The position numbers and the translations under genes are program-made. A stretch of 63,036 nucleotides of DNA, counting the filler, from Circinaria calcarea (lineage: Eukaryota), in NCBI GenBank assembly GCA_051942165.1. It is 5 parts of 5 records of this genome, joined end to end, with 100 filler letters (N's around TTAATTAATTAA, not from the genome) between each part and the next. Parts side by side here need not be neighbours in the genome. Positions count along the whole stretch, not along the records: positions 12,661 to 25,202 come from JAVECS010000561.1; 4 more parts are not named here. One strand, 5' to 3'. The notes under the pieces were generated by a model. That model was not told the DNA's origin and searched no databases. It saw only the letters and a program-made list of their open reading frames with translations. How positions within the stretch are numbered: the first letter of the stretch is position 1; each line of letters begins with the position of its first letter. Shown here one piece after another: positions 1 through 63,036 of the stretch.

Positions 1-326
1 GGGGGGGGGGGGGGAGGGGAAGTTATTCAGGACCTTCCAAAACAGCCTGGAAGAAAAGGATTGTAATCTCTACTACTTGAAACCTACAGGAAGGGCGAGC
101 AAGTATTCACAGCACCAAATTTTCCGAGGGTGACAGCCCAAGGGGGATGATTGCATTATAATCTCGATAGGGGGGTTAGCAAGGCATTGGAACTATGGAA
201 ACTTAGAGCCTGAAGGGGAGGGCCTACGGCGGTAAAAGGTCACGAAAGTGAGATCTCTTGAGTCAGTGGCTGGTTGAGTTGGGCATTTTGGGTCTTGGCC
301 ACCCGATTAAGCAAGAAAACACAGCT

Positions 327-2066
327 TTATGCCTTTCGCCTTCGGAACTCTACATATGGCCCATTAAAGAAACTGACAATATGGTCTTTCTGCTGGAATT
401 CGTTTACGTGCTGTTTCCCGTCCACTCCACCGCCAACTTCGCCTTCGGGTCCACTTGGTCTACGGAAGTCCAGATGCCACAGCAAAAGCGCTATCGTGTC
501 ACTCAGCTCCATTATCGCGAGTTGACGTCCAAGACATCCTCGAGGGCCCATTGAGAATGGAGTTAGCGCACTATGCGCCAGCTCGACGCTGTTATCCGCT
601 TCGCCGTGCAACCAACGCTCCGGCTTGAAGTTGAACGGGTCAGGGAAATACGCCGCGTTATGATGAATAGCGTATATGCCGGTCCCAACATCGTAGCCAG
701 CGGGTACAAAGTGACCGTCAACAAATATTCCTCCATTTTCAACTTCTCGCCACAGTGCTCCTCCGGTAGGTGGGGACATGCGAAGAGCTTCGGTAATGCA
801 AGCGTGGAGATAGCGACAAGAAGACATTGCCTGTCCCGAGCGGATATCGGAAGCCTGTACGAAAGTGTCCCGTATTTCCGCGACGAGTCTCTTGTGGCAG
901 GTGGGATAGCGAGTGAGGTAGAAGATGAGCGAAGCTAGCGCGCTTGCCGGAGAGCCAGCGCCTGTGACCATGAGAAATTTGCATTCTGACCAAAGCTCGG
1001 TCAGGGAGAACCCCTGACCGGTTTTTGGATCCTTTGCATCAGATATGAACGAGAAAAGGTCCTGTTTAGAGTCCTTGTTGCATTGTGCTCTCGATTGAGC
1101 AAATTCCCGAGCCAAAGCCAAGAACCTCCAGCCATACCATAACCCTTGGGGATAGAATATCTTCTCTAAGTGATATCTAGTAAGGTCGATCGATTGGATG
1201 TAAGCGCTGTTAAACTTATGCATAGTCGACATTACATCGACCATGTACCGGTTTCGAGGGTGAAGTTGGAGGTCAAAGCTGCGACCAAAGCAGTACTCGC
1301 TCATGATATCGAATATCAAGAATCTGCCTGGTATTGTTTTTTTAGCATTCTCCACCATTATGCATCTTAGCGGTTAACATACAGTAATCTGCAATATTGG
1401 TTGGCTGCGTCCAGCTATTGCTATCTGTTTCAGAGTTGATTAGCATGTTCTCGACGAAAACGTTAGCTTTGCTCAGTAAGGCAGGTTCAAATCGCCGTAA
1501 AATTTCTTCTGAAAGCCCTTGGCGTATGATTTTCCTCTTCCGTTGATTGACGGTTTTATCGAGAGCATTGTGAACGTTCCATGCTCCAGGCCCGGATAGG
1601 AGAGCAAGGTAAGCCTTTGATTTCTTTACATTTGTTGAGTGGTATATCTCTATAGCATTTCAGTGGCTTTCGACAGATAACAGTTAGTGCTTTACCTTGC
1701 AATCCAGTAACGCTATTTGAGAGCAAGCGGTTTGGTCCAAAACGAACGATTTCTCCTATTCAAATATCAGAGTCTGGCCGATAGCACCGATAGCTCCAGC
1801 TTTACCGTATTGCTCATGGGCGCGCAACATTGAAATATGCAAGTCGCCCTTGAAACCATGATAGGCGGCATACCAGTCGCTAATCTTGGCGAGGGTAGGG
1901 CCGGGATACTTTGCCAGAGGATGCCAGGTCAATCGATATACACTGACAATCACAATCTGCCTGGATTAGTGAGAGCTGTTCATATGAAGCTCGAGTGTGG
2001 TGCAACCTTAATAAGTACAAGCGCAACAGCTGCAACGGATAGGAGAGTAAGTGGCAGGGGTAACAT
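327..2066 (-). CDS. Cytochrome P450 (fungal, multi-exon)
   Basis: N-terminal TM anchor MLPLPLTLLSVAAVALVLIK, HPLAKYPGP motif, EALR (ExxR), KPERW and heme motif FSMGPRGCLG. GT-AG introns join ORFs 1756-1953 and 327-1358. Confidence 0.95.
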
Positions 2067-2748
2067 AGGAGCAGAAGCTGGGAATCGTATGATATGAATG
2101 AATAATGGGACTTAAGAAGTAAAGATTAGAATATTGCTTCTCAGAAGGATAAAATACAGTAGCTCATAACCATATACGCTTCAGATAGTTATATATTAAC
2201 ATAGGGATGAATAAAATCCCATTATGACCTTCAACCCTTGGTGGCGGAAAGTTTGTCAGAAGATTCCAGTAAATACGTCATCAGCAGCCTTACCTTTGGT
2301 TTAGCCCAGAGCAAACGTGTCCGGCATTAAGACCTACTTTAATGTTGCTAATTGATTCCAGCAGGACACCTTCGCTGATCCCTCACCTTTTAGTTTCATG
2401 CCGTATGTAGTCCAATCCTCCTATCTCATTGGCCGCTACTGACTACTGGACTAAGCACGGCGAAAGTATTGAGAGTGTGGATGGGCCACACCCGAAGTGA
2501 GGCACGGTACCAACCCAAATCAGCGAAAGAGTCGAGTATCAGCTGAGATAACCGTTGGAACCCAAACTCGAAATCTTAGTTGTGGTGTGAGCCCTGTGCG
2601 TCGAGCTTCAGCATCCGCTAGTCACGCCAGGCCAGGCATCATCCGCACTTACAGACCAGTACACCTTAGCAGTGGCCCAGCTTATAACAGATGCAATTAT
2701 CCTCTTATCTTCACCCAGACTGGCTTCTCGACCCATCTTTCTCCGATC

Positions 2749-3861
2749 ATGGCACAGCCCAGCATTCCCGTTCCACTCTTCGAGGCGCTAAAGCTCCGAA
2801 CCATTGGCCAAGGCAACTATGTCTTCACATTGCCAGGCTCCTTCTGTTTCGGGTCAAGTAGGTGGATCATGCATATCTTTTATTCTAATACTACTGACAG
2901 AAAGGATGGGATAGGGATTTTCGGAGGCCTGCTGATATCCTTCGTCCATCTTGCTGCAAGGGAGTATTTTACGACGACACATAGCAAGCAGGGGCAGCCG
3001 GACGTACTTAGTATGCAGCTTCAGTTCTTCCGTCTAACGTTCCCCTCTGAGGCGAGCATCTCGATCGAGGATATTCATCTTGGAAAGAGCACATCGACGA
3101 TCCAAGTGACTGTCTCGCAAGGTGGCAAGAAATGTCTGGTGGGTTATCTAAAGTAAGCCCAAAGCAGCTTCTTATTCTACGTGGGCTAAAAATCGTTGAC
3201 TAGTATGACCAACTTACAAGCCTCCAAAGGCATCTCCTTTGAGACGAGCTGGACTCTGACCCCCGCACCAATCGAGGCTTCGATCTTAATGCTTGCTGCC
3301 GATATAGATCCCCGCTGGATATCCTATCAGACCCCGTACCACCCGGAGAGTTTCAGGCGGGTGCAATCCTATTTGAAATTCTTTATTCCTTACGAGCCCG
3401 GCGATCTTACCTCGGTGGATCAATGGGTCACCCCCTCGGATCCGCAAACAACTTTTACAAATGAGAATATCGGCTTCGTAGCAGACCTCTCCCTGCCGAT
3501 CCTAGATAATTTCTATCCGAAGGAGGCGACCGGGTGTCACGCGGCAATCGTGGCGGCTGGACTCTTACAGAAAAAAGATCGAGAGAACGATATTATCCGG
3601 GTACCGGACGTTTCATCGGGTTCATACGAGACGCCCGCCATGATTATAACGTTGGCCACTAACATCGAGATCAAGAAGCGGCTGCCTATATGCGGGGTGA
3701 AATGGCTCTTCATGCGGGCGCAAGCGAAGCAGATCAAAAATGGCCGGATGGACATGGAGGTCGTTATTCTCGACGAGAAAATGGATCTCGTGGCTCTGAG
3801 CAGCCAGGTCTTGTCGATTGTGGATTTGAAACGGGTCAAGAAAACCAAACCGACACTGTAG
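2749..3861 (+). CDS. Double hot-dog fold thioesterase-like protein (acyl-CoA thioesterase II / 4HBT_3 type)
   Basis: Motifs FGGLLIS, QPDVLSMQLQF, IEDIHLGKSTSTIQV, NIEIKKRLP..GVKWLF and KNGRMDMEVVILDE. ATG at 2749; introns about 2858-2913 and 3153-3203. Confidence 0.85.
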
Positions 3862-4812
3862 CAAGTCCGTAGTAAGTAGTAGTACAATGGATTTGTAATC
3901 GACGATACTTTTACTACTGTAGACATGGATTGCTTAACCCACCACGCCCTTTAACTCCGTCGTTGAGACCAATTTAATCTCGGTACGCTAAAATGACTGC
4001 AGGCGAGCAGTACTCGATGCGCGGAAACGGGGCTTTTTCATGCCAATCAAAATTCCAAGGCTCCCACGCCGCCTTTGAGGCCCACCAGCTCGTGCATAGC
4101 ACCGAGAGAAAAGGCAACCCGTGGCACACTCCCATTAAGCCAAAAGGCTGATCAGCGGGAAACGATTTACACTTCCCCATTATAACCCGCATGCCGCTTG
4201 CGCACAATGCTCTCTACAACACCGAGTCCATCTTACCCAATGATGTTTAAAAATAGGTGGGCGGGGGGCCACGGAGGAATGCGGCACATAAGGCTCTAGG
4301 TGATCAGCTCCGGTCGACCCTAGCGTTGATGTACGGACGGAGATATCAAAGCGCTGGCATAAATCAACGCTCGTGCATCTGCAGCTTGGAGTACACTAAC
4401 GACGTGGTATTAATTGCATATGGTACGGCCCGGGGGGAATTTAATTCAGCCGCATATTGATGACGACATGGAAGGGGATTATTTCTCCGCTCGGCCGGTA
4501 TTAGGGTTATTACAATCCGATACTGAAATCATGAAATATTTTATAACATAAATTATTATAGGCTAGAGAAAAAGATTAAAAGTTATTCCGTAAATGATAA
4601 AGTGAACCTGCTCTCTTAATAGTATAGACGCAATTATGAGTTATTATATAAATTGAAAATATTTTCCCCCCCCTTTTAAAGAAAATTTAAACCAGGTGTG
4701 CTTAATGTCTAATTTCAATTTTTGCATGCCATAGATTCTGAGTAGTTACGTAGCGCTATATAATATTCAACTTCCCCTTTAGAATAGCGTGTGGCGCTGC
4801 AAGTAATATATT

Positions 4813-6239
4813 TTACCATGGTTTTAAAAACCATCCCTTTTTGGCCATGTTCATCTCGGGCGGAGGCGAAGGCCCCCTTCTGTACCACAAGGCGCGGTCT
4901 GTTGGGTCAGCCGCGCTATCCGACTCGACCCATTGACATTGAGTAAAAGACTCCCAGAGGCTAGGTAAGAATCTTCGCGTTTTGTCGGCATGGTACGTAT
5001 CTCCCATGAGCGGGATGATAGCCCTTGTGGCCTCTTCCGCATGGTAGAAAGGTATCCGTCTGCTCACAGGGTATATTAAATTCCGCAAGCCGGTTACGCA
5101 GGTGGAGGGTTTGGAGAAGAGGAAAACTTACGAGAAGAGATGATGAATCACGTGGAACTCGATGATGCCATGGAAAAAATATTTCCCGATGAATCCAAAT
5201 TCGCGGTCCATGGTTGCTGTTGCGCCTTTTATAAACGTCCAGGCTTCAGGTTCGAATTTGGGCAACTTCGGGTGTGTATGATGTAAATAGGTAATGGCTA
5301 CAATCCAGTGATTGACCCATAAGTACGGTTGCAAATAGAGGAGAAGAACCATGGAGGAACCGAGCCGCGAAGCCGCAAAACAGAGCAGTAAAATCATGGC
5401 CAAAAGACCAAAATCGGAGATCAGAATAAGATGGGCCTCTTCTCGTCTGAACAACGAGCCCATGGGGGCAAAGTGACTGTTACCCAGCCATTTCATCGAA
5501 GGGTTGGTTGGCAAGCTAGTAGGGGCAGCGGTGATGTTATTCATCAAATACCATGGCCACCCGATAAGTTGCTGCATGATAATACGTAAAAGTGTTACCG
5601 CTGGAGCGTCCTCTGTGAGGTTCTCCACGCCTTGAACTTGAGACCAGAAAGCTCTCAAGTACTCTGAACGTTTCGGTGGAACAAAGTTATGGTCCAGTTT
5701 CATATTATTAGCGTATATGTGATGCCGTCGATGGGTAGATTGCCAGGAGAAGTACGGCGTCATCAAAGCAGTGTGCAACACGAAGCCTACGATATCATTT
5801 GCAAGCTTGGAGGGTAAAAAGGCCCCGTGTCCGGACTCGTGGCCGAGTACCTAGTAGTAGTGTAAGTGACACATCATATAAAATACTGTGATGGTTGATA
5901 CCCATAACCCCGTAAATACCAATCCGTCAAACCATCCATAGAAACCCCATGCGGAGTATCGCAATAGTGAGTTTTCGATTTGAGGAATGTAGCGATGAGC
6001 GATTATCATAGATAAAACCGCCAGAGTGATATCTTGAAAGAGATAACGAAGGGATTTTCTGTAAAAGGACTCAAAGCAATAAGTAGGTATAGCACTCCGC
6101 AATTCTTGGATGCGGATTTTGGGTGAGACCCGCTTCTAACGTCAGCTTCTTAGTGCATATAAACGGTTGAATAATTAAAATATTCGCATACCCCTGGGGT
6201 AACCAGTTCTGCTGGATGAGAATCATAGTCAATAGGCAT
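4813..6239 (-). CDS. Membrane fatty-acid desaturase, delta-12/omega-3 (FAD2-like) family
   Basis: Three His boxes HESGH, HRRHH and HVIHH, plus ELRSAIP, WVNHWIVAITYLHHT and IPFYHAEEAT. Four exons; start MPIDYDSH inferred from the splice signals. Confidence 0.93.
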
Positions 6240-7367
6240 TGTAAACTGAGGGGGGAATTCAAAGGGTGTATGATATTAGCGGTTTATAATCCTAATAAGC
6301 AAGCTTGATCGTAAATTAAAAAGCATGTTCCGTGGCAGTAAAGTAGAGTCTATTGTACGGCAAAGAGTTGATATAGCTGACCTCACCTGTTCATTCTCTC
6401 TGATGTGTGTGTGGGCAGCTTTGAAATGGTGCCGTATTACCGCAGAAAATGCCTTGAAAAGCCATGACACGAATACGTGGCACAAGCTGTGTGCCTTGCT
6501 CCCACGGCTGACAATCTCATAATTGCTGATCGTTGATGTAATAGAAGTCGACATACGCCTAATTGCACAAAGAATATGTCAAGGACCAATGGCCTATAAG
6601 GCGTAGTGATAACAAGGAAACCGGATCCGAACTCGCATTACCTTAGCATATGCATAAGGAACGGCCCGGAAGGTCCCTTCCCGTTCAGATCATCCTCCCA
6701 CGACATGATTCAAAGCTACCTTAGCTTACTACTTGCTGTGCCTCATCGCCACTGCCTTATTCGAGCACCGAGAGCTGCCGCCTGAAATGCATTTGAAGAG
6801 GCATGGGTAGGTGAAAGGCTATGGGTTGGTTTCGGAGATTAGTTCCATTAGCAGTCATGCACACTAAGCGTTTTTACTTCCGTAGCCTTTTATCGAGGCA
6901 CTGCACACCATGTGCAATAATTTCCGCAATAAACTCCGAAAGGTAGGATTCTGGTCTCTACACCCTTTCAACAACCCTAACTAGTCTGGGCTTTTTCTTT
7001 TGGCCCACTCTTTTCATCCTTTACTCACGCCCTTTACCATAACCTAATCTTCTAAATTCTCTATTCACCGCCCCCCTTGTTTCTTTGCTACAGTGAGGGT
7101 GTTCTTTCGAATAACCTTGAGTTTTGCACCAGCAGGAATACAGCTCCTATGCTGTGGCTGACAGTTATGAGACACAAAAATACCGTATACTTAAGGGACT
7201 ACTTTCGGTAACCAGTTTGATTTGTCCGTCAATTTTAAACCACTACCCCTATTTGATGCCGGAGGTTTAAACTTAAAAAGGAAAACCTTTGAGAATCTTG
7301 CTTGTGAAAGATATTCGCATCATGTTTAAGTCTGCTTCAGCCAATGTCTGAATGCGGCTTTGACCTT

Positions 7368-8627
7368 TTACACGCTTTCAATCTGGGAGCCCAGGCTGAA
7401 TTCATGTTGAACATGAATCTTTCCGGGAATCTCGGGCTTCATGCTATAGTACTCTCCCTGCCCTGCAAAAGCCTCTGAACTATTACCTTGTGCATTCGTC
7501 GCAGGAAGGACTGATATGCGACCTGTACGAAATCGTGGGTTTCGAGAGTCACTGTGCGGATGCATTTGGGTTCCCTGATGTTGCTTATCAAATATGGCAT
7601 AACTTCTGGGATTCCACACCCAGGAGTAGAACAAGGAGAGCTGTTTGTTGTGGACGATGCGGACGAGGATTGGGCGGTATGTTAGGAGGCAAGCGGAGAT
7701 GAGATACATGCTTGACTCGATTAAAACCCAAAGAATTAACGGGGCCGCAAACCAAGTCCCGTCACTTGCGAACTTGTTCACAAAAAATTGAACGAATCGA
7801 ATAATTGATGTAATCAACCCTCTGCAGCAGGTCAATAAGTATTCCTTCTTAACGAGCTGGTTCTTCACTCACATGCCTGCTACCATAAACGTCATCACCA
7901 GGCCTATCTTTACGTGTCGTGCAACATGAAGGTTCCACACAACTGGAATTGGCAATATAATCATGGCAACATCTGTTATGATGTTCGGAAGACTAGCGTA
8001 TATAAAATGGACCTGGATATTGTTGCATTGGCCCCCTACCATTTTTGGGTTCCAAGCTTTGGATACAGGATTGCACTGAAAGGCGGTCGTAAATATATTA
8101 ACAATGGCAGCTATGCCCAGGATAGCAGTAAGCGTCCAACAGCAGACCCTCGAGAATCTATCCGTGAAGATGCGGAGGTAGAGAACCAAAATTGACAATT
8201 TCGGAAATGTCACTGCCGCTTGGTATATAATTGGCACAGCGTAAAAGCCATTCTTTCCCCAGCTTGGAATTTCTTCGGGCGAAGATAAGAGAATTCTTTG
8301 AATGTGATAGCCAACTCCCCACCTAATCGAGACTGGAGCGGCGATTAGTGGTAGAACGCTTTGAACTCCCTCCGAGTAAGAGCAGAAAGAAGGAGAGCAC
8401 TACTACTTACGAAGCCCGTCGATAGCTAGTCCTACCGTACAGATCCACGCCAGAATGATGAGATAGTCATCCCATCCAAATGGTGCTTTTTGATAGCGGC
8501 GAGACAAGAAACGAAGGACCACACATAAGGTATCAAGTACGATGAAGATGATACAAGTTATTCGAAGCTGATCTCCATTGAATTCGTCAAGATAGGCCTG
8601 GGTAGGCTCTGGCTCGGTGAGAGACAT
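7368..8627 (-). CDS. PTH11/SAT4-like (fungal rhodopsin-domain) integral membrane protein, no CFEM domain
   Basis: LRFLSRR..FGWDDYLI, KLSILVLYLRIF, FQCNPVSKAW, NIITDVAMIILPIPVVWNL and E..MYLISACL; three exons. Confidence 0.88.
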
Positions 8628-9149
8628 TGCGTTTATAGCAGTGAACAAGGCGAGGAAAATTATTTGCAGTATCAGGTGTCTTCAATACTTGGAAAAATAG
8701 ATTTGGCTGAAATAATAATATATTTACCTTATCGTGTAGTCAGTGGAAACTAGCGTATGGTTGGTGAAATACGTATGCAGCCATGTTGCTGATGATGAGC
8801 AAGTTTCTGCATCGGCTTGTCCATTGCGGCAATGTTCCGTGTAACCCTTACTAATGCTTAGGCAACATCTGCATCTGCGCCGCATGCACTTCGGCTTGCA
8901 GGAATAGCTCTGATGGAACAACCACACCACAGACTCCGAACATGTGTCAAAAGTAAAAGCACGATTGCGGCGTTTCTGGGGGCTGACCTGACCAGGAGTT
9001 TTCCTGATCTGCCTAAGTGATTAACCTTTTGGGCTTCACCCTACTTACGCACATTTTCTTTGAATCTGGTAAATGTTTGCCCAACGAGAAAAATACCTGC
9101 AATTACGAAGCCAAAGTTTTATCGTTGCTATTTTGGTTGGGATGATAAA

Positions 9150-10926
9150 ATGCCAACTCTTCAGTTCTCAGAAGGCCCCGAGCCTCCGAAGCCTTTACCC
9201 CATCGGAAGCAGCTCTTGAACCACATGGTCGATGGTATGGCGCAAGTGCGGCCAGAGTCGGTATGGGCAAAAATACCCTGGGACGATCTGAGCTACAATG
9301 CAGGATATCGCAAGATAACTTACAGACTATTCGCAAACGCGGTCAATGGGGTAGCATGGTGGCTCCTCCGAGAACTAGGACAATCAGAACGTTTCGATAC
9401 GTTGGCGTACTTTGGCACTTGGGATCCGCGATATATCATCTTACTTCTTGGCGCAGTAAAAGTTGGGTACAAAGTGGGTTATGGGAACCCCTCTCGCATT
9501 GTCAGTGGCCTCGACTGATGCTTATCAAGATGGTCTTTCCCTCCTCCAACTACGGATTTGTTGGTCTCGTCAGCTTGTTGGATGGCCTGAACTGCACAAC
9601 TGTTTTGACAGCCTCAAAAGAACTTCCCTCTATTGGTCGACTTCTGAAGGAGAGTCGATTGGCTGTGCATGAAATCCCAAGTCTGAGAGAGCTGCTGGAC
9701 AAAAATTATCCGCACTTCCCGTTTGACAAAACATTCCAGGCTGCACGGTTAGAGCCACTGGTAGTTGTGCATACATCTGGGTCCACTGGATTTCCTAAAC
9801 CTCTAATATATACTCATGACTGGGCTGCAAGCTGGATCCAACAGAACCAGTGGCAGCCCCCAGAAGGATATATGAGCGTGGAGCATTTGTGCCATGGTAT
9901 TGAGGTGTGTGCTATAGTGCCGCCAAATCATGTTAGTCTTACTCGTTTCGAATGCTAGAGATTTACAGTTCTACTACGCTAACAGAATAACAGGGCAGTG
10001 GCTTCTTTCCAAATCTTTTCGGGGCAGTAGCCAATCAGATGGTTGTGTTGTATCCTCTCCCTGATGCTCCACTGACACTTGGCACAACAATGGCAATGGT
10101 TGAGCAGAACAATCCTGATCTGCTTATCTCTCCACCACATGTGTTAGACGGCCTCGCGTTGGATCCTAAGCTACTCCAAGAAGTATCTTCCAAAGTTACC
10201 ATGATTGGCTTCGGAGGTGGACCGCTTTCAAAAGAGACAGGCAGAATTCTTTCGCAGTATTTTCGGCTATTCAGCATATATGGAACAAGCGAGATGGGCA
10301 TAGTTCATAAAATTGTTCCAAACGGTGTCTGGGATAATCAAGGCTGGAACAGCGTCCAAGCGCATCCAAAAGACAATATTGAATTCCGTCAGCTTCAGAG
10401 CAGTGATTACGAAGCTGTCCTGCTACGTAACCCAGAATTCGAAGAAGAACAGCCGGTCTTCAAATTGTTCCCTGAAGTAAGAGAATGGTCGACTAAGGAT
10501 ATCTTTTCTCCGGATACCAATCGAGAGGGATTCTGGATTTATCAGGGCAGAGTCGACGATCTTATCATACTCAACAATGGAATGACGGTAAATCCAGTGG
10601 GATATGAGCAGAAGATCTCAAGTAGCCCCTTGGTCGCGGGAGCATTTATGCATGGCACAGGAAGGCCTCAAGTAGCCCTGGTTATTGAGTTGCTTGCACC
10701 ACAAGAATCTCTTAACCTTAAGAATGAAAGCTTCGCTGAGCGGCTATGGCCAGCGATAAGTGAGTGTAATGAGCTGTTCCCTCCGCAGGCCTCAGTGGAC
10801 AAGTCGCACATTATCTTTACACCACCTGGCAAGCCTTTGCCACGATCGGGTAAAGGGACTGTGCAACGTGCTCCTGCGATGGAACTCTTTAGCGAAGAGC
10901 TCAACGCGCTCTACGAATACATATAG
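9150..10926 (+). CDS. Stand-alone adenylation (AMP-binding) enzyme of the NRPS-like/carboxylic-acid-reductase A-domain type
   Basis: A3 HTSGSTGFPKP, A5 YGTSE, A8 GRVDD and A10 PRSGKGTVQR. Introns about 9474-9529 and 9932-9992. Stop codon directly after the A domain. Confidence 0.9.
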
Positions 10927-11439
10927 ATAGAGATAGATTGAGTAAGTATCATGAACTTGCCAAATCCTAGTGTTTGCGTTTTTGTGCAGGCCAGGGTAAT
11001 CAAGTACTTTATAAACAATACCACGGTATGTATCTGAACATAAGCTCTGAACCAAACTGTCTGCTACTTGATATGCTCAATAATTATTCTGGTAGCTTCA
11101 TCTGCGTACTATGGTAAGCCGGTGTTTTCTTTCGACTCAACTATTTTGGTGAAATTGATTCGTCCGGAACGTAAGGAGATCTGAAAACCTTATAATATCT
11201 CGACGACCTTTGCTAGCCTACTCGGTACAGTAGCGCCCTTTGGCCTTCTTAAGGTACTTGTGAAATTGCCTCCCTCGTTATGAAAATAAATACACTTGGC
11301 AAGACCTCGGTGGAAATACGAAAGTTAAATAAATATCCAAAACGGAAGTCTGGGAAAAGCGTATAAAGTTCTTTTATTAATTATAACCGAAGTAACAAGC
11401 AGGTATGTACGAGAAAGAATAATTTTATACCGTTAACAC

Positions 11440-11644
11440 TGTCAGGCTCTATGGTTAGGGAGTGGCGATACCTCGCTTAGTTGGCGTCTTGGCGTATAGT
11501 GAAAACCTTTCACTCGCACATTACTTCTCCAGTAATGATTAGTTCTCGCATATACTGCGTATAGCCATCGTATTACTCGTGCCTCACATTACCACATACC
11601 TTAGCTTTAGATACTTTTCAAGTAAAGTACTCTACGGCCTCACA
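11440..11644 (+). mobile_element. Solo-LTR-like dispersed repeat (copy 1)
   Basis: 205 bp with termini TGTCAGGC...GCCTCACA (imperfect inverted, TG..CA). Clearly homologous to 38554-38755. Confidence 0.6.
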
Positions 11645-12560
11645 TCCAACTTGCCCCCTTTTTTCCTTTTTTTTTTCTTTTGGGGTTTCCTAAATCTAAG
11701 TTCTAAAGGGTCTATCTACTACATACGCATGGGATTCGTCGGGTCGTTAATTCACTCCCGCTCCCCGTTCCCGCGTCCTCCGTCTCCCCAGGCATCTTTT
11801 CTCTCTCTCTCTCTCTCCTCTCCGTGTGCCTGCCCACCTCCTTTCTTTTTCCGGAGACGTAATCTAGAATTAAATTGCCCCCCCGGCGGAAACGGGGGGT
11901 AGTTGAAAAGGGCGGCGTGGGAAGTTAAAAATACTCCTATATCCTAGGGAGGATACGTGTCGAGTCGGTAATATATATGGTAGCATGTATTTGTTACCTA
12001 CCTGAGTGTATAACCAAGTTAAAAACTACTTATGCCATGAAAAAAGTGCTTTTTTATTGGGGGGTATGTGTGTGTGTGGGGAGAGAGAGTAGTGTAGTGT
12101 AGAGAGCAATGGACCAACTGCAAAACGCCGTAGGTAACAAACACGGTGATTCGGTAAAGCCCCCCTATGAACTTTCCAACAAAATACGTAGGGGGGCATA
12201 AACATAATAGGAGGAGTAGCGTAAGACTCCGTGAGCGTACTCCGGGGGACGAGTGGTAAATAATGGGTTCCAACCGTATCAGGATGGGAAAAAAATCCTC
12301 CTTCCCCTTTCTTCTCCCCACAAAAAAATAAAAAAAACTCCTTCAAGACCAAATCCCAAGCTTTCGAATACAGACACGCTAAAAAGAGGGAGGCGAAGCG
12401 AGCGAGGAGAACGGGGGGATCCGCCGGAAAAAAAACCCCCCTTTTTCTCTTGGGGGGGGGTTTGTGGTGTCCAGACTTCAAAGGATTTCCCCGGGGAGGG
12501 GATTGGAGAGGAAAGGAAAGTAGGTGCCCGGCAAGGATTTAGAGTGGTAGGGTGTGGGGG

Positions 12561-12660
12561 NNNNNNNNNNNNNNNNNNNNNNNNNNNNNNNNNNNNNNNN
12601 NNNNTTAATTAATTAANNNNNNNNNNNNNNNNNNNNNNNNNNNNNNNNNNNNNNNNNNNN
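12561..12660. other. Artificial contig linker
   Basis: N44-TTAATTAATTAA-N44, which places stop codons in all six frames. Confidence 0.98.
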
Positions 12661-12989
12661 GCCCCTCTTTGATTTATCAAGCCGATATCCCAGGTCGATG
12701 CGGCGTGCACTCCTGCCGGAAATGCGGTAATTCCTTGGGCATAACGCACCCCGAGAGGTCCGTCCTGAAGACAAAGGGATGGATACCCAATTGATGGTAT
12801 CGCCTTGGTATTCCCTACGCAAGGACCCTTGGCCCAACCACCCCCAGTCACCATGTCGACCTTATCCTGAAGAGAGAGTTTGGCCAGCGCTGCGGTAGCT
12901 TTGGAGTACGCTGCTCCCCAGTTGCCATCTCCAGGAGCGGCACAGATTGGCGCAGCCAAAGCCACAAAGGCAAGTAAAAGGAAGAGCAT
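12661..12989 (-). CDS. Secreted GH3 beta-glucosidase, 5' part only (cut by contig end)
   Basis: Signal peptide MLFLLLAFVALAAPICA followed by W.AAY.KA, GPCVGNT, LCLQDGPLGVR and TAFPAGV.AASTWD. Confidence 0.92.
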
Positions 12990-14009
12990 TTCTGCTGTAG
13001 GGAACTGGGATGAATCCAGAAGAAGACGCAGTTCCAAAAGGCTGGAGAAGGGTTCCCACTGCTTCCTTTAAGCCAAAACTCTGGTAATTTGCCATCCACG
13101 CAAGGAACAGCGACCCAAGCTGTTACTGCTTCTGAATGGCCTCCGTTGTGGTACACGTCAAGGGCTCTGAGGCCCTGGTGACCCTTGTGCATTTTATCCA
13201 TTTCATCCACATTACCCATTTTATCCAGAGCGGGTATGACAAGTCGATATCGAATCGAATCTACCGGCTATTCAAGATTCATGCCCAGATTTGCGGTAAC
13301 ACCGTTACTGCTTTACAATAAGCTGCTGACAGCCTTCGAAGTTAGTAGTCAGTCTCTGGATGTGTCCGGTTCTGCTACTGATAGGTTCGCTTACCGCCCA
13401 TCGCGCCGAATATCGTCAACCCCGCAAAGGCGGATTACTTGCTCCGATGGGTAACGCGTGGTACTAGGAAGCTAACGATACTCTTTTCGACGTCTGTATG
13501 CAGTCAAGGTCATACGACAGGCCAGGACAAAAGATTCGGAAGTGATTTATGGTACAATGTAGCATGGGAGAAACGCGGGGTTTTCTGAGGGCACTAGGTG
13601 ACCAGCCGAGATTCGGTCTGGATAAGAATCATGTTCGAACGGAAATGTTGATACTAGGGAAATCCTAGGGACAGCAAACAGCCATTGAGACAAGCGACCC
13701 AAAGGCATACTTCTTCCACTGTTCTGAACAGGTACCCTCCTTGCAAGATGTCACGAAAAGGCCAGTTTCGCAATGAAGAAGTCCGAGCTGTGCCATCAAA
13801 CAGGTCAAGTACCTATAACACAAAGACTACAGCTCATCTTTGAATGTAGAGAAAGAGCCCTATAGAGAGGCACGAGGGCGAAGTGTGAGATGCCAGAAAT
13901 GGGCGGCACGGTGCTTAAACACAAAAATAGCCTTGTAGGGCTACGTCGGGCCGTTTCTTCAGCCGTCCAGGGGTGACCGGGGGCCAAGCCGACAGACTGG
14001 TACGAATGG

Positions 14010-15262
14010 AGGCGACGGCATGAAAACACGAGTGATAAAGCGGGGCTTTGGGGGGATTATAGTGAATACCCTGCTTAAGCTCCATGCAAAAGCCCCAGGT
14101 AGAAGAAGCTGTTTTGGAGGCAGCGGCTGAAATTTAGTTAAATAGGGGTAACAAAACTTTAGATTTTGCCGCCAGCATGAAAACACGGGATCAAGAGCGG
14201 GGCTCTGGGTATACTATAGCGAGTAGTATCTTTAAGCTGCATGCAAAAGCCCCAGGTAGGAGAAGTTGTTCTGGAGTCAGCGGCTTGAAAAAAATAAATT
14301 AACCCTAACTAAACATAAAGCGAGAAGCCGACGGTACGAATACACCTTGTTAAGCGGGGGGCTTTGGAGAAATCATAGCTACTTATATCGTCAGCGTGTA
14401 TGCCTGAGCCCTCGATAGAAGAAGCTTTTTTAGAGGCAGCGGCTGAAATTTTGCTTAATTAGGGGTAAACAAAAACTTTAAATTATGCCGCCAGCATGAA
14501 AACACGAAGGATAAAGCAGGGCTCCGGGAATATGACGAGTATTACCATACTTAAGCTGTGTGCAAAAGCCCCTGGCAGGAGAAGCCATTCTGGAGCCAGC
14601 GGCTTTAAAAAAGAAATTTAGCCCTAGCTAGAATTCCGCGATCAGCCGACGGTGCGAGTATGCGTTGTTAAGCAGGGGGCTTTCAGAATATAATAACTGC
14701 TTATATTTATAGTATATGTGCTAGAGCCCCCGGCAGCAGAAGCTGTTTTGGAGGCAGCGGCTTAAAAAAAATTTAGCCCTAGCTAGCTGTATATTACGCG
14801 ATCAGCCGGCGTTGCGAGTATAGGGAATTGAACAGGGGGCTTTCAGGATATAACAAATGTTTATATCCCTAGTCTATATACCAAAGCCCCCGTCAGGAAA
14901 AGCTGTTTTGGAGCCAGCGGCTTGAAATATTCGACTAGCCCTAACCCAGCATTAAGCGAAAAGCTGTCCTGGTTTGGCTTAGCGGCTCGCTTCCCGGGGC
15001 CGGATCACGTGACCCACAATGTATTTAGTTTCCTAGTTGTGTGGAGATTCTATCTCTATACTTAAAATTCTAGGTTAATACTGCAACCAGAATTCAGTCC
15101 CTGACAGAAGCCGACGTTAGAGGTACGTGGGCTCAAACGGGAAGGCTTTGGAGCAAAGATGATACAGAGCTTAAGCAATTATTCTGCTGAAGCCGAAACC
15201 CATAGAAATGCCATCCTGGAGCCAACGGCCTGGAAATTATGCACTTAGCCCTAACCAAGCCG
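14010..15262. repeat. Diverged tandem array, period ~159 bp, six units plus a degenerate seventh
   Basis: CAGCGGCT recurs at 14121, 14278, 14437, 14597, 14755 and 14915 (degenerate copy at 15223). Each unit has GGGGCTTT...AAAGCCCC inverted pairs. Confidence 0.9.
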
Positions 15263-16115
15263 CTACGTGAAACAAAAGCACAATTCTTATCATACCCCCA
15301 ACATCTACAAAATCTTCTATCCCTATTTTGGGGCAGTGGACGGTTGCGGAGGGGTACGACCTATACCATACAGGGACTACCAGAAAATGTTTCACACCCC
15401 TTGCCGATTCGTATCGTACGGGTTACGAACTGCTAGGTCCTTTGGCATAAGATTCATTTTGCCGCAGGTGGGGGGTTTTTTATGTGATGGAGGTGAGATG
15501 GTTTCTATTGCTACTGTCTCGTAGCTACTAATACACAGAGTTCTCGTGTGAGGAAGATCCGGGGAACCTCCGTGACAGGGTTTCAACTGTCGCAAGGGAA
15601 AAGTCATTTTCGTGAATAGGGCCTTCTGTCGCCAATATCAATACAAACACTTACGACAGGGACGTTGCGACCGTGACCTCTTGCGAAAGGTGTATCTGGC
15701 CCAGTGATCTTGTAACCATAGCGAATACTTCAGGGCAGTCAGTACCTCCTATGAGTAGAGGTAATTTCCTGTAAATAAAAGGGGATCGGGGGTATGAGAA
15801 TACAATTTCGCCTGTATTCACAGTCTAATTGGAAAGGGATGGGAGAAGGTTGGGGTTACTCGGGTAGGTTTTAGCCGATTTGATCAGTTGGGATTAGGAG
15901 GCAACCCGGGTGCATATTCAAAAGCTGCCCTTTGTTTAAAAGTCATGCTAACAACTCGCGGTGATGGGCACAGGTTTAAGAGTAAAAATCTTACGTGTAT
16001 GTGTAAATGATTAGAGCTTTGAAGCTAACTTCTAAGCAACGGTCTATATGATCACAAACCCGCCAATCTTTTTTTTCACAAGCAAGTACTCGCGGACCAA
16101 GTATATGAAAAGCCG

Positions 16116-17024
16116 TCAGCCTCGACAAGCTCCCTGTCCAGATTCGCTCTTGGGCACGTAGACGATTCCGTCGCACACCAAGCACATGATTATCTCCTTC
16201 GTCGACCACGTGCCCGAATCAGGCTGTTGGCACTTCGGACACGCAATCGGCGCTGGTCTGTTTCTCTGCCCGGCTGCTAAACCAGTCATGCCGTGGATGA
16301 TGCGGTAATGCGTTCTTTTAAGCTCCAACTTTCGCCTGATGAATTGCCTTCTGATTTCTCTGGCTATCGCGTTACTGCAAGGCAAACACGTCCATCTGCA
16401 GCGGAATACGTCAGGGCAGATACAGGTGTTGCAGCCTAGGGGGTGTTGCGTTATCTGATCTCCAGAGCAAGTGTTGCAGAGGGGCTCGGTTGTGAAACCG
16501 ACTCCATTGAGTGTCGCCCAACTTCGATTTGGGTTGCGGGGGTTCGTCATGGCTGCACCTCCTGTGCAGCTATAGCAATATCCGAGCCGGCTATCACCCT
16601 GTCTGTTATCATCTGGAGGAAGTGGCGTCCCAGGAAAATCCTTATCGCTGGCGCATATAGAGCTTTCACAGTAGCGTGTGGCGCTGTGGCTAGTCAGGCC
16701 ATTCGGACACTGAGTTATGTTCTCCTCAAGAGTGTGGTAAAAGCCGCTCCGGGACCATGACCTCAGCTGTCCTTGACATTGTGCGTCCAGGCGATGGAGA
16801 TGACGTAGATTTCTGATTAAGCCATGTAACTCTAGAGATTGCGCGAGTCGCCTGCTGCATAGACGGAGTTGTTCAACGTCGCCCATGTTAAGGTATTTGA
16901 ATATAACGTTGGTAGCATCCCTCGCAAGACAATCGAAGATAATCTCGAGTCCCGAAAGATTGGGGTTTTCCGTATCGACGCGGCTTTGTTGAAGCATCGT
17001 TGGAACTGCGTATTGTCCAGCCAT
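16116..17024 (-). CDS. Intronless hypothetical protein with an F-box-like N-terminal segment and a Cys-rich C-terminus
   Basis: 302-aa ORF. LEIIFDCL..NVIFKYLNMGDVEQLRLCSRRL resembles an F-box; several CxxC pairs follow (CYSC, CNTC, CLPC, CPKC, CLVC). Confidence 0.6.
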   Translation of the reverse strand: MAGQYAVPTMLQQSRVDTENPNLSGLEIIFDCLARDATNVIFKYLNMGDVEQLRLCSRRLAQSLELHGLIRNLRHLHRLDAQCQGQLRSWSRSGFYHTLEENITQCPNGLTSHSATRYCESSICASDKDFPGTPLPPDDNRQGDSRLGYCYSCTGGAAMTNPRNPNRSWATLNGVGFTTEPLCNTCSGDQITQHPLGCNTCICPDVFRCRWTCLPCSNAIAREIRRQFIRRKLELKRTHYRIIHGMTGLAAGQRNRPAPIACPKCQQPDSGTWSTKEIIMCLVCDGIVYVPKSESGQGACRG

Positions 17025-19400
17025 TGTGATGGCTCCTCTGTCAATGAGCTGATCTGTTTGGAGTCAAAGGCACCGATTGTAGCTGATATTGCTTTATTTT
17101 GTAGAGTGATGAGCTGTGGAATAATGTGCTGAGAGAACATCCTATAGGGACTATTATCAGTGGGATCCTAAACACCTTTATTGGTAAGGAAGGGAAGCTC
17201 CTTTGTTGCTGGGTGTCACCTTGTCTCGGCCTGGTGTGAGTCAAGACCACTGACTTTGAATAAAGACCACGAAGCATTCTTAACAATGGTATAGTTGATC
17301 TTGCACTTGGGAGACTAAAGAAAAACAATTCCATTCAAAATCGAACAATACAACCAGAGACCTACGAGTGAAGTGATTCACGAGAGTTTAAGATTAATGT
17401 TGTAGTAACCATGCCTATTAAGAAGAGAAACATGGGGAACTTGGACCTTGCATACTTTGATGCACTAGTACGGTTAATACAAGCTCAGCTTCTCATACGG
17501 CTCATCAAGAGCTTTGTTGTATGGTTAGCTTGATTATAGTAGGGACCATATAGGATATCCGTGGTACTCTATTCCACCTTGATTCCATATCTCGATTGGT
17601 GCTCTATATATCATAAGTGACACCAGCTTAGTCGAGAAGCTGAAATGTAAGTCCCTAGGTCATAGTCTACTCCTCCCAACATACTATAGCTTCCCATAGC
17701 GGGGGAGATCGCATGACCCATGAACGGCTTAGGAAGTGTCTTTTTACGATTTGCGTTGAGGCTATTCGTATCGTAATAGTTTCGACAGCAGTCTGTGACC
17801 GTAATGGCTTGGGTTCATGACGATCTTGTTGATCAGTTGACCAAGCTTTGCGCTGTGTATAGGGCACCGAACGTAATTGGATTTCGCAGAGAGACCAAAT
17901 CTGTATGGAAGAGAGCATACCTTCTCCCTATCGTGATTCGGCTCATTCGAGGAGATCTTAGGCTTGTTCTAAGCGTTCTGCTCTCTCACCCGTAAAGCTT
18001 TCTGTATACTTTGCACCATCATACCCCTCCCTTCGCTTCAGCGCTGCTTCTTCTGGTATTCCTCCTTCCATCGTATCTCGACCTATCGTAGACGCCATAC
18101 TAGTTTTTCACCCGGTTCCTCAGCGATGAGGACCGAAATTTTGCCACGGTGCCTATTTTTGAAAACCTTTCATACTTAGAGGGGGGATGGTAGGCTCTGT
18201 AGCTTCGAATAGCTGAGAGGGGTCCGTCGCAGAGTAAGACTTTGGAGTGTCTAAGGCCAAAAGGACTTCTCCGCTGTGGTATGGGAACCCTGCGAAGAGC
18301 TAAAGCATATGTCTGACAACCTTACTTTCGTTTGGGGAATGAGATAGCAGCGGAGACCAATGGGTTTGGTATCATCCTGCTACACTTTTCGCCTTCCGGC
18401 CTGCGCCTATAGATCCGATTTGAACGGATGCCAGCCGTACAGACGCGGTATTTCGCTGCTGCGCCTTCAATCTCGCATTAATGGGTATCATTCACTCGTG
18501 AGACTTTCATGTTTATTGGCAGCAAGACCGTATTTTCCAGGGCTCGTAACCTCAAATTGCCAAGTTATGCCGAAGTTTAAAAAGGGAAGACGCCCGCTAA
18601 TTTTCGTGCTCTAGTAGAAAACAGGAGCATTAAAGGGAGGGGCATTACGTCTTCAAAAGCAAATGCGCGATATGGCTGCGAAATGTATATATGTAGGTTT
18701 TGAATGCTACACATATCTGGTGGAGAAACATAGATAGAGACGTATAATAAGGAAGTGAATTAAGGGTACTTATCTAAGATTGTAAGCGCAAACACTATTC
18801 TATCAAAACAGATTGAATAGCCCCAGTCAGATGATAGAAGGCTTAATCGTGAGGAGTAAAGGATAGAGCATGATATAAAAAGAGCCTGGAGACTTTAAAA
18901 GGACTTGGGGGAATTTTGACGAGGGAGCTTTGGTGGGAATTTAAGGGGAAGAGGTAGCGGGTTGATTGACTGCTGGAGGTGAAATTGTGAGAGTTCATAA
19001 AGATTTAGAGTGTGATATAATACAATAGATGCGGAATACGCCGTGATTGTTTAACAGGATTTAGCAGTTAGTGCACAACCATATAAGAGCCAGATGCGAG
19101 AAACGACGCCGGGTTTTGACAGCGTTAAGGCTTGTCAGACAAACAAAAATCTGGGTATATGAAGAGTTCCTAGTAATACCAAGAGCCAGCTCTAAGAAGT
19201 GAAACCAACACCAGATGTCTGCAAGCGCAAGTTAAACAACAAGTAGGAATACAAAATATAAAGTGACAGGACTCACAATTCTAACATTGAACAGCCCTGT
19301 TGCAGAGGACCGTGACTGTAACGTGAGATCTTTTGATAAGCTGGAGATATGTCAGAGATGCGTCTGTTATCGCTATCAATCTGATATTCTGCGAAATTTA

Positions 19401-20431
19401 TCATAGTTTATCATGGGTACTCAACCAAAGAAAGTCCGGGAAGGGATGCGACGGCGACGCAAAGAAAAGTAAAAGTGAGCGCGGCACGTCAACATCAATG
19501 TCCACCTGTTTCATGAGATGAAGAAGTGGGATGTAGATTTGGGTTCCGGTGAGCAGCATCAAGACTGTAGACAGCGAAAGTTTTGGAGTCACTGCCTGTA
19601 CCAATCTGGGTTGTTTGGATAAGGCTGAGTGTTGAATGGTCGATAGTTCGGCAGTTGTTCGTAGCCTGTAGGTAGACTTGGCCCCTGACGTGCCATTGGA
19701 TAGCCACCGGGGTATGGCATCGCAGCAGAGTTGAAGTGCTGTGGAAAGGTTTGATAGCTTATTGACGACTGATCCACCGCCGAGTCTTGAGGATGCCACG
19801 GTGACTGTGTACAAGCATAGTTGGTATCATTCCTAGTTTACCGTCAGCATAATAGTCAAGGCAATCGGTGGAAGGTAGGAAGACGATACCTTGCGAAGTA
19901 AGAAGCATGAGAATCCCCGTAACCTACAGGTTCTTGAACCCTTCCATACTGAGCATGAACATAACCTTCTTCAAGTAGAGAAAAGGGTATGGTCCTAGAA
20001 GAGATCAGCTGCGTGATACATATTTTGAAAAGCTTGTCACTAACCTCGTTGGCTGGGGGCTTACAACAAAGGTGGTCTGAGGCGCTATGAGTCTCTGAGT
20101 GCCTCCATCGTCCCAATGTGAATCCGATTCCGGACTGTTCATAGCCATATTGGATGAAGTAGGGGGTCTAGTCTTTAGGATTTTCCATTGACGTCGACGG
20201 CGTTCCCATCGTTTGAGCCTATGAACCAAATATCGTTAAAGCCGTAATCTTGTAGGGCTTCCGTATAACTGACGTTACATCGAGACCGCATCTCTCCTTG
20301 AACAGCTGCTGAACTTCCGGAAGTGTGCAGTCATGGTCGATGTACCACTCCCTAAATTGGTCCTTGTATGGCTCCAATTCTCGGGTAGCTGGAGTTCTCG
20401 GGACGGAAGGCTTGGGAGGGCGACTGTCCAT
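19401..20431 (-). CDS. Clr5-domain protein (3' end uncertain)
   Basis: LEPYKDQFREWYIDHDCTLPEVQQLFKERCGLDVT spliced (GTCAGT..CATAG) to LKRWERRRRQWKILK matches the Clr5 domain pattern. Downstream exons are low-complexity P/Y/Q-rich. Confidence 0.6.
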
Positions 20432-23400
20432 CCTGGGCTATATTGCTGGTCGGTGTAGCAAATGCAGAAGCAGAAGGGTGGCCCTTGGCCTTAGCCTTTA
20501 TATGGCCAGACAGCATAGAAATGACCCGAGCCAGTAGTCGCGGAGTCGAAAGGAGTGGCATGATCAAGGGTATATTTCCTCTGCTGCCTCAACAGCTCCT
20601 GGCCAGACAATGGCACTCGCCCGTACTATGGCATTCCTTGCGAAGCAATATGGTACTCGACAGTCAGCATAATCGAATTCCAATCAGAATTTTATGAAAA
20701 CCACCGCGGGCCACTGCCACCAGTAGTTGATTGGCAACGTGCGGATTGGCAAGGGGTGGTAACCCGGGATCCCCACAAAGCCTAGGCACGTGTTGGACTT
20801 TCCAACGTGCGAGATCTTGTGTCAAAAACGAGGTAGAGCGAGACATGCATATAGTGTAGGATTTCACGATTCGCCACTTTCAAGCTGCACGAACCAAACA
20901 GAATGCTGGTGGAAGCCTCGATCAGCACCAGCGGGATCCTCTTCTGACATCTAATCCAGGCGAGAACCTTACAACGGTCACGATAATCCCTTGTTCCGAG
21001 GGTTCAGTTGGCCACCATCTCCTGCAGTTGACCGGCACATCTTGCGTCATTGAATTTGGAATAAGGTAAACATCGATCACCTGGCACGGGGTAAATAGAC
21101 CACCATTGGCATCGATTGCCGACTCTTCAATGATCTTCCCTTGGGTGTTGCACAAGCAATGGCAGTTCCCTACATGAGGCGGGGCGGAGCTCGTTTCATC
21201 GGCTCATTCCGCTAATTAGGCAGAAGCTCACAAGATGAGCCTCTCTCATTCGATATTCCCAATGACAGTCCCGCCTAGCTGGCATAACGGCCCTGGACTC
21301 GGGCTCATTTGTCCAAACGCAGCGGCAGCGGCAGTAGAGGAGTCGTGATGGAGCACGCTTCCAGGACCGGCAACTGTCAGTCAGGCTGTGGGATCAAAAT
21401 AGAATGGGGTGTTTCTCACCAAATTTACGCTATATGGTAACCAGGATGGGGCGGACAACTTGCGGCTTCCAGAGTATCTATTCTATCTCTCTTTGATCCC
21501 AAGCACACTTTGGCTGGTTGCTTTGTGAGGAAATCCGATAGGCAAGTGGACGAGATCACTAGCAGGCACGGCAGGGGCATGGCCACAGGGGTCGCCTCAT
21601 GTCGACGCCCGAGAATGTCGGGACTCCATTACCTCTAACGCCCTGGGCCAACTGCCTTCTCCCTCATCATACGGCCGCAGCCGCCTTCTTCTCGTATCAA
21701 CCCGTTAAGCAGTTGATGGAGTATCCGTGGGATGTATTTCGTTGCCGTTCCTTCGTGTATGCGGTCGTCCTTCGCTAATGAAAGGTAGGCTGACAATCTT
21801 CTGTACATGCTCCCACAAATGAAGGTTCCTGGTAGTCTAATGCAGGAGTACTGGTTCGTCTGATCTTCGGGCCAATCCCGATGTCAAAATGCCGTCCTCC
21901 CCGAACCAACCACTGTGGCGTGTTGCGACCCGGGACCCGCCTATATTTGGATTCTTCGATGTCCTGCATCATGCACGAGTGTTCGGGTGACCATTAAGCT
22001 CATCATACCCCTATTTGCAGTACGCAAGGCTGTACCGGTCTCCTTGGCTATTGGCCACGCATGACACGGGCAGATCCTTACAGGGGCTCCTATATCCTCC
22101 ATTCAAAATAGAGTTAGATACTCCACCATTACTTCTTGTGTCACGATATAAACTCGGTCGCGGCCTTTCTCAATGGTAACTGATATGACAGACACTGGTG
22201 CCTCGCTACTATGTCAGTGCCTTTGCTTCACTTGGTTCTCCTTGCTGGCACGTGGCCTAACTATCTTATAAGACCCTGGGCACATCTAGCATTTCTTATG
22301 TGGTTTAACTATATTTAGTGATTGCACACCTATATTTATACATACTGAAGGTCGTCATTTCTTCCTAGGAGGTATCACAAGTGCTCAAGGGGTGTCACAG
22401 TCGCAATTCTAGCTTCTTCAGTAATAACACCAACACCCAAGTCCCTTCAATCCATACGCTTCACTTTTCGTACGCCACGAGGCTATACCTAGCAACAGAA
22501 CCCCTAATCGAGCAATCATCAATATTTAAAAATACCAAATATAGTAATACGGATACCCCGTGGATCCGCGAATGGTTATCATCGCGTGGAGAGAACCAAT
22601 GCACCATTCATATGTACGAAAGCCAAGGCGAGACGAAGTCTCGTATGTATGGACATCGAAGTCCGAGCCATGGCTTACAAACCATCTGTCGCACCCACCG
22701 CCGGTGTATTAGAGCATAAATTGTCAAGGCGGCTAATGTTGAGCTTGGATTGGGGAATCTGAAGAGACAAGGGTATGATATGGGCTATGGGTGCTCTGAT
22801 AAATGGATTTCCAAATCAGCTCTCCAGCGCTTCCTTACATACCAACACCGCACTAGCCTATCCTTAATAAGACCTAAATTCTCCTCTCCATCATGGATTT
22901 TGTGGACGAATACCAACGCTATATTTTATTCATACCGACTCCGCTTGTACTCGCTGGCTTTAAGGCTTTCCACACAAGGTCAAGTCAACGCTTGGCACGT
23001 TAGGGACGATGGCAGAAAACAGATTTTACCTTCATGAACACGGTAATAGAACAAAGGTGATATCCATCGACCCTTTTCTCTCTAAACGAAAAAGAGAAAT
23101 TGGCGGCACTGTCCTCAGCGACCTAAAGAATAAGCAAAGTGTATGGTCTTGCCGCCATAATTTTCGATGTTAGCCACAAGTAATATCTCCAATGGTACAT
23201 TCCACTGAGATGACCCAAACAAGATTATAACCTCATTGGTGACGGCCTGACAATATCATTGCAGCATGGCGCAAACAAGATGACGGCTATGACCCGCTCG
23301 TCTTTTCTCGGGATGCCATAGTTCCATACCACCATCTATTTCATCTAGGAAACAAGCTAGCCAAATATATCATTTGCACTCTTGACTACTATACCAACAT

Positions 23401-24699
23401 ATTCCATCCAATCGTCCACAATATAACTGACCCTGGAAGTTCAATAAACCCTCCCATTCCCGCCGCATAAATTCTCCTCAAACGTCACCAACTTCTATTG
23501 GTCGCAGCCCCTTTCCGCCACAACTCAGACTAGACTTTTGCCACCGACATCCTCTCCTCGTTCCCCTTCGACCATTTCCTGAAACACGGAGTATGAAAAG
23601 CTATACCGCCCTAACATTCAACAAGACTAATATTCTATCTAGATACGAACCCGAATCACATCGCATACCTTTCATCACAAACAATTCTTACCTCCCAAGT
23701 CAAACTGCCTCTCTCCCTACCCGGAGGCCTAATCCTCTGAAGAGTTTTCCGTCGCCGCACAAGGGTCTTAATATTTCAACCCTACGAAGCGATAAAATCC
23801 TGGCCGAGATTCCCAACTTCCATCCTGATCTTTGAGCCACCATTCCCCAAGTGCTGCTCTGGCTTTCCGGACAGCTTCGTTCCTTGGCTACAAGGTATGA
23901 ATGATGTCGGACTGGAGATCACACGGACTAGTCGCAGCATGTTTCACGGCTCGGTATGCCAAAGCCAAACTCTACGGGATACCCAAAGGGTGGCCCCTTT
24001 TTTTTTTTTTTTTTTTTTCCCCCCCCCGCCAAATCCACCCGCCCTATCCATGTCTAGAAAAGAGCGACACGGCAAAACCATTACAAAAGTCTAGGACCAA
24101 AGAGTCTCCAGTGCCGCCGTGAAATTCCCCCCATCCCACTTCTCGCTCGGGATCCGTTCGGCCGCACTGGACGACTTCACTTCTGATACGCAGGTTACAG
24201 ACGCATGATGTATAAAGTATATCATAGATTCATCCCGAGAGAGGCATCCGCCCATATCGAACAATCCCATAGAAAGGGGGATCGGGGAACCGGAACCCCC
24301 CCTCGATTAGATCTCCCGTCATCTCAGTCTCCCCATTTACCACCAGTAAAAAGCTTCGAAAGGAAACCTGACCCATTACCCCATACCATGAACCTTCTCG
24401 CACTTTTCTGCACTTTTCCGCATCCTCAACCTCCTCAAAACCCATCAAAACCTTAGCTTTCCCCTTTTCCCCAATTTTTGGTTTCTTCTCCATCCAGCCG
24501 AGAAATAAACGACCCCCCGCGCTTTTTTTCTAACAACACAGTACTAGGGAGGGAAAAGGGGGAGCGCGCCGAAACGGATTCCTTCCCCCTCGAAAGGGAG
24601 AAAGGGTCATCATGGTCATCATCATTCAATTCATTAGTCTTCAATTCATCCAGACTCAACTACCTGAGCAATCCCTTGTGACCGGCTATCTGCCCGCAA

Positions 24700-24810
24700 C
24701 ATATCATATCATATCATCAACTAGGTATCCATCCATCCAACCAATTCATCCATCCATCCAACCAACCAATTAATTCATCCAACCAACAAACCAATTCATC
24801 CAATTCATAT
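24700..24810. repeat. (ATATC)n / (CCAT,CCAA)n microsatellite
   Basis: Direct reading of the sequence. Confidence 0.8.
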
Positions 24811-25202
24811 GCAAAAAACCATTTGATATGCTTTAAGCAAAAAAAAATGGGCTATAATGGAAAATCCATGGAACCAAAGCTAACAGACCCGGTCGTTATG
24901 CCAGCTCGCCGGGCGAAAAAAGGTTCGAAAACGCCAAAATGTCCACTCCACATGCCTAGATCCTAGGAAAAATTCCGTCCCCATGTTCTCGTAAAGATTG
25001 CTCGTGAGGGAAAAATGAAAAAGATGGGATAGACCGTTAAATCGTTAAGACAAATGCTCCTGAGATATCTCTTGTCCGTCCGTATATTCGTTTAATATTT
25101 CCGGTTCCTGGTTTCGTGCTCCCCAATCGTTGGGGCCCTTTACTACCCCCTCCCTCCCCTGTTCCCTATGCTCGCCTTTTCCAACTCTACCGCCTTCTCC
25201 CT

Positions 25203-25302
25203 NNNNNNNNNNNNNNNNNNNNNNNNNNNNNNNNNNNNNNNNNNNNTTAATTAATTAANNNNNNNNNNNNNNNNNNNNNNNNNNNNNNNNNNNNNNNNNN
25301 NN
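25203..25302. other. Artificial contig linker
   Basis: N44-TTAATTAATTAA-N44. Confidence 0.98.
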
Positions 25303-26233
25303 CCCTTTCCCAAAAACAAGGAGATGTAGGCTAGGCTAAGCCAGGCTAGGGTAAGGTAGAGTAGAATGCGGAAACGAAAGATCCAATCACCAAAATCCAA
25401 AATCCAAATTCAAATACAAAATCCGTAGTCAATATCATCTATATCGATATCGAGAATGTTGAATTTGTTATTAAAAACCAAACCCGATACCTAGCACCCG
25501 AAGGAATTCGAGTAAAAAATCCCAAATGATTTTTTTTGGTAAAAGAACTACTCTACCCTACCTACCTTCAACTCATGTGCCCTTAACCTTTCTTTACCTT
25601 AACCTTTACCTTACGTATTATACGGTACGCGTTCAAAGATTTTATTTACAGTAATTAATACCCAAACCAGGTACGGAGTAAATTATTTGGAGCAAAAGGA
25701 AGAAGAAAGGACCCACCCTTTAACCATATCGATCAATCAGCAACGGGATAAAGCCCAAGTCGGCAGTTCACTCATGAGAATAATCATGCCACGTTAGCAT
25801 TTTGCATTTCGCATTTTGCAAAAAACAATCCGAACTTTTGATACCTAAGCTTTTGATCTTTGATTACTATGCTGGACCTCTTTCTAATATACAAGAGAAA
25901 AAATCTAAAAACGAGCCCGACGGCCATGAAGCTACCAACTAGCATTACACTGCCCCGATTCCTCCCGTTTGGGTTTAGAATACCACCCAGAAAGCTAGAG
26001 AATTAGGCCAATGCTGCAGGGGAAAACTATCCCGGCCGTCATATGCTGATTAGGACACGATTTAGAAAAAATCCTAGAAACGCCGTCAATGCCGCCATCC
26101 GCAGCCAGCATCAGACCAGCTTTTTCATCAAAGAGCCCGTAATCTATGCAAGTCGGGGACAAAGGCCCACCAAATTGTGTACAAAGGAGCAAGAAAATGT
26201 GCAACCGAGTACCTAATATACATGCAGGCTATC

Positions 26234-29200
26234 TCAGCGTGGACTTTGACTGTTGGCAAAATAAGGATTGAATTCCGTATCTTGACGGAACTGAGTTTGC
26301 TGATAAGGTCCCTGCTGGTACTGGGGAGATTGCTGATACTGCAAGTTGGGCGGCTGATGCGGTGGGACTGCATAAGGAGTATTCCAATAAACCTGCCGAC
26401 CAGGCGAAGTCCAACTTTGAGGGGAAAACTGCTGAGCCTGAGCCTGAGCCTGGGCTTGAGCTTGAGCCTGAGCGTGTTGTTGCTGCTGATTTGCAAATCC
26501 ACCATATGGACTCAGAGGAGTTTGTGGGTATTGCCCGGGTATGTGCATCTGGGGAGTCTGTAATGGAGAATTTTGTTTCTGAGGAGTTGGGCTCGGTTGC
26601 CCATAAGAATAGCCTTGAGCTTGCTGTTGACGTTGTGCAATCGCATGTTGAACCATCTGCCCACTTAAGCCCTCTTTAATCTCTTTCTTTTCTCTCTCCC
26701 GAGCTTCTATTGCACCAATGAGTCCACTACCGGGTGGCGCTTGTCTGGGGTTGCTAGCCATATTAATCAAAGGTGACCCCGTCATTCTAGCTACATGTTC
26801 TTGCTCGCGAGCTGACAGGTGAGCAGAATAGTCTGCAGAGTTGTTCATGACGGCAGGGTCATTGCCAGAATGTGGCCGAACAGGTAGCTCATGCACTGAT
26901 GGAGCTGGGCGTATTTGACTAAGCCAATCACCAGAGGAATGACGGGAAATACCAGGCGAAGTTCCAGACGGTTTACGACCATGTGCATAAACGGGCGTTA
27001 GGCGACTGGCTGCAGCTCTTTGCTGGACAAACTGCTCAGGCGTGACGGATTGCTTCGAACCAGGACTACTGCTGCCTATAGTCGCACCAGGCTGCCATGC
27101 AACCGTTCGCGGGCTACTGTTATTTGACCCAGCTGAGGCAGAACGGTAGTGACTTGGCTCTGGCGTAACAAGGGTTCGACTCGGCGCTCTATTGTGTGTA
27201 TCATGACCCTGTCCATATCCGCCCCGAGGGGTTTGCCTTTGTGTCTCGCTGGGATAGCTTGGTGGATTATCGTCAGCAGATAAAGACCTGCCGTGTCCCG
27301 GCTTCAATGATGTTCCGGATGAATTGTAAGATCCAGTGGTATATACCAGCGTGGGACCAAAATCAACGCTGGGAATTTCCGAGCTGTAATTTGATGGAGC
27401 GTCATCGGGGTGGGAGTAGACATCACCAACCACTACCTTCTCCGGAGCAGCATCTATGGTGCCGACTGTTTTGAGAACCCCTGCCCGAGGTTTGTCAACT
27501 TCAACCGCAGGTTGTTTGGTATCCGTCGACCGGCGTGTGCTAGCATAATCTGGCGAATCATTCGACTCATCACAATACTCGCTACTGCCGGCGCTTGGTC
27601 GCCTGTCATAGACGTCATCTTCTGATGATAGGCGTGAGAAGTCCGCATTAGCTACAATAGAGTCACTTCCAGTCGGTACAATACTGTTATTGACAGTCGG
27701 AACAGATGGTAACGGAGGATTAGAAGGGCTGGGTAAAGGCTTTCGCGTGATAGATTTGTTCGTGCTGGTCCGGTGTAAATTATCCGGTCGCTGCGAGTCT
27801 GAAAGGACAGGTTGAGGGATTTCACTAGTTTCAATTGGATGCTGCACAATCGTTTCAGCTTGTGGAGATGGTGAATGTTGTTGTGGATTGTGTCGAGAAA
27901 AGTTCCTATTAATGGGAGTGGGTGAGTTCTCTTCTGATGTTGATGACGGAGAATAACTCGATGACTGGGATAGTGGGGATACGCTTCTTGGGGTGTTGGC
28001 GGATGGAACAAGAAAGCCATGTGGCGATGCCGACAGGTTTTCAGATGCTGTTCCTGCTTGAAAACTTGGCTCCTGGGAAGTAATTGGTCCAGAAGCGTGC
28101 GGACGACTTTCGAGAGATTGGGATTGAATGGCGTTCGCTAAGACCATGCCTTCGTTGACAGAGGGATGATTAGCAGTCATCCTACTCTTACTCATGTCAC
28201 TGGTATCAACATTTACCCCTTGTGTCCGATCCTCTGAGTACTTTCCATCTCCTTGTTGAGCATTCTCTCTCCATGCTGCAGCAGCTCCTGCAGCCGCAAT
28301 ACCGCCTGCAGTAGCAGCCGCAACATTAGCCTCGCCATTAGCAGCGGCCAGTTGCGATAACGTCGTAATAGACATACGACTATTGGCTCGACGGAGTTCG
28401 GGAGAGTGATAAGGCCGAGTTTGGGGTCTAGCACTGGGTTGATGAGCAAAAGCAGGTGGCGCGGCAACAGGGGCAGGTGGTGCATTGGGTAACAGATCCC
28501 GTTGTATGTTTTGGGTCTCTGCCTCAGTTAGGCCTCGGTAGCGACGCTCACTTTCAGAGCTGCTGCGCTCATTACCAGCATCTGTTTCAGACGCATGCTT
28601 CTGTACTTGGGGGTTACGGAATGCTGCCATGATAGGGGGCCCATGAGGTGGAGGTGGTGGGGGTGGTGAGTCTCCCGAGTTACGCGAAGGGGCAGCCTCA
28701 TAAGACAGCTTCGAAGGCGTAAAGTTTGCCGTTCCTTCACCAACTGTCCGTTGGCGGCGAGGAGCAGAGAATGCTGTAGTATCTGAAACAGACCTCTGAT
28801 GCTGCAGCGATTTCTTCGGCGGCTGGAAAGGACCATTATCCGGAGGCGCGGACCCTGTGTGGTGCGGCGGAGGAATTGGCGCAACATCTGGATGCAAGGA
28901 AGGTGTTGATTGTGAATTCTCGTCATCGTATCGAAGTGCTTCGGTTCGTGATGGTAGACTGTTCCGATGACCTCGACGGCTCCCTACTCGGGTATCTGGT
29001 CGACTGCCACTGGCTTGTATCTTCGTAATACGCTCCGACGTCAGCTCCTTAAGCCGTTTTCTCCATTCTTGCTCGCTCCATGAATGACTACCGGGTGTGT
29101 GGATCAAAGTGGCCACATCGAAGATTTCTAGATATCCATATCGTCTCTCTTGAGGCAAGGCAAACATTAAACTTCGAGTGTCGAGTGTATCAGCGATTAA

Positions 29201-30592
29201 TCGATTTGGTCGCCCGTAAAGAGCAAATACATCATATGCCGGGAAGAGCCACCGAAGCATGATCTCGAAGCCTGTTACCGCGGGATGCACCTCTGGCATA
29301 ACAAAGACAAAACCTTCGGTAGTAGTATCCGGTGTTGTATGAATGGTGATTATACCTTCGACCTTAACCAACGTAGACTGGTCGATAAGAGGTTTCGACT
29401 GGGGGTAGATTGCGTAAGCAGAGTATGCATCCTTGATTGTGGCAATAGGCCGAGCTTTCTTAGTCTTCTTCGTATCGTAAAACTTGATGTCCCCTTTCAC
29501 AACAGGCGTTGACCGATCATACGCAGACTTCTTCTTCAACAACCTCTGATGCTTCAAAACCTCCTTCTCATCGGGCGGTGTAATGACACACCAGCAACGC
29601 CTCCAGGGAGTGCCTGCCCCGAACCTGACCCTTGCCCAATCCTCCGTCTTGAGTTTGGTTCTGTCCATGATAACCCTTATGTTGTTCAAACTCTTGCCTT
29701 TCCCGGCAATCAAGGAGCCAGTATATGCTTCTTGTAGGGTAGCATGCTCAAACATCGCCAGACGGATTCCGGCAGTCCACTGGGTAAGGGAGTTTACGTT
29801 GTTGAAATGAAGGAGATAACGGTTTTTGCCAGCTGTTGAGATACTGAGGACGTTTTGTAAAGGCTGCTGATCTTGAGCGCGGGTAACAGGAAGGGTTTCG
29901 ATCTGCCAGCCAAGTCAGTTTCGAACCCGTTCACCCGTGGAGAGAATTCTCACCATCTTAATCGATGCGTCTGCAAGGTTGATGAAGGTTGGAGCAACTT
30001 CTCCATCTTGACCGGCTGCATCTAAAGCGTTTGCGTCCCACAACGACAGCACCGTACCAACAAGCTGGGCAAAACATTCTGTCCAGTTCCTATCCCCGTT
30101 CGGTCGCCCCTCTGGAGACTCTCTTAGCATCAAAAGACAACAGCAGCGGATTATGTGCCAGGCTTACGGGAATCTAGATCATTCAGCTTTAGAAAGTACC
30201 CTTCCTGATAGAGCTTGTTGGAGTGACTGTTGAGAAAGGTGAAGATAGGTAGCAGTTCGGGTATCGTATCGTGCGCGATTTCCATCAGCGGAGGTTGATA
30301 TGCACCGACCATTGACATAGGCCTGGCTGATTGTGGCCCTTCTGCTCGAGACTCTGCCCGCGTCCTTGTTGGAGCTGGAGATTCACGAGCGGAGCCGGTC
30401 GGCGGCTGGGGAGACGGGGAAGCATTCGCCTCCTGCTTTGCCGGTTGAACTGAGGGCGACGATGCTGGAGGAGGGGTCCGAGGGGGTCCTCCAAACGCGG
30501 ACATGAACGACATGACTATGCAAGGGATCAGCAGCATTCTTCCACACAGGACCCTTGCATTCTTCCGTGTGTGTACCTCTTGAGCGAGCCAT
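26234..30592 (-). CDS. PH-domain protein, Skg3/Caf120-like
   Basis: HSNKLYQEGYFLKLNDL, WTECFAQLVGTVLSLWDA and EDWARVRFGAGTPWRRCWCVI, then a long S/P/Q-rich tail. First exon MARSR spliced to VMSFMS. Confidence 0.85.
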
Positions 30593-31796
30593 GGCTGATT
30601 AGATAGATTATGCACACGTAAATTTTCTACTGTGAACCTCTTCTTTCCGTCTGGTGAATGTGAAAAGGAGAGGACCAAACCGTGGGTACTAGTAAGCTGG
30701 GCAGACAAGGCCGACAGGTCCGGACGCGGATGACACTCTGTATTACGGGCGTACACCGTTCGAACTGATTAAGTCTCCATGAGTAATATACCATCAAGCA
30801 ACTGTGGACTTGAACGAGTGAATGAAGCGATCGGTATCTGTAGAGGGCAGTCCCAGGTAGTGACCGACTTGCGTTCAGTGACTGACTGGCTGTGGACGAC
30901 GAGAGTGGTGAGCGTAAGAACAAGAAATTCCAGCTACGAATTATGCCGTGCCCACGAGGCGAGACCGGCCGTCATAAATTCCGCGTGAGAAAAAAGGGCT
31001 TCCTCAGGGATTAAACTCTGTCCGAGATCCGGCCATGGACATTCCCTAATTGGGATGTCATCCAGATTTGTGACGGTATGGGGATACTACAAAGAGCCAC
31101 CCTTTTCTCCCCATTCCTTGATTCTTGTTCTACGCATATTATTATTCTAGTATTTCTTCAAGGCATGAACTAGCACCAAGATGTGAATGCGTGGTATCCA
31201 AGGTCTCCGGAGCTGACATTGGACAAGCTTGGAGCTTGGAGCTGAGAGCTTACGACGACGCCTGCTAATTCTCACTAAGCCCGATGCGACCTCCAATTCG
31301 TAGAACGGTATTGACGGTCTCTGAGAGAGCTACCAAGCAATGAACCTGAACGGTCGAGAGTAAATGGCGTTCGAGTCATCATCAAGATTAGGCTCATCAT
31401 GAATAAATAGTAGAGGAGTCGTATCATCAACTTCGTATATTAATCCGTGAAGTGGAGTTATCCACATGCTGCATCCTGCACGGTTAAAGAGATCCCTGCA
31501 TTAATCTTCACGCATGCGGAAGTGGTGAGTACAATCGTCTCAACCAAGCCTAGCCTTCTTTGGTGCCCGGCGCGGGGCCGGCAAAAACTGCTGGGCCTTT
31601 TTGGTTTCATCATCATCATCATCATCATCATTAACTTTCTCAACGCCGACTCGTGCAATACAAAAACAAAGGCGCCTACCTAGCTGTTTCCGAGGCGGCT
31701 AGAGATAGTATTGTCTCCAACGAACTGACTCGGTAGGGATGAGCGACGAGTGTACTGCTACCATCATGTATATATGGTTAAAGTGAGAGAGCTGGC

Positions 31797-33044
31797 ATGC
31801 GGACCTTCCGGGCCGGGACATCTTCAATCCAATACGTCTCCAGTTTCAGTGGTCACCATGCCCCATCCTCTAGACGATTCTTGTCTCCCGCAGCTGGTAC
31901 GAAAGCAAAAACCACAAGGCCCGTCCCAAGGGAAGCACTGGACCAGAAGTCAAAGTCGCCCTTCTACTTCGATACCGGCTATGCTCTCTTCGCCAAACGA
32001 CCTTCTCGACCCTTTCCTCCTCCCTTCTCGTCGCCACCTTCCGGCTCATTTTCCGATCCGTTGAGTACCCACAACCGAAGCAGAGATCGGCGTTCGTATG
32101 TGGATGGAGAGATGATAAGGGGTATCACAAATGGGGATGATGCGGTGCTCGTCGGCGAAAACTTCATCGGGGCCAACGATGGTGTAGGAGCCTGGCATAC
32201 AAGGCCGAAGGGGCACGCGGCGTAGGTCAAGCTGGCGACTCTTTAACTCCCATACTGAGACCTTACAGGCTCTGGTCAAGACTCATACTTCACTTCTGGG
32301 CTCTCGAAGTTGAGCGAGATTCCTCCATCGCTCCTTGGGCACCTTCCTCGTCAGAGCCTAATCCTGTCCAATATCTCCAGACAGCTTATGAGCAAACGTT
32401 AGCAGCGACATCATCCCCCAATGAGTGGCAGGGTACAAGTACTGCATGTGCAGCACTCCTTCACCATACAGGCGAACCATCATCTGCGGAGCCGGTTCTC
32501 TACGTGACGAATCTTGGCGACTCCCAGATTATGGTGCTGCGCCCCAGAGATCAAGAGATCATTTACAAGACAACTGAGCAGTGGCATTGGTTTGATTGCC
32601 CACGTCAGTTGGGGACAAACAGCCCAGACACGCCCAACACGAACGCCGTCATGGAGAAGGTTGAACTCCAGGAGAGTGATGTAGTTCTTGCCATGTCTGA
32701 CGGTGTCACCGACAACTTATGGGAACATGAAATACTGCAAAACGTGCTTGATAGTGTTCGTGCTTGGGAGTCAAAGACAGGGGAAAATGCTTTGGGTTGT
32801 AAGCCTGCTGGAGCTGATGGATGTATGCCCTATGTAGCCGAACAGCTTGTCAAAGCTGCTAGGGTCATTGCAGAAGATCCTTATGCAGAAAGTCCATTCA
32901 TGGAAAGGGCCATTGAGGAGGGCCTAGCAATGGAAGGAGGTAGTATCCCTATAGCTATCTGTCAAAAGGAAGAACTAATTTATCTCAGGTAAACTTGATG
33001 ATATAAGCGTCGTCGTTGCAACATGCAAACGTAGGAAAACATAA
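31797..33044 (+). CDS. PP2C-family phosphatase, PTC7/Azr1-like (probably mitochondrial)
   Basis: NGDDA, NDGVGAW, TNLGDS, EQWHWFDCPRQLG, MSDGVTDNL and GGKLDDISVV; two introns. Confidence 0.9.
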
Positions 33045-34796
33045 GATGATACCCGCCTGATGATACGGTTACTACCATAGCAGGAACCATCAATGCATGG
33101 AATAAGCTTGGTATGATTCTGGGTAGGATTTGGGAAACAGACTACAGAAAAAATAGGTAGTCAGTATTTGTGTTGCGAATGCCTCTAAGGGATCAGCTAC
33201 GGAGAACATGGCAGATCGACACGCTTTGCATAGAAGTATCGAGCGAAGCTTTCAGCTAGGGATCAAGTGTTATAGAAGATAAGGCGGTATGCTGCCAGAG
33301 GGACACTAGGACTGCCAACAAGAGTTGTTCCTCAGCTCAAAGGTAAATATCTACTGTACAAGTTCTGAACACAGGAAGTGAACGGTGGCCAGGGCCATCG
33401 AAGCTCCTTGGGGTATCTGGAATACCCGGCGTAGAAATGGTAAGTGGAAGCTACGTCCTCACTTTACTCATGTATTCTTACATGGCTATAGGGCATGTCC
33501 ATGGCGTTCGAATGTTCAGCTTGTCAATACGAAAAGTAATGCAAGAATACGCTTCTGGGACATCTTCCAGCTAAGGGAAACATATGGGGCTATGCTGCCT
33601 TGATGAATATTCTGCAGAGGATTGATATTACGATCTCGTATATAACTCAGGTTCATCTATCCTCCTTTAGTCTTTGAGCGATGATTACAATCGGAGTATC
33701 CTCGCCACTCTGATTACCAGACCACCAGGTCGCTCTCCATTGTGCTAACAGCAAGATTCAAGGGTTACATTTCTGCGTTGCCATGAGATCAAAGTTTGGG
33801 GATTTCGGTTTGGTATTAGATGATGCCTTCAGCAGAGGCGCCGGATGGGGATAGCGCCTTGGCGGAATAAGGTCTCAATATCTGATGTAGATTCTTCAGG
33901 TCTCGTTTTAAATATGCTCTCCATCCGCCTCGAGCCCCAGATCTCCTGCGAGTAAGGTAGACTCGGAATTTAGGTATCAAACTCTGGATTCTTCCTTCAC
34001 AATATACATACCCTAGATCCCGGTTGACCCGTCTTTCGCCAGAACTTCCCAACGTTATATAATCGTGCTTCATTCCAACCGCAAAGGAATCTATATTTCC
34101 TATAAAGAACCACAATTGGTCCTACACAATCTTACATTCTTCAATATAGTCGCCGAGACTTTCTGCAGATCCACTGGAAACGAAGATTCCACGTATCCTC
34201 ATTGCCAGGATTGTCAACCTAGAGCAGCGGCCTCATTAGATGAAGACAGGAAAGTAAGAATGATTTATGGAGATTGGTTTAATTCGAGACGCTTTGAAGG
34301 GGATTGGGATCTATCACAAGTCGGCAAAGGAGAGAAGCTCAGTACAGACAACTGTAGTCTTTCTGTCCGTTTTCAGCTGGTAGATCAGACGGATCTGTAT
34401 ATCTTTTCGATGAGAGATGAGGTCGGGCAGCGGGTATATATAGAGAGAGATAAAGCGAGCACCCAACGAGACCGAAACGAAGCTTGTTGAGTAACCCAAA
34501 ATATGTGACACCCAGCGCTTAGAGGCGGAACATAATCGGGGGCTGTTGGCAATTATGCGTCATGGGTCAAGCTCCCCGATAAGGGTTACCGTAGGTTTGG
34601 CGGATACGAACGGATATTCCCATGTTTGTCTGACAGCTCAAAAGCCAATCTGATAGGCGTTTTAATCCTACTTTCCTCTCTGTTTCCTCATACAAGTGCA
34701 TTCAAGGTACAGGCGGCTACATATTGATTCTGTATTACGTTGGTTTTCTCTTCTTCAGCGCATTGATCTCTGACCTGTTTTCCTCGTAATATCGTA

Positions 34797-36811
34797 ATGG
34801 CTCCTCCAATGGCTATAGACCTTCAGAGCGTGGGTGATACCCAGGTCGCAACACTCTCTGGCCCGTTGACTGTCAATGGCGTTCCTGCCCGCCGTGCAAA
34901 GGCACCGAAGATGGCTGGGGGGATTGCATCCAATGCGAGTAGTGATATGTTCAAAAGTCCAGTCAGTCAGAGCTGCTATCTTGTCACTGAGCCGAAAGAG
35001 TAACCAACGCAATCTAGGGTTATGGTAAACCAAAGGCAAAGCGATGGGACCGTACGTTCGTCTCCGACCTGGGAAATCTAGGTTGCAGCGGCAGAGCTGA
35101 TGATTAATCAGACCGTCTGAACGAGGAGAGCAGATCCCGTAAGGTACGGGAGAAGTGTATGAAAGCCCATGGCTCATGCTGATGGTGTGAACAGGCAACT
35201 GCGATCAAGGGAGCAGCACAATACCTTAAGAATCCTGGTTCGTCTTCACTGCACCCAGGACTAGGAACTCTAAGAATTTAGTTTTGACATGTATTGCTAG
35301 GCATAATTTCTCTCGGCGGAGGGCTTCCCTCGAGCGAGTACTTTCCCTTTGAAGAAGTCAGCATCAAAGTACCTACGCCCCCGCACTTTTCCGAGCAAGA
35401 AACAAAAGTATCAGGGGTCGTGAAGACCGCTGGAAAGCATGATATAGCTGAGGGAAAGAGCTTGTTTGGTAGAGATCTAATCCGGGGTAGGGCCATTACT
35501 GTTTATTGATATGTCATCTATAGATATACATGTCGCCTTCAACTATGGCCAAGCAACAGGTTCTGCTCAGCTTTTACGCTTTGTTACCGAACACACCGAG
35601 GTACTGATGGATTCTGTAAACGCAAAAAGCCCATTAACAGCTTCCAGATCGTTCATGACCCTCCATTCCAAGACTGGCAATGCTGTCTCACAGCCGGTAG
35701 TACATCGGCTCTGGATATGGCTTATCGTATGTTCATAACTCGTGGCGAGTACATAATGTCCGAAGAATACACATTTGCAACAGCAGTCGAAACAGCCGCT
35801 CCAATGGGTGTCAAAGTTGTAGGTATCAAAATGGACGAGCAAGGCCTTCTCCCTTCAAGTATGGACGAGATCCTCAGTACTTGGGACGAGAAACGTCGTG
35901 GTGCAAAGAGACCGTGGTTACTCTATACGGTACCCAGTGGGCAAAACCCCACCGGCGCAACCCAAGGCGAGCAACGAAGAAGAGATATATATAGATGCGC
36001 ACAAAAGTACGACGTGTACATTCTAGAAGATGAACCTTATTTCTTCCTTCAAATGCAGCCCTACACCGGTCCCAATGCGCCCGATGTCCCTCCTCCATCT
36101 ACCCATGAGCAATTCATCAAGGCGCTGGTTCCATCTCTGCTGAGTATGGACGTCGATGGTCGTGTGATGCGCTTGGACTCGTTTTCTAAAGTCCTCGCCC
36201 CGGGAACTCGAGTTGGTTGGGTCACCGCTTCAGAGCAGATCATTGAGCGATTCGTCCGACACAATGAGGTCTCCATACAGAACCCTAGCGGGATATCGCA
36301 ACTGGTACTATTCAAGCTATTAGACGAGACGTGGGGTCATGCTGGATACCTCGACTGGCTTATCAATCTGAGGCTGGAGTATACCAAACGCCGGGATGTC
36401 ATCTGCAACGCTTGCGAAAAGCATCTTCCCAAGGAGGTCGCGAGCTGGAACCCACCCGCTGCAGGCATGTTTGTGCGTTTCCCCTTTTTCGCTCTCTCAA
36501 CTCCATCATGCGCCCTGTCATATCATGACCATGCACCTACTAACCCAAGATAATAGCACTGGATCAAGATCCACTGGCGCAAACACCCGAATGCCTTATC
36601 CAAACCGATACTAGATATCGAAGACGAGATCTACCACGCCGGGATCAACAATGGCGTCCTTTCGTGCAAGGGAAGTTGGTTCCGCGCCGAAGCAGACCCG
36701 GGTGAGGATATGTTTTTCCGGACTACCTTTGCGGCGGCTAGTTCAGAGGAGATTACGGAGGCCATTAGGAGGTTTGGCGAGGGGTTGAGAGGGGTTTTCT
36801 CGTTAGACTAG
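34797..36811 (+). CDS. ARO8: Aromatic amino acid / 2-aminoadipate aminotransferase (PLP fold I)
   Basis: ISLGGGLP, VPSGQNPTG, ILEDEPYFFL, DSFSKVLAPGTRVGW (PLP lysine) and PAAGMF; multiple introns. Confidence 0.92.
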
Positions 36812-37212
36812 GGGAAGGGGTGATAGGTCGGGAGTGGTGGGTTCAAGGAGTGGGAGGTTTAGGGGGGGCTTTTAGTCGTGTATGAGACGATAGGAGCCAG
36901 TTTTGGGACGGAGGATTATACATTCAGGGCGGTGGGATTTGCTAGAGGTCCTGCGGCTACTAGATGAGTTGTCTGAGGCGTTTAGGATCTTGAATGGGAT
37001 CAGCATCTTTAATTAATGATTGCATGTCAAGGGATAGATCGCTTTTTAGCAGTGAAGAGCCCTTTGCCTAATCCCTTGGTAAGGATTTTTCTAGTAATAC
37101 AGTACTGTCTGTGACGCTGTATCAAATAGATTTAAATGGGTATGCGCTGAAAATTTTGTACATATTTATGACCGCTGTGTTCCCCCAACAACCGCTCTAG
37201 ACCATCCAATCA

Positions 37213-37843
37213 CTAGTTTATGAAATTCACGCAGAAGAAATGTAGGATCAAGCTGCCGAAGATGAAGTCGGCGAATGCCCTATATGAAAACCGCCCTTTG
37301 TATTAGCCACGATTTCGCCTCATCCTAGTTTTCCATCCGGTAGCCAATTTTGACTATCGATACAGGGGCCCCCCTCAAACTCCGCGAGAAGTCCCTGGGA
37401 AGAACAGATTGCAAAAACGTACCTTTCCTGACTGACACTCTTGAACTGGCTTTTGTTTTCGGGATTGGTTTGGATGCGCAGGGAGGCCGTGAGGACGAAC
37501 TGGCCGACGGTGGCGCCGAAGCCGGAGAGAAAGGCGTTGAAAGGCTGCAAGTTTTTTTCGTTTCAACCCGATATCAGTCTTCATGAATTTAAGGAGGGGG
37601 TGTATAGTTAGACCCCAAAGCAAAAACTTAGAGGCCGACTCACATAACCGCCCCCCAGCACCGCATACACGAATTGCACGACGCCCACCACGACCAAAAA
37701 TGCCATAAATACGTCAATCAGCTTGACCCTCTGCGGCGTGCTGTCGAGGTATTTCCGCCATGTCTGCTGCAGGATTTCTTGCGCGGATTGGCTGGAGAGG
37801 GAGGAGGAGGAGGCGGAGGAGGAGGAGGCGGAGGGTTTGGAAG
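37213..37843 (-). CDS. OST2: Oligosaccharyltransferase subunit OST2/DAD1, 5' end cut by contig end
   Basis: TPQRVKLIDVFMAFLVVVGVVQF, PFNAFLSGFGATVGQFVLTASLRIQ and AFADFIFGSLILHFFCVNFIN*. Confidence 0.93.
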
Positions 37844-37943
37844 NNNNNNNNNNNNNNNNNNNNNNNNNNNNNNNNNNNNNNNNNNNNTTAATTAATTAAN
37901 NNNNNNNNNNNNNNNNNNNNNNNNNNNNNNNNNNNNNNNNNNN
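37844..37943. other. Artificial contig linker
   Basis: N44-TTAATTAATTAA-N44. Confidence 0.98.
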
Positions 37944-37974
37944 GAGCCCGGATGGCTATATCGATTATCCGTTC

Positions 37975-38165
37975 AGGAAGGGGGGGGTGAAGGAGGTGGA
38001 GGGGGGGAGCAAGTTATAAGTGGGGGGGAGGGTAGAGGATGTATGATATGGATAGAGGGCCGGAGAATAAAGGATAGATGATATGGGTAGAAGGATAGAC
38101 GATAATGATAGAAGGATAGAAGATGGAGGATAGAAAGATAGAGCATAAGATAAAGAGGATAGACC
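37975..38165. repeat. Purine-rich low-complexity (GATAGA/GGA-like) tract
   Basis: Direct reading of the sequence. Confidence 0.6.
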
Positions 38166-38553
38166 TCAAAGCATAAACATTGGCCCCTTGAAAAGGAACG
38201 ATAATACCCACTAACCAGAACCACGATATATTATCACGCATAAGTAATCTTCCTTCTATGCGCCTAAACTTGCTTGATTTTCCCCCTGCTATGTCCTTCT
38301 AGGATTTCTCCTTTTCAGGGTAAAAGAACACACACTATTACCAACACCCGCCCGTAAAATAACTACTCCGAGTATGGTAATACCCGAGATTGTAATTTAC
38401 AATCATGGTAAGCGTGTAATCCGGGTTTATACCTTTCTATTCATCCAAAAAAAAAAACACACCGACCTCCTCATACTCGCACCTCTGCCCTGTCTAATCA
38501 TTTGCGCGCGCTTTTTATATTTACGTGAAGACGAGAGGGCACAATAGGGGCGC

Positions 38554-38755
38554 CGTCAGGCTCTACGCTTATGGTAGGGGGTGGCGACACCTCGTTTCTG
38601 GTAATTGGCGTCTTGGCGTATATTGAAAACCTTTTGACTGGCACTATATCTTTTCTGTAATGATTAGTTCACGCATCGTATTGCTCGTGTGCCTCACATT
38701 ACCACATACCTTAGCTTTAGATAACTTTTCAAGTAAGGTACTCTACGGCCTTACA
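38554..38755 (+). mobile_element. Solo-LTR-like dispersed repeat (copy 2)
   Basis: 202 bp, CGTCAGGC...GCCTTACA. Shares long identical blocks with 11440-11644, e.g. GTGCCTCACATTACCACATACCTTAGCTTTAGATA. Confidence 0.6.
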
Positions 38756-39056
38756 CCTCACTTGAGATTTTTTGAGGAGTTTTTTTGAGGAGTTTTTTTG
38801 GTTTGGGTTTTTGCTATTTGAATTATTTACGTGCTTTTTTCGGCAACTGGTCAAAAGTCCAGAAGAAAAGAGAAAAATGGCCCTATATGAACATGAAGTT
38901 TTCTCAAAAGCCATACATTCACTCATATAGCCTCCGGCATAAACTCCCACCTTGTTTTTTCTTTTCCTTTCTCTCCCCCCTTCCCCAATCTATTGCCATG
39001 ATCACATTCATATCGACACAATCTCCCCCCCGGGGCCCCGGCATGTTCCAATCGCC

Positions 39057-42000
39057 CTAGCTCGACGGCCCAGCCACCATGATCGTGTCCTCGTCAATCA
39101 CTTCCTCCACCGCGGGTATCCCTGCTCGGGCAAGGAGGAATTCCTCTACTTCCCGCTGATGCTTTACCAGCATAGCGTTGAGGCCCATGACCGGTGACCG
39201 GATCAGCGTGCCGAACTTCTTCGACGGCTTTTGCTCTCGATCCCAGATGGCGTGCTCGTTTTCAATGTAGATGCGTGTGTGCTGTGGGGCGAGTGACGGT
39301 GAAGTTAGCTTGTGTTGGAAGAGATGGTAGGGAGGGTGGTGAGCTTACGGCGTAGTACCACTTTGACAGGTATGAGACGAATTGGTCCGATGCGCGTCTC
39401 AGGGGGCTTTCGGCGATGAAGTAGATGATCCCACCGATTTGATGGAGAGCTTGCTCTGTGATCTTGTGTTAGTATGCTGATGAGAATGCTGGATGATGAT
39501 GTCTAACCATTGCGGGTATTCATTAGGTGGAGAATGGCATGGTATGCCTCGCCGACTCCGAGGAAGAAAACACGTGTAGCATCGTTGGGCCTACGGGGCT
39601 AGTAAGGGAATGAAAGTAGAGTAAGAAGGCAATGTAAACAAACTCAATATAGTTCTCCCATAAATATACCGCAATTTCCTCCATGGCTGTCAGATGCTTG
39701 GACTTGATATCATCCTCGTCGTCCTCCAGGTCCTGTTGGATGTTCTATCAGCCGAGTATGGAGTAAGTTTCTGGGCCTCCTAACTTACATCGATCCCAGT
39801 AAGGAATTTGGGAACGTTTACATCAATGATACCGAAGCCTTGTCGCGTACCCCATGCAATATAGTTTTTCAAGACATCGGCCTTTAAAAGTCAGCAATGC
39901 CTATCTATACAGCAGCTTGTCACAAAATACATACAAGCCAGATGTTGTGAAGATCGAGCCTATTAGTGACGGGGTTTGGAGTACCCAGGACTTCTGGTCT
40001 AGTAATTTCTTTCTCAGTATTTTCCAAGTTTTGTTTGCTTATCCAGTAGTGCTTACGGATCGTGAAATATGACAAGTAACGGTAGAGCTTTAGCATAATT
40101 GGTCCTATACCTGTAAGCGTATCCCGTCCTAGCATTTTAGCTTAGAATAGAATGAGATTTACGTTGCCAGAACCTCGTTGTGGAAAGATTTCGAGATGTT
40201 CTCGCGAAAAACGAAGAGATTAATCATCTTATGAGATTCATACAGGTGCTTGCTTTGATATGCACGTATAACATCTGTGTCACACTTAGCTGATATCTTT
40301 TGAGTCCAGTGGAATACACACCATGCATTCTCTCGGCCCCAGTGATTGCTCCAATATCTATACAGAATCAGAGGCAGCTTTTCAAGTTTGTATATAGGTC
40401 TGAACCGACCTCTATTATGATCTCTAGGATATAGACAACGCCAAAACTGCGACTGGTGCATGATCACCATTTTGACAGTCGAAACCCCTACTTTCGTTGG
40501 GGTAGTATCTTCCAGTCGCCCAGGGGGCTCTCCCATCAACGTTTTGGTGACTGCTAAGGCGGATTCAGAGATAGACTTCAGGTTGTACCCTCCCTGATGA
40601 ATGGTCAGTCCAGGTAAATCGATAATTATTCATGCTCTTACCTCCAGGCAAACCACTACTTTCCCACCAGCCAAAGACATTAGCATATGTGTCATGTGTG
40701 CATAACATGAAGGCGAGACAAAACATCCGCCTAGCTGATCACCATCAGCCGCATCAAACCCAGACGCAACTATTAATTGTTAGTGCAATTTAATATGATT
40801 GTGACATGCCTCTTACCCATAACAAGATCAGGATCAAATTCACATGCGATTGGCATTACAACATTTTGAAAAGCGAACAAATAATCGGCATCACCCATGC
40901 CTTTTGTCGGCCACGGTATGTTCACATTCTTTCCCAGGCCGGCCCCTAGACCACAATGAAGATGATCCCCAGCAGGTCCTGTTGGGTAGAAATTTCCATT
41001 TTCGTGCACATGAACGGAGATGTAAAGAACGTTCGGGTCGGATTCAAACGCCTCTTGAATGCCATTGCCGTGGTGTACGTCCCAGTCGACAATCAGGACC
41101 TTTCGACAGGTTTCTGGATACTTTTGTTGACAGACCTTTGCAGCAACAGAGACATTATCGAAGATGCAAAAGCCCATGGGTTTATCAAACTCAGCATGAT
41201 GGCCAGGTGGTCTAATAACGGCAAAGGCGTTTCTGACTGTCCCTCCGACCACCGCAAGGCTTGTGTCGATTGCTCCTCCAGCTGACAAAAGCGCAGAAGT
41301 GTAAGTGAGTTTGTTGAAATAGATAGAGTCAAACAATTTTTCTCGAACAACAAGTTCTTTCTCATGCATATCTGTGTCGTCCCTTGATTAGAAAACTTTT
41401 ATTACCCTGAATATGTAGAGCAACTGACCTCGAGTTTTCTCGATGTTGTCGATATGAGCTTCTTTGTGAACTAACATGAGCTCAGACTTCTTGGCATACC
41501 GAGCTGGTATTCGACGGAGAGGTTTGCTGACAAGCTCTTTAGGTGACATGCTGTCCTTTACGAGACCGGTTTCGCATATCGCGCGGAAAATGTGGAATAT
41601 CCGCCGCGGATCTTCAGGATGGAAGTTGGAACGATCCTTTGGGGGATCTAGCTCACAATGGAATCTCATCCTCGGATCGTAGCAAATACCGGTTGGCAGC
41701 GATGAAGCAGGTAGAGGAGTTTTAGGCTCGCCACTTAGCTCATCATCGCTGGTATCATCGTTTTTGGTGACTGGTGATCCCAGCGTGATCTCGCCATTTA
41801 CTTTCCTAGTAAGAGTACGAGCTGTACTTGTCTTTTGTTCGGAGCCTGAAAGACCTCGACCTTGTGAGTCTGTAGCTCGAAGAATATGCTGATTCAAATT
41901 TTGATTTTCGGAAACCACAGAGCCATTAAGAGGATTTTGAGTCTGTGGCTGTAGCTCGACGTTGGCAGGCACGTCTAAGATATCTAGCATCTCTGAATTT

Positions 42001-42071
42001 TCTGCATCGCGGTTCATTGTGCTTCGAAGGTTATAACCCCCTCGCCTTTGTTCTTGTGCCTTTCTAGCCAT
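39057..42071 (-). CDS. HDA1: Class II histone deacetylase (Hda1/Clr3/HdaA)
   Basis: [46 protein letters not shown] and LEGGYNL, plus a C-terminal Arb2-like region; many introns. Confidence 0.95.
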
Positions 42072-43222
42072 TAGATGATGGAATCAGTTATCCAGGTTCA
42101 TTGAAGAAAGAGAATGTGGGTGAAGGTGAAAGTGAAATTTTTGGGCATGTTAGTACACAATGTAATGCGTTAAGAAATCAACGCAGTCACTCACCGTCAA
42201 CCTCACACAAAAGATCCGTACGCCCCGATTCAAAGTTTCACCGGCTTTGACATATCATCAAGTGAATTGGGATTGATTTATAGACAAGTGAAAGAGCTAA
42301 TTACTCAATCAGTTTCCATTTAGCTCTTAATCAGGAGGGACCGCGAGCTTTTGCTGGCACTCCTCTCTGCCTCGTATTCATCAGCCCCTCACTTGATTTC
42401 AAAAAATAAAAGTGCGATTATCTCAAAGTTTACATCTATTCCGTTTTTCAGGCTTACCTAAACTTCATGTTGTCCTGATCAGTGTGCTTCGTATATAGCC
42501 ACATTCCTCATCTCATCATGTTCCCTTAGGGTCGCTTTATGTCGCCATTGTCTCGAAGTTCACACACCCAGAGAACTCCTCACAAATCTACGTCAAGATA
42601 ATCTCAGGATATGTTTCATTGCTTTCTATAATATATAACTCGGACAAAAGAAAAGCCGGTCCCCTTTTGGACCTTGGTAGTTTCTTCCTGCACCTAGTGA
42701 TATCGTCCAGCATATCTGCACAATAATAGCAGATAACGGTAGACGATGCGCAGTGAAAAAGTTGTACTATCGGAGTTAATAAACAGGTACCTCCATCAAT
42801 GTATACGTTAATTATCTCATAGAAGATGACATCAACGCGAGGAGACTTGGCGCGAGAAACGCTAAACTTGCAAGCAACACCTGTACATGGCCTCCCCAGA
42901 AATTCTTAATGCCGAGAGGAATACGCTTTTTTAAACTGGAGAATGCTACCTTAATAATTAGCTGAAAATATACTGGTCATGGCCACAGTCGTCTGATAGA
43001 TTACTGGTTATGGACACCATAGAATCACTAGTGGTCATAAACTGCCATCACAGAAATTCATATATGTTACAAAGAACAAAATTTTCGCAGCTTTGAGGAC
43101 GTTTATTTTTAAGAATACGGCTTCATTTTCCTCGTGGTTCAAGAACAAACTGCAGATGTACTACATCCATCTCGAACATCGCATCACAGCCAGCTCCCGC
43201 GACCGACGCTCCGTCCTGATCT

Positions 43223-44609
<1,387 letters not shown>

Positions 44610-45468
44610 GATGTAGCCTGGTGAGCGTTAGTTGCCGGCTTCAACCAAGAGAAGGCCAATTGAGAGATGGCTTGCACACCTTTTAGTTAAATGGGCTTGT
44701 ATCCTGTTAGGTTTCTTTTCGAGTGGAAATGGTAGGGTCAGCAAAGAATTACTTGTGTAACGGTGTTAATTTGGAGCGGGGTGACTTTTGAGATTTGAGT
44801 TGAGAAAAGCAAAGATATGGTGGGGGTTTGGGATTCTTATCGGGCCTAAAGCCAAGCCACTAGGTCATCTACGTGTGTCTCCGATCTTCGAATGCCCTCG
44901 GACCAACTCTCCGTGTACTTTGCACATCGTCCGCGGGCCGCGCTGACCCGAATTGACTCACCATTATCATCTATCCGCTACGGCTACGTATAGAATCAGG
45001 AAAAATTCAAAGGTCATCTGTCTACGCTCTTACACACGCAAGCCATGCGGCATTTTGACGGAGCGCCAGGAGTGCAGAAAACAGTCAGCACTACGCGATG
45101 TATTGCTACCTGCTGATTGCAACGGCATGAATACTTACTTGCATCTGATGGCGATGATACGGGACATAGGGCAGGCTGTCATACTGCTCTTAGGAGTTAG
45201 CATTACGGAGACATTTGTCATGTCACTGTCCGTATTCCCAATGACCTCGGGGCGCCTAGAAGCATTGGAGTATGAAATAAGGTACAATTCTTTTGATCGA
45301 GGCCAACTCAAATACGGATCTTTTTCCGTACCGGTCGAGTGCACGTGGCCTACCGCAGTCAAGAGCGATTTTCTAACAATGTACACCTTAGATATATCAT
45401 GAGTACAACACAATAGAACAGGCAACATGGCAGAGGGCCCACGTAAGTGCAAGTGGTCTTGTCTGTTG

Positions 45469-47899
45469 TTATAAAGTTGATTCCAAAGCAAGGACCTAGA
45501 ACAGAACCACGTTAGCGTATAGAAGCAGGCCATCGACCATTGGAAAACTGCTCACGATTGCCGTCCGCGTAGGAATGTACACCTGTATGAAGTTCTTCCT
45601 ACCATTCCACTCAAACGGTGTCGTGAAGAATCGAGTTCCCTTGGCGTTCCTGGCAAAGCCCCCGAATTCGGTATCATCGGTATCGATCACAATCTGATAT
45701 GTGCCGCCCTGTTCGACGCCCACGCGATAATCCGTGAAGCTTTGTGTGGGGTGGAAGTTGAAGATCCAGAGCAGGCCAGCGCGTTCGAATACTATCACCT
45801 TATCCTTCTCGTTCTTCAGACTTACATATGCCTGAGGCGAATGAAGCCAGCCGTATTTCTCTTCCGTCCACTGCATCTTCCTGTCAAACTCATTCAGGAA
45901 TTTATATCGGAGATTGCTGTCATCTGGCAGATTAAATTGCCTTCGCGCATACCAGTAGCTATTGTTGTTTCCCTCACGTGGGAAGTCGAGCCATTCGGGA
46001 TGACCAAACTCATTGCCTTCAAAGTTGAGATAGCCCTCCCCGCCAAGCCCATGCGTAATCAGCCGGATCATCTTGTGCAGACTGAGGCCCCTTTCAATTA
46101 CTGGGGTTAGTTCCGTCAATGTCGACATGTGAGTATACAGCTCCTTGTCACATAACCACATGAGTAGCGACTTGTCACCAACGAGGCTGGTAAAGTATTG
46201 TCAGTCTGTTCATGTATCGCTCTTGACATAAGACTTGACTCACGCTTGGTCGTGACTCTCGGCATACGCAATTGTTTTTTCCCCATGTCGTCGATTGATG
46301 AGCGTATGGACCAACGCTCCCATATCCCATTCAATGTCCTCCTTCTCCTTTAGCCACTTGATATACATATCAGGAATAGCCATAGCCAGCCGATAATCGA
46401 AGCCGATGCCTCCAAGGGACAGCATCAAGCATAACGCTGGCATTCCCGAGACGTCTTCGGCAATTGTAATGCAATCTGGATAGATTTGGTGTAGCATCTC
46501 GTTAGCCAACATCAGGTACACAACTCCCTCTTCGTCAACACCTGGGCCGAAATACTCGTGGTAACCTCCAGAGAATCCCCTACTAATGTCAGTATATCGA
46601 TTAACAGATTGCGCAGAGGTTTTGTACTTACGTCCCAATGCCATGGTGGGTATACAGCATGCTTGTAACGCCATCAAAACGAAACCCATCGAACTGGTAT
46701 TCATTCATCCAGAAGCGTAGATTAGATAATAAGAAACGTAAGACTTCGTGATGTCCATAATTGAAGAGTCGGCTATCCCACAGCTCGTGCCTCCCTTTGG
46801 CCCCCTCATGAAAATAAAGATGGTCGGTACCATCGAACTGATTGAGTCCATCTGCTACGTTCTTCGAGGCGTGACTATGTACCATGTCCAAGAGAACTGT
46901 GATACCCATGCCATGGGCAGTGTCTATGAGCTCTTTGAGATCATCTGGAGATCCGAAGCGGCTGCTGGCTGCGAAGAAGCTGTTGACCTGGTACCCGAAG
47001 CTGGCATAGTACGCATGTTCCATGATGGCCATCAACTGGATGACGTTGTAACCAAGGTAATGAATTCGGGGAAGTAAATTCTTGGTAAACTCCTTGTAGG
47101 ATGTAATTCGCAGTTCGGGAGACGAAATTCCAACATGGGCTTCGTAGATCCGAGCACTTTTGGGCTTAGGTGGTTTCTGATTCTTAAAAACATATTGTTC
47201 ACTTTTGGGAGGGTTCCAGAATATACCCTCATACACAGGCGATACGTTGAGATCTTGTACAACCCGTGTAATCCAAGGGGATATACGTTCTATCCGCTCT
47301 CCCGAGGGCAGGATCATTGAAATCTGTGGGTGTCATTCAGTGCGCCGAAATAGCCAAGAGTCAAATACACCTTACCTTTACCTTGGTGTTATGTGGTATC
47401 GCAGGTAGCCCGTCTTTTGCTGGTAGAGTGATCTCCCACACTCCATATTCATTCCTAGTCATTGGAGCTGCTTCCCTATTCCAGCCATCTAATAGAGACA
47501 CCTAGATCAGCGTTCTGACGTGTATTCGACAGGCTGGTGGTGAAATACTGAAGTCACCAACGAGGAATGCCTGAGTAGGATTTGGGGCCCATTCGCGGTA
47601 AGTGATATCCCCGTTCTCGTGCACGTTGAAGCCGTGTTTTTCATAGCCTCTGCTGAATTTTTCGAGGCCGCCTTCGGTCTCGTTGATTGTCTTGATCCAC
47701 TTCTGTGCATGACTGTATCTGCGCCGAAGGGCATCTCTGAAAGGAGATAGCCAGGGGTCGAGCTGTATAACACCTGAACATGTTAGCAGCTGGCTCTGTT
47801 GGTATTATGCTTCCAAGGCCTACCTGTACCATCGGCCGGGACACTGTCACTTCCAGTCTCGCCCATTACCGAGTTATCTGAGGTCGCGTTGAGCGCCAT
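45469..47899 (-). CDS. GLC3: 1,4-alpha-glucan (glycogen) branching enzyme, GH13_8
   Basis: [50 protein letters not shown] and [14 protein letters not shown]. Confidence 0.97.
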
Positions 47900-48518
47900 T
47901 CTGCAAATATCCCAGATTACTTATTTGAGGAAAGATATCATCCAAAGCAGCTCATCCAAGAGCTTGCTTCTTGCATTAATTATCCACTTGATAGCCAACA
48001 AGCTATTGTACTCTATGAAATGGGCAAGAGAGAGACATTAAATAGTCAATTGAATTCATCAATGGACTGGGCAATGCGAAATGGTGGGGGTTGACTGGGC
48101 TTCCCCACTTGGTACTTTTACGAAATTGCAGAGAGGGTCCTGGTAGCTCGAGCGCCACAAGCCAATTCCAACAAATCGATGCGCTTAATTGATTAAGTGG
48201 CACATTGACGTCACCGGGTCTGAGACCCGATTAGGATAGTGCGACCATAGGGCTGCCTTATCGTCGAGCTAGCCTTACCATACGACATGGACACGCAAGC
48301 GGGGACGACGGCTCGAGGGTTGGAGAATGCGATCGGGCCGTTGTTGACACGGAAAGCGTCTATTCAAGGCATACAACGATAGAAGCTGACGGTGACAAAG
48401 TCGCTTCACCATCCCTCTACTCTTACAGGCTACTTTAGTGCAAGAGGGACCCCGATCACTGATTCTACTCAATGCGGCAAGCATAATTATGGGTATAAGG
48501 AGAAATGGCACACGCCGG

Positions 48519-50453
48519 ATGGCTTCGGCCGTACTCATAGTCGGTCCGCAAGTTCGACAATCCTATATAGCCCTCTTCTTCATTGCGCGGTCCTTCGTCT
48601 CAAGTCCATGCCGATACTCATCTTCGCAGTTTCGCCGTTCCGACTTTGCCAATCAGCCATTCACTGGTAGCTACGAGGCTGGGCAGCCTACCATCGGTCC
48701 CTTGGGAGATGCTCCTATCATTGGGGCCCCCCGGCTCACACCGAAGGTGCTGAAGCAGCACCTGGATCAATTCGTGGTGGGACAGGAACGGCCGAAGAAA
48801 GTCCTGAGCGTTGCAGTCTATAACCACTATCAAAGGATACAGGAATTAGAGCGAAGAGAAGAGGAAGAGGAACAGTTACTACAACAGCGACTACGGAGAG
48901 AAAGAAATGATCCGCATCCTTTGGAAGGTAGACGGATATGCACACTTCTTGGAATTAATTGAAGAGCTGAAAGGTAGACCGTAGATGAATTTCCGGGTCA
49001 TCAGCACTCGATACCTCCCCGCGCCAGTTCCCAATCTCTTGGGGCACCTCCAATATCCGACCCTTCTCCGCTTGCGCTCGAGAAATCGAATGTCCTCTTG
49101 CTTGGACCCAGTGGGGTTGGGAAGACGTAAGATCCGGGGGAAGCCCAGACGTAAATGCGGTTGGCTGACCCGTGGTGTGTTTCTAGGCTGATGGCCAAAA
49201 CACTTGCTCGAGTTTTGGCCGTACCGTTTACTATGTCTGATTGCACACCGTTTACACAAGCCGGTTATATCGGGGAAGATGCCCAAGTATGTGTCGAGCG
49301 TTTACTGGCAGCTGCAAATTACGACGTGGTTGCTGCGGAACAAGGAATCATATGTTTAGACGAAATCGATAAGATAGCTGCGGCCAAAACTACACAGGGC
49401 AAAGATGTTGGTGGAGAAGGAGTTCAGCAGGCCTTACTGAAGATTATCGAAGGGACCACCCTCCATATACAGGCCAAGCAGGAGAAGTCGGTCCCAACAC
49501 GGTCAACTACTGGTCACGACCACCATAACTCCACAGGCAGCCCCATGTATGGTGGCAAGTATGCTTCTTCGTCTTCTTCCTCCTCGCCTACATCCTCATC
49601 CAGCTCGGGTGGCACGAGTTCAGGGGCTTCAAAGGGTGAAACCTACAGTGTCCGCACGGACAACATTCTCTTCATCTTCACCGGTGCCTTCATTGGCTTG
49701 AACAAATTAGTGCTTAACCGTCTCTCCAAAGGCTCCATCGGCTTCGGTTCCCCCATCCGCTCCTCATCTGCCGAAAATCCAGACATGACCTTATCCGTCC
49801 AACCTGGCTCGGATGAAAGCAAACTCTTCGAAAAACATCTCCCGTTCTTCACCCCTTCATCTCCTGACCAACCGGCCCAGTACAATCCCTTGGACCTCCT
49901 CGAACCCACAGACCTTCAGGCATTCGGTATGATACCGGAGCTCGTCGGCCGTATACCAGTCACCACTGCTTTGTCGGCTTTGGACGAGGACGCGCTTGTA
50001 CGCGTGCTCACCGAGCCGAGGAACAGCCTGATCAGGCAATATGAGCAGCTGTTCCAGCTCAGCGGAGTCGAAATGCGTTTTACGAGCGGTGCGTTACGAG
50101 AGGTAGCGAAGAGCAGTCTAGGCATGGGAACTGGAGCTCGAGGCTTGCGAACGTGTGTGGAACGGTTACTGGGGGAGGCCATGTTTGAGGCGCCAGGTCA
50201 GGAAACTCGAAGCCTCCCCTATGATTTTAATGTCCATTTTGACCATTGAACTAACCTATCTATCCATCAGGTTCAAGCATCAAACACATCCTCATCACCG
50301 AAGGCGTCGCCCAAAGGAAGCAACCGCCCATCTACCTTGCCCGCGGCCAGCAGCATCGGTTCCACGCCATGATTGCCGCCGAAGAGGAGGAATGGGAAGC
50401 TAGGAGGAGGAAAGCTAGGGGTGAGGACGTAGGTGGAGGCGGAGGCGGAGGCG
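48519..50453 (+). CDS. MCX1: Mitochondrial ClpX AAA+ chaperone, 3' end at contig break
   Basis: [39 protein letters not shown] (Walker A), [31 protein letters not shown] and GARGLR. Confidence 0.93.
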
Positions 50454-50553
50454 NNNNNNNNNNNNNNNNNNNNNNNNNNNNNNNNNNNNNNNNNNNNTTA
50501 ATTAATTAANNNNNNNNNNNNNNNNNNNNNNNNNNNNNNNNNNNNNNNNNNNN
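50454..50553. other. Artificial contig linker
   Basis: N44-TTAATTAATTAA-N44. Confidence 0.98.
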
Positions 50554-52388
50554 CCCTTCCCACCGTCCCTTCGCCCTCCGAACTTCCCCTTGACGTAACG
50601 CCCCTCCCCAAATTCCTCCTCACAACCCAAGAAATCTCCATCACCGAGACGGCGCCCGAGGATCTCGTGCGTGAGCTTGCGTCGGGAAATAGGACGAGCG
50701 GGGAGGTTGTCGGGGCATTTCTGAGGAGGGCGGGGCTGGCGCAGGGACTGGTATGTTTGGGGCGATTCCTTCTTTCTACTGACTGCTTTGTGAAGGTGTG
50801 ATGTGGATATGGGGTTGATTGTCAAGGATGAGCTGATGGAATGTTTGGGGCGGACGTGAAAAAGGTCAACTGCATTACCGAACTCCTTCCAGAACGCGCG
50901 TATGCAAGAGCAGAGTTCCTGGACGCGTATTTTGCGGAGCATCAGAGACCGGTTGGGCCATTGCATGGATTACCTATCAGTGTGAAAGAGCATGTGGGGA
51001 TGAAGGGTCTGGGATTGAACGCCGGATTTATCAGTTGGTGGGAGCACAAGGGCGAGGACAATGCGCACATACTAAAAATCCTATGGGATGCCGGATGCGT
51101 GTTCTATGCCCGGACCACTCAGCCGCAGACATTGATGCATTTGGAGACGTCGAGTAATTTGTATGGCGTCACTGTTAACCCTTTTAACAAAAATCTTACA
51201 TCGGGGGGCTCCTCGGGAGGTGAGGGCGCATTGATCGGATTACGCGGGAGTTGTTTGGGTATTGGAACGGATATTGGAGGGAGCATACGCAGTCCCGCAG
51301 CCAATTGTGGGCTCTATGCTTTGAAGCCAACGAGTCACCGGTTACCAACCGATGGATGGTCGGCTACGATGCTCGGTCAAGAGGCGATCCTCCCTGCGAT
51401 CGGACCTTTGAGTACTAGTCTTGAAGGGCTAAAACTGGTTATGAAGACGGTTCTTGCAGCAAAGCCATGGCTGGTGGAACCTTCCCTGATACCGCTTCCT
51501 TGGAGGGACCAAGATAATCAACTCGTCTCCGCCGGTAAGAATAAATTGAAGGTTGGTATAGGTGTGGAGCGACGAGGTAGTCAGACCTCATCCGCCAGTT
51601 ATTAGAGCTCTCAAAGAAGTCGCCGAGAAGTTGAAGGCAGTCGATGGAGTCGAGCTCGTCGACTGGAAGCCTTACAAGCACGACGAGGCATGGGAGATTA
51701 TCGCGAGTTTATATTTTTGCGATGGTGCAAAAGAGGAAAAGGATGCCATTGAAGCATCAGGCGAACCGTGGCGACCGCTTTCGGATTTCATTATCAAAGA
51801 GAATCCTTACGTCAAACATTGTAGTATTGAAGAAGTGTGGTATTGGACTGGTAGGAGGGAAGCGTACAGGCGAGAGTATGCTAAGATCTGGAACGATACG
51901 GGAATTGATAAGAGCCCTCACGCGAAGTCGAAAGGCTTGGTTGATGTGATTCTTTGCCCTGTAGGTCCTGGCGTGGCGCCGCTACTGAACACTGCCAAAT
52001 ACTGGGGATACACCAGCCAGTGGAATCTACTGGATTACCCTGCGCTGGTATTTCCAGTGTCAAAGGTGGATCCGAAGATAGATGTGGCCGATGAAGAATA
52101 TAAGCCAATGAACCCAAAAGACGACTTTAACCATCAGTTGTGTAAGTCGCACTAACTTTTCTGTACGTCTCCAGTAACATTGACCCGGGTTAGATGTTCC
52201 TGAAAGCTTCCGAGGGGCTCCAATATCACTGCAGCTTGTCGGGCGGAGGTATGAAGATGAGAAGGTCAGTGTTTGTGCCTAAAGCAGGTAGATATGAGCA
52301 AGGGTGTACTGATGAATGTTCATAGGTCGTCGAAGCATTCGAATTTATAAAAGAGAAAACTAGGCTGCCTTTTGCTCAGTGTATATAA
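50554..52388 (+). CDS. Amidase-signature family (acetamidase-like) protein; 5' truncated by contig start, with an apparent +1 frameshift near 51561
   Basis: GPLHGLPISVKE, GGSSGGEGA, GTDIGGSIRSPA, YTSQWNLLDYPA and PISLQLVGRR. The frame switches between KLKVGI and WSDEVVRPHPP. Confidence 0.88.
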
Positions 52389-53665
52389 ACATTTCCTAAC
52401 CAAAACCACCGTAGATATAGATATATATCGCCGAGAGTTAGTATCCACAGTGGCTTTTTACCTGCGCAAGTCGTCCAGGTTCATTTCATGTCCATCGTCC
52501 CTGACTTGATAAACTCCCAACGATAACCACTTCCATCAAGACCAGCCTCGGCTTCAATGAAAACTCCATACGATCATAGCAACTTCATGTCGATCCATGC
52601 TGTACAAGGGCTCAAACGAGACTCAAGCTCAAAAGCAACAGGCAGCTTATTCCTTTGCACAACACCTAAAACGTCCTTAAAGCGGACAAGCATTAGGTAG
52701 AAATCTGCAAGCGACAGCATTTACCCAACCTACAGAAAGCCAAGTCGATGAAAGGAAATCTTCAACCGCAGATGATACTCCAGGGGAAACCTCTATTCGC
52801 CAGCGGATACCCCCTCACTCCGGCATATGTAACTCCCTAGTGACAGCATCTTCTTCACCGCTCTGACGCTCGAGCAAATCTCGTCATAATTCCAGGCACC
52901 TTAAGAACATGTGCTAACCAGGACAGTGTCCGGCACCCAGATAGACCCGTCACCTTTTGTGTAACAATGTGTAACACCGGCGGGAGAAGCGGGGGCTGGT
53001 GGAAGAAGGGAAGGATGCCCCGTCGGCAAGATTGGTTGGATCTAGCGACGCAATGGGGGTCAATGGAAGGGAACGGTATGCCGGTGAGGAGCCTACGCAT
53101 GCTTGTGCATAATGCATGCGCAGTCCAGCAGAGTCGATCAGGGGTGGTAGATGCCAATACAAAGAGGATGTGTGTGGGAGAAGATGGGTTGCCGGTAGCT
53201 CACGCAGCGGAACTCGGTGTGGTAAGGCCGTGCGGAAGGATTGTTGGGGTGGGGAAGGTTCGGCGTGTTGTAAAGCCGCAAGGACGGATGGAGATCGAAG
53301 AAGGACGGTGAGCGATGATCGGCTCTTGGGGAGAATGAATGAAGATTCTGCGAATGCCTGCCTGGCTGGATTGCTCTGTTTGTGATTGATATGTTGAAGT
53401 TTGTTGGGATATCGTACGAATATCAAAGACGGTAAGGCTGGCAATTGTTGTACCGGAACTGCCGGTGTTCATTGTGGAAAGGGGTTGTCCTGTAGACATC
53501 AATCAAAGCCCGTGGATTTGTCTCTCGGCACGCGTAGACGATGGTAGTACGGCTACACCTGAGTGGGATGATGCTATTGAATTACGTAGTGTGCAGTGAC
53601 CTCATCGCGGCTTAATTGCTAAGAAATCCTGGGCTTCAAGGCCGACTTGGTCACCTGGAACCGTA

Positions 53666-54768
53666 ATGGCAGGTATGAAGCATTGGAAGGTCACCGAGGC
53701 GAGTAATTTCCGCGCCCGGATTCTCAATACCGATGCTGACAACTTCCTAGCCCTATCTACAGATTGATTGCGGGCTCGGAGAGGCTCCGTTCTGGGAAAA
53801 AGAAGCCCACCGCTTGCGCTTTGTGGATATCGTCAAGCAGAAGCTGCATGTCATTGATCTGAACAAAGGACCATCCTCATTGATAAGTTTTGACCTTGAC
53901 GATCCGGTGGGGTTAGTGGGAGCATTCGTTTTCCTCAATGCCTGTAATTCAAATGCGCTGATACCAAACAGCACCACGGCCGACATTGAAGGTTCTAATG
54001 ATGAGATCGTTGTGGGTGCCAAGGGAGGGTATGCAACTCTGAACCGGAAGACAGGAGGGATTGAGTATCTGAAGAAGTTGTGGACGGCGGAAGAAGGGGC
54101 GGAAAAGGAGAAGAAGTTAGTATAACCCAACTGCCTGCTTTCCTCTTGTTCATATTGGGATTGATCTCGCGATTAGAATGCGTTCCAATGACGGGGCTGT
54201 CGACACCAGTGGCAGATACTGGATTGGTGCAATGTGCGATCCCAAAGTAACGGACGCAAGCGACGAAGGTGTGGTCTTCCGACTTGACCCAGATATGAAG
54301 TTGCATCGCATGATTGAAAATGTGACCATCCCCAACGGGATTGGATGGAGTGCAGACGACAAGACCATGTACTTTACGGATTCGCCAACCAAGACGATAT
54401 CCAAGTTCGACTACGACTCCGTTACCGGCCACGTCTCCAATCGACGTCCTCACTTCATCCTTGAACATGTGGCCAGCGACGCAGTCCCGGATGGATTTGC
54501 CATGGATGTCGATGGCTGCATTTGGACTGCGGTTTTCGGTGCTGGCAAAGTTCTGAGGATCTCGCCGGAGGGAAAGGTCATAGGGGAGATTTCCTTGCCT
54601 ACTCGCTGTATCTCCTGCCCCAGATTTGCCGGTGAGGACTTATTCATCACGAGTGCTGAAGAGGAAGATCCGGACAGCTACCTAGAATCGGTGAAGTATG
54701 CTGGTAGTTTGTTCCGAGTTCATGTTGGTGTCGAGGGTTCGCCGATACACAGGTTCAAGCGGTTGTGA
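53666..54768 (+). CDS. SMP-30/gluconolactonase (regucalcin-like) protein
   Basis: GLGEAPFWE, RSNDGAVD..GRYWIG, IPNGIGWS.D.KTMYFTDS and PDGFAMDVDGCIW. Three introns, the first with a GC donor. Confidence 0.92.
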
Positions 54769-55272
54769 TTTTGTAACAGTTTGAAGGCTTGGATGCCATT
54801 CCATGTACATAGACACTCCTCGGAAAAGCCACGATGCGAGGCGTTTTCATGAGACTCCCCTGTCCGAGATCATCCTCGACAGCTCTTAAACGGTATTTCA
54901 AACCAAGATTGAAACATGTTAAAGTTTTCCATGGGATTACTTGGTGGCTGGCTGGCTCATGTTCCAAGAAGTCAAAGGAGGCTAGTGGCTGAGATCTAAC
55001 AAGACAGATCTCAACCTTAGTGCTACTTTCATTCTTGTCGGGTCCCCAGGATCAGAGGATAAATTGTACGGAGTTTTCCCGCGGGACCGGTAACGACGCC
55101 AAGTACCTGGGATAGACCCGGTCGGGCTCAAGTGGTGGGAAATCTCTCGTTACCCTGCTTGGGAAATGAGAGGCTGAGAGGCAGATTATTGACTGCTGTT
55201 GAAATGAAGTGAGCGAAAATAAAACCAAATGTGGGTTGCTTTCCTAAAAGAAACATCATAATACAGTTAATA

Positions 55273-55555
55273 CAGTTGGTGTCAAAAGTCTATGCGCTTT
55301 TTAAGAGTCCTTTTTTTTCTGCGATCTCCGCAAGGGTTAGGCAAAGCGCTACTGCAAAACGATAATTCATTAATACACTCCATAGATAATATGCCATCGA
55401 GAATCCTATCGGATCCCTACCCAGAAAGTAAAATATTATTCGCTCAAGATAGCATTTATTAGTGAAGTAGGGCTAATGCCTTCGCTTAACCCTTGCGGAG
55501 ATCCCCCAAAAAAAAGAGGACCCTCAAAAAACGCATAGACTTCTGACACCAACTG
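55273..55555. mobile_element. Tc1/mariner-type MITE (non-autonomous)
   Basis: 283 bp; ~70-bp imperfect TIRs CAGTTGGTGTCAAAAGTCTATGCG... / ...CGCATAGACTTCTGACACCAACTG, flanked by TA on both sides; no ORF. Confidence 0.88.
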
Positions 55556-56574
55556 TAAGACGCAAACAAGTGGATCAATAATAGGTTGGCGAATGATCAA
55601 TCTGGGTCGGATGGCTTGGAAAGAGCAGCTGGAGTGGATGTGTTACTTTTCACACCAAAAACAACACTCTGCAATACAGTGGGGGGGGAAATGCAATCGA
55701 AAGGTTATTCTCTACCTATTACCTGAGCGACTCGGATACCATTTGACTTCCATCCGAACCTGTTGCGACCTTGCTGCTGTTGTCTAGACTCTTCTTTCGG
55801 AGGGCGACTACAAGGTGGCTCGCTGTCACCCTGTCGAAAGCACGACATTCTGCAGTGTGTCCGGCTAATGGAGGCTGAGCAAGGACCCAATAAGTTGGGC
55901 AATAGTGCTGGGCGTGCATGCCTGCCTTATCGTACTCTTTGCCTGCGAAAGGTAAAGCTCGAGGTTTACGTATGAAGGTGGTTTTGCCTTGCACCCCTGA
56001 CTGTGATGATGTTGTTTTCCGCTTGGGCTTGAGCAATGCACACGAACTACCATCTGGTATCTGTCAAGGAATTTAAAAGTGATTGAGAATAATATATAAA
56101 AAAATCTCTGCGATTAACAACGACAACAATATCTCGTCCGTTTCGCTTTACTCCTCGCCCGCCTCGAGGGGTGTGAATAGGGGATAAAGCAACAGGGCGG
56201 TCAACACATGATCCCGGCTGAAGGTGCGCACTGCAGTATGGATCTGGTGGCGGGGAACCAATCACCGTACATCCGGCCACCAAGCACATGGGATGGGACA
56301 AGATAGGCTAGTGCTACGATCTTTTTAGCCTTCTATTTAGCCTTTATGCAGATGCAGAGAATATTTAAATTGACAGCAAAGCACAGACCTAACGCGACCT
56401 ACCCCTGTCGTGTGGACCGTGTGCCATCATTAGCGTAAACAGCAACACCGGAGGTGCGGAGATAAATGGCACTCCACCGTCCGAACTCGTCTCAATTTTG
56501 AATCCCGAACCGTCTGCATGCGTCATCTACTTCACTACACGATTAACATTGACGTCTACTACATTTCGTCTTCG

Positions 56575-56653
56575 AGAAGAGAAGAAGAAGTAGAAGAAGA
56601 AGAAGAAGAAGAAGAAGAAATAGAAGACGAAGACGAAGAAGACAAAGTAGAAG
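56575..56653. repeat. (GAA)n microsatellite
   Basis: Direct reading of the sequence. Confidence 0.85.
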
Positions 56654-59295
56654 ATCCCACCATGCACTAAGATCTGTGAACTCGAGCGCGCTAGTAGCTG
56701 TACTTCGTAAAATGCTTGCAATAATCCAAATCTCTAGGAGACTGAAGACCCCCGAAACTCGACCTACCACGAAGCTCTGATTTGAGGGTATTCGAAGTTG
56801 TCCCATGACTTGAGAGGATTTACCTACAATTGGGAAGAATGCGAATCAATCTCAAATAGGCTTTGCAGTCATGATGGGAGAAGCAAAAAATAGGGCTACC
56901 TTACCTTTAGATGTCCAACGATAACATTCAGGGTATTAGAATATCTGTAGAGGCGCAATATATGCATTAGACTGTCTAGAAGATCAGGTTGACGGCGGGC
57001 AGGATTCTCGATTCTCATCTACCTTCCTACTCTGTAGCCAATCTATACGGCGTACGTCGTATCTTCTACCATCATAATTCAATTCGACCCATGATGCATA
57101 CCTACGCACTCTCCGATAAGAACTGCAGACACTGATCAGACGAATCCAAAACGGCGGTGGACGGGTTCCCGCCGGGTCGTCAAAGTTCCCGTCGAGACCT
57201 TGCTGTGGTTATCCCCCTGTTCTTTGCTTCTTGGCGGAAGGCTGCTATGCTGTCATCAAAAACCCCACAATCGCCCCAGCGAGCAATGAAATGAGCTTCT
57301 GAGTTTCTTCGAGACTGACAGATGAGTACGTCAATGGGCGTTTGCTGTACTCCGTTGTGAGATCCCTGGACAGCCACGACAGCTTCCCCTGTCGGTATAT
57401 CCCAGGGTCTGTAGCCTCATGCAGCGCGGCCTTCGGGGATAGTCGAATTGGTCTGCACGGAGAAAGCGACCAGTCAGACGTGGCTTGCACTCTGCAGTCG
57501 ACTTGATTTTTATGTCGCTTCCGGTATTATACTTCCGATTATCTATCCCAATTACGCTTATTCAACGCAAGCTCAAAACAAAATTGCTTCCACCCCGGAG
57601 CTACTCCAGTTGGGCAAGGATAATGTGGGCGCACCCAAGGTGAACCTCCACCATATCTTTTCTCAGGTTGTTTGATTAGCATTGGCGTGGGATCATGCCG
57701 TTGATCCACGTGGCCAAGATTAAGCTCAGGGCCAATCAAGGCACACTGGCCCGGTGCTGTTGGTATGATGCATCCCAGCATAATACGTATTCGTATGGCG
57801 TGCAAATCTTACTCTTCCTGCATCCTGTCGTCAATGGTCAAGAAATCATCTCGGTATGACACCCTCCCAAACTTCTGGTCGACCCCCCCGCCGGACTTGG
57901 CTAGGCAAGCCTCTTACCCAAAGCGCCATACACGAGAATCCCGCTCACCCGAATAATCAAGAGGCCAAAGCTTCAGGAGCATTGATTTCCACTGATTCAG
58001 CCAGATCCAGCGGTTGAATTCAGCGGACACGCGAGACACTGGGAATTAGGGCCTGAAAAGCTGGGCGTGGTAGCATGGGAGGATACGACCACTACCGCTT
58101 AGCGCACGCCCGCTGGCCGACCCCTTGTCGGTTGGGAGCAGTTGAGTGTCGCTCATTTGGCAACGATGAGCTTAGGGTCAAGGGGAAAAGGGTGAGGTGA
58201 AGATGACGCCGATTGGTAAAGCGGCCATGCAGCCCTCACGAGATGGATCTCGTCCACCCACGTATCGGTGCATCATCATCCCATGGGCTTGGTTACCCAG
58301 TAGGTACACGGCGAAAGTATCTAAACGCCTTTGCGCATCAGCAAGCGCTATGATTGCCTGCGGCCCGAAGGATCAAAGTAATATCAACATACATGCGTTC
58401 TGCACAAACGGTACCGTCCCCTTCCAGTTCCAACACGCGGGACGGCCAAGTGGACGGGTGGGCTTGGAAGATTAGGGCAGGATTAAATGGTAATTGACAG
58501 ACCAGGAGGACCCGGGAAGGACGAACAGGGCCTGCACGTTATCCCATGGATGAGACACGCCCCAGCTCCATGTCCCGCGCTCCCCGAACCCGTCCTCTCG
58601 AAGCTTCGTCTGAAGTGTCAGGAGCACTCGTGTCTCGAAGTGCTTACAGACCTCCCTAGTCCTGAAGCTGTGCATATATCTGGGCCAAGAATGAGATCTG
58701 TGATCCATGTCAGGCGCTGTCATCATCGAAACGCCCATACCGGGTCTCTGGTGTAGGACTCACCGCCATGCTTCGACTTGGTCTGTAGCGTCTAAGCTGC
58801 CGGAAGCTTCTTACTGGTCGATCCTCGACCACTTACATAAACTTCTACTCTTTATCCCTCTCCATACTCCAGGTCACACAAATACCAACTTCGCGTGCCC
58901 TTCTAATCCTTAATGCTAGTCATCCAGATTCATCCGATCCTCCCAGCGCTTCATCTTGTATCACTGAACCTGCCATTAGACCTTTAGCCTGTCATCTTCG
59001 ACTGCGAAGTTGCATACTGGTACAGTTTCAGCTTCGGTCCGGGGACGAATACCGTCCCCAAACTCTCGGCGCCGTGGCGGCTACATCTCCACTGCTCACC
59101 TTGCCCCCATTCCCACCGTTCCCGGGGCCTTATTCTTTTACGGAGTTGGAAGAACGCATCGCCGATTTCAGGTTTAACATCCATCAGTCCATCTCAGAAA
59201 TAAAAGAGGATAGCAGCCATTGGGCGGAAGAGAGGAATGGTCAACGTTACGACGCCCGGGGGGAAAACAGCTTCCCAAACAGTCATATTTGCCAT

Positions 59296-60864
59296 ATGTC
59301 GCAGAAACCGGTCACGGCTGGCAAGGAATCCCAGCCTCCCCCGGATCGAGACCAGGCTAGGTTTTTCCCACGACAGGCGCTGCCTCCCATAGTTGACCCT
59401 TCGAGATTCACGTCATCTCGACCTAGCGAGCATAGTCCTCCTGCATTCGGGAATCCGCCAGCAACGACAGATTCACCGCGAGGAATACTTTCAGAGACCT
59501 CCTCAAACGATGCCGAACAGAGACCGTCTCGTCCGATCAGGATGCACAGTATCCTTAATCCACCCAGTGCTATGGAAGATCGAGTCCCCCAGAGGCCGCC
59601 TTCAAATGCGGAATCTCCGGAAACATCGATTTCAAGCGCTTCATGGCGCCCATCAGATCGCTCGACCCAATCACCAAGCAGTATTTCGACCGCTGGGACG
59701 AATCTGCCCGGCATGAGGGTTCATTCAATGTCTGCTGCTCCGATCAACCGTCCACCCTTAGCCCAGAATCCTGCTGTCAGCCGAGTTGCTAGTCTCGGAT
59801 CAATCGGTCTTCCAAGCGCTACGATCGATGCTAAAAGATCACCATTTCTCTCAGGTCGAGGTCATCAATATCCTCCAGACGTTAGCAATATACCTCTTCC
59901 TGCTGTACCCGTGGGGTACACTCCGCCTGTCGTTTCGCGCACATCCTATGGCTTTCCAATGCAAAAAACGTCGACTCGTCCCGACCGCCGGGGATTAGAA
60001 GTATTGTCTCAAGCGCCTGCGTCACAGAGTGACAGTCCCAGTACATCTTATTCATCTTATAGTCAGCTCAGTCATCCTTCACCTGCTCCGCAGCAATACC
60101 ATCTACCGCCCACACAGGTTTCCTCCTCTGCGCACCTCGGACCACTGGTGACGACACGCGGAGCGGGGCCTGATGACCATCATATCACCATCGGTTCGGA
60201 GAGGAATTACGGGCCGGTGACGAGTGCAGTAGGACAGAGTACATATCAGCTCATGACTCTCGACACGGACCAAGGTCCTATTCAGGTACCTGTTGACGTG
60301 CAAGCTGCTTCGAAAATGGCTGACGAGAAACGAAAGCGCAACGCCGGTGCCTCTGCGCGATTTCGCCAACGTCGGAAAGAGAAAGAACGGGAGTCTTCCC
60401 AGACCATTTCAAAATTGGAGAGTCAAATCCGAGAGATAGGCGAAGAAAGGGAATACTACAGGCAAGAGAGGGACTACTTCCGCAGTCTGGTCTACAGTAC
60501 GTCTGCGCAAGGCCAGGTAGTACCACGTCTTCCTTCGCCCAGGCAGCGCAAGCTCGTTCATCCTGAACCATCGGCGCCACCTGTCAACGGGCAATGGCAG
60601 CAGTCGGAGGAACGCGGGGGGCAAACGGGACGGAATACGCGGCGGCGAATCGGTGCCTATACACCAGTATACGAGCTTCCTCCGTCGACAATGGCAGCAC
60701 CCGATCAAACGCCAATATATTCGACTTCGCCGTCGCTACCGTTTGCGCACCCTGCACCTCGGGCACCAGTTTCTGTTGGAAGACAGTCTATCTCGAGCAT
60801 ACCCCCGCCCCGTTCCGGGCCCGGTCTTCCTTCGGCGCCCCCCAGTTGGAATCACCTTCGTTGA
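59296..60864 (+). CDS. bZIP transcription factor
   Basis: Basic region DEKRKRNAGASARFRQRRKEKE plus a heptad zipper (ISKLESQIREIGEEREYYRQERDYFR), preceded by QGPIQVPVDVQAASK; S/P-rich flanks. First ATG at 59296. Confidence 0.9.
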   Translation: MSQKPVTAGKESQPPPDRDQARFFPRQALPPIVDPSRFTSSRPSEHSPPAFGNPPATTDSPRGILSETSSNDAEQRPSRPIRMHSILNPPSAMEDRVPQRPPSNAESPETSISSASWRPSDRSTQSPSSISTAGTNLPGMRVHSMSAAPINRPPLAQNPAVSRVASLGSIGLPSATIDAKRSPFLSGRGHQYPPDVSNIPLPAVPVGYTPPVVSRTSYGFPMQKTSTRPDRRGLEVLSQAPASQSDSPSTSYSSYSQLSHPSPAPQQYHLPPTQVSSSAHLGPLVTTRGAGPDDHHITIGSERNYGPVTSAVGQSTYQLMTLDTDQGPIQVPVDVQAASKMADEKRKRNAGASARFRQRRKEKERESSQTISKLESQIREIGEEREYYRQERDYFRSLVYSTSAQGQVVPRLPSPRQRKLVHPEPSAPPVNGQWQQSEERGGQTGRNTRRRIGAYTPVYELPPSTMAAPDQTPIYSTSPSLPFAHPAPRAPVSVGRQSISSIPPPRSGPGLPSAPPSWNHLR

Positions 60865-63036
60865 ACATATTTCGGCAGAGCATCGGTTCCTATACATATG
60901 TACACAAGCTTACGACCGTTCAAATACGCTCGGAGCGTAAAGCAACATAATCCCGTGGTCCACAGGCGCAACAGTTTCATATGTTCATTTTTGTTTCAAC
61001 TAGATACCCCCGGCCGGCATTCTGTCAAACTATCGCGCGCGTTATCATCATCTGTACAGGCGGAACTCGTGCTTCGGTCGATGCTTCCCATCAGGATTAC
61101 CCCGGGGGAAATATGCAATTCCTTTTCTCGTTGCTTTTACACTCCCAAACATACGGGGATGGGAAGAGCGGGGAACCATCTTCGCGAAGTTTACGTTGAA
61201 GAAGAGCCATACTCCGTAGGTCACAGGACATTGTTCATGGTTTGCCAAGAACACCCGAAACCACACTCCTTATCTCAACCTCAACTGCGTTGGGCTATTA
61301 TCGTTGTACATATAATCCCGAAGCATATACGCTGGAACCTGTCCAATTGAAAGCCATCGCTCAGACTATATGTCGTAGATAGTGCAAATTTTTCGATAAG
61401 GGGAACAGCACTGACCACCTGTAACCACCCGATACCTTGACAGCCTACCTGGCGGGTGTTGACCCAAAGTTCGAGACCGTTCCAGGGCTCTAAGTTAGTG
61501 CTGACCCCTTCGAACGTTAGGGACCCTCGGAGCGCCAAGTACCACCAATGTTTTGATGATCAACTACGGCGGGCGCTTTTTTCAGTCTCGCCTTTTGTGT
61601 CACGCGTGAGGATACAATCACGAGGTTGAGCATTGATCCAGTATCAACAAAGGACCTATTGCAACAGATCCGAGTCCGCCTTCTGCTTCCACCGATGTCG
61701 GCGTAGGAGTCAGCGCTGTCGACGTTTCGTCTATCCTCCCCCAACATGCACCTCACCTAAGCCCCTCTTGTCAGCCCGGGCGGGTCAAAGCTGCGAATTG
61801 GAAATTGGGCTGGCTCCTTTGCCGCGTGCCCTGCGCAAGCTTCGTCTCTTCATACCCAAACCATCGTAGCAGCCCTTCCGATCGATATCGATTGGCCGAC
61901 GGGCCAATTTCAACTTTGGGTAGCAGTCCGCAATGGGTAAATCCACGTGCATTTGGCCCCGACCTCCACGTGCGTCAGCCGCGCTGCACTCCCTGACTTT
62001 ATCGGACAGACTCCCGTGTGCCGTGCCGTGCCTGCAGCCGACGTCCGGTTTTCGCAATCCGATGCATGTACCTCCGTACCGTTTTTGACGGATGTGACCT
62101 CTTTTCGACATCGCTCCACCCTCATCGGTGGCGTTTGATGCGCCATGCGGAATACATAATGTGCTTCGGCGGAACAACTGACAGCTGTCGTGCCTTGCTT
62201 ATATTTCCTTTTTCCTTTGCTATGCAGCTCGTCTCTTTTCTTGTTCTCTACCCGCCCGAGGTAACAATGACCTGACGCCTTTTCCATCGCAGCCGGTCTG
62301 CCTTGGATTGCCCCTAGCCTGGCTCCCGGCTTACTCCAACTGCCCGCTCAAACCTGGGCGTTTTCGGTTGTTCTCGCCCCGCCATCTATGTATTTGCAAT
62401 ACTCTTGTGTTTGAAGTGGAATGGGGACGTGGATACCCGTCCGATGTCGCATTCGAAGCTCTTTGCTTCCCTCTCCTTCTCTCGGATTTGGTATTTCCAG
62501 GGGGATACCTAGGTACTCTACTGTGGGTACACTCTCAATTACCCTTTCGTAAATACAGCATCATCCCAGACCAGCATTCCCTTCTCTCCTAACAAGGTCC
62601 AGCATCCAATTACAAATATCTAACCCTAATCCCCTCCCCCTAATTCCTTCTTTCCTCCACAAGAGCTCCGCACGCTCCCTCAACAAAAAGAAACCCCCCA
62701 CAGTCACCTTTCTTCGATAGTGAACTCCCAGCTCCACCTATCGGCTTCACCTTCCCTCCCTTCCCTCGCGTAATGCTGACCCCAAGCCCGCTACCCCGCC
62801 TAATCCATATAGTCGCGCCGAGGCGCAGCACCGTCGCATCCAACTTCGCACCGAAAACGCAATACGGTACCCAAGGAACTAGGATGGGGCACGAAGAAGT
62901 TGGTGGCTGATGCACGACACCCCTTCCCACCAACCTCCTCCCATGCCCCGCCTCCGGGTTTCGTGACAAACTAACAGGTAGGATACGCTCACAGGGCCTT
63001 ATAAGAGACGGAGGGGAATGTGGTGAGACCCGGGGG

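What the first reader, a model, noticed from the sequence alone, without database searches (positions are those of the whole stretch)
327..10926. Candidate PKS/NRPS-free lipid-modification cluster: P450 + thioesterase + desaturase + receptor-like protein + stand-alone adenylation enzyme
Seen: five consecutive, apparently intact genes fill contig 1 with no housekeeping gene between them. Two pairs are divergent (P450/thioesterase and PTH11-like/A-domain). Known: these families activate (adenylation), desaturate (FAD2-type), oxidise (P450) and release (hot-dog thioesterase) acyl chains, and SAT4/PTH11-like genes occur in fungal secondary-metabolite clusters. Inference: a self-contained pathway for a modified fatty acid (oxylipin-, alkyne- or hydroxy-acid-like), possibly with its own sensor, that core-gene-based miners would miss. 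I do not recognise it as a described cluster. The contig starts ~300 bp past the P450, so a core synthase could lie off-contig.
Basis: partly seen in the sequence, partly recalled or inferred. Interest (0 to 1): 0.78.

Follow-up and report, generated by a model that had tools for sequence, protein, structure and literature searches.

The report
Conserved fungal fatty-acid-modifying gene cluster
Five neighbouring genes in a lichen fungus have counterparts that also sit together in distantly related fungi and switch on together in a crop pathogen, and they likely turn an ordinary fatty acid into an exported chemical that appears to be unidentified.

Summary
The cluster is real. Window 1-12560 is one whole contig of a lichen fungus (NCBI records name Circinaria calcarea). 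It holds five intact genes: P450, hot-dog thioesterase, FAD2-like desaturase, PTH11-like membrane protein and a stand-alone adenylation enzyme.

Locus tags link desaturase and P450 in six other species from four ascomycete classes. In Sclerotinia sclerotiorum the order is exporter, P450, one unidentified gene, desaturase, membrane protein, adenylation enzyme. Published tables show those six genes co-expressed in 9 of 9 analyses, with no PKS or NRPS among them and no product assigned; five are induced in canola.

The desaturase falls in a clade apart from the genome's two other FAD2-like genes. It has Gly before His-box I, a marker of divergent plant FAD2s, but lacks the acetylenase motif. The P450 clade has lost the I-helix acid. 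Relatives of the desaturase also sit in a second cluster layout (P450, exporter, DUF829, PAQR).

Best reading, inferred: a pathway that modifies, trims, oxidises, activates and exports a fatty acid. Substrate, product and step order are untested. antiSMASH does flag the Sclerotinia locus. I found no description of the cluster, but could not search MIBiG.

The parts
327..2066 (-). Cytochrome P450, 512 aa, 5 exons (2066-2007, 1956-1806, 1755-1696, 1649-1383, 1327-327). ExxR, PERW and heme-Cys motifs intact; I-helix reads TGAGSPA, without the usual Asp/Glu.
2749..3861 (+). Double hot-dog (TesB-type) acyl-CoA thioesterase, 334 aa, 3 exons (2749-2857, 2915-3152, 3204-3861); NCBI Q9187_003417. Divergent from the P450 across 682 bases.
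4813..6239 (-). Divergent FAD2-like membrane desaturase, 415 aa, 4 exons (6239-6192, 6135-5902, 5850-5132, 5059-4813); His boxes G-HESGH, HRRHH, HVIHH. NCBI Q9187_003418 is a shorter, 327-aa model of it.
7368..8627 (-). Fungal rhodopsin-domain (PTH11/SAT4-like) membrane protein, 376 aa, 3 exons (8627-8411, 8332-7873, 7821-7368); no CFEM domain seen.
9150..10926 (+). Stand-alone adenylation enzyme of the carboxylic-acid-reductase A-domain type, 552 aa, 3 exons (9150-9473, 9530-9931, 9994-10926); core motifs intact; no T or R domain.
1..19 (.). G-run at the contig end, where the assembly breaks 326 bases past the P450; an MFS exporter lies on this side in S. sclerotiorum.

Best explanation
This is a conserved gene cluster with no PKS or NRPS in view, and it likely converts a membrane C18 fatty acid into an oxidised, exported acyl metabolite. 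Shown: five intact genes, linkage kept across four ascomycete classes, and co-expression of the matching S. sclerotiorum block (published tables). Inferred steps, order uncertain: (1) the divergent FAD2 acts at or near C12 of oleate or linoleate with non-standard chemistry (a further or conjugated double bond or an epoxide; a triple bond is less likely); (2) the chain enters the CoA pool and is probably shortened in the peroxisome, where the TesB-type thioesterase releases it as a free acid; (3) the P450, lacking the I-helix acid, oxidises or rearranges it, with the substrate's own group helping catalysis; (4) the A enzyme adenylates the carboxylate to give a lactone, ester, amide or CoA thioester; (5) an MFS pump, off-contig here, exports it. 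The PTH11-like protein is probably a regulatory or accessory member.
For: Linkage. Ten other named species appear in both the desaturase list (best 120 of 389 hits shown) and the P450 list (best 120 of 141 shown). In 6 of 10 the two genes lie 1-4 gene numbers apart on one contig: Botryotinia convoluta BCON_0161g00260/00240, S. sclerotiorum sscle_07g056590/056610, Bogoriella megaspora M1820_010509/010507, Pyrenula ochraceoflavens Q9227_000943/944, Heterodermia Q9195_008510/509 and Pseudovirgaria KAF2758480/476. The thioesterase M1820_010508 lies between the Bogoriella pair, and Bathelium has TE M1821_005717 beside P450 005716. The best relative of the A enzyme among 1.84 billion representatives is a 552-aa stand-alone A from Bogoriella, 60% identical. 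In S. sclerotiorum, SS1G_03435-03440 read MFS, P450, (03437 not listed), desaturase, PTHR33048 membrane protein, 548-aa A, which is the window's order. sscle_07g056570-056620 score 1 in all nine co-expression runs, while six flanking genes (540, 550, 560, 630, 640, 650) do not occur in that file. The five listed genes are up 2.7-5.3-fold at 12 h in canola, and the A gene reaches 1683 FPKM. Control: among 27 metagenome loci of 8 kb or more, a related P450 (summed tblastn bits >300) sits near 8 of 11 Gly-type desaturases and 0 of 15 Ala-type ones; 1 locus was unclassified, and rows repeat species. Specialisation: the genome has two other FAD2-like genes, both Ala-type, 36-39% identical. The desaturase lies in a 41-row clade apart from them (SH-aLRT 97); 62 of 71 homologues that hold box I have Gly before it, a marker of divergent plant FAD2s (PMC3554562). 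Fifteen of 120 P450 hits share the acid-less I-helix; the 14 of them placed in the tree form one clade with the window's enzyme (99). Eighteen of 35 TE hits end in QKL, QRL, SKL, SRL or SKM.
Against: No substrate, product or activity was tested. Full five-gene linkage is not shown by sequence in any other genome. The gene between desaturase and P450 in S. sclerotiorum is labelled 'mgPKS' in the paper's table, and no named S. sclerotiorum or B. convoluta thioesterase came up. The S. sclerotiorum A and membrane genes are matched by annotation, length and position only. The Bogoriella A gene is on a separate 11.3-kb contig. In 3 of the 10 species (Melanomma, Pyrenula sp., Zopfia) the listed desaturase and P450 are on different contigs, and Alectoria could not be compared. 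One Ala-type locus dropped by the 8-kb cut (L023/L024) does carry related P450s at 33%. None of the 59 metagenome loci carries the TE, and one carries the A. The window's own TE ends in PTL, not a recognised peroxisomal signal. The Gly marker comes from plants and does not say which chemistry. Rhodopsin-domain genes number at least 72 in this genome, so one in the block is weak evidence by itself. The three promoter regions share no more 6- to 9-mers than shuffles. Both contig ends are open.
Confidence: 0.6

Rival explanations
1. The genes are the tailoring or precursor arm of a larger pathway whose PKS, NRPS or fatty acid synthase sits off-contig or elsewhere in the genome, as with the oxidised acyl side chains of apicidin or AK-toxin.
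For: More distant P450 relatives (38-44%) carry names transferred from apf7, apf8, APS8 and AKT7. The contig breaks 326 bases past the P450. A stand-alone A could load a carrier encoded elsewhere.
Against: The co-expressed S. sclerotiorum block stops at six genes, and its 28-gene antiSMASH region lists no type I PKS or NRPS. The apf/APS8/AKT7-named proteins fall outside the window's clade in the tree.
Confidence: 0.15
2. The cluster is catabolic or protective: it remodels membrane lipids, or degrades and expels a host or competitor lipid, and makes no product of its own. The desaturase could be this genome's omega-3 enzyme.
For: Induction in planta, a drug-efflux-type MFS, a receptor-like protein and a likely peroxisomal TE all fit a response module. 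Two searches found only three FAD2-like genes in this fragmented genome, none of another type.
Against: An ATP-spending stand-alone A enzyme and a dedicated desaturase clade fit synthesis better (inference). The distribution is patchy: the S. sclerotiorum A gene's best hit in the paper's table is 37% to Lasallia, not to Botrytis.
Confidence: 0.15
3. The cluster makes a jasmonate-like cyclic oxylipin: desaturase to linolenate, P450 as a hydroperoxide-rearranging enzyme, A enzyme as ligase, TE as release after beta-oxidation.
For: The gene set mirrors parts of the plant route (PMC7869668 passages). The P450 lacks the I-helix acid, as hydroperoxide-using P450s do (recalled).
Against: No lipoxygenase, cyclase or reductase is in the block. 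The heme loop is the ordinary FxxGxRxCxG, without the CYP74 insertion (the CYP74 feature is recalled). No Fusarium oxysporum or Lasiodiplodia protein is named among the 120 desaturase hits listed.
Confidence: 0.05
4. The cluster makes aspicilin, the C18 macrolactone typical of Circinaria.
For: Aspicilin is the marker metabolite of the genus (PMC12137943 passages); a P450 and an A enzyme could close a lactone (inference).
Against: That paper limits aspicilin to Circinaria within its group, while the cluster recurs in Sclerotiniaceae, Trypetheliales and Pyrenulales. From recall, aspicilin is saturated around C12 and looks like a reducing-PKS product.
Confidence: 0.03
5. The five genes are neighbours by chance.
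For: P450, rhodopsin-domain and A-domain genes belong to large families in this genome.
Against: Linkage in six other species, the same order in S. sclerotiorum, the co-expression, and the 8/11 versus 0/15 control.
Confidence: 0.02

Closest known systems
S. sclerotiorum predicted region 07_2, genes sscle_07g056570-056620 = SS1G_03435-03440 (PMC6941272, PMC5372324)
   Same: P450 54% and desaturase 62% identical over full length; same gene order; A-only enzyme of 548 aa; membrane protein in the same place.
   Different: It has an MFS exporter that is off-contig or absent here. It was listed only as one of 80 predicted regions, with no product, mechanism or cross-class comparison in the sections I read.
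Bacterial alkyne/polyyne clusters (jamABC; caryoynencin, protegencin, cepacin; PMC8406139)
   Same: Similar logic: an adenylating enzyme, desaturase chemistry and a thioesterase acting on a fatty acid with no PKS; some actinobacterial versions carry a P450.
   Different: No acyl carrier protein, no rubredoxin, one FAD2-type enzyme instead of three desaturases, and an A domain of the carboxylic-acid-reductase type. An analogy, not shared descent as far as tested.
Divergent plant FAD2 enzymes (acetylenases, conjugases, epoxygenases) and the tomato falcarindiol cluster (the cluster is recalled, not read)
   Same: FAD2 fold with three His boxes and Gly before box I; clustering of a divergent FAD2 with downstream enzymes.
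   Different: A fungal clade of its own; lacks the (D/N)VX(H/N) acetylenase motif; partners are P450, TE and A instead of a decarbonylase.
Fungal NRPS-like carboxylic acid reductases (A-T-R)
   Same: A domain of the same family (AMP-binding_C_3; 33-39% to proteins of about 1000-1100 aa).
   Different: No T or R domain; the stand-alone form recurs in Bogoriella, locus L006 and S. sclerotiorum.
Apicidin (APS7/8, apf7/8) and AK-toxin (AKT7) cluster P450s
   Same: Same broad P450 group; those enzymes are thought to oxidise acyl chains (recalled).
   Different: Only 38-44% identical, another clade, canonical I-helix, and their clusters have NRPS, PKS or FAS cores.

Membership tests
Fungal metabolic gene cluster | Linkage of unrelated enzyme genes conserved across distant species | tested here: met
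   Desaturase-P450 linked in 6 of 10 comparable named species from four classes; TE linked in Bogoriella and Bathelium.
Fungal metabolic gene cluster | Co-expression with sharp borders | tested here: met
   Met for the matching S. sclerotiorum block, from published tables: 9 of 9 runs, six flanking genes absent. Not tested in Circinaria.
Fungal metabolic gene cluster | A product that depends on the genes | not testable with these tools
   None assigned in Table 1 of PMC6941272.
PKS/NRPS cluster | A PKS or multi-domain NRPS in the cluster | tested here: not met
   None on the contig and none in the six-gene S. sclerotiorum block. The Circinaria flanks could not be read.
NRPS-like carboxylic acid reductase (A-T-R) | Adenylation domain with intact core motifs | tested here: met
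   P-loop, YGTSE, GRVDD and terminal Lys motifs present (motif roles recalled); Pfam.
NRPS-like carboxylic acid reductase (A-T-R) | Thiolation and reductase domains | tested here: not met
   Stop after the A domain and no remnant downstream.
Bacterial alkyne/polyyne cluster | Acyl carrier protein beside ligase and desaturase (jamABC) | tested here: not met
   No such gene on the contig; definition from PMC8406139.
Bacterial alkyne/polyyne cluster | Three desaturases, thioesterase and rubredoxin | tested here: not met
   One desaturase, one thioesterase, no rubredoxin.
FAD2-type acetylenase | Three His boxes, with Gly before box I | tested here: met
   marker from PMC3554562.
FAD2-type acetylenase | (D/N)VX(H/N) motif before His-box III | tested here: not met
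   Window reads GIIE; 0 of 114 homologues with box III fit the motif.
FAD2-type acetylenase | Forms a triple bond in linoleate | not testable with these tools
   Needs expression and GC-MS.
Housekeeping fungal delta-12 desaturase | Groups with standard delta-12 enzymes; Ala before box I | tested here: not met
   Separate clade from C474 and C4477, which have Ala. The tree has no enzyme of tested function, so calling those two standard rests on recalled motifs.
Canonical P450 monooxygenase | ExxR, PERF/W and heme-Cys motifs | tested here: met
Canonical P450 monooxygenase | I-helix acid-alcohol pair (A/G)Gx(D/E)T | tested here: not met
   Gly replaces the acid, Ser or Thr is kept, Pro follows, in the window and in 15 of 120 hits.
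CYP74-type allene oxide synthase | Insertion in the heme-binding loop and I-helix Asn (recalled) | tested here: not met
   Ordinary heme loop, no Asn at that place.
Peroxisomal TesB-type acyl-CoA thioesterase | Double hot-dog domains with conserved catalytic Asp | tested here: met
   Pfam 4HBT_3 and 4HBT_3C; D210 kept in 90% or more of 33 aligned; weak PDB hit 3bbj, E 0.03. The Asp's role is recalled.
Peroxisomal TesB-type acyl-CoA thioesterase | C-terminal PTS1 signal | tested here: inconclusive
   18 of 35 hits end in PTS1-like tripeptides; the window's ends in PTL.
PTH11-like receptor | Fungal rhodopsin domain | tested here: met
   PF20684 across three exons.
PTH11-like receptor | Ligand sensing or G-protein coupling | not testable with these tools
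   No data.

The most novel reading that the evidence does not exclude
This is one member of an undescribed, widespread ascomycete cluster family built on a dedicated FAD2 clade. It would be a carrier-free fungal counterpart of bacterial polyyne loci that makes an acetylenic or conjugated fatty-acid antibiotic or signal, using a P450 with non-standard chemistry. It occurs in two layouts (TE plus A, or DUF829 plus PAQR) in lichens, plant pathogens and a mycoparasite.
Probability: 0.2. Interest if true: 0.87.

Novelty: new variant of a known kind. Interest (0 to 1): 0.66.

Why it matters
Clusters that modify fatty acids without a PKS are known from bacteria and, from recall, from plants; my searches found none described for ascomycetes. 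This one is kept across four fungal classes and is strongly expressed and host-induced in a major crop pathogen with a finished genome and routine genetics. An orphan lichen pathway can therefore be solved in a culturable fungus. It offers a new FAD2 clade and an unusual P450 clade as possible catalysts for industrial fatty acids, and a use for the many stand-alone A enzymes in fungal genomes. The second layout has no A gene, so core-gene miners probably would miss it.

Tried and rejected
Contig extension and expression in Circinaria: no sequencing run was listed, so no reads were laid; this says nothing either way. Exporter: a metagenome MFS query found three similar genes (46-49%) on contigs C987, C1212 and C2840; none overlaps the end of C560, and G-rich ends are common in this assembly, so none could be linked. 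DUF829 hits in the genome are only 33% and lie on other contigs. Shared promoter motif: none above shuffles. Structures: the thioesterase fold job never returned; no P450 model was made. PDB sequence searches gave only generic P450s, one weak thioesterase and one weak acetyl-CoA synthetase. The Atlas returned only the general desaturase family. Earlier scan notes: none. Paper searches for a description gave 0 papers, all strict multi-term or gene-id searches; one search gave only the transcriptome paper. The main texts of PMC7530617 and PMC11381361 do not mention desaturases; their supplements were not examined and may list this family unnamed. PMC7692509 (feldin) has no gene data. Two JBC papers on FAD2 determinants were not held. 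The desaturase tree is the quick one; the careful search did not finish. Chance adjacency, aspicilin and a CYP74-type route were judged unlikely for the reasons given under rivals.


Full report
Observation. Window 1-12560 is the whole of contig C560 in a fragmented 31.5-Mb fungal assembly of 5512 contigs. Five genes fill it, each splicing with GT-AG introns into an open frame: P450 (512 aa, minus), double hot-dog thioesterase (334 aa, plus), FAD2-like desaturase (415 aa, minus), rhodopsin-domain protein (376 aa, minus) and a stand-alone adenylation enzyme (552 aa, plus). Pfam confirms each family. Identical NCBI proteins on a 12,560-base contig name the organism as the lichen fungus Circinaria calcarea. 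No T or R domain follows the A gene.

Linkage in other fungi. I had no eukaryotic genome browser, so I used locus tags and contig lengths from protein searches. Ten other named species occur in both the desaturase list (best 120 of 389) and the P450 list (best 120 of 141). In six the genes are 1-4 numbers apart on one contig: Botryotinia convoluta, Sclerotinia sclerotiorum, Bogoriella megaspora, Pseudovirgaria hyperparasitica (accessions), Pyrenula ochraceoflavens and Heterodermia. With Circinaria these span Lecanoromycetes, Leotiomycetes, Dothideomycetes and Eurotiomycetes. In three species the listed genes are on different contigs, and their P450s lie outside the window's clade (two placed; Zopfia judged by 39% identity and a canonical I-helix). 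Alectoria could not be compared. The thioesterase sits between P450 and desaturase in Bogoriella and beside the P450 in Bathelium. The A enzyme's best relative is a stand-alone A from Bogoriella, 60% identical, on a separate short contig.

The S. sclerotiorum locus. Supplementary rows of PMC5372324 give SS1G_03435 MFS, 03436 P450, 03438 delta-12 desaturase, 03439 PTHR33048 membrane protein and 03440 A-only enzyme of 548 aa, all induced 2.7-5.3-fold at 12 h on canola; 03437 is not listed. That PTHR33048 is the PTH11-like family is my recall. This is the window's gene order plus an exporter past the P450. In PMC6941272, sscle_07g056570-056620 are co-expressed in all nine runs, and six flanking genes do not occur in the file. 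Region 07_2 lists no type I PKS or NRPS and no product. The A gene reaches 1683 FPKM, and its best outside hit was 37% to Lasallia, whereas most rows of that table hit Botrytis or S. borealis. Two limits apply. The gene in the thioesterase position is labelled 'mgPKS' and I could not see its sequence. The A and membrane genes are matched by annotation, length and position, not by alignment.

Control and a second layout. A metagenome scan gave 59 desaturase loci. Among the 27 of 8 kb or more, a related P450 lies near 8 of 11 desaturases with Gly before His-box I and near 0 of 15 with Ala; one was unclassified, and rows repeat species. One Ala-type locus under the cut (L023/L024) has P450s at 33%. 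Most Gly-type loci show a different layout: desaturase, P450 and MFS with a DUF829 protein and a PAQR/HlyIII protein, sometimes a PTH11-like gene. None of the 59 loci has the thioesterase; L006 has a stand-alone A two kilobases from the desaturase. The rhodopsin genes of L020 and L037 are 43-45% identical to the window's second exon, against 38% for its best-scoring paralogue among at least 71 others in its own genome.

The enzymes. The genome has two other FAD2-like genes, both with Ala before box I and 36-39% identity. The cluster enzyme lies in a separate 41-row clade (SH-aLRT 97; quick tree of 62 rows, with no enzyme of tested function in it). Gly precedes box I in 62 of the 71 homologues that hold it. 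PMC3554562 cites this Gly as typical of divergent plant FAD2s other than hydroxylases; I recall that hydroxylases have it too, so it does not pick a chemistry. The acetylenase motif before box III is absent in all 114 homologues that hold the box. The P450 keeps its heme motifs, but Gly replaces the I-helix acid and Pro follows the Ser/Thr, in the window and 15 of 120 hits; three distant hits lack the acid in other ways. Fourteen of the 15 were put in a 40-row tree and form one clade with the window's enzyme (99); the P450s of the second layout form another group with the normal motif. Thioesterase relatives mostly end in peroxisomal-type tripeptides (18 of 35), though the window's does not.

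Mechanism. I commit, at 0.6, to a self-contained route from a membrane C18 fatty acid to an exported oxidised acid, lactone, ester or amide: FAD2 modification near C12, probable peroxisomal trimming and release by the thioesterase, P450 oxidation or rearrangement, adenylation, and export. Every chemical step is inferred from family membership and motifs; none was tested. Rivals are a tailoring arm of a split PKS/NRPS pathway (0.15), a catabolic or membrane-remodelling module (0.15), a jasmonate-like route (0.05), aspicilin (0.03) and chance (0.02).

Comparison and novelty. It works like bacterial alkyne/polyyne loci in logic (ligase, desaturase, thioesterase) but fails their membership tests: no carrier protein, no rubredoxin, one desaturase. 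It is not an A-T-R reductase and not shown to be an acetylenase cluster. The S. sclerotiorum copy has been catalogued as a predicted region, so the claim that miners would miss it holds at most for the second layout. Paper searches found no description. They were strict, the library lacks most subscription journals, and MIBiG could not be searched, so prior description is not excluded. Verdict: a real, conserved, apparently uncharacterised cluster; a new variant of a known kind; interest 0.66.

Papers seen. PMC6941272: abstract, sections 5, 6 and 26, passages, searched rows of supplements 2-4, and part 1 of 2 of supplement 4. PMC5372324: passages and supplement rows. PMC3554562, PMC8406139, PMC12137943, PMC7869668, PMC7692509, PMC7530617: passages only. 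PMC11381361: term search with no hits. Recalled without a call: the tomato falcarindiol cluster, aspicilin's structure, CYP74 features, TesB catalytic residues, PTS1 rules and A-domain motif roles.

Noticed in passing
L008:917-11006, L012:512-11018, L017:1477-11013, L018:2947-10984, L020:78-12615: Second cluster layout around the same desaturase clade: related P450 with a normal I-helix, an MFS gene (Pfam-confirmed in L012, L018 and L020), DUF829 (in L008, L012, L017, L018) and PAQR/HlyIII (in L012, L017, L018, L020), with a PTH11-like gene in L008 and L020; no A enzyme or thioesterase seen.
   Followed up: partly
L037:1426-17424 and L019:2574-10915: Further variants: desaturase with P450, putative cyclase, alpha/beta hydrolase, PTH11-like gene, SDR, MBOAT and Zn2Cys6 regulator (L037); desaturase with SDR, fragmentary P450 and Zn2Cys6 regulator (L019).
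   Followed up: partly
L023:3-6088: An Ala-type desaturase of a sister clade beside two P450s and a DUF302 gene; possibly another small cluster.
   Followed up: no
window 5851-5901: An intron just before His-box I appears shared by most Gly-type desaturase loci (a stop or Gln precedes the box in six-frame reading), a possible marker of the clade.
   Followed up: partly
P0261, P0267, P0268, P0270 (Botrytis byssoidea, B. tulipae, B. cinerea): Thioesterases of this clade occur in Botrytis species, several as short or gapped models, with no desaturase from these species among the hits listed; possibly remnants of a lost cluster.
   Followed up: no
L071 (G000:C987) and L072 (G000:C1212): MFS genes similar to the cluster exporter sit near rhodopsin-domain-like frames on both contigs; C987 also has a frame that looks like a UbiA prenyltransferase (by eye, not scanned).
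   Followed up: no
window 12661-63036: The other four contigs hold ordinary genes: a beta-glucosidase-like start (by eye), PH-like protein, PP2C-like protein, aminotransferase, histone deacetylase, GAPDH, alpha-amylase family enzyme, Clp ATPase, amidase and SMP-30 lactonase. A 691-aa frame at 58789-60864 and a 315-aa frame at 16116-17063 had no Pfam hit.
   Followed up: partly
window 4813-5059: The NCBI model of the desaturase (327 aa) is shorter than the 415-aa model here and appears to miss the last exon.
   Followed up: partly

What the first reader, a model, noticed from the sequence alone, without database searches (positions are those of the whole stretch)
14010..15262. Non-coding ~159-bp-period array made of one ~40-bp motif in strictly alternating orientation
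Seen: a left motif (A)GCCG-N~8-AA(A/T)ACA-N~14-GGGGCT at about 14012, 14168, 14326, 14487, 14644, 14804 and 15109. It alternates with a right motif AAAGCCCC..AGAAGCTGTTTTGGAGGCAGCGGCT at about 14088, 14245, 14406, 14564, 14723, 14883 and 15190, whose reverse complement resembles the left motif. They are separated by ~40-48-bp AT-rich, much more variable spacers. Spacing is held at 157-160 bp despite heavy divergence, which suggests selection on geometry rather than recent duplication. Inference: phased protein-binding or recombination sites, a nucleosome-positioning element (period close to a fungal nucleosome repeat), a structured RNA with serial hairpins, or the subterminal array of a large mobile element. 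No standard feature explains it.
Basis: partly seen in the sequence, partly recalled or inferred. Interest (0 to 1): 0.72.

Follow-up and report, generated by a model that had tools for sequence, protein, structure and literature searches.

The report
Palindrome-cored fungal tandem repeat array
Between two fungal genes lie about eight diverged head-to-tail copies of a 159-base non-coding unit made of two GC-rich near-palindromes and two AT-rich linkers; it behaves like an ordinary satellite-type repeat, except that one 38-base segment is kept unusually uniform for an unknown reason.

Summary
The array is real. Six good units end at 14128, 14285, 14444, 14604, 14762 and 14922 (periods 157-160). 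A truncated unit, a diverged unit and a partial unit follow, and both edges are decayed. Each good unit is a spacer (38-41 bp), a left core (38), a loop (43) and a right core (38). Composition cycles every ~80 bp, units every ~159 bp, and two unit subtypes give a ~317-bp higher-order repeat.

The "alternating orientation" claim is only partly right. The left core matches the right core equally well directly (18.9 of 38) and reverse-complemented (19.9 of 38), because the core is a quasi-palindrome.

There is no support for RNA hairpins: no covariation, no excess folding energy, no Rfam match. I found no coding frame, no transposon protein nearby, no bounding inverted repeat and no clear RIP (repeat-induced point mutation) signature. 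No homologue turned up in any collection I could search; none of them is a fungal genome set.

The right core is 2.5-fold less diverged than the rest and equally similar within and between subtypes. This points to DNA-level constraint or local gene conversion, and I cannot say which.

Verdict: a satellite-type tandem repeat of nucleosomal length with inherited dyad symmetry. It is a new member of a known kind and of modest interest.

The parts
13893..13969 (+). Decayed left edge: fragments resembling a right-core 3' part and a spacer
   Evidence: By eye on the sequence only. The unit profile does not reach it.
13970..14128 (+). Unit 1, subtype A: atypical GC-rich spacer 13970-14009 holding a B-type left-core fragment, left core 14010-14047, loop 14048-14090, right core 14091-14128
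   Evidence: Segment coordinates; nhmmer E 3.9e-38.
14129..14285 (+). Unit 2, subtype A: spacer 14129-14166, left core 14167-14204, loop 14205-14247, right core 14248-14285
   Evidence: nhmmer E 3.2e-40; 78% identical to unit 4.
14286..14444 (+). Unit 3, subtype B: spacer 14286-14325 (A7 run, AACCCTAA), left core 14326-14363, loop 14364-14406, right core 14407-14444
   Evidence: nhmmer E 5.3e-39; octamer at 14301.
14445..14604 (+). Unit 4, subtype A: spacer 14445-14485, left core 14486-14523, loop 14524-14566, right core 14567-14604. This right core is the most palindromic one (26 of 38 self-complementary positions).
   Evidence: nhmmer E 2e-39.
14605..14762 (+). Unit 5, subtype B: spacer 14605-14643, left core 14644-14681, loop 14682-14724, right core 14725-14762
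   Evidence: nhmmer E 1.9e-41; 82% identical to unit 6.
14763..14922 (+). Unit 6, subtype B: spacer 14763-14803 (A8 run), left core 14804-14841, loop 14842-14884, right core 14885-14922
   Evidence: nhmmer E 1.2e-41; within the only stretch TRF reports (14565-14927, period 160).
14923..14987 (+). Truncated unit 7: a spacer with AGCCCTAA followed directly by the 3' part of a right core ending GCGGCT at 14987. Left core, loop and the right-core 5' part are missing.
   Evidence: GCGGCT end at 14987; family D4 copy 14958-14972.
14988..15108 (.). About 120 bp with no similarity to the unit, interrupting the array
   Evidence: No profile match; alignment.
15109..15230 (+). Diverged unit 8: left core 15109-15147 (39 bp), loop 15148-15190 (43 bp), right core 15191-15230 (40 bp)
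   Evidence: nhmmer E 0.0026; family D3 copy 15205-15236 at 78%; coordinates read.
15231..15290 (+). Right edge: a spacer with AGCCCTAA (15247) and the start of a ninth left core from 15258
   Evidence: Box hit at 15258 and octamer at 15247; otherwise by eye.

Best explanation
This is an old, non-coding, satellite-type tandem repeat in an intergenic stretch of an ascomycete contig.

**Origin (inferred).** It was built in three steps. First came an ~80-bp module: a 38-bp GC-rich quasi-palindromic core plus a ~41-bp AT-rich linker. This module diverged into a left/right dimer of ~159 bp. The dimer then diverged into two subtypes, A and B, which give a ~317-bp higher-order repeat.

**Dynamics (inferred).** The array changes by unequal exchange or replication slippage and is decaying from both edges.

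**The hairpin look (shown).** The dyad symmetry is inherited DNA layout: core ends of the form AGCC(C/G)N ... G(C/G)GGCT. It is not a structure kept by compensating changes, and I see no sign of a structured RNA.

**The uneven conservation (shown; cause inferred).** The right core diverges 2.5-fold less than the rest and is as similar between subtypes as within them. I attribute this to a DNA-level cause: either a bound protein or short-tract gene conversion. The array need not have any function.
For: **Tandem and hierarchical structure**
- Six units score E 1e-38 to 1e-41 against the unit profile. Periods are 157-160 bp.
- A self-BLAST hit links 14407-14766 to 14091-14448, about 317 bp apart, at 77.7% over 367 bp.
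- WW-dinucleotide power is 5.4 at 80 bp and 6.2 at 26.5 bp, against background maxima of 1.0 and 1.3. It is 0.08 at 159 bp.
- One left-arm position (14656-14687) joins the right-arm direct-repeat family at 63%.

**Age and decay**
- Pairwise identity between units is 53-82%.
- Unit 7 is truncated, unit 8 is diverged, and both edges hold fragments.

**Quasi-palindromic core**
- Left core against right core gives 18.9 matches of 38 in direct orientation and 19.9 in reverse complement. Both exceed their shuffle nulls over the inner 26 bp: 10.3 against 6.9, and 9.3 against 6.1, with p<0.0005.
- Each right core matches its own reverse complement at 16-26 of 38 positions.

**Not RNA**
- Rfam gives 0 hits at gathering score in the whole window. 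In E-value mode there are two chance-level lncRNA rows, E 0.2 and 1.9.
- Whole-unit fold z-scores run from -2.0 to +0.5 on either strand. Loops alone have mean z +0.14 and +0.45 on the two strands.
- RNAalifold finds 0 compensatory pairs on the plus strand and 1 on the minus strand.
- The explicit 41-pair hairpin pairs no better than when the 3' letters are shuffled among units (58.1% against 60.3%; 498 of 500 shuffles at least as high).

**Not coding, and no visible transposon**
- Unit lengths are not multiples of 3, and only short stop-to-stop frames cross the array.
- No transposon domain appears in the 64 ORFs of at least 90 aa that I scanned. These were the 64 of 135 such ORFs that lie in 1-36550, at E up to 1e-4.
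- No bounding inverted repeat was found in 12990-16120.

**Uneven conservation**
- Within-subtype and between-subtype identity are 0.85 and 0.83 for the right core, 0.77 and 0.55 for the left core, and 0.63 and 0.48 for the loop.

**Described class**
- Satellites of nucleosomal length in gene-rich arms, and satellites with dyad symmetry inside the monomer, are described (passages of PMC4675708 and PMC13081366).
Against: - The very uneven conservation, the exact 38/43/38 lengths in 6 of 6 units and the length-compensated indel pair are not what plain neutral decay predicts. Some constraint or biased process is needed, and I could not identify it.
- Whether the right core shares the genealogy of its flanks is undecided (r 0.13, Mantel p 0.27). 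That test would separate constraint from conversion.
- No genome, related genome or RNA data could be consulted, so copy number elsewhere, transcription and conservation across species are unknown.
- Only about eight units at one place are seen. This is far from a classical abundant satellite.
Confidence: 0.55

Rival explanations
1. The array is a phased set of DNA binding sites. The 38-bp quasi-palindromic right core, and more weakly the left core, is the operator of a dimeric sequence-specific protein. It is presented every ~159 bp at fixed internal spacing. It would act as a regulatory or chromatin-boundary module, for instance for the beta-glucosidase gene whose start codon lies about 1 kb away.
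For: - The right core has 26 of 38 invariant columns, against 21 of 81 elsewhere (p 1.7e-5), and is as similar between subtypes as within them.
- Lengths are fixed at 38/43/38 while spacers vary from 38 to 41 bp. One indel pair in a loop cancels out in length.
- G(C/G)GGCT boxes occur 18 times in the array (13.6 per kb) against 1.0 per kb in the rest of the window.
- The telomere-like octamer ARCCCTAA occurs 3 times in the array's spacers and 3 times in the other 61.7 kb.
- The gene with its start near 12989 on the minus strand matches solved fungal beta-glucosidases (6jxg, E 6.7e-39).
Against: - The copies are related by descent, so motif counts are not independent events.
- Motifs recalled from memory for fungal regulators are only mildly enriched. 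GGCWWW occurs 19 times, against a maximum of 16 in any other stretch of the same length. SYGGRG runs at 9.8 against 3.9 per kb.
- No binding protein is identified.
- Short-tract conversion could give the same pattern (one search is undecided).
- Spacers are more prone to indels simply because they hold A runs.
Confidence: 0.2
2. The array is the internal or subterminal tandem repeat of a non-autonomous DNA transposon (a MITE, foldback or Helitron-like element), or a cluster of MITE copies. The quasi-palindromic cores would be former terminal repeats or transposase-binding sites.
For: - Each ~119-bp module (left core, loop, right core) has inverted ends with an AT-rich interior.
- The right core could form a local 8-bp hairpin. 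In three spacers it is followed by an A run and CTAG. The resemblance to Helitron 3' ends is recalled, not tested.
- No genome was available to count dispersed copies.
Against: - No target-site duplication is visible at either phasing of the module (by eye).
- No bounding inverted repeat was found in 12990-16120.
- There is no further copy in the 63-kb window.
- No transposase, Rep/helicase or integrase domain appears in the 64 ORFs scanned.
- The strict 157-160-bp period fits tandem duplication better than repeated insertion.
Confidence: 0.12
3. The array is a nucleosome-positioning element. Each ~159-bp unit would seat one nucleosome on the dyad-symmetric 119-bp module, with the A-run spacer as linker DNA.
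For: - The period of 157-160 bp is close to short fungal nucleosome repeat lengths (recalled).
- The module is dyad-symmetric.
- A6-A8 runs occur in three spacers.
- Nucleosomal monomer length is linked to nucleosome phasing in the satellite literature (passage of PMC4675708).
Against: - Composition cycles at 80 bp, not 159 bp (power 5.4 against 0.08). This gives two equivalent frames per unit.
- The ~10.5-bp WW periodicity is marginal (0.97 against a background maximum of 0.77).
- A runs are absent from the subtype-A spacers.
- It does not explain why only the right core is conserved.
Confidence: 0.08
4. The array is a structured non-coding RNA or a small-RNA precursor, with one hairpin per unit.
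For: - An 8-bp stem (GGGGCUUU with AAAGCCCC) is present in all units. The right core has a local hairpin with two G-U pairs that works only on the plus strand.
- Stem plus loop gives z -0.1 to -3.3 on the plus strand.
- Units 5 and 6 differ by one A-T to G-C swap in a small loop hairpin (by eye).
Against: - Rfam gives no hit.
- Whole-unit z-scores run from -2.0 to +0.5. Loops alone have mean z +0.14 and +0.45. The right-core hairpin gives z -1.5 to +1.1.
- There is no covariation: 1 of 41 pairs changes on both sides against 3.8 in shuffles, and paired cells are 58.1% against 60.3%.
- Only 15-22 of 38 arm positions are Watson-Crick complementary, far from a Dicer-type stem.
- I saw no conserved C/D or H/ACA boxes (by eye; box consensus recalled).
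Confidence: 0.05

Closest known systems
Satellite-type tandem repeat families of nucleosomal monomer length in gene-rich chromosome arms (Tribolium castaneum Cast1-Cast9; PMC4675708, abstract and passages read)
   Same: Head-to-tail non-coding monomers of about one nucleosome length and of double that length. They sit near genes rather than in heterochromatin. The authors discuss effects on nearby gene expression and nucleosome phasing.
   Different: Those families are abundant and dispersed over many loci in an insect. Here I see one array of about eight units in a fungal contig. Copy number elsewhere is unknown, and the monomer is 159 bp rather than ~170 bp.
Satellites with dyad symmetry inside the monomer or inversely oriented subunits (Tribolium madens TmSat2, T. 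brevicornis, the 385-bp Trichogramma brassicae satellite with 80-bp inverted repeats; PMC13081366, passages read)
   Same: The monomer is built from sub-units that can pair with each other. Higher-order repeats derive from a shorter ancestral unit. The symmetry is a property of the DNA layout.
   Different: There the sub-units are clearly inverted copies. Here the two cores match equally well in direct and inverted orientation (18.9 against 19.9 of 38), because each core is itself a quasi-palindrome. The arms are short (38 bp) and only about 50% complementary.
Conserved boxes inside otherwise variable satellite monomers (CENP-B box of alpha satellite, recalled; CENP-B-box-like motifs in nematode satellites, PMC3694981, seen in a search listing only)
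   Same: A short segment of the monomer is kept nearly invariant while the rest drifts. This is interpreted as a protein-binding or recombination-promoting site.
   Different: No binding protein, centromere context or sequence similarity is shown here. The conserved segment is 38 bp and quasi-palindromic.
Bacterial REP/BIME clusters (recalled, not fetched)
   Same: Imperfect palindromes of ~35-40 bp, repeated between genes and separated by short linkers, often in alternating orientation.
   Different: Those are prokaryotic, dispersed in hundreds of copies and linked to a dedicated transposase-like protein. A scan of 185,579 prokaryote genomes with the right-core pattern found 0 matches. This is a resemblance of layout only.
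Earlier notes of this scan on other fungal genomes (e1-7554549, e1-7653329, e1-7568245, e1-7585826; AI notes)
   Same: Intergenic fungal arrays of ~150-165-bp units, or of 30-40-bp boxes, with weakly palindromic cores. Follow-ups mostly judged them to be decaying tandem repeats without covariation.
   Different: There is no sequence similarity to this array (look-up by sequence found 0 windows). I did not re-examine those loci.

Membership tests
Satellite / minisatellite-type tandem repeat | Head-to-tail copies of one unit, far beyond chance | tested here: met
   Six units at E 1e-38 to 1e-41. The 25-mer occurs 6 times against 0 expected. TRF gives period 160.
Satellite / minisatellite-type tandem repeat | Higher-order repeat made of diverged monomer subtypes | tested here: met
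   A self-BLAST hit about 317 bp apart at 77.7% over 367 bp. Subtypes A (units 1, 2, 4) and B (units 3, 5, 6) appear.
Satellite / minisatellite-type tandem repeat | Non-coding | tested here: met
   Unit lengths are 157-160 bp, not multiples of 3. Only short stop-to-stop frames cross the array.
Satellite / minisatellite-type tandem repeat | Abundance, or arrays at several loci (classical satellite) | not testable with these tools
   No genome is held. There is no other copy in the window.
Satellite monomer of inversely oriented subunits | Sub-units resemble each other in inverted orientation better than in direct orientation | tested here: not met
   Reverse complement 19.9 against direct 18.9 of 38. 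Over the inner 26 bp, 9.3 against 10.3. No reverse-strand blastn hit. Weak minus-strand profile hits at E 4.9e-5 and 0.053.
Structured RNA family (any Rfam family) | Covariance-model match at gathering score | tested here: not met
   0 matches in the window. In E-value mode there are only two lncRNA rows far below gathering score.
Hairpin RNA array / pre-miRNA-like precursor | A stable stem with excess folding energy and compensatory changes | tested here: not met
   z from -2.0 to +0.5. 15-22 Watson-Crick pairs of 38. No covariation against shuffles.
snoRNA cluster (C/D or H/ACA) | Conserved C and D boxes, or H and ACA boxes, at fixed places in each unit (consensus recalled) | tested here: not met
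   By eye on the alignments. CUGA follows the right core in only 2 of 6 units, and I saw no conserved C box or ACA. No snoRNA family appears.
MITE / TIR transposon or Helitron-derived array | Terminal repeats with target-site duplication, dispersed copies, or a related autonomous element | tested here: inconclusive
   No target-site duplication seen by eye. No bounding inverted repeat. No other copy in the window. No transposon domain in 64 ORFs. No genome-wide test was possible.
RIP-mutated duplicated DNA (RIP = repeat-induced point mutation) | Transition-dominated divergence with CpA/TpG depletion and TpA excess (index thresholds recalled) | tested here: not met
   Transitions 460 against transversions 447. 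TpA/ApT is raised at 1.27, but (CpA+TpG)/(ApC+GpT) is 1.31, which is not depleted.

The most novel reading that the evidence does not exclude
The 38-bp quasi-palindromic right core is a selected operator for an unknown dimeric DNA-binding protein. It is presented as a phased array with fixed geometry (38/43/38 bp inside a 157-160-bp period). Telomere-like ARCCCTAA sites and A runs in the spacers would make this a chromatin-organising or regulatory module upstream of a secreted beta-glucosidase gene. If similar palindrome-cored ~150-165-bp arrays noted in other fungal genomes (unchecked notes) work the same way, this would be an undescribed class of fungal cis-element.
Probability: 0.12. Interest if true: 0.6.

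Novelty: new member of a known kind. Interest (0 to 1): 0.28.

Why it matters
As it stands, this is a well-characterised example of a short satellite-type repeat in a fungal intergenic region. It is useful mainly as a caution: dyad symmetry in a tandem repeat can look like a hairpin-RNA array without being one.

It would matter more if the right core proved to be under selection. The locus would then offer a compact natural system for asking how a repeated protein-binding palindrome at nucleosome-scale spacing acts on a neighbouring cellulase-type gene. It would also raise the question of whether similar arrays in other fungi share that role.

Tried and rejected
**External data**
- No whole genome is held for the window.
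- For sequencing runs holding 13600-15700, none was listed and no RNA holder was listed.
- Earlier findings by place and by sequence returned nothing. One word search returned nothing.
- Exact-pattern scans with two right-core patterns found 0 matches: metagenome contigs, prokaryote genomes and viral contigs. None of these collections is a fungal genome set, so this says little.
- A full-text search for five motif strings found 0 papers. A general search for fungal tandem or inverted repeats found nothing specific.

**RNA**
- Global folds of the 1.28-kb array were uninformative.
- No tRNA genes were found.
- Small hairpins inside the loops looked conserved by eye, but loops alone fold no better than shuffles.

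**Flip-flop idea**
- I tested whether spacers, loops or left cores are inverted between subtypes by recombination between the inverted boxes.
- A-versus-B spacers score slightly higher in reverse complement (z 0.7 to 2.4) than in direct orientation (z -1.3 to 1.0).
- Loops are better in direct orientation, and the cores cannot be oriented. I dropped the idea as unsupported.

**Other tests**
- Spacer and loop are not related to each other in either orientation.
- RIP: the indices are mixed and transitions about equal transversions, so I rejected it.
- Regulator motifs recalled from memory (SYGGRG, GGCTAR, GGCWWW, AGGGG) are only 1.7- to 4-fold denser than in the rest of the window, and the copies are not independent.
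- Right-core genealogy against flank genealogy was undecided.
- The neighbouring 302-aa ORF has no Pfam family. The beta-glucosidase fragment has no Pfam hit but clear PDB matches.
Full report
**Context**

The window is not one continuous sequence. Four linkers of the form N44-TTAATTAATTAA-N44 start at 12561, 25203, 37844 and 50454. They cut the window into five pieces of 12,560, 12,542, 12,541, 12,510 and 12,483 bp. It is therefore a chain of similar-sized contigs. The array lies in the second piece (12661-25202), about 1.3 kb from its left end.

The pieces look like ascomycete DNA.
- Pfam finds a fungal PH-like domain, a fungal rhodopsin domain, a P450 and others.
- The protein atlas places the PH-domain protein among Ascomycota clusters.

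Yes.
- The 25-base right motif occurs 6 times with up to 3 mismatches, against 0.00 expected.
- A profile of the unit finds six units at E 1e-38 to 1e-41 and a diverged one at 15103-15229 (E 0.0026). It finds nothing else in the window at E<0.5.
- Unit lengths are 159, 157, 159, 160, 158 and 160 bp, and pairwise identity is 53-82%.
- TRF sees only the youngest part (14565-14927, period 160).

The stretch 14923-15108 is not a regular unit. It holds a spacer, the last third of a right core ending at 14987, and about 120 bp of unrelated sequence. A partial ninth unit starts at 15258, and fragments lie left of 13970 (by eye).

**Anatomy**

Phased on the conserved boxes, every good unit is a spacer (38-41 bp), a left core (38), a loop (43) and a right core (38). 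The diverged unit 8 keeps 39/43/40.
- Cores are GC-rich (0.57-0.60). Loops and spacers are AT-rich (0.35-0.36).
- Each core begins AGCC(C/G)N and ends G(C/G)GGCT, so its ends are reverse complements of each other. Such boxes occur 18 times in the array (13.6 per kb) against 1.0 per kb elsewhere.
- The composition signal has its power at 80 bp (5.4, background maximum 1.0) and at its third harmonic of 26.5 bp (6.2). It has none at 159 bp (0.08).
- There are two unit subtypes, A (units 1, 2, 4) and B (units 3, 5, 6).
- A self-match of 77.7% over 367 bp links stretches about 317 bp apart.

The structure is therefore hierarchical: ~80, ~159 and ~317 bp.

**Alternating orientation?**

Only in part. 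Evidence that the arms pair:
- The arms are complementary in register in 58.1% of cells, against 35-45% when the partner is slid by 1-3 columns.
- The unit profile hits the minus strand within the array at E 4.9e-5 and 0.053.
- A right-arm weight matrix scores the left arms on the minus strand above the best background hit in 2 of 6 cases.

Evidence that orientation cannot be told:
- The left core matches the right core just as well in direct orientation: 18.9 against 19.9 of 38. Over the inner 26 bp the values are 10.3 against 9.3, and both exceed their shuffle nulls.
- The right core matches its own reverse complement at 16-26 of 38 positions.
- blastn reports no reverse-strand hit.

The simplest description is a quasi-palindromic core repeated every ~80 bp, whose orientation cannot be determined.

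**RNA hairpins?**

Not supported.
- Rfam has no match at gathering score in the window, and only two chance-level lncRNA rows in E-value mode. There are no tRNAs.
- Single units fold no better than shuffles on either strand, with z from -2.0 to +0.5. Loops alone give mean z +0.14 and +0.45. The right-core local hairpin gives z -1.5 to +1.1.
- RNAalifold keeps only the 8-bp GGGGCUUU/AAAGCCCC stem and that local hairpin, with 0 and 1 compensatory pairs on the two strands.
- For the explicit 41-pair hairpin, dealing the 3' letters out among units gives as many pairs as the real arrangement (60.3% against 58.1%; 498 of 500 shuffles at least as high). Only 1 pair has a change on both sides, against 3.8 in shuffles.

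The complementarity is inherited column by column and is not maintained by compensation.

**Other standard explanations**

- **Coding.** Rejected: periods are not multiples of three, and only short frames cross the array.
- **Transposon.** Not shown, and not excluded without the genome. There is no transposon domain in the 64 ORFs of at least 90 aa that I scanned; these were the 64 of 135 such ORFs lying in 1-36550. No bounding inverted repeat was found. There is no other copy in the window and no target-site duplication by eye.
- **RIP (repeat-induced point mutation).** Rejected: transitions 460 against transversions 447. TpA/ApT is 1.27, but the CpA/TpG index is 1.31, which is not depleted.
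- **External homologues.** 0 matches in metagenome, prokaryote-genome and viral collections and in full-text motif searches. None of these is a fungal genome collection.

**What is unusual**

Conservation is very uneven.

| Segment | Identity within subtype | Identity between subtypes |
|---|---|---|
| Right core | 0.85 | 0.83 |
| Left core | 0.77 | 0.55 |
| Loop | 0.63 | 0.48 |

- The right core has 26 of 38 invariant columns, against 21 of 81 in left core plus loop (Fisher p 1.7e-5).
- Per-site differences are 0.163 in the right core against 0.414 elsewhere.
- Segment lengths are exact in 6 of 6 units while spacers vary.
- The loops of units 2 and 4 differ by a 3-bp loss offset by a 3-bp gain.

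This needs either constraint on the DNA or a biased process such as short-tract conversion. Comparing right-core and flank genealogies was undecided (r 0.13, p 0.27).

The spacers carry a telomere-like octamer (ARCCCTAA) 3 times, against 3 times in the other 61.7 kb. Three spacers also carry A6-A8 runs.

**Neighbours**

- On the minus strand, a gene starting near 12989 matches solved fungal beta-glucosidases (6jxg, E 6.7e-39). It is cut by the contig end. The array lies 1.0-2.3 kb upstream of it.
- On the other side, a 302-aa cysteine-rich ORF (16116-17024, minus strand) ends 0.85 kb from the array. It has no Pfam family but has relatives at 84% and 54% identity.
- Regulator motifs recalled from memory are only mildly enriched, and the copies are not independent.

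**Comparison with what is known**

- Tandem repeat families of nucleosomal monomer length and of its double occur in gene-rich chromosome arms of Tribolium castaneum (PMC4675708, passages).
- Satellites built from a shorter ancestral unit, with several levels of dyad symmetry, are described for T. madens. Rarer cases such as 80-bp inverted repeats within a 385-bp wasp satellite are cited there (PMC13081366, passages).
- Earlier unchecked notes of this scan describe similar palindrome-cored ~150-165-bp arrays in other fungal genomes, mostly judged ordinary.

The present array fits this kind in layout, hierarchy and decay. It fails the specific test for inverted sub-units, and its abundance could not be tested.

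**Verdict**

This is a real, old, locus-bound satellite-type tandem repeat with a quasi-palindromic core. It is neither a hairpin-RNA array nor a recognisable mobile element. The one feature worth following up is the slow-evolving right core with fixed spacing, which may be a protein-binding site. I put about 0.55 on the ordinary reading and about 0.2 on a functional binding-site array. Interest is modest.

Noticed in passing
window 12561-12660, 25203-25302, 37844-37943, 50454-50553: Four linkers of the form N44-TTAATTAATTAA-N44. The window is five contigs of 12,560 to 12,483 bp (descending length) joined end to end, so features on different pieces are not neighbours in the genome.
   Followed up: yes
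window 11441-11653 and 38555-38764: A ~225-bp dispersed repeat (78% identical) shared by two different contigs of the window. It could be a short interspersed or miniature element.
   Followed up: no
window 55271-55346 and 55480-55557: A 78-bp inverted repeat pair, 86% identical, with arms about 130 bp apart.
   Followed up: no
window 16116-17024 (minus strand): A 302-aa cysteine-rich ORF with no Pfam family. It has relatives at 84% and 54% identity in public assemblies, so it is a conserved orphan gene next to the array.
   Followed up: partly
window 22000-26000: A strongly C-rich plus strand (GC skew down to -0.32), with GC 0.37 at 25-26 kb and ATCC/CCAA-type microsatellites at 24727-24803. 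The stretch runs across the contig junction at 25203-25302.
   Followed up: no
window 1-19 and 56575-56654: A run of 19 G at the very start of the first contig (possibly a sequencing artefact), and an (AGA)27 microsatellite.
   Followed up: no
window 14301, 14937, 15247: The telomere-like octamer ARCCCTAA occurs 3 times in the array's spacers and only 3 times in the other 61.7 kb. Subtype-A spacers carry the related TAGGGG/TTAGGGG on the opposite strand.
   Followed up: partly
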